A stretch of DNA of 20,000 bases, taken from the IMG/VR virus record IMGVR_UViG_3300035698_005334; one strand, given 5' to 3'. Shown one piece after another: positions 1 through 20,000 of the stretch. Within the stretch, counting starts at the first letter, position 1. Each line of letters starts with the position of its first letter. The position numbers and the translations under genes are program-made. The notes beneath the pieces are model-generated. The model had not been told where the DNA came from, did not search any database, and worked only from the letters and a program-made list of their open reading frames with translations. The DNA comes from an uncultured virus (IMG/VR IMGVR_UViG_3300035698_005334). Taxonomy: Duplodnaviria; Heunggongvirae; Uroviricota; Caudoviricetes.

Positions 1-1400
1 TTCCGATGCAGCCCCGATCTTGTGCCAAAACCGCCAGATCTTATGGCCCGTGTTCAGGAGCCCCATCTTGGAATCGCCACGTAACTTTTCGTCAAGTTGT
101 TTGCGGACACTTCCCGGCGTGATGTCGTAGAACCCGCCTGATCCACCACCGGCAGACATGATCGAGGTCAGAGACGCGGATCCCATGATGGCCTTCTTGA
201 AGCCCTTCACGGTGTCGACGCCGGGAATGAGACCCTTTTGGCCGGAAACAACCCATGCCGACATCGTGTCACGCAACACGTTCGCAACCATAAAAGCAGG
301 ATCCAGCGTGACGGACTCGGTCAGAACCCGTTTCGCCATACGGAACGCGACCATGATCCCGCCTAGCTGCGACTGGTGCAGCGAGGTAAGCGATCGCAGG
401 AGCATCGGATCCGTGACGCGCCGGTAGAGAATCTTCCCCTCGCGCATGACGCTGACCACGTCCGGGCCCGTAGGCGCGGCGATCTGCATCATTTGAACCA
501 AGGAATTCATCTCGACATCGGAAAGGTCCAAATCGTCGGGATCGATCTCCATCCACTCAGCGATCTTCTCCTTGATCTGAGCGGGAGGAATGAGGGCAGG
601 CTTATAGGCGCGGCCGAGTTTCTCCATAACGCCAGCATCGAGGGCGAGCGCCTCAACCTTCTGCATCGCCATGTTCTTCATGGAAGCGTCGACTAGGTGC
701 GTCATGTTGAGGATCATGTTCTCCAACACGTCGTTGACCTTCTCGTCGCGGCCGGTGAGGTATTGAACGCCGCTGCGCTGCCCTTCGACGCCACCGGATT
801 GACCCGTGTTCGGGCTTTGGGTGTCGTCTTCCAACAGACGATAGAACGGCACGTAGTCGGCGTGCTCCCACACCGCGCGCTGTTCCTTGTTGATGACCCC
901 GGACTGTTCGGCCATGTCGAGCATGGCGCGGTTGAACTCCATCCAGCGGTCGAGGACTTGCTGAAACTCAGGGTATTGATCGCCAAGCTTCAGAAGCTCA
1001 TCGATCTGTTCTTGGCTCATACGGTTCTCTCGCGACTTACCGTCCCGTCCCGTCTCACCCTTCAGCCGGTTCGCGCGGTTTGCTATAGCCCAGCCCTTCC
1101 ATAGGTGCAGAGTGCCAGCTTTAGCGAGATCCATGAAGATCGCCTCGAACCCACCTTCGAACCCTTTGCGCGTCTTGAACCACTTGTCGCCCTGGTCGTT
1201 GGTGTAGACCTCCAATGGCCCTTCACGCAGAACCGAAGCCATGACGCTGTGAATGTTGGTCGTCATGCGAACCGCTTTGTACGCGGACGCCATAGCGTCT
1301 GGAATCGAACCCAGAGAGTTTAGCTCCAACTGCTTCACGGCATCCCACTGATCGAGGAACCCTTGCCGCATACTGGCTACACCGCGTTTCTTCCACCAAT
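1..1400 (-). other. C-terminal helical region of the giant protein, resembling the region preceding LPD38 in large polyvalent/internal virion proteins
   Basis: Translation includes SAYKAVRM, WEHADYVPFYR, ENMILN and DPAFMVANVLRDT, which I recall from such proteins. Any LPD38 domain would lie beyond the window. Confidence 0.6.
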
Positions 1401-4400
1401 CGACCGCGCGCCGGACCTGCTCGAAGAAACCCGTTTCCTTCTGACCCATGCCGTGTTCCATCGCGGCTTCCTGGGTGTCTGTACCGCGGACTCTGTGATC
1501 GCTGTCCATCTTCGCAACGCTCGCCATCATCGAGCCAATGGAATAGGAATCGCGTCCTCCTCCCTCGATGTCCGATGGTGTGCGCTGGCTGACCTCACCG
1601 CTCTCGACACTGAGGAACACGTCCTCATAGGTCTGGAACCCAAGGCCGTGCATCATGTTCGCCACCCGGTTTAGGAACTGTGTCGCCTTCTTGAACATGC
1701 GCGTGATGACGGGAAGGCGCTTGCGCGTCTCTCCGCGACGGAACGCCCCGAACTCATAGGCCGTCGCCTCTTCAAGATCCTCAACGCCCCAGTGCTCTTT
1801 CCACGCCCCGGCCTCACGTTCCAGAAGCGCCCATTCCTGGGGAGTGAAGAACTTGCGCAAAGCGTGAATGATCTCGTGCCGAACACTCTCGACAGGATCG
1901 TCAGCCCGCATGGCAACACGGATGATGTCGGATTCGTAGAGGTACTGACCGGCGATCTCAGCCCTGTCCCCGGTTTCCATCCCAGACCGGACGAGGGACT
2001 CGCCTTCACCGAACAGGCGATCCTTGATTTCGAGGGTCGTACCTTCCGGTGCCATCGTTTCGAATATTTCGTTTACGCGATCGCGGATGTCCGGCCATGA
2101 CGCTTCTGCGGCAGGCGTAAGCCCGGTTCCGGTGCTGTACGACATAGCCAGACGCCAAGCATTGTCGGGATCCACATCGGTTCCCAGGAGAGCGTCTTGC
2201 CACGGGGTTTCTACTGCGGCCGCGCCCTTCTCAAGTTCCTCTTCAAGCGTCCAGACCTTGTTGCGAAGCTCCGCGAGTTCGGCATCGCCTTCGAACTTCT
2301 TGTCGAGGAGCGGCTCGAACTGTTCGACCTCATTCTTATACTGTTCGCGATCCTCAATACTGTCAGCCAATTCCTCCGGCAACCTTGAAACGATGTTCTC
2401 AAGCTTCTGCGTGATCCCCAACGCGGAGGAGCTGTCAGCATCCGAGCTTCTGTCGTCGTTGCGTATGATGGTCGCCCATCCTTCAAACGTGGTCGTTTTT
2501 TTGCCGAACTCTTTATACTCCCGAGTGTTGATCGCAAGGGGGAAACCGCCGATCTCACCGACGACTTGGTCATCTACGACCTGCTTGAGATCGATCACGC
2601 GCAAGATCTCACCCAACAGGCGTTCGCCGAACTTCACACGCTCATCGTAGGCGGCTCCCTGGATTTTGCCCGTAAAGGCGGCTCCTGCGGTATCCACCGA
2701 CTGCTCGATATCCTTCTCGATCTTGGGAATCGTCTCGTCATACCTGACGATAGCGCGATGCGCCCGTGAGACCCGGTCTTGGATCCCGTGCTGCTGGCGC
2801 GCGAAAGCAGACTTCCGACGTTCGGCCTTTTCGAGATCCTGTTGAGCCTCAGTCAGGATCATCACCCGTTCGTCAGACGTCGAAAGCGCCTTCGCCTGCT
2901 GGTACTGTCCAGCCTCGCCAAGGTCTTCCATGTTCCGCATTTCAGGATCGCCTTCAAAGAACTGCTGAATGAAGCGAGCCTTCTTCTCCATCAAATGCCA
3001 CATCTGGGAATCGTATGTGCCCTTGGTGGAGTAATCCCGAATGCGAATGAAGGGGTTCATGTTGCCTTGTCGGAGCGAACGGCCGTTTCTCTGTTCGTCT
3101 TCGGCCGGGAACCACAGTGGATCAAGATTGTGGCTCGCATACAGTCGTCGCTGTGCGTTGACGCCTGTCGCCATGGACATGCTTCCGATGAGAACACGCT
3201 TGGTCCCCTCGTTCATATCGTTGAACAAGCGCTGCTTATCGACCGCGCGTTTATAGTCCCCGAATAGGGCGATCTCCGACTTGGGCACACCGCGTCGGTG
3301 CAGTTCAGCCGCGATGTACTTGTGCGTGGAGAATTCTTTCCCGTGGATCCCCAGCCCGGAGAAAACCATTTGAGTGGCGGGCCCGACGTCTACCGGATCT
3401 ACGCTGTACCCATCAGGACCGGCTTCATGGAATGGCTGTAGCTTGGTTGACTCCCAGATTTCGAATACGGAGTCGACCAGCATGTTCAGCTTGGAGTCAG
3501 GATCGCCCTTCAGCTTCGCATCAACGAGGCGCATGTCGATCGCTGATTTGCGACCGTCCCCGATGACCGACAGGATGATGTCCTCGCCCTTTGCGGCAGG
3601 ACGTCCCCGGTTCTCGATAGCCAACATCCGGTTGCCGAGCGTCTCTTGGTACGCCTTTATAGCCGGGGTGCTCGGGGCGATGACCATCTCGCGCTTCCCG
3701 CCTTCCAGTTCCGGCCGAGTCACGTATTGACCAAGCTGCTTACTGGTGACGACATCCATGGTCTGCCGCACGATCAACGACAGTTCCGGCATATTCACGA
3801 ACTGACCGAACCGTGTTACCGATTTGTATCCGCCCGCTGGGTTTTGCTCCAACTCAGTGACGGTGTCCCCGAACGATGCTGCCCATGCGTCAAAGGACTC
3901 AATGCCATTCTCGCGCAGCATCGGGGTGTCCATGTATCGAGACACGCTGAAAAGCTCGGCCATGGTGTTGGTGACGGCTGTACCAGACGCGAACACTAGG
4001 TTGCGACGAGGCTTGATCGTTTCCAGATACCGGGTTTTCACGTACAGATCCCACGATGCCTGTGAGCCATTAGAGTCGATACCCTTGATGTTCTGCATGG
4101 TGGTGGCGAAATCCAGCTTACGGAACAGGTGCGCCTCATCGACGAACAGGAAGTCGACGCCCATTTCTTCGAAGGTGAACACGCCGTCGCCCTTGGATGC
4201 GCCACCGCCCTTCAATTGCTGCTCAAACTTCTCGATGCGGTTCTCGACCTGCTTGCGAGTGTATCTATTGTCCTCGTCGTCGGGGATCATCGCCAGAACC
4301 TCGCGGTACTCCGCGATCTGTTCTTTGATGAATTCACCCTCGAAAGACCCGGAGATCGGGATCTGCTTGAACGACGAGTGCGTGATGATGACCGCGTCGA

Positions 4401-7400
4401 GGTCAGACAGGGCAGCATTCGCCATGAATTGACGGCGTCGGCTGGTGTGGAACGCCCGATCGTCAGCAACCGCAATGCGGGCCGTCGGGTACTGTTCGTA
4501 GAACTCCTTGGTGAACTGGCCGAGCATATGGTTCGGAACCGCATACATCGGCTTGTTGACCAGCCCAAGGCGCTTCATCTCCATGCCCGCGCCGATCATG
4601 GCCGACGTCTTACCGGCACCGACAGCGTGGGCCATATAGGTGTTGCCGGATTGGATGATGCGAGCAACTACGCTCGTTTGGTGCGGACGCCATGACCACT
4701 CACGGGAGATCCCCGGCGTGGTAAGGTAGTCGCCGCTGTATTCACGGACAACGAGACTATTGAACTTCTCATTGTACGATTCGGCCAGTTCTAAGCGGCG
4801 CGCGTCATCTTCCCATATCCACTCGCGAAACTTAATCTTGATCTCCGCCAGCTTGTCTTGCGCTGCCTGTGTCAGTTCAGGGTTGAGGACGGGCTTTAAC
4901 TTCCCGTTCTCGCCCATCACCTGATCGAATATCTTCGGGTCTTTCCGGTTCGCCGCGAACTGCATCAGCTTCGTGGCGGGCATATGCTTCGTGCCCCAGG
5001 TATCGACAGCCGCCACCGACTTCATGTCGCCGGAAATGAACCATTGCCCTATTTTGGACTGATACTTGGCACGAACCGTGTCTAGTCCGAGAGCCTCAGT
5101 GCCGAACTGTTGCACGACGCTCTCGGGGATCCACGGCATACCGATGCTCGCCGCTATGTCGGTGTACGGGAGCGGGATCGGCTGCGAGTCTTCAAGGGCA
5201 GAGACGTTCCGTTTAATAGCCGGGTTACGATCCGCCTCGGCCGTGGCGATACGGAGCTTCTTGCGGACGTTGCCTGATAGATACTCTTCGGCAGTGACCC
5301 ATTCCTTCGAGGACGGGTCCATGTAGATTTTCTCGCCCAGTTCGGCGGTGACGGCATCTTCACTCTTCTTCGCCATCGCCGCGACTTCGGAGAGGATAAA
5401 GCGGCCCTGAGTGTTCATGACGTGCATGACAGCATCGCCAACCGAATCAATCTGCGGCTCGGGATCCCGCGATACCACGTTCTCGGTAAACACGAGGGAT
5501 TTCTTGGCTTCGTCCGTTACGGAGTCGTAATGTTCCACGGCCCTGATCCGGTAACTCTCCGGGTCATCCATGAACGCATCGATGTTCGGACGCTTGACGA
5601 CAACCTTGTCCGACATCCCTTCGCTATCAAAGGTGCCTTCGCTCCACGTCTCGGTGCCAGTGTGGTTCTCGCGGGCGTCTTTGCGCATTCGCGCCATCTG
5701 CGCCATCGTCGGGCGCTTCTGTAAGTTATCTTCGGCCAACTGCACGATGTCGATCGCGTTGAACGTGCCCTCGTCGAACGGTGTCCCTGCATACCGCGCC
5801 TCTTCCCGTGCTTCGGCGCGAGCGACTTCCTGCTCAACGATGCTCGGGCGACGGAACGAACGGACCTCGGTATTGATGGGCCCATTGTCAGCGATGTAGG
5901 CGTCGTACTCTTCGTTCAACCGCTTGCGGGCCTTGGAGGCGTTCTCGCCGTCCTCTGCAAGATCCGCCTCATAGACAGCACGTAACGAGTCCCTGATGGG
6001 GATAAGGCTCTTGATGACCTCGATATCCTTGGCCGTCTTCCCGCCCTTAACGCCCTTCCCGCGCTTCGGAACCTCACGTCCGATACCCTCGTTCATTTGC
6101 AAGAGATTGCCATCGCGGCCGACGTAGAAAGAACCTTCCTTGCGCTCGCTCGTTCCAAAGTCTGCAACTGCGGTATCGTGCGGGTTTAAGCGCTCTGACA
6201 TGACGTTCTGGGGAAGGCTGTCTATCGCGACAGCAAGCGGCTTGGTGTAGCTAAACTTCTCCGTCCAGCGCACACCGTACCGGCCAGGGTACAGACGGTC
6301 GAAGAAGCCCTCTTCACCGATCACGAGGGATGGATTGTCAGAGAACCACTTACTGACCTGCCCTTTTGTGGGAACACCCTCTTTGTTGGGAAGGGTTCGT
6401 TCGACGGTGCCTACCCACTGTTCCGGCAGAGCGATCCCGTCAACGGCGCTCAACTCTTCACCCTCGACCTTTTTACGAAGGAAGATAATGTCGGTCGTTA
6501 CGGCCGTTCCCGCATTCTTCTCGAAGGCGTTGCCCGGCAGTCGGATGGATCCCGCGAGATCAGCCCGTTCCGCAAGGTACTCCCGAGCATCCGTGCTGAT
6601 CTTGTTCATGGTCCCGGCAGACGTAATGAACGCCAGAAGACCGCCCGGCCTTACCGAGTCCAGGGATTTGGCGAAGAAATAGTCGTGCAGCATGAAGCCG
6701 CGCGCCGCATATTTGGGATCAGATTTTATCACGGTGTCGGAGAATGGCGGGTTGCCGATGACGAGGTCGTATTGATTCTCAGGCAACGGCGCTTCTGTGA
6801 AGTCATCGCGGCGCACACCGGAGTTGGGATACAGCAATCGAGCAATGCGGGCCGTCATGTGATCCAGTTCCAGGCCGCTGTAATCGATGTTCACACCATC
6901 CGGGGCCATCCCGAGGAAGTTGCCAATGCCCATGCCGGGCTCGAATACTTGCCCACCCTTGAAGCCCATACGCTCGACGCCGGTCCACATGGAGCGAACG
7001 ATCGCCTCGCTGGTGTAGTGCGCGTACTGGATGGATCGACGGGCCGTCGCGTATTCGGTATCGGTCAGCAGATCCCGAAGCTCTGTCCCGATGTCGTCGA
7101 ACCCCTTGCCAAACTCTCCCTTGTCGTTGGGGAACGCATTGGCAATGCCACCCCAGCCGACATACTTGGCAATCCGGCTCTGCTCGCCCTTCGTCGCGGG
7201 ACGTCCTTCGGCCTCGATCTCACGCACAAGGCGGATAGCTGACAGATTATCGCGGGCCTTCGTCTTCCAACCGCGTGTCTCGTCCAGGGATCCCGGCTCG
7301 ATGCGGTGGTTCTCTCCTGCTACAAGGCTGTCGTCATCTCGGGAAACTCCATCATCTGCGCCCAGACCACTTCCTTCGCCTCCCTCTCCTGGGCCATCGT

Positions 7401-10314
7401 CGGTTTTGGCCCCATCATCTGTTGGATCAGCAGCCCCGTCTCCTGCGCTTTCTCCGTCAGGTGCTTCTCCAGTTCGTTCGTCGACTGTAGATCCTTCATC
7501 ATCTTGGGCGCTTTCTCCGACATCGCCTGCAAGTACGTCGTCTTGAAGCTCTGCATCGTCTGTCCTTTCGGTTTCTTTAGCCGTTACGGGGATTCCCGGT
7601 TCGGGCTCAGCCTCTACTGGCTCATACGTCCGGTCCCTCTCGTTACTGAGACGATTGACGCTAATCGATCCATCAGGGGACATCTGGACCGGCTCGGTGT
7701 GGCGGACACCATCCTGAACAACGGAACGAACGCCTCTGTGATCCTCAAAGACGTCGTGACCGTTCTCGTTGACGCCTAGTTTTACCCATCCTTCTGCGCG
7801 AGGGGTCTCTTCCTCTACTGGGGCAGTGTCTTGTTCCTCGACAGGTTCTCCAAATTCATCGCCGTCTTCAGCGCTCTCCGTCTCATCGACGGGGCTATTT
7901 TCTTCTTCTGCTTCAGTGCTGCTCTCAGTCGGTACGCCCTCGTCGGTGACTTCATTGGTGGGTTCCTCTATTTCAGACAGGATCTCGTCGGCGTCCGCGT
8001 CCAAGTGCCGTTGGATCGCTTCCGCTGCATCACCGTCGGCAGGCGTCATCGCCGCGATCTGCGCGATCTCGTCATCCGTAAGATCAACTTCAATGCCTTG
8101 GGCGGTCTCACCAAGGCGGATGCGATTGTCTTCGATCTCGTCATCGGTCATCGCGAGGGGATCGGGCTCGGCTTGCTCCCCTTCAATAGCGCCATCCATT
8201 TCCTCAACCGACAATGTTTTGTTGCTGGTTGGGCTGAACGGTGTCTTCGGCATATAACGGTCTGGATTGAAACCGGCCTCATCCAGAGCGCGACGTATTA
8301 CTTCTCGTCCTGACTCGCCGAACGGTTCGTCCTCGATCAAGGCGCGCAGATCGTCGAAATCTCTGTCGCCTATTAAAGTTCGGGCCTGATCCCTGAGAGA
8401 TTCAAGTTCGGCTTGTGTCTCATCAACCGCGTCTTTTTGAGACACAACGTCATTTGTCTCTTTTGCACGAGACTCAATCGCCGCCTTCTCAACGAGACCG
8501 TTGATCTCGGCATCGTAGATATTGGCGGCTTCCTCGCCCTGTTCGGCGCGGATCTCCTCGACCGTATCGTCGATAGCCTCGTTCCGGACATTGCCTTGTT
8601 TGGTGAAGTCTTGCGCAGCGCGCTTATACAGCGCGGCCGTATCAAGCTCATCGGTCTCTTCCGGCGCTACGACGTCATCGGGAATTGGGGGCCCATCGTC
8701 TTCTGGCAGTAGCCGTGCGCGCTGTCCGCCCGTCTCCATGTTGGCCTCAACCTGGGCACCGCCTGGGAGAATATCGCCGTCGGGGACGTCCTGCCATTCC
8801 TCGGTCAGCTCGAAGGGAATAGTGACCGATTCCGTTTCCTCGCCCATCTGCCCGGCGATAGCGGACTTGTGGTCGCCGTTCGCTTTCCACTCGTTCCATT
8901 CGTCGATCGTTAGTTCGGTGACGTCCTGTCGACGGGCTGGGCCCTTGCCGTCCGTGAACGACCTGTCGTATGCCGCCTCGGCCTCGGCCTTGCTCTTTGC
9001 GCCCGCGAAAACTTTATGTTCGTCAAATTCTCCGGTTTCTAGGTTCTTCTGATCGACGACATAAACGTTGTCGCTTTGCAGGTCATCCATGACGTGGATA
9101 TCAAGCGGATCGCCATCTGCACCCTCGGTCCCTTTTATATAACCATAATCATTATAGACGGGAGATTCCCACTGCGGCGGGACGTTGTTCTTGTCGCGGC
9201 GGATCGAACCCTTCTCGTTCTCAATCGCGACCTCGGTCCCTTCCAGCTTGCCCTTCAAGGACATGTGAACCTTCTGGTAATTCCCAGCGTTCGCCTGTCC
9301 TGGCGTCGGTTCGGCTGGGGTCGTCGGCGCATTCTTGATGTCTTCGGCGCTCGTTGCCTTGACCGGATCCGCTTTCGTACCCGTCCCAGTCGCCTCAGAG
9401 CCCGCCAGAGCGCCTTCGATCTCGTCGGGCGTGCTTGCACCCGGCAACGCCTTGTCAGGCATCAGGCCCGACGCGCCGCCCATCATCGTGCCACCTAGAA
9501 AGCCTGCCGCCGATGCGTTCGCGATGCGGGACAGTACCTCGGCCGACTTGGGAACGAAGCCGTGAACCTTCTCGGCCTCTATCGCGAGCGCTTCTTGGCT
9601 TCCTTCCGTGGCAGTCTCGATAACCGCGCCCTTCGCGGCCTCGCCTGTCACACGTCGCGCCACACGACGAGGGTCAGGCACTCCCTTACCCATACGCATT
9701 AGACGACCAACGGCCTTGATCGGGAGAAGGGAGTCGAGCGCGCCACCGGCAGCGCCGTACTTCACGGCAGTGTCCGCACGCTCATTCAGGGGAACGCCCA
9801 ACTCAGCAAGATTGGCATTCACTTCGCCCGCGTTGAGGAGGGTGGACGCGGCAAACCCTCCACCGATCGCGCCGATAGGACCAGCGACAACGCCGCCCGC
9901 CAGTGCGCCCGCAACCGACGTCCCCATGGATGGGATTAGGTTCCCAGCTTGGAACGCCGACCACTTACCCGCCCGCGTAAGCGTATCGATAACGTCTTTG
10001 CCGGGGATGTCTTCGAGCGTCGGGACTGCGCCCTGATACTGCTCGGCTTCCCGTGTGTTGCGCTCACGGATCTCAGCGCCCTTCTGACGGAGGTAATCGC
10101 TGTTGATCTTCTCGCCCGCAATCTCAACAGCACTACCGCCCGCGCCTTGGGCGAAATCAACGCCGCCCTTCAAGCCTTTGACGAATTCCCCGTCTTCGCC
10201 TTCGCCTTCAGGTGCTCCCGTGCGGAAGAGTTCTTCGCCTGAGACCCCACTGGTTCCCGCATTAGCAAGAGCGCCGCCTCCGAATACCTCTTCCGCACTA
10301 AACGTTCGTGCCAT
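1..10314 (-). CDS. Giant polyvalent DarB-like virion/ejection protein (pyrophosphatase, N6-adenine MTase, SF2 helicase, zincin metallopeptidase, helical C-terminal region); 3' end truncated, at least 3438 aa
   Basis: Hand translation from ATG at 10314 (MARTFSAEEVFGGGALANAG...; AAGGT about 8 nt upstream; previous gene stops at 10326) to ...MGLLNTGHKIWRFWHKIGAASE at base 1 found no in-frame stop. It is presumably absent from the ORF track because it has no stop in the window. In-frame motifs: DGDPLDI, FEPGMGIG, GNPPF, HAVGAGKT, DEAH, QRNGRSLRQGN, HEIIH. Confidence 0.95.
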   Translation of the reverse strand, partial: MARTFSAEEVFGGGALANAGTSGVSGEELFRTGAPEGEGEDGEFVKGLKGGVDFAQGAGGSAVEIAGEKINSDYLRQKGAEIRERNTREAEQYQGAVPTLEDIPGKDVIDTLTRAGKWSAFQAGNLIPSMGTSVAGALAGGVVAGPIGAIGGGFAASTLLNAGEVNANLAELGVPLNERADTAVKYGAAGGALDSLLPIKAVGRLMRMGKGVPDPRRVARRVTGEAAKGAVIETATEGSQEALAIEAEKVHGFVPKSAEVLSRIANASAAGFLGGTMMGGASGLMPDKALPGASTPDEIEGALAGSEATGTGTKADPVKATSAEDIKNAPTTPAEPTPGQANAGNYQKVHMSLKGKLEGTEVAIENEKGSIRRDKNNVPPQWESPVYNDYGYIKGTEGADGDPLDIHVMDDLQSDNVYVVDQKNLETGEFDEHKVFAGAKSKAEAEAAYDRSFTDGKGPARRQDVTELTIDEWNEWKANGDHKSAIAGQMGEETESVTIPFELTEEWQDVPDGDILPGGAQVEANMETGGQRARLLPEDDGPPIPDDVVAPEETDELDTAALYKRAAQDFTKQGNVRNEAIDDTVEEIRAEQGEEAANIYDAEINGLVEKAAIESRAKETNDVVSQKDAVDETQAELESLRDQARTLIGDRDFDDLRALIEDEPFGESGREVIRRALDEAGFNPDRYMPKTPFSPTSNKTLSVEEMDGAIEGEQAEPDPLAMTDDEIEDNRIRLGETAQGIEVDLTDDEIAQIAAMTPADGDAAEAIQRHLDADADEILSEIEEPTNEVTDEGVPTESSTEAEEENSPVDETESAEDGDEFGEPVEEQDTAPVEEETPRAEGWVKLGVNENGHDVFEDHRGVRSVVQDGVRHTEPVQMSPDGSISVNRLSNERDRTYEPVEAEPEPGIPVTAKETERTDDAELQDDVLAGDVGESAQDDEGSTVDERTGEAPDGESAGDGAADPTDDGAKTDDGPGEGGEGSGLGADDGVSRDDDSLVAGENHRIEPGSLDETRGWKTKARDNLSAIRLVREIEAEGRPATKGEQSRIAKYVGWGGIANAFPNDKGEFGKGFDDIGTELRDLLTDTEYATARRSIQYAHYTSEAIVRSMWTGVERMGFKGGQVFEPGMGIGNFLGMAPDGVNIDYSGLELDHMTARIARLLYPNSGVRRDDFTEAPLPENQYDLVIGNPPFSDTVIKSDPKYAARGFMLHDYFFAKSLDSVRPGGLLAFITSAGTMNKISTDAREYLAERADLAGSIRLPGNAFEKNAGTAVTTDIIFLRKKVEGEELSAVDGIALPEQWVGTVERTLPNKEGVPTKGQVSKWFSDNPSLVIGEEGFFDRLYPGRYGVRWTEKFSYTKPLAVAIDSLPQNVMSERLNPHDTAVADFGTSERKEGSFYVGRDGNLLQMNEGIGREVPKRGKGVKGGKTAKDIEVIKSLIPIRDSLRAVYEADLAEDGENASKARKRLNEEYDAYIADNGPINTEVRSFRRPSIVEQEVARAEAREEARYAGTPFDEGTFNAIDIVQLAEDNLQKRPTMAQMARMRKDARENHTGTETWSEGTFDSEGMSDKVVVKRPNIDAFMDDPESYRIRAVEHYDSVTDEAKKSLVFTENVVSRDPEPQIDSVGDAVMHVMNTQGRFILSEVAAMAKKSEDAVTAELGEKIYMDPSSKEWVTAEEYLSGNVRKKLRIATAEADRNPAIKRNVSALEDSQPIPLPYTDIAASIGMPWIPESVVQQFGTEALGLDTVRAKYQSKIGQWFISGDMKSVAAVDTWGTKHMPATKLMQFAANRKDPKIFDQVMGENGKLKPVLNPELTQAAQDKLAEIKIKFREWIWEDDARRLELAESYNEKFNSLVVREYSGDYLTTPGISREWSWRPHQTSVVARIIQSGNTYMAHAVGAGKTSAMIGAGMEMKRLGLVNKPMYAVPNHMLGQFTKEFYEQYPTARIAVADDRAFHTSRRRQFMANAALSDLDAVIITHSSFKQIPISGSFEGEFIKEQIAEYREVLAMIPDDEDNRYTRKQVENRIEKFEQQLKGGGASKGDGVFTFEEMGVDFLFVDEAHLFRKLDFATTMQNIKGIDSNGSQASWDLYVKTRYLETIKPRRNLVFASGTAVTNTMAELFSVSRYMDTPMLRENGIESFDAWAASFGDTVTELEQNPAGGYKSVTRFGQFVNMPELSLIVRQTMDVVTSKQLGQYVTRPELEGGKREMVIAPSTPAIKAYQETLGNRMLAIENRGRPAAKGEDIILSVIGDGRKSAIDMRLVDAKLKGDPDSKLNMLVDSVFEIWESTKLQPFHEAGPDGYSVDPVDVGPATQMVFSGLGIHGKEFSTHKYIAAELHRRGVPKSEIALFGDYKRAVDKQRLFNDMNEGTKRVLIGSMSMATGVNAQRRLYASHNLDPLWFPAEDEQRNGRSLRQGNMNPFIRIRDYSTKGTYDSQMWHLMEKKARFIQQFFEGDPEMRNMEDLGEAGQYQQAKALSTSDERVMILTEAQQDLEKAERRKSAFARQQHGIQDRVSRAHRAIVRYDETIPKIEKDIEQSVDTAGAAFTGKIQGAAYDERVKFGERLLGEILRVIDLKQVVDDQVVGEIGGFPLAINTREYKEFGKKTTTFEGWATIIRNDDRSSDADSSSALGITQKLENIVSRLPEELADSIEDREQYKNEVEQFEPLLDKKFEGDAELAELRNKVWTLEEELEKGAAAVETPWQDALLGTDVDPDNAWRLAMSYSTGTGLTPAAEASWPDIRDRVNEIFETMAPEGTTLEIKDRLFGEGESLVRSGMETGDRAEIAGQYLYESDIIRVAMRADDPVESVRHEIIHALRKFFTPQEWALLEREAGAWKEHWGVEDLEEATAYEFGAFRRGETRKRLPVITRMFKKATQFLNRVANMMHGLGFQTYEDVFLSVESGEVSQRTPSDIEGGGRDSYSIGSMMASVAKMDSDHRVRGTDTQEAAMEHGMGQKETGFFEQVRRAVDWWKKRGVASMRQGFLDQWDAVKQLELNSLGSIPDAMASAYKAVRMTTNIHSVMASVLREGPLEVYTNDQGDKWFKTRKGFEGGFEAIFMDLAKAGTLHLWKGWAIANRANRLKGETGRDGKSRENRMSQEQIDELLKLGDQYPEFQQVLDRWMEFNRAMLDMAEQSGVINKEQRAVWEHADYVPFYRLLEDDTQSPNTGQSGGVEGQRSGVQYLTGRDEKVNDVLENMILNMTHLVDASMKNMAMQKVEALALDAGVMEKLGRAYKPALIPPAQIKEKIAEWMEIDPDDLDLSDVEMNSLVQMMQIAAPTGPDVVSVMREGKILYRRVTDPMLLRSLTSLHQSQLGGIMVAFRMAKRVLTESVTLDPAFMVANVLRDTMSAWVVSGQKGLIPGVDTVKGFKKAIMGSASLTSIMSAGGGSGGFYDITPGSVRKQLDEKLRGDSKMGLLNTGHKIWRFWHKIGAASE
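1560..2100 (-). other. Zincin-like metallopeptidase domain of the giant protein
   Basis: AEIAGQYLYESDIIRVAM...VRHEIIHAL (HExxH at 1878..1864), followed by DLEEATAYEF (candidate third Glu ligand) and a helical MFKKATQFLNRV segment. Confidence 0.8.
2880..4700 (-). other. SF2 (SNF2-like) helicase/ATPase domains of the giant protein
   Basis: WRPHQ Q-motif; Walker A HAVGAGKT (4629..4606); Walker B LFVDEAH (DEAH 4140..4129); motif III ASGTAVTN; MATGVNAQ; motif VI QRNGRSLRQGN (3093..3061). Confidence 0.95.
6460..7260 (-). other. N6-adenine DNA methyltransferase domain of the giant protein (motif I before motif IV)
   Basis: KARDNLSAIR...KYVGWGG, AHYT, SAM-binding FEPGMGIG (6945..6922), GLELD, catalytic NPPF (6753..6742), HDYFFAKSLD, RLPGNAF, TDIIFLRK. 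This series is typical of DarB-like MTase-helicase fusions. Confidence 0.95.
7320..7556 (-). CDS. Nested out-of-frame 78-aa helical protein, TnpV-like, wholly inside the giant gene
   Basis: ATG start with GAAAGGA 6 nt upstream and TAG stop. The product has normal globular, amphipathic composition (MQSFKTTYLQAMSEKAPKMMKDLQSTNELEKHL...EREAKEVVWAQMMEFPE), while the host frame here is low-complexity D/E/G. TnpV resemblance is from memory. Confidence 0.72.
   Translation of the reverse strand: MQSFKTTYLQAMSEKAPKMMKDLQSTNELEKHLTEKAQETGLLIQQMMGPKPTMAQEREAKEVVWAQMMEFPEMTTAL
7563..7569 (-). promoter_or_regulatory. Putative Shine-Dalgarno for the nested 78-aa ORF
   Basis: Minus strand reads CTAAAGAAACCGAAAGGA-CAGACG-ATG. 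Confidence 0.65.
7815..7955 (-). CDS. Possible second nested small ORF (46 aa, basic) in an acidic linker of the giant gene
   Basis: AGAGGAA-CCCACCA-ATG, then MKSPTRAYRLRAALKQKKKIAPSMRRRALKTAMNLENLSRNKTLPQ-TAG. Same frame as the 78-aa ORF and below the ORF-track size cut-off. Confidence 0.4.
   Translation of the reverse strand: MKSPTRAYRLRAALKQKKKIAPSMRRRALKTAMNLENLSRNKTLPQ
8880..9310 (-). other. Inorganic pyrophosphatase (InPase, polyvalent-protein type) domain of the giant protein
   Basis: PTPGQANAGNYQK...IENEKGSIR...DYGYIKGTEGADGDPLDI...VVDQ...FDEHKV...EWNEW. DGDPLDI (9117..9097) fits the family I PPase D-x-D-P-x-D signature. Confidence 0.88.
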
Positions 10315-10325
10315 GGAGCATTACC

Positions 10326-12497
10326 TTATGTTGGTTGGGGAACGAGAGCGCCGGTTTGTGCTTGCGGTGGGGGATCGAACTTCCCTTCGCCTGCGTACTT
10401 CGCGGTTATCCCGTTCATCTTGTAATTATTCCCGGGAACCATGCCCTTGTAATTAATCTGCCCGTCTTTCATGGGCATAGGCGTGCTGGGAGATTTACCC
10501 TCGGCAATGTCTTCCGCCCGTCGCTGGGCACCCTGATAGTCAATCTCGCCAAGCCCGTCCTTGCCTTGGGCCTTGATGTCGGCCGCATAAGCGTCAGCCA
10601 TGACCTTCTTCTTAAACTGACTGGCATCTTGGAAATACTTGGACCGAGCGAGGGCGTGCTTCGCCTTCGAACTTGTAAGGCTGGTCAGAACCGTTGCCGC
10701 CTTCAACGCGCTGTCGTATGACTTCCCGCTTGCCCTGGTGCGAGCCGAGTCACGAGCCGCCCGGTGTTTCTGATTGGCAAGCCCGGCGTCACCAATAGCC
10801 TGCAACGCGGAACGTCCGGGCTGCGCGGCCATCATGTTTAGGCCCAAATTGAGCATGGTGTCGTTCCGGTCGCTCTTGTCCTGCTTCGCCTGGGCTTCCG
10901 GCGACAACGCCCCTTGTCGTTCCAACAGCGCGAGGATCTTGTCCTCGAAGCTTACGCCACCGGCACCGTTGGTTTTTAGACCTTGCTCGCCAGCGCCAGA
11001 TAACGCGCCTTGCTGTGAATCGTCGGCATTAAGCTCATCGTTATCCGTCGGGCCGGTCTGTCGACTATTCTGCGTGCCGGGGTTCGCTGCTCCCGGCGCG
11101 CTTTGCGCGGTGGAAGGCGTTACCGGGGTGGTGCCCGTCAACTTATCGACTGCGGGCCCGACCTTGCTGGCCAATGCCCCCATTTCCCCAGTGGCATCTT
11201 TCCATGCTTTGTTGCCCGTTCGCTTGGCGGCTTCGTACCAATCGGAACCGTATTTCGCAGCAGCCGCGCCTGCTTCAGGGAAGTTTTTCTTAATCACCCT
11301 ACCAGCGGCATCGATAGGATTTTTCTTCAACGTCCGCTGAGTAGCGTCGAGACCTTCACGGGCCCGTGACTCCAACGAGTCACTGTCCGCGCCGACAGAC
11401 TCCCCGCGCTGCGGAACCCCATTCCTTACCGCATCATTGCCCTGCATGTTCGAGGGCCCGTTTGTATTGCGATTAAAGGCATCCATCGAAAATGTCGGCA
11501 TCGGCATACCCGGACGGGCCGGTGGCGCTGTGGCTGTCGTCGGTAAGGATGCGGTCGGACCACCAGCCGCGAACCTGTTGGCCGACAAATCTCGCGCGGA
11601 GAACTCTCCGGGGTTCGCGTTCTGAATGGTCGGGTTCGGATTGTTCGCACCAAACCCGGGACGCCCGCCTTGAAGCGCCCCGGTCACACCGGCCATTTTC
11701 TGACGGAGAGCAACAGGGTCAACGGAACCGTCCTTCGGAGCCACCGGTGGCATCTGCTGTGCCATTGGATCCTGTGCGGGACCGCCCATCATCGTCCCAC
11801 GGCCAGGAACGCCAGGGATCTGCGGGTTCTTCAACTCCGCCAACTGTTTGGCGCTAATTTTCTCAAGGTTGGTTTGGACCCCTTGCAGGTAGCTCCGGGT
11901 GCCTGAATTCATATCAGCGGGCTTGGCACCACCCTTGATCCACTTGTCCGTCGCGCCGGGGCCCATGTTGTAAGCAGCAAGAGCCTTCGGAAGATCGTTA
12001 TCGTACTTCTTCATTTGCTTCGCGAGGTAGGCTGCGCCACCCATGATGTTTTGACGGGGATCCATGCGATCCGTAACGCCCATCTCTGCCGCCGCTTCCT
12101 CGTGCAACTGCATGGGTCCAACGGCTTTGCCACCATCACCCTTTGCGGTGTTGGGGGACTTTTCGCCGCCCGATTCCCGCATCTGCACAGCTTTTATGAT
12201 CTGAGGATCTATGCCGTATTTTTTACCGGCCTCATCGAAGATCGTGTCGTAGTCGGACGGGCCCGTAATATCGAACTCATCTCCTTGATCGTCAGCGCTG
12301 GCCTTCCCCGCGTGCTCTTGGATCTTCGCCATGGCAGCTTGGTGCAGAGCGCCGCCCAGCAACTTATCTGTCTCGCGCGGCTGTACCGGCCTCCCCGGGA
12401 CTTCGGGCGCGGCCGGTGGGCCTCCGCCTGCATTGATACCTGGGCCTGCCATCTGAGGAATACCTTGGCCCTGCGGAATTTGTGATCCGATCGGCAT
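10326..12497 (-). CDS. Virion-associated lytic transglycosylase (SLT domain) / internal ejection protein, 723 aa
   Basis: SLT motifs IIKAVQMRES (catalytic Glu about aa 108), GPMQL, NIMGGAAYL and ALAAYNMGPG. The rest is Gly/Pro/Ala/Gln-rich. AAGGGG lies upstream of the ATG. Confidence 0.88.
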   Translation of the reverse strand: MPIGSQIPQGQGIPQMAGPGINAGGGPPAAPEVPGRPVQPRETDKLLGGALHQAAMAKIQEHAGKASADDQGDEFDITGPSDYDTIFDEAGKKYGIDPQIIKAVQMRESGGEKSPNTAKGDGGKAVGPMQLHEEAAAEMGVTDRMDPRQNIMGGAAYLAKQMKKYDNDLPKALAAYNMGPGATDKWIKGGAKPADMNSGTRSYLQGVQTNLEKISAKQLAELKNPQIPGVPGRGTMMGGPAQDPMAQQMPPVAPKDGSVDPVALRQKMAGVTGALQGGRPGFGANNPNPTIQNANPGEFSARDLSANRFAAGGPTASLPTTATAPPARPGMPMPTFSMDAFNRNTNGPSNMQGNDAVRNGVPQRGESVGADSDSLESRAREGLDATQRTLKKNPIDAAGRVIKKNFPEAGAAAAKYGSDWYEAAKRTGNKAWKDATGEMGALASKVGPAVDKLTGTTPVTPSTAQSAPGAANPGTQNSRQTGPTDNDELNADDSQQGALSGAGEQGLKTNGAGGVSFEDKILALLERQGALSPEAQAKQDKSDRNDTMLNLGLNMMAAQPGRSALQAIGDAGLANQKHRAARDSARTRASGKSYDSALKAATVLTSLTSSKAKHALARSKYFQDASQFKKKVMADAYAADIKAQGKDGLGEIDYQGAQRRAEDIAEGKSPSTPMPMKDGQINYKGMVPGNNYKMNGITAKYAGEGKFDPPPQAQTGALVPQPT

Positions 12498-12511
12498 AAT
12501 AAAACCCCTTG

Positions 12512-13405
12512 TTATCCTGAGAAGGAACCGTAGATCGATGCAGCCGCCAGACCGGCACCAGCCGCCTGGGAAAGGCCGCTCGACTGATCTGTGAACCGCT
12601 GACCGTCAGTCGTTGAATTGGTCGTCTTGTTGTGCGGAACGCCTTGAAGCGCACCCAGGACGAAGTTGAGGTTTTCGTAAGGCCAGTTACGTTCCTCAAG
12701 GAAGTCGCCGTATGCGGTGTCGAGAGAAGCCTGTTCAAGGCTCTGCTGCTGCGCCCCGGTAGCGCTAAGATTGAGGACATCGGCTGTGCCAAGAGCCCCG
12801 GTATTTTGAGCGATTGATTCGTAATTGTCTGAACCGGACAGAGACGCCTTCCTGTCGAGATCAAACCGCGCGGCACCGGACTCGTATCCGGTATGCGCGC
12901 CCTTCAATGCTAGATCCGCAGAGCTTTCGAGGAACTGCTCATCATCGAGCGAATCTCTGATCCCATGTCGGGCTCCGCCATACGCTCCGGCAGATACAGC
13001 ATCCGCGTCACGAAACTTTGCCATACGCTGGTATTGGTCTTCGAGGTTCCCCATTGCGATATCCGTCACGCCCTGCTGATAGGGGTTCAAATACCCTTCC
13101 CTCTGCTGATCGGAGATCGTGTTCCACTGTTGGGTTCCCTGGTCGGTCAGAAAGCCAGCCTGATCTAACGCTGGCTGGAAGTTTCCGACATTGTCCCGCG
13201 TAAGCTGGAACGCTGATTGTTGATCGTCGTTGAACCCGGCAACACGCGGATCCGTATAGACCGGATATTCCTGCTGACCGATCTCCTTCGCCTGCTCGAA
13301 CAACTGCTCGCCGCCAGTCGAGATGTACTCGGGTAGCTCGGTGACGTTATTAATCGTCGTCGTCTCTGGCTGTGCGGTAGGCTCGCTCTCGCAGAAAAAG
13401 GCCAT
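12512..13405 (-). CDS. Pilot / DNA-transfer (ejection) protein, 297 aa
   Basis: Gln/Ala/Gly-rich with RVAGF..DQQSAF, YLNPYQQGV, AGAYGGARHG and a C-terminal Gly/Ala hydrophobic tail (LSQAAGAGLAAASIYGSF). Lies between the GNAT-like and transglycosylase genes. Confidence 0.7.
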   Translation of the reverse strand: MAFFCESEPTAQPETTTINNVTELPEYISTGGEQLFEQAKEIGQQEYPVYTDPRVAGFNDDQQSAFQLTRDNVGNFQPALDQAGFLTDQGTQQWNTISDQQREGYLNPYQQGVTDIAMGNLEDQYQRMAKFRDADAVSAGAYGGARHGIRDSLDDEQFLESSADLALKGAHTGYESGAARFDLDRKASLSGSDNYESIAQNTGALGTADVLNLSATGAQQQSLEQASLDTAYGDFLEERNWPYENLNFVLGALQGVPHNKTTNSTTDGQRFTDQSSGLSQAAGAGLAAASIYGSFSG

Positions 13406-13406
13406 G

Positions 13407-13955
13407 CTACATTCCTCTTACAAAGAAGCTCCCGGCTTTGGTGAAGCCGTGCTTGGTAAAGAATTTGTCTTTGCGGTCCACGTCTTTTCCGTAGAACACG
13501 CCCATTCGAAGGACCGCGCCAGGGTAGACCTCGTCGATGGCAGTCTTTAGGGACGAGATCAATTCGACCGGGGCTCGCGTGTTGCGGCGAAACTTGGATC
13601 GAACGTAGTACCAGAGATCCCCGAAGTGCTTGTCGTCGCCCCACCAATCAGGGTGCGCCTCGATGGCGACAGATCCGATAAGCTCTTTGGTCTCTTCGTC
13701 CTCGGCAATCAGAACGTACCCGTTCGTGATGCACGAGATAATCCGTGACATCGTCTTATTCGGGTTGATCTTCGACATCATGAGCGGCGTTTCTTCGTGC
13801 ATCTCATAGAGCATGACGAGGATCGCGCTCGCGTCGAACTGGATGGCGGGCCGGATCGTTAATTTGATCGGCTCCGCCTTGGGCGCGGGTTCCGGCTCCC
13901 GCCTGTTCTGGACAGGCAACCTTTTAATGGGTGCCGCCAATGCTGCTTCAGCCAT
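13407..13955 (-). CDS. GNAT acetyltransferase-fold protein (virion assembly factor), 182 aa
   Basis: IRPA...D, VLIAE...LIGSV, WYYVRSKFR, KFFTKHGF match the GNAT pattern. AAAGGA RBS upstream. The position is comparable to assembly genes just upstream of ejection genes in other podoviruses. Confidence 0.78.
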   Translation of the reverse strand: MAEAALAAPIKRLPVQNRREPEPAPKAEPIKLTIRPAIQFDASAILVMLYEMHEETPLMMSKINPNKTMSRIISCITNGYVLIAEDEETKELIGSVAIEAHPDWWGDDKHFGDLWYYVRSKFRRNTRAPVELISSLKTAIDEVYPGAVLRMGVFYGKDVDRKDKFFTKHGFTKAGSFFVRGM

Positions 13956-13986
13956 TTAAACGTCCTTTAATATTTGTTTGATCGCG

Positions 13987-14745
13987 CTACCAGGCGTCAC
14001 TGGGGTCACCCGCTCCGGGGCCACCGCCGCCGCTACCACCAGTATCGTCATCCCCACTTCCTGAACCGTTTCCACCGACACCGGGCGCACCGGGCTCGGC
14101 GGCGTCAGGCGCATCGGGTGCATCGGCACCAATATCGGCAGGGTCAGAGTTCGCGGTTCCCTGAGCTGCTGCCGCCGCTGCCGCCGATGCTGCGGCATCA
14201 ACGTCCGCACCAACGTCTTCGGCGGTTGATGTGGTGCCTACATCCGGACCCTCAGAGTTGGCCTCATGGTCCTGCTCATTGGAGAACAGAGACTGAATGC
14301 CCATTATGGCCCTTGCGATAGTGAACGGGACCGACAGGATATTGAGGGCCGGAATAGCTAGTGAGAGAAAGGTAAGGCCCGTCGATATTTCTGACAGTGA
14401 AAGGTTCCCCGTAAATCCGTTCTCCTCGTCGTCGGGCGTTGCGTCGGGATCCCCGTCCAATAGAGTATCTTGGAAAGGGTTTTGGTCAGACTGCGACGGC
14501 GGTGCCGTAAGCGCCCCACCCCCAGCCTGCGGACCTCCTTCTCCTTCAGGGAGATCGGGGAAGGCCAATCCGGACGAATTAAAGAAGCGGTGCCCACCGA
14601 GACCGCCCTCTTGGCCGAACGTGCGACCGGCTCCGGTGGGAAGAGGGGTAAGCGTTCTCGCGTACTCGCTGCCAACGGCATTGTTGGAGGATCCAGAGCC
14701 AGAAAGTGCGCCGGTTTCGTCTGAGAACGGATCTACATAAGACAT
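13987..14745 (-). CDS. Gly/Asp/Ala-rich protein with one central hydrophobic segment (about 252 aa; alternative start 14766)
   Basis: Fills the gap between its neighbours. ATG at 14745 is 1 nt after the upstream TAG. Hydrophobic stretch ISTGLTFLSLAIPALNILSVPFTIARAIMGI and an acidic disordered tail. Confidence 0.75.
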   Translation of the reverse strand: MSYVDPFSDETGALSGSGSSNNAVGSEYARTLTPLPTGAGRTFGQEGGLGGHRFFNSSGLAFPDLPEGEGGPQAGGGALTAPPSQSDQNPFQDTLLDGDPDATPDDEENGFTGNLSLSEISTGLTFLSLAIPALNILSVPFTIARAIMGIQSLFSNEQDHEANSEGPDVGTTSTAEDVGADVDAAASAAAAAAAQGTANSDPADIGADAPDAPDAAEPGAPGVGGNGSGSGDDDTGGSGGGGPGAGDPSDAW

Positions 14746-14746
14746 A

Positions 14747-15004
14747 CTATTTCCCCAAAACCCCACAGGTTTTCATGTCGGTGATTAGTGTACCAAGAAC
14801 ATCGGCGATTTCCGCAAGAGTAGTGCTATCGGCGTCGAACGTCTTTGTCTTTGTGACGTTCGTAGGAGCCGCCCAGCCCGTCGAATATGGCTGACCCATC
14901 CTAGTCTGCATGGATACGAGCGCTCTCGTGAGATCCCTAGCCCAGTGCGAACTATATTCGTCTTGGGATTCGGGAAGCCGGATAGAGGAATTATTTAGGC
15001 TCAT
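14747..15004 (-). CDS. Small tail-associated hypothetical protein, 85 aa
   Basis: ATGA overlap with the nozzle gene stop; protein-like sequence (RLP...EYS..W..DL.R; DVLGTLITDMK). Confidence 0.75.
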   Translation of the reverse strand: MSLNNSSIRLPESQDEYSSHWARDLTRALVSMQTRMGQPYSTGWAAPTNVTKTKTFDADSTTLAEIADVLGTLITDMKTCGVLGK

Positions 15005-16758
15005 TCTTCACCATCCGGTTCGATATCTGCGATCGGGCGTCCAAAGCGCCAGTAAACCCCCGAAACATCACCATCAAGCCTCACAGCGACCCGGCGACCT
15101 CTAACCCGGGGCCGGATATTCGTGGTGCTCGCCTGGACGTTGAACGGGCCATAGGAGACCTGGGTACTTCCCGGCGTCATGCGGGACTTGAACGTAATAT
15201 CAACCGGACCTCCAACAAAGTCAGGGATAAGGCGATTCATGAAAGCGACCTGCTTCCCGTTCGAGATATCGATATCGCCGGACTCGATAAACTCACCAAG
15301 CGCCGCGCCGTCTTCGTCGGTGTGGTCTGACAGTTCATGCTCATAGATCTCGCCGCTGGCGTCTGTCGCCAATGGGGCTGAGAAAACATCGCTATCGATA
15401 TAGGACGTTCTGTCGAGATCCCCGAAATCCCAGGCGTTGTCTTTCCAATTGTATTTGACGTACTTGTCGTTCTCTCCCCCGCCGTCCGCGCTCGGGTAAA
15501 ACCACCATATCTCTTGCCGGGTCTCGAACATTCCGGTCGTAACCTTATCCTTCTGCGCTCTATCGATATCGTCGAAGACGTGTCGAAGCATCGAGCACGC
15601 CATGTCCTTGATAGTGCCGTCGTAAAGCTGGAACGTTCCGTTCGCCATCCAGAAGGCCACGCCGTTACGTTCGACGGGAGCCGCGATACCGAACGCGCCG
15701 TTCGAATCGCCGATGGTCGAGAGATCGAAAGTGAAGTCGCCCCCAACGAACCGCAGAGAGTGAACGCTGACGTCTGTCCAAATGATGATCTCGGTTTTCG
15801 TTACCAAAGCGGTAACGATTTTGGAGCCCGATAGGAGTTGTCGTTCCCCCGCAGTCGTCGATGCGGACTGGGTCCAGTTTGTGTAATCCCCCTGATCGCA
15901 CCATTGGATCTTCGAGGGATCCCCACCAGCACCCAAAGCGATGACGTGGCGATCATCCGGCGACAGAATGAATAGTTCCGCCGTCGGTGCGGCCGACACC
16001 ACCGCTGCCGGTGTGCCGATACCAACCGACGCATCCCACACGTAGAGACCATAACCGCGCGGCGAGGCAAGGAGATCCTCCCCGAAATTCATCATGCTCC
16101 AAATCCTGAGATCAAGCGTCGTATTGGAGGCCGTTCGCGCGGTATTCCATGTCGAATCGTTCCAACTACCCGCGCCAAACCCAAACGAGAAGGTCGAGGA
16201 GTCTACGCCGATGCTGAGTTGATACGAATACGTCACGGATGCGCCGCCACCAGATGTCGAGGAGTCCGCGGTGGTCGTGTACGTGATGACGTAATTGTCG
16301 TCATCGGTGATTGAGGTAACGATGTATTCGCCGTCGACGGTGACGTTATCGACCGCCGCCGCACCCCCGAAGGTCGCGCTGTCCCCTGCTTGCAGTCCGT
16401 GCGCCGTGTCGGCAATGGACACGAGGGCTGACCCGCTGGTGATGGTTATTGGATTGCTGCCCAGAGTGCCCGAATCTCGAACCGGCGTGATGTCCGTCGC
16501 TGTCGACCCCTGGACGGTGTAGAGCTTCGTGCTCGTTCCAACCGCGACGTTCTTGGTCCCGTCGATCTCCGACCAAGAGTGCATCGATCTCGGAACCCCG
16601 AGAACGGGAGACGCTAAAAGCTTCTGCCAACCACCGATGGGCTCGGGTAAGCCGTCGCGGAATCGGATCCGGTTTGACGATAGCCACTTTCCCTCGGCCC
16701 CGTATGGAGTCAGATCAGGGTAAACGCCGGGAGGGATTTCGACGGGGAAAAATGGCAT
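15001..16758 (-). CDS. Tail tubular protein B / nozzle (P22 gp10-like stabilisation protein), 585 aa
   Basis: Beta-rich. N-terminal PGV...W....RIRFRDGLPEPIGGW, IQWCDQGDYTNW, EIWWFYPS...NDKYVKYN and C-terminal RVRGRRVAVR...WRFG..ADIEPDG are typical of podoviral nozzle proteins. Confidence 0.8.
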   Translation of the reverse strand: MPFFPVEIPPGVYPDLTPYGAEGKWLSSNRIRFRDGLPEPIGGWQKLLASPVLGVPRSMHSWSEIDGTKNVAVGTSTKLYTVQGSTATDITPVRDSGTLGSNPITITSGSALVSIADTAHGLQAGDSATFGGAAAVDNVTVDGEYIVTSITDDDNYVITYTTTADSSTSGGGASVTYSYQLSIGVDSSTFSFGFGAGSWNDSTWNTARTASNTTLDLRIWSMMNFGEDLLASPRGYGLYVWDASVGIGTPAAVVSAAPTAELFILSPDDRHVIALGAGGDPSKIQWCDQGDYTNWTQSASTTAGERQLLSGSKIVTALVTKTEIIIWTDVSVHSLRFVGGDFTFDLSTIGDSNGAFGIAAPVERNGVAFWMANGTFQLYDGTIKDMACSMLRHVFDDIDRAQKDKVTTGMFETRQEIWWFYPSADGGGENDKYVKYNWKDNAWDFGDLDRTSYIDSDVFSAPLATDASGEIYEHELSDHTDEDGAALGEFIESGDIDISNGKQVAFMNRLIPDFVGGPVDITFKSRMTPGSTQVSYGPFNVQASTTNIRPRVRGRRVAVRLDGDVSGVYWRFGRPIADIEPDGEE

Positions 16759-16789
16759 TACAGCCGATGCACCATTGGGAACAAGATTT

Positions 16790-16924
16790 TCATAGTTGAA
16801 CGCCTTTGGTTATAATATTCCGTGCTACGCGATGATGGTCCCTGAACTGGCAGTGCAGATTGTTCCCAACCCCGAAAAGTCCCTTGAAAGTCGCTCGCAA
16901 TTTCCTGTGAATCCTATTCCACAT
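16790..16924 (-). CDS. Possible small 44-aa basic protein
   Basis: Its ATG overlaps the stop of the 89-aa gene (TAATG): MWNRIHRKLRATFKGLFGVGNNLHCQFRDHHRVARNIITKGVQL. It fills most of the gap before the nozzle gene. Confidence 0.5.
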   Translation of the reverse strand: MWNRIHRKLRATFKGLFGVGNNLHCQFRDHHRVARNIITKGVQL

Positions 16925-17193
16925 TAATCTGCTGGGGACGCTGATTTGATGTTGCGGGACACCGCATTGTTCAGCAAGACTAACTGGTCTCGGTTGTCGT
17001 TTGCTTGCGCGAGGATTGCATCGGTTCGCAGGGACATCACCTCTAATGCTACCGCGCTGTCCTTGATTACCTCCGCAAAACGGTCCTCCCGTGCGTTCGA
17101 TCTCTGCATACAGCGCCATAGCAAGTACCCCACGATCGCGGCGATTGGACCACCACCGACTTTTATAATCTGGTTAAAGAGTTCTTCTGTCAT
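16924..17193 (-). CDS. Small single-TM protein with coiled-coil tail, holin-like
   Basis: 89 aa; N-terminal hydrophobic helix IIKVGGGPIAAIVGYLLW followed by basic residues and a heptad-like region; downstream of the fibre genes. The holin role is inference. Confidence 0.55.
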   Translation of the reverse strand: MTEELFNQIIKVGGGPIAAIVGYLLWRCMQRSNAREDRFAEVIKDSAVALEVMSLRTDAILAQANDNRDQLVLLNNAVSRNIKSASPAD

Positions 17194-17199
17194 CAGACG

Positions 17200-17574
17200 T
17201 CAGCCATTCAGTCTGTCGAGTAAGGTTTTGAACTCCGGCGTCACTGCGGTTCCCCGTGCGGCCAACTCTTTGATGATGACGATATGGATTCTGTTGGTGC
17301 TGGCCTTCAACTTTCCCTCGTCTTTCCCGTCGCGACGATCCCCCAACTCTTTCGACGATAGCGCCACCTTCGTCCGAGTGTCACGGACTAGAGAACCCTC
17401 CAGTACGGTGTCGCTCACCAGTCGATGCGTGTCGGCATTGTATTTGGGGTTAGGGTCTATCGTGACAGGGAACCACACCATTTTCTTGTTGGCGTGCAGG
17501 ACGGGAGGCGAATCTTTGAACTGGCTCCGCTTGCCTGTCAGCGCTCCGTCCGTGACGAGTTCGTAAGTCCCCAT
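17200..17574 (-). CDS. Hypothetical 124-aa protein, possibly a tail-fibre assembly chaperone
   Basis: TAATG coupling to the upstream gene. The W.PV....PKYNADTHRL pattern and C-terminal helix recall small fibre-associated proteins. Confidence 0.6.
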   Translation of the reverse strand: MGTYELVTDGALTGKRSQFKDSPPVLHANKKMVWFPVTIDPNPKYNADTHRLVSDTVLEGSLVRDTRTKVALSSKELGDRRDGKDEGKLKASTNRIHIVIIKELAARGTAVTPEFKTLLDRLNG

Positions 17575-18098
17575 TATATTGCCCCTTGTGCGATTTTAAA
17601 CTCTGCCTTGAAGAAGTCGTTCGACAACAGCGCGTCATCGATAAAATATATCTGATAGTACAGGTACCCTCGCGCGTCGAGATTGATCCCCGATACCACC
17701 TTATCTACTGAGGAACCCGTCGTGAAACTTGCAGAAACATCGACATAATCGACGTCATTATTGGAGGCTCTGACCTTATAATTTCCTGCCCCTAAGCCTG
17801 AATTTCCGCTCCCCCCGAAGGTAAACCGAAACAAAAATTCATCGATATATTTTGGCTCTTGGAACTCGAATGTGATGTCTTCGTCGGAAACAAGAGAAAT
17901 GTTAAAATCAAAATTGTAATCTCCAGCCCCAGGCGCACCGCCCTCGACAATCAGGCCCGGTGTGCCTTGATCGTTGAGCGTCATGCTCTGCGTCACCGTA
18001 ATGATGGACGTGCGATCGCCCTGCCCGCCATCGTTTGTATAGGCGGTTACCGGCACAAATACCCCACCGCCGGTTAGCATGATTTGGCCGGTACTCAT
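17574..18098 (-). CDS. 174-aa beta-sandwich protein (discoidin/F5-8 galactose-binding-like), candidate receptor-binding subunit
   Basis: ITFEFQEPKYIDEF...NYKVRASNNDVDYVDV...YLYYQIYF pattern; TAATG coupling to the fibre gene; lower GC than neighbours. Confidence 0.62.
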   Translation of the reverse strand: MSTGQIMLTGGGVFVPVTAYTNDGGQGDRTSIITVTQSMTLNDQGTPGLIVEGGAPGAGDYNFDFNISLVSDEDITFEFQEPKYIDEFLFRFTFGGSGNSGLGAGNYKVRASNNDVDYVDVSASFTTGSSVDKVVSGINLDARGYLYYQIYFIDDALLSNDFFKAEFKIAQGAI

Positions 18099-19408
18099 TA
18101 GGCGTCGTTTCCGGCGTCGGTCGTATAGGCCAGACGGACCCCGATCAACCGCCCGCCCTGCGTCATGTCGTCGTTAGTGGCGGACACATCGCGGAACACT
18201 CTGAAGAAGATCATATTGTCATCCAGGGGCGTCCCTTGCACGGTCATAGCTGGGGTGAAATCGGATACTAAGATTTCTTGCGTGGCTCCCTGAGCATCAT
18301 CATCTATGACCTGCGGCGCACTCCACGCCGTATCAATAGAGACATTATCCCCCATGGCGATCGCCTGTATGCCCCACGTCAAACCGGTAGATACGGCGGC
18401 GCTAACGGTCCAAAAGAACTGCGCTGTTATGGTGCCTTTGTCCCAACTATCCGGCATAGCCATCTGGAATTGCGCGTGGTCGTCGTCGTCGGCAGCAAAA
18501 TCTAGTACCTGAAGATCGGGGCTCCCTGCCGTCGTCTCGATCTTCGTCAGAACTGAGCAGCCCGCAGTCGTCGTTGGGATCATTGCTGCGGCTGGGATAA
18601 AGAGATGCTTTGAACCCTGGATATCAATCCCGGTTAAGGCCGAGCCTACACCTGTCGGAAGCAGTCCAACTAGAGCCGCGCCCGAGGCCCTGGTGAAATA
18701 GAGACATACCCAAGTCCCTGCTCCATATTCAAAGAACCCGGCAACATCTCCCGCTGCGGTATCGATATTCGCGGCTGTTGGAAGGATAAGATTGGTATCG
18801 TGATGGGTGAGCCTTAATATCCCGTCGAACTGACACGTCATAAAGCCCTTGCCGCCAATGGTAGCCATCGACGTCACCGTCACGTTCCCCGTTATGTCGA
18901 CGAAGTTTCCGTCGGTTAGGAACGCGAGACCCGCAGCGGACGCAACGTCCGCCCCCTTACTCTCAAGGATGGAGTGAGAGTTGGTATCGAGGGGGGACGA
19001 GAGTTTGTCGGAAACCACATTCTCGACATCCGTACCGTTGCAGTAAACAATCGTAGTGCCGCCCTGGGGAACCACCACTCCCGTCTGCCCACTGACCTTG
19101 ATCGTGAGCGAGAAGGCACCGGCCGTACCGTTCTTGACGATAAAAACCTTTGTTCTGGCGGGGACGATGATCGCCACATTGTCTGTTAGAGTCCCCGTGC
19201 AAGACAACACCATCTTACGGGCTTGGTTGATCGCGTACTGGGTGTCGGTCAGCGTGATGTCTACGGACGTGAACGCCAGAGCCTCTTCCCCGGAAATCGC
19301 CTCCTCCAGACGGTTCAGGTTGTTTGTGGTTCGCGTACCCCACTGTCCATCCTGCTCGCCTGTGCCCATCTCTTCCAGTTTGAGAAGTGCTGATGCGTTT
19401 GATGCCAT
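18098..19408 (-). CDS. Tail fibre / tail appendage protein, 436 aa
   Basis: N-terminal MAS..S.LLKLE...TGEQ.G.WG..T.NNL..LEEAISG resembles podoviral fibre anchors. A GADVASA...DGNFVDITG beta module and a C-terminal jelly-roll-like module (AQFQMAMPDSWDKGTITAQFFW) follow. AAGGGA RBS upstream. Confidence 0.78.
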   Translation of the reverse strand: MASNASALLKLEEMGTGEQDGQWGTRTTNNLNRLEEAISGEEALAFTSVDITLTDTQYAINQARKMVLSCTGTLTDNVAIIVPARTKVFIVKNGTAGAFSLTIKVSGQTGVVVPQGGTTIVYCNGTDVENVVSDKLSSPLDTNSHSILESKGADVASAAGLAFLTDGNFVDITGNVTVTSMATIGGKGFMTCQFDGILRLTHHDTNLILPTAANIDTAAGDVAGFFEYGAGTWVCLYFTRASGAALVGLLPTGVGSALTGIDIQGSKHLFIPAAAMIPTTTAGCSVLTKIETTAGSPDLQVLDFAADDDDHAQFQMAMPDSWDKGTITAQFFWTVSAAVSTGLTWGIQAIAMGDNVSIDTAWSAPQVIDDDAQGATQEILVSDFTPAMTVQGTPLDDNMIFFRVFRDVSATNDDMTQGGRLIGVRLAYTTDAGNDA

Positions 19409-19422
19409 AATTTATTCCCTTA

Positions 19423-20000
19423 TCAGCAGACGTCTGTGTAAGTGTTGGAGGTCGTCGTATCGACGGATGAGTACGAGTCCGCTCCCGGTAGTGTGACGTC
19501 GGTCCACGATATCGAGGAAGCGATGAAGGTTCCGATAGAGAACGTGGCCTCGACGCCTGTAAAAACTGCGAATTGAGACGCCTGTCCCGTCGACTGCTGC
19601 GACACGGACGGGAGCGTCTGGGCAATCGTGCCCGTGAACTCCTCCGACGCCGTCGCAGCTTGCGACAATGAGGGAAGAGTCTGGGCTATCGATCCAGTGA
19701 AGGTCAGATCACCAGCAACGGCTTGGGTCAGCGATGGTAGCGCCTGGGCAACCGACCCGGAGACACCCGGTACAGTGCTATCACCAGCAACGGCCTGGGA
19801 TATAGACGGAAGCGTCTGGGCGATCGAGCCCGATACAGCCTGGGCGGAGACGCCCGCTGCGGCTTGAGATAGTGACGGGAGCGTCTGGGCAATCGTGCCC
19901 GTGAACTCCTCCGACGCCGTCGCAGATTGCGACAGTGAGGGAAGAGTCTGAGAAATTGAGCCTGAAACGCCAGCAAGACCCGCAAAGAATATCGCGACAC
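19423..20000 (-). CDS. 3' part of a Ser/Thr/Ala-rich repeat-containing structural protein (start outside the window)
   Basis: The frame of the 19423..19668 track ORF is open up to 19998 (VAIFFAGLAGVSGSISQTLPSLSQSATASEEFTGTIAQTLPSLSQ...) and ends TGA TAA just before the fibre gene RBS. Confidence 0.85.
   Translation of the reverse strand, partial: VAIFFAGLAGVSGSISQTLPSLSQSATASEEFTGTIAQTLPSLSQAAAGVSAQAVSGSIAQTLPSISQAVAGDSTVPGVSGSVAQALPSLTQAVAGDLTFTGSIAQTLPSLSQAATASEEFTGTIAQTLPSVSQQSTGQASQFAVFTGVEATFSIGTFIASSISWTDVTLPGADSYSSVDTTTSNTYTDVC
19590..19965 (-). repeat. Six tandem 21-24 aa coding repeats (G[ST][IV][AS]Q[TA]LPS[LIV][ST]Q), including a 77-bp direct repeat
   Basis: 19607-19683 and 19874-19950 are identical except for 2 mismatches (first 52 bp perfect); offset 267 bp (89 codons). 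Confidence 0.92.

Follow-up and report, generated by a model that had tools for sequence, protein, structure and literature searches.

Does a short open reading frame (ORF) lying out of frame inside a giant phage gene encode a protein of its own, or does it only reflect the codons of its host? The question is raised by a 20,000-nucleotide stretch of DNA from an uncultured virus of the Caudoviricetes, which was analyzed at its full length and is called the window below. An initial annotation, made from the letters alone, had proposed that an out-of-frame gene resembling tnpV sits inside a DarB-like giant gene, just before its methylase module. The features on which the argument turns are listed here in the direction in which the giant gene is read.

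1..10314, minus strand: gene for a giant DarB-like polyvalent virion protein; 3,438 codons lie in the window, the 3' end beyond it
8884..9300, minus strand: InPase (inorganic pyrophosphatase-like) domain, residues 339-477, PF18823, E 4.1e-36
7563..7569, minus strand: Shine-Dalgarno-like GAAAGGA, with 6 nt between it and the nested ATG (-13..-7)
7320..7556, minus strand: nested TnpV-like gene (protein P0001), 78 codons followed by TAG, +1 relative to the giant frame
7321..7554, minus strand: D/G/E/A-rich low-complexity linker in the giant frame, residues 921-998, the same DNA as the nested gene
7147..7260, minus strand: start of an in-frame four-helix domain, putative LPD36, from KARDNLSAIR (residue 1019) to GWGG (residues 1053-1056)
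6466..7053, minus strand: N6-adenine DNA methyltransferase domain, residues 1088-1283, PF02384, E 5e-8, with NPPF at 1188-1191
2464..5451, minus strand: SF2/SNF2-type helicase region, about residues 1622-2617, with matches to phrog_11801, phrog_1685, and phrog_16

The giant gene matched phrog_10089, "DarB-like antirestriction," with an E value of 0, and the Pfam families InPase, N6_Mtase, and Eco57I. It qualifies as a DarB-like host gene also by its motifs GWGG, NPPF, GAGKT (residue 1899), and DEAH (residue 2059), which occur in that order, and its domain order is the one described for P1 DarB and the LPD36-methylase-SNF2 polyvalent proteins (Iyer et al. 2017, PMC5512222). The LPD36 assignment was made by position and by the GxGU motif against that published description rather than by model score. 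DarB-like giant genes are described as taking up about a fifth of the genome in these phages (PMC9144972). As far as its main text goes, Iyer et al. 2017 treats polyvalent protein genes as single polypeptides, and TnpV, "overlapping," and "frameshift" have 0 occurrences in that text (PMC5512222). The nested gene would add to this system a second, separately encoded product.

The nested ORF begins with ATG, ends with the TAG at 7320-7322, and lies wholly inside the giant ORF, on the same strand and in a different frame. The shifted-frame ORF of 78 codons and the GAAAGGA 6 nt before its ATG were both found where the initial annotation had placed them, and the peptide strings that it quoted agree with the nested and giant translations. 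Its coordinates were likewise right in making the ORF coincide with the low-complexity linker: the ORF covers giant residues 920-999, the D/G/E-rich stretch DDAELQ...DDDSLV, and ends 20 codons before KARDNLSAIR. The next upstream stop in the +1 frame lies 9 codons before the nested start in the window. A promoter scan revealed no minus-strand sigma-70-like site close to the nested ORF. The sequencing runs matching the stretch were 17 DNA runs, from salt lake metagenomes, and 0 RNA runs; the read sets X10-X13 gave low-depth contigs only, with 0 differences from the window in or near the nested ORF.

Chance alone could produce a nested ORF of this length. Its 87-codon open stretch ranks only 7th by length among those in the giant gene's +1 frame. 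When codons were resampled with the giant protein kept, that frame was open for at least 87 codons in 62.5% of trials and held an ATG-initiated ORF of at least 78 codons in 18.1%; local synonymous permutation gave 8.9% and 4.7%, respectively. The length is therefore unremarkable, since synonymous resamples give such an ORF in 18% of cases. In the overlap, 72% of giant codons start with G and 56 of the 78 nested codons end in G, and a G-initial, acidic giant frame accounts in part for both the length of the ORF and its helix-friendly M/K/Q/E/T composition. By sequence comparison, the feature that is beyond chance is the conservation of the ORF in relatives.

In a tblastn search, P0001 matched seven loci (L001-L007; E 1e-9 to 2e-14), each time in the giant gene's +1 frame, and a profile made from these found the same frame and place in 14 further loci (E 4e-4 to 0.07). 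Reading of the frames located a homologous ORF in all 25 loci of a first set; in one of them, L008, it is cut off by the contig edge. Two more scans yielded 7 and 8 new contigs, in every one of which the small ORF sits in the +1 frame of a larger ORF of 1,220 to 3,987 codons; a homologous ORF in the same +1 frame was present in 40/40 related viral contigs fetched. Among 35 sequences (34 loci and the window), the nested and giant frames were both free of stops in every one, whereas the third frame had 189 stops and was open in none. The start codon was ATG in 39 and GTG in 1 of 40 sequences (39 loci and the window). A Shine-Dalgarno core, scored at -18..-4 relative to the nested start, was at least 4 nt long in 25 of 27 distinct upstream sequences, against a background of 11.6% (133 of 1,146 +1-frame ATGs), and at least 5 nt long in 16 of the 27, against 3.7%. 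Conservation of the alternate-frame ORF and of its ribosome-binding signal, the absence of which the initial annotation had named among the grounds for abandoning its proposal, was observed.

The ORF is intact in relatives down to less than 25% identity. Nested products of the relatives have 84 to 113 residues, and the 78 residues of the window copy make it the shortest member of the family; most relatives have a loop and a C-terminal tail that it lacks, and at a near-invariant Arg position it carries Ser. The short-loop form is common to the closest relatives, L038 and L034, which argues that the shortness is a trait of the lineage and not decay. The closest relative found is only about 67% identical in the methylase module, and a metagenome scan returned just one locus (L031), which is 100% identical to the window. 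Searches by tblastn gave no match with an L003-type peptide against phages or plasmids or with P0118 against plasmids, and viral scans with P0120 and P0074 gave none. Of 401 genomes in the phylum of G001, the family profile (A1) matched one, the center genome G001 itself.

Patterns of change in the overlap bear on which frame is under selection. In close relatives, variable sites at giant codon positions 1, 2, and 3 numbered 510, 389, and 1,208 outside the overlap versus 62, 39, and 34 inside it (chi-square p=1.6e-12); in the overlap, giant codon position 1 is nested position 3. This switch of the wobble position to the nested frame supports the earlier suggestion that the coding need of the nested gene shapes the giant "linker." Of 220 changes in the overlap, 87 left only the nested protein unchanged and 51 only the giant protein, the latter indicating that the giant frame also carries some constraint there. 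Within subfamilies, 20 of 20 pairs aligned better in the nested than in the giant frame over the shared bases; over all pairs the nested frame did better in only 26 of 55, cross-subfamily two-frame pairwise alignments being noise. The giant reading of the overlap had 0 invariant columns across 16 relatives. We rejected alternative-frame tblastn similarity as stand-alone evidence after a control in which other shadow ORFs over conserved giant domains matched down to E 2e-28, with stop codons in most of the best matches listed; such similarity is not diagnostic alone because shadow ORFs over conserved domains match as well.

The two readings of the shared DNA also differ in predicted structure. 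For the nested reading, AF2 gave a pLDDT of 80.6 and four helices (residues 4-15, 17-25, 29-48, and 54-68), in keeping with the folded helical product that had been anticipated; for the giant reading of the same DNA it gave a pLDDT of 59.2, a pTM of 0.13, and no secondary structure. A Foldseek search of the nested model against the PDB returned no match at E<=0.001, and the wide fold search VIA-align scored at most Z 5.0, with generic helical segments and nothing specific.

The resemblance to TnpV (PF14198) that the initial annotation had proposed held in part. Searched alone against Pfam, PHROGs, and NCBIfam, P0001 gave nothing meaningful, and the 78-residue peptide had no Pfam TnpV match even at E<=10. 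The relatives scored 12.9 to 20.9 bits against TnpV, below the curated Pfam gathering cut-off of 27 bits; for 8 of 17 family members TnpV ranked first among Pfam families, though under that cut-off, and the similarity was collinear over profile positions of about 25 to 110. The family profile collected 427 cluster representatives at E<=1e-3, and 9 of its best 150 matches pass the TnpV cut-off. Aligned by hhalign with 8 TnpV-positive sequences, the family (A1) reached a probability of 99.2% (E 2.7e-19, 99 columns) and P0001 alone 96.9% (E 1.8e-10, 68 columns), a comparison that is partly circular because the 8 sequences were chosen from the family's own profile matches; that they pass Pfam's TnpV cut-off is independent of the family profile. 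On these profile comparisons the nested family is a remote homolog of TnpV, so that the resemblance stands as remote homology and fails as a direct match of the window peptide.

TnpV of the clostridial mobilizable transposons Tn4451 and Tn4453 is likewise small, all-helical, about 80 to 110 residues long, and carried on mobile DNA; the window peptide and its phage relatives, by contrast, fall below the curated cut-off. TnpV typically adjoins a large serine recombinase, whereas the nested gene is embedded, in a shifted frame, in the gene of a giant virion protein. No recombinase was seen among the genes of the window, in which the neighbors are of virion, ejection, and lysis type (SLT, a DNA ejection protein, and virion structural proteins). 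TnpV has been postulated to act in excision, from its likeness to lambda Xis (PMC3158075). No TnpV (PF14198) was found in 14 control genomes and G001, and no free-standing pair of tnpV and a methylase-helicase gene was found in this analysis, so that the captured two-gene cassette of the initial annotation stays a conjecture.

Taken on its sequence record, the interval 7320-7556 on the minus strand is very probably a real, selected, and separately translated gene that lies within the giant gene in its +1 frame. The core of the initial annotation, a real out-of-frame TnpV-like gene just before the methylase module, is supported by the 40 contigs, the start codons, the Shine-Dalgarno sequences, and the wobble pattern. 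Two other readings would make no protein from this ORF. One takes it for a shadow arisen by chance, acidic G-initial linker codons seldom making +1 stops and giving a helical-looking, M/K/Q/E/T-rich peptide. The rank of the open stretch, the resampling frequencies, the G-ending nested codons, and the shadow-frame tblastn matches common over conserved domains are all as this reading would have them. Against it, the ORF, its start, and its Shine-Dalgarno sequence are kept in 40/40 contigs, with low-identity L010 among them; the third frame is never open; the nested frame is conserved in the overlap and the giant frame is not; the wobble pattern changes frame within the overlap; and the nested family is homologous to an independent Pfam family. 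We give a chance origin next to no credence, and in these comparative data it is already contradicted. The other reading holds that a once independent tnpV-like gene was swallowed by gene fusion and is recognizable but no longer expressed or needed. The window copy, shorter than any other and altered at some near-invariant positions, would fit such a relic, as would the finding of DNA runs and 0 RNA runs for the stretch. We judge it very improbable in the face of an ORF intact in 35/35 sequences down to below 25% identity, the retained Shine-Dalgarno sequence and ATG, the excess in close relatives of changes silent only in the nested frame (87 vs 51) with wobble following that frame, and the short-loop form of L038 and L034.

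A further alternative is that programmed ribosomal frameshifting fuses the TnpV-like segment to sequence of the giant gene, for instance in an N-terminal product ending in the TnpV-like domain. Some database proteins do hold a TnpV-like domain in one ORF with others, at the C terminus in P0074 and P0077 and in the middle in P0070, and P0074 resembles, in its upstream part, proteins annotated PLxRFG/LPD38. In several of the phage loci, the +1 frame is closed by stops 3 codons (L023), 9 codons (the window), or 12 to 15 codons (L006, L010, and L035) before the start, which leaves almost no room for a shift site in these loci, and in nearly all loci the domain boundary coincides exactly with a start codon and Shine-Dalgarno sequence. 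Frameshifting is accordingly a scarcely credible account of the locus, and a separately initiated nested gene is the preferred one. As in embedded genes, the whole ORF lies inside another, both frames are open in 35/35 sequences, and the inner frame has its own ATG and Shine-Dalgarno sequence. Embedded phage genes such as Rz1 inside Rz, among the spanins, are likewise complete genes within another, on the same strand and in another frame, with their own start. Lambda Rz1 lies in the +1 frame. Rz1 and Rz are unrelated to the present pair in proteins, place, and function, and here the shared DNA, as modeled, would give the host protein a disordered inter-domain spacer. Bcep22-like relatives are described with embedded Rz1 genes (PMC9144972, PMC10269572).

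The position of the nested gene is the clue to what its product may do. In the window and in 6 of the 8 loci checked, the LPD36-methylase module begins where the nested gene ends. The distance is larger in L049 and L051, with the nested gene about 170 to 310 residues upstream of the module, and two bacterial MAG loci have a TnpV-like domain without such a module nearby. Prediction of a complex between an LPD36-methylase fragment (A6, residues 14-346 of A6) and the nested protein gave scores of 0.01 and 0.00, and no answer was returned. Because the nested gene stands immediately 5' of the module across very divergent relatives, its position, and that only, suggests that the product could work together with the LPD36-methylase-helicase module, a proposal that we put forward tentatively and consider somewhat doubtful. 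The roles suggested in the initial annotation, as chaperone, inhibitor, or specificity subunit, are conjectural. A bolder version would make the TnpV-like protein an obligatory, separately translated subunit of an LPD36-methylase-SNF2 anti-restriction machine, encoded 5' of its partner, made on the same mRNA, and assembling with the nascent module, with nesting as an assembly or dosage device common to phage DarB-like genes; this we regard as unlikely.

A mechanism consistent with these observations can be sketched. The overlap DNA would be dual-coding, the nested frame specifying a small four-helix protein and the giant frame an unstructured spacer that needs only to stay open. We infer that the nested protein would be made by internal initiation at its own Shine-Dalgarno sequence and ATG on the late mRNA of the giant gene, because no separate minus-strand promoter-like site lies nearby. 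Its product might then be a partner made beside the module on the same mRNA, aiding its folding or assembly or regulating it. Alternatively, the nested product may be an independent factor used as DNA enters a new cell.

In all 41 of the GenBank/RefSeq phage records examined, only the giant gene is annotated under the match, just as the initial annotation had expected of gene callers, which it said would normally discard the nested gene. A single piece of DNA would code here for two proteins, the smaller of which is overlooked by routine annotation; a simple rule built on a profile could bring it to light. A conserved second product alters how DarB-like anti-restriction function should be dissected; deleting or truncating the "linker" also knocks out a second gene, and mass-spectrometry searches against annotated proteins alone could not have matched nested peptides. 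The locus is a clear example from nature of dual coding, where a disordered spacer would be the price of hosting a folded protein in the other frame. It would also tie TnpV, a family that is a functional orphan, to a defined, testable molecular machine, and the obligatory-subunit reading, if true, would provide a first function for this long-orphaned family.

The window covers a module of phage virion genes read from the minus strand, with these features.

1..10314, minus strand: largest ORF, a giant gene for a DarB-like "polyvalent" protein, 3,438 codons, incomplete at the window edge; phrog_10089 (E=0); Pfam InPase, N6_Mtase and Eco57I
7320..7556, minus strand: nested ORF, +1 frame relative to the giant gene; ATG start, 78 codons, TAG stop
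10326-19408, minus strand: podophage-like virion and ejection module, upstream of the giant gene
within 10326-19408, minus strand: SLT transglycosylase protein, 723 residues
within 10326-19408, minus strand: "DNA ejection protein," phrog_4287
within 10326-19408, minus strand: acetyltransferase-like protein, phrog_1249
within 10326-19408, minus strand: virion structural protein, 585 residues, phrog_3287
within 10326-19408, minus strand: tail-fibre-like proteins

The nested ORF, whose 78-residue product is P0001, has GAAAGGA 6 nt ahead of its ATG, as described in the initial annotation. It overlaps giant residues 920 to 999 (D/G/E-rich) and ends 20 codons before KARDNLSAIR (residue 1019). On length and composition alone, it is not beyond chance. 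The 87-codon open stretch ranks only seventh longest in the giant gene's +1 frame, and +1-frame stops are rare because 72% of the giant codons in the overlap begin with G. When synonymous codons were resampled, an open +1 stretch of at least 87 codons arose in 62.5% of trials, and an ATG-initiated ORF of at least 78 codons arose in 18.1%. The richness of the product in Met, Lys, Gln, Glu, and Thr is partly a by-product of the giant codon pattern, since 56 of its 78 codons end in G. The nested gene can usefully be set against a 92-codon ORF, also in the +1 frame (window 8373-8651, minus strand), that is an ordinary shadow: it lies over an acidic giant stretch (residues 550 to 646), encodes an Arg/Ser/Pro/Lys-rich product (P0153), and gave a single weak alternative-frame match among 40 loci (E 6.6e-4).

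Searching with the part of the giant protein that surrounds the nested ORF yielded 25 viral contigs, in all of which the giant frame is open. Using P0001 in tblastn gave +1-frame matches in 7 of the 25 (E 1e-9 to 2e-14) with protein-typical substitutions, and a profile built from these 7 found 14 more loci in the same frame and place (E 4e-4 to 0.07). On inspection of the reading frames, a homologous ORF was seen in every one of the 25 loci, that of L008 being cut by the contig end. Among the loci with the ORF are those of the Burkholderia Bcep22 group, of Ralstonia phages, and of a divergent contig, L010. Two further scans added 7 and 8 new contigs, in all of which the ORF lies within a host ORF of 1,220 to 3,987 codons, again in its +1 frame. 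Together, the tBLASTn search proposed in the initial annotation, the further scans, and frame reading found nested homologues in 40 of 40 viral contigs. A +1-frame match (E 9.5e-5) also came from Erwinia phage PEp14, which is absent from the profile-building set. Across 35 sequences, excluding near-duplicates (L004, L005, L024, L036, and L037) and the truncated L008, neither the nested nor the giant frame contains a stop; the third frame is interrupted in every one, by 189 stops in total. A Shine-Dalgarno (SD) core of at least 4 nt occurs at -18..-4 in 25 of 27 distinct upstream sequences versus 133 of 1,146 other +1-frame ATGs, and one of at least 5 nt occurs in 16 of 27 versus 42 of 1,146.

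Alternative-frame similarity alone is not evidence for a gene, because control shadow ORFs match too, with alternative-frame tblastn values down to E 2e-28; the combined tests are. These controls overlie conserved domains, the methylase and the helicase (window about 4290-7219, minus strand). Their matches fall where the giant frame itself is conserved, stop codons occur in most of the best control matches listed, and the matches are a pure side effect of giant-frame conservation, a caution for scans that score overlapping ORFs on similarity alone. Variable sites were counted in 19 loci that form five groups of close relatives: at giant codon positions 1, 2, and 3 they numbered 510, 389, and 1,208 outside the overlap and 62, 39, and 34 inside it (chi-square versus outside, p=1.6e-12), nested position 3 being giant position 1. 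Among 220 overlap changes in six groups (22 loci), 87 were silent in the nested frame only, 51 in the giant frame only, 3 in both, and 79 in neither. The nested frame is under more constraint than the giant frame, which is not itself free of it. Within subfamilies, 20 of 20 pairs aligned better when the shared bases were read in the nested frame than in the giant frame; across subfamilies both readings are alignment noise, and over all pairs the nested reading was better in 26 of 55.

The two readings also differ in predicted structure. With the family alignment, the nested reading was modeled at pLDDT 80.6 and pTM 0.59 with four helices (4-15, 17-25, 29-48, and 54-68), in line with the suggestion of a folded helical product, whereas the giant reading reached pLDDT 59.2 and pTM 0.13, lacks predicted secondary structure, and shows not one column invariant across 16 relatives. 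The giant-frame "linker" is therefore a shadow of the nested gene, which agrees with the earlier proposal that the nested gene dictates it. The window's linker (19 D, 8 E, and 16 G of 79 residues) is far more acidic than those of relatives, which are G/A/R/P-rich (L038, L034, and other loci compared), and its nested protein has unusually many Met residues (10 of 78), with Ser or Gln at relatives' Arg positions. This looks like mutual constraint between both frames, for which an acidic, halophile-style proteome may be responsible. Salt lake metagenome runs contain the window's DNA.

A resemblance to TnpV (PF14198) had also been claimed, and it holds as remote homology only. P0001 alone gave no match in a Pfam scan for TnpV. 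No Pfam family was matched by more family members than TnpV (8 of 17, best E 3.8e-4), with scores of 12.9 to 20.9 bits against a cut-off of 27. Run against 1.84 billion proteins, the family profile retrieved 427 cluster representatives at E<=1e-3, most of them 80 to 115 residues long, and 9 of the best 150 passed the Pfam cut-off. Comparison by hhalign with 8 of these 9 gave 99.2% (E 2.7e-19, 99 columns) for the family and 96.9% (E 1.8e-10) for P0001 alone, values that are partly circular, the 8 having been chosen from matches to the family's own profile. In the nearest ESM Atlas clusters (0.89 and 0.87), TnpV is found on 11 to 13% of members, and fold searches with the nested-protein model returned nothing specific. 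Judged by profile comparison, the nested product is a remote homologue of TnpV that falls outside the family as Pfam defines it. TnpV has been postulated to act in excision, by likeness to lambda Xis (PMC3158075).

Where the nested gene ends, an in-frame four-helix GxGU domain starts (GWGG at residues 1053 to 1056), followed by the methylase and then the helicase; the four-helix domain fits what Iyer et al. 2017 describe as LPD36. The nested gene directly precedes the LPD36-methylase module in 6 of 8 loci checked, the exceptions being L049 (match at 6001-6285) and L051 (6001-6270), where it lies about 170 to 310 giant-frame residues upstream. In 8 of 8 viral loci, giant genes also enclose sequences of the type passing the TnpV cut-off. 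Two loci from alphaproteobacterial MAGs carry the domain in non-nested form, opening ORFs of 198 and 252 residues, and both genes adjoin IS66/IS5-type transposase genes.

L029, 5001-5597: non-nested TnpV-like ORF, alphaproteobacterial MAG
L030, 5001-5759: non-nested TnpV-like ORF, alphaproteobacterial MAG

The domain forms the N terminus of proteins of 198 to 264 residues (L029, L030, P0013, and P0018), followed in L029, P0013, and P0018 by a conserved C-terminal domain that includes a ...GIYGDDYQHKTLWDEYCH... stretch and has no Pfam match. It is rare in the cellular genomes sampled, with a profile match in 1 of 401, the centre genome itself. Several database proteins (P0074, P0077, P0070, P0013, and P0018) combine it with other domains in a single frame. 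The ORFs of P0074, P0077, P0070, and P0048 hold both a TnpV-like domain and a domain with an NK(I/V)FT...AR..L..KL motif, and the motif-bearing part of P0074 matches plasmid proteins annotated as PLxRFG or LPD38 domain-containing; the TnpV-like module may therefore also be an in-frame part of polyvalent proteins.

In 41 GenBank/RefSeq phage records (10 Burkholderia and 31 Ralstonia, GenBank and RefSeq copies counted separately), only the giant CDS is annotated under the match, and likewise in the BcepIL02, Gervaise, and PEp14 records inspected directly. Term searches found no TnpV, "overlapping," or "frameshift" in the text of Iyer et al. 2017, no TnpV in the JC1 phage paper, and "embedded" applied to a gene only for Rz1 in the JC1 and CSP3 papers; in the mostly open-access literature searched, we found no description of a nested TnpV-like gene in DarB-like genes. 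Judged from comparative sequence data, the nested ORF is a real, conserved, unannotated embedded gene, like known out-of-frame embedded phage genes, its product here being a putative TnpV-superfamily protein.

The TnpV-like segment could be joined to giant-gene sequence by frameshifting, but this is unlikely, as a +1-frame stop lies 3 to 15 codons ahead of the nested start in several loci. Internal initiation on the giant gene's mRNA would produce the nested protein, since a promoter scan found no minus-strand promoter-like site near the ORF. The alignments show that selection acts on two coding frames in the overlap and that the signals for starting translation are conserved. Because its position is fixed, the nested product may act with the LPD36-methylase-helicase module, a role that we consider possible rather than probable.
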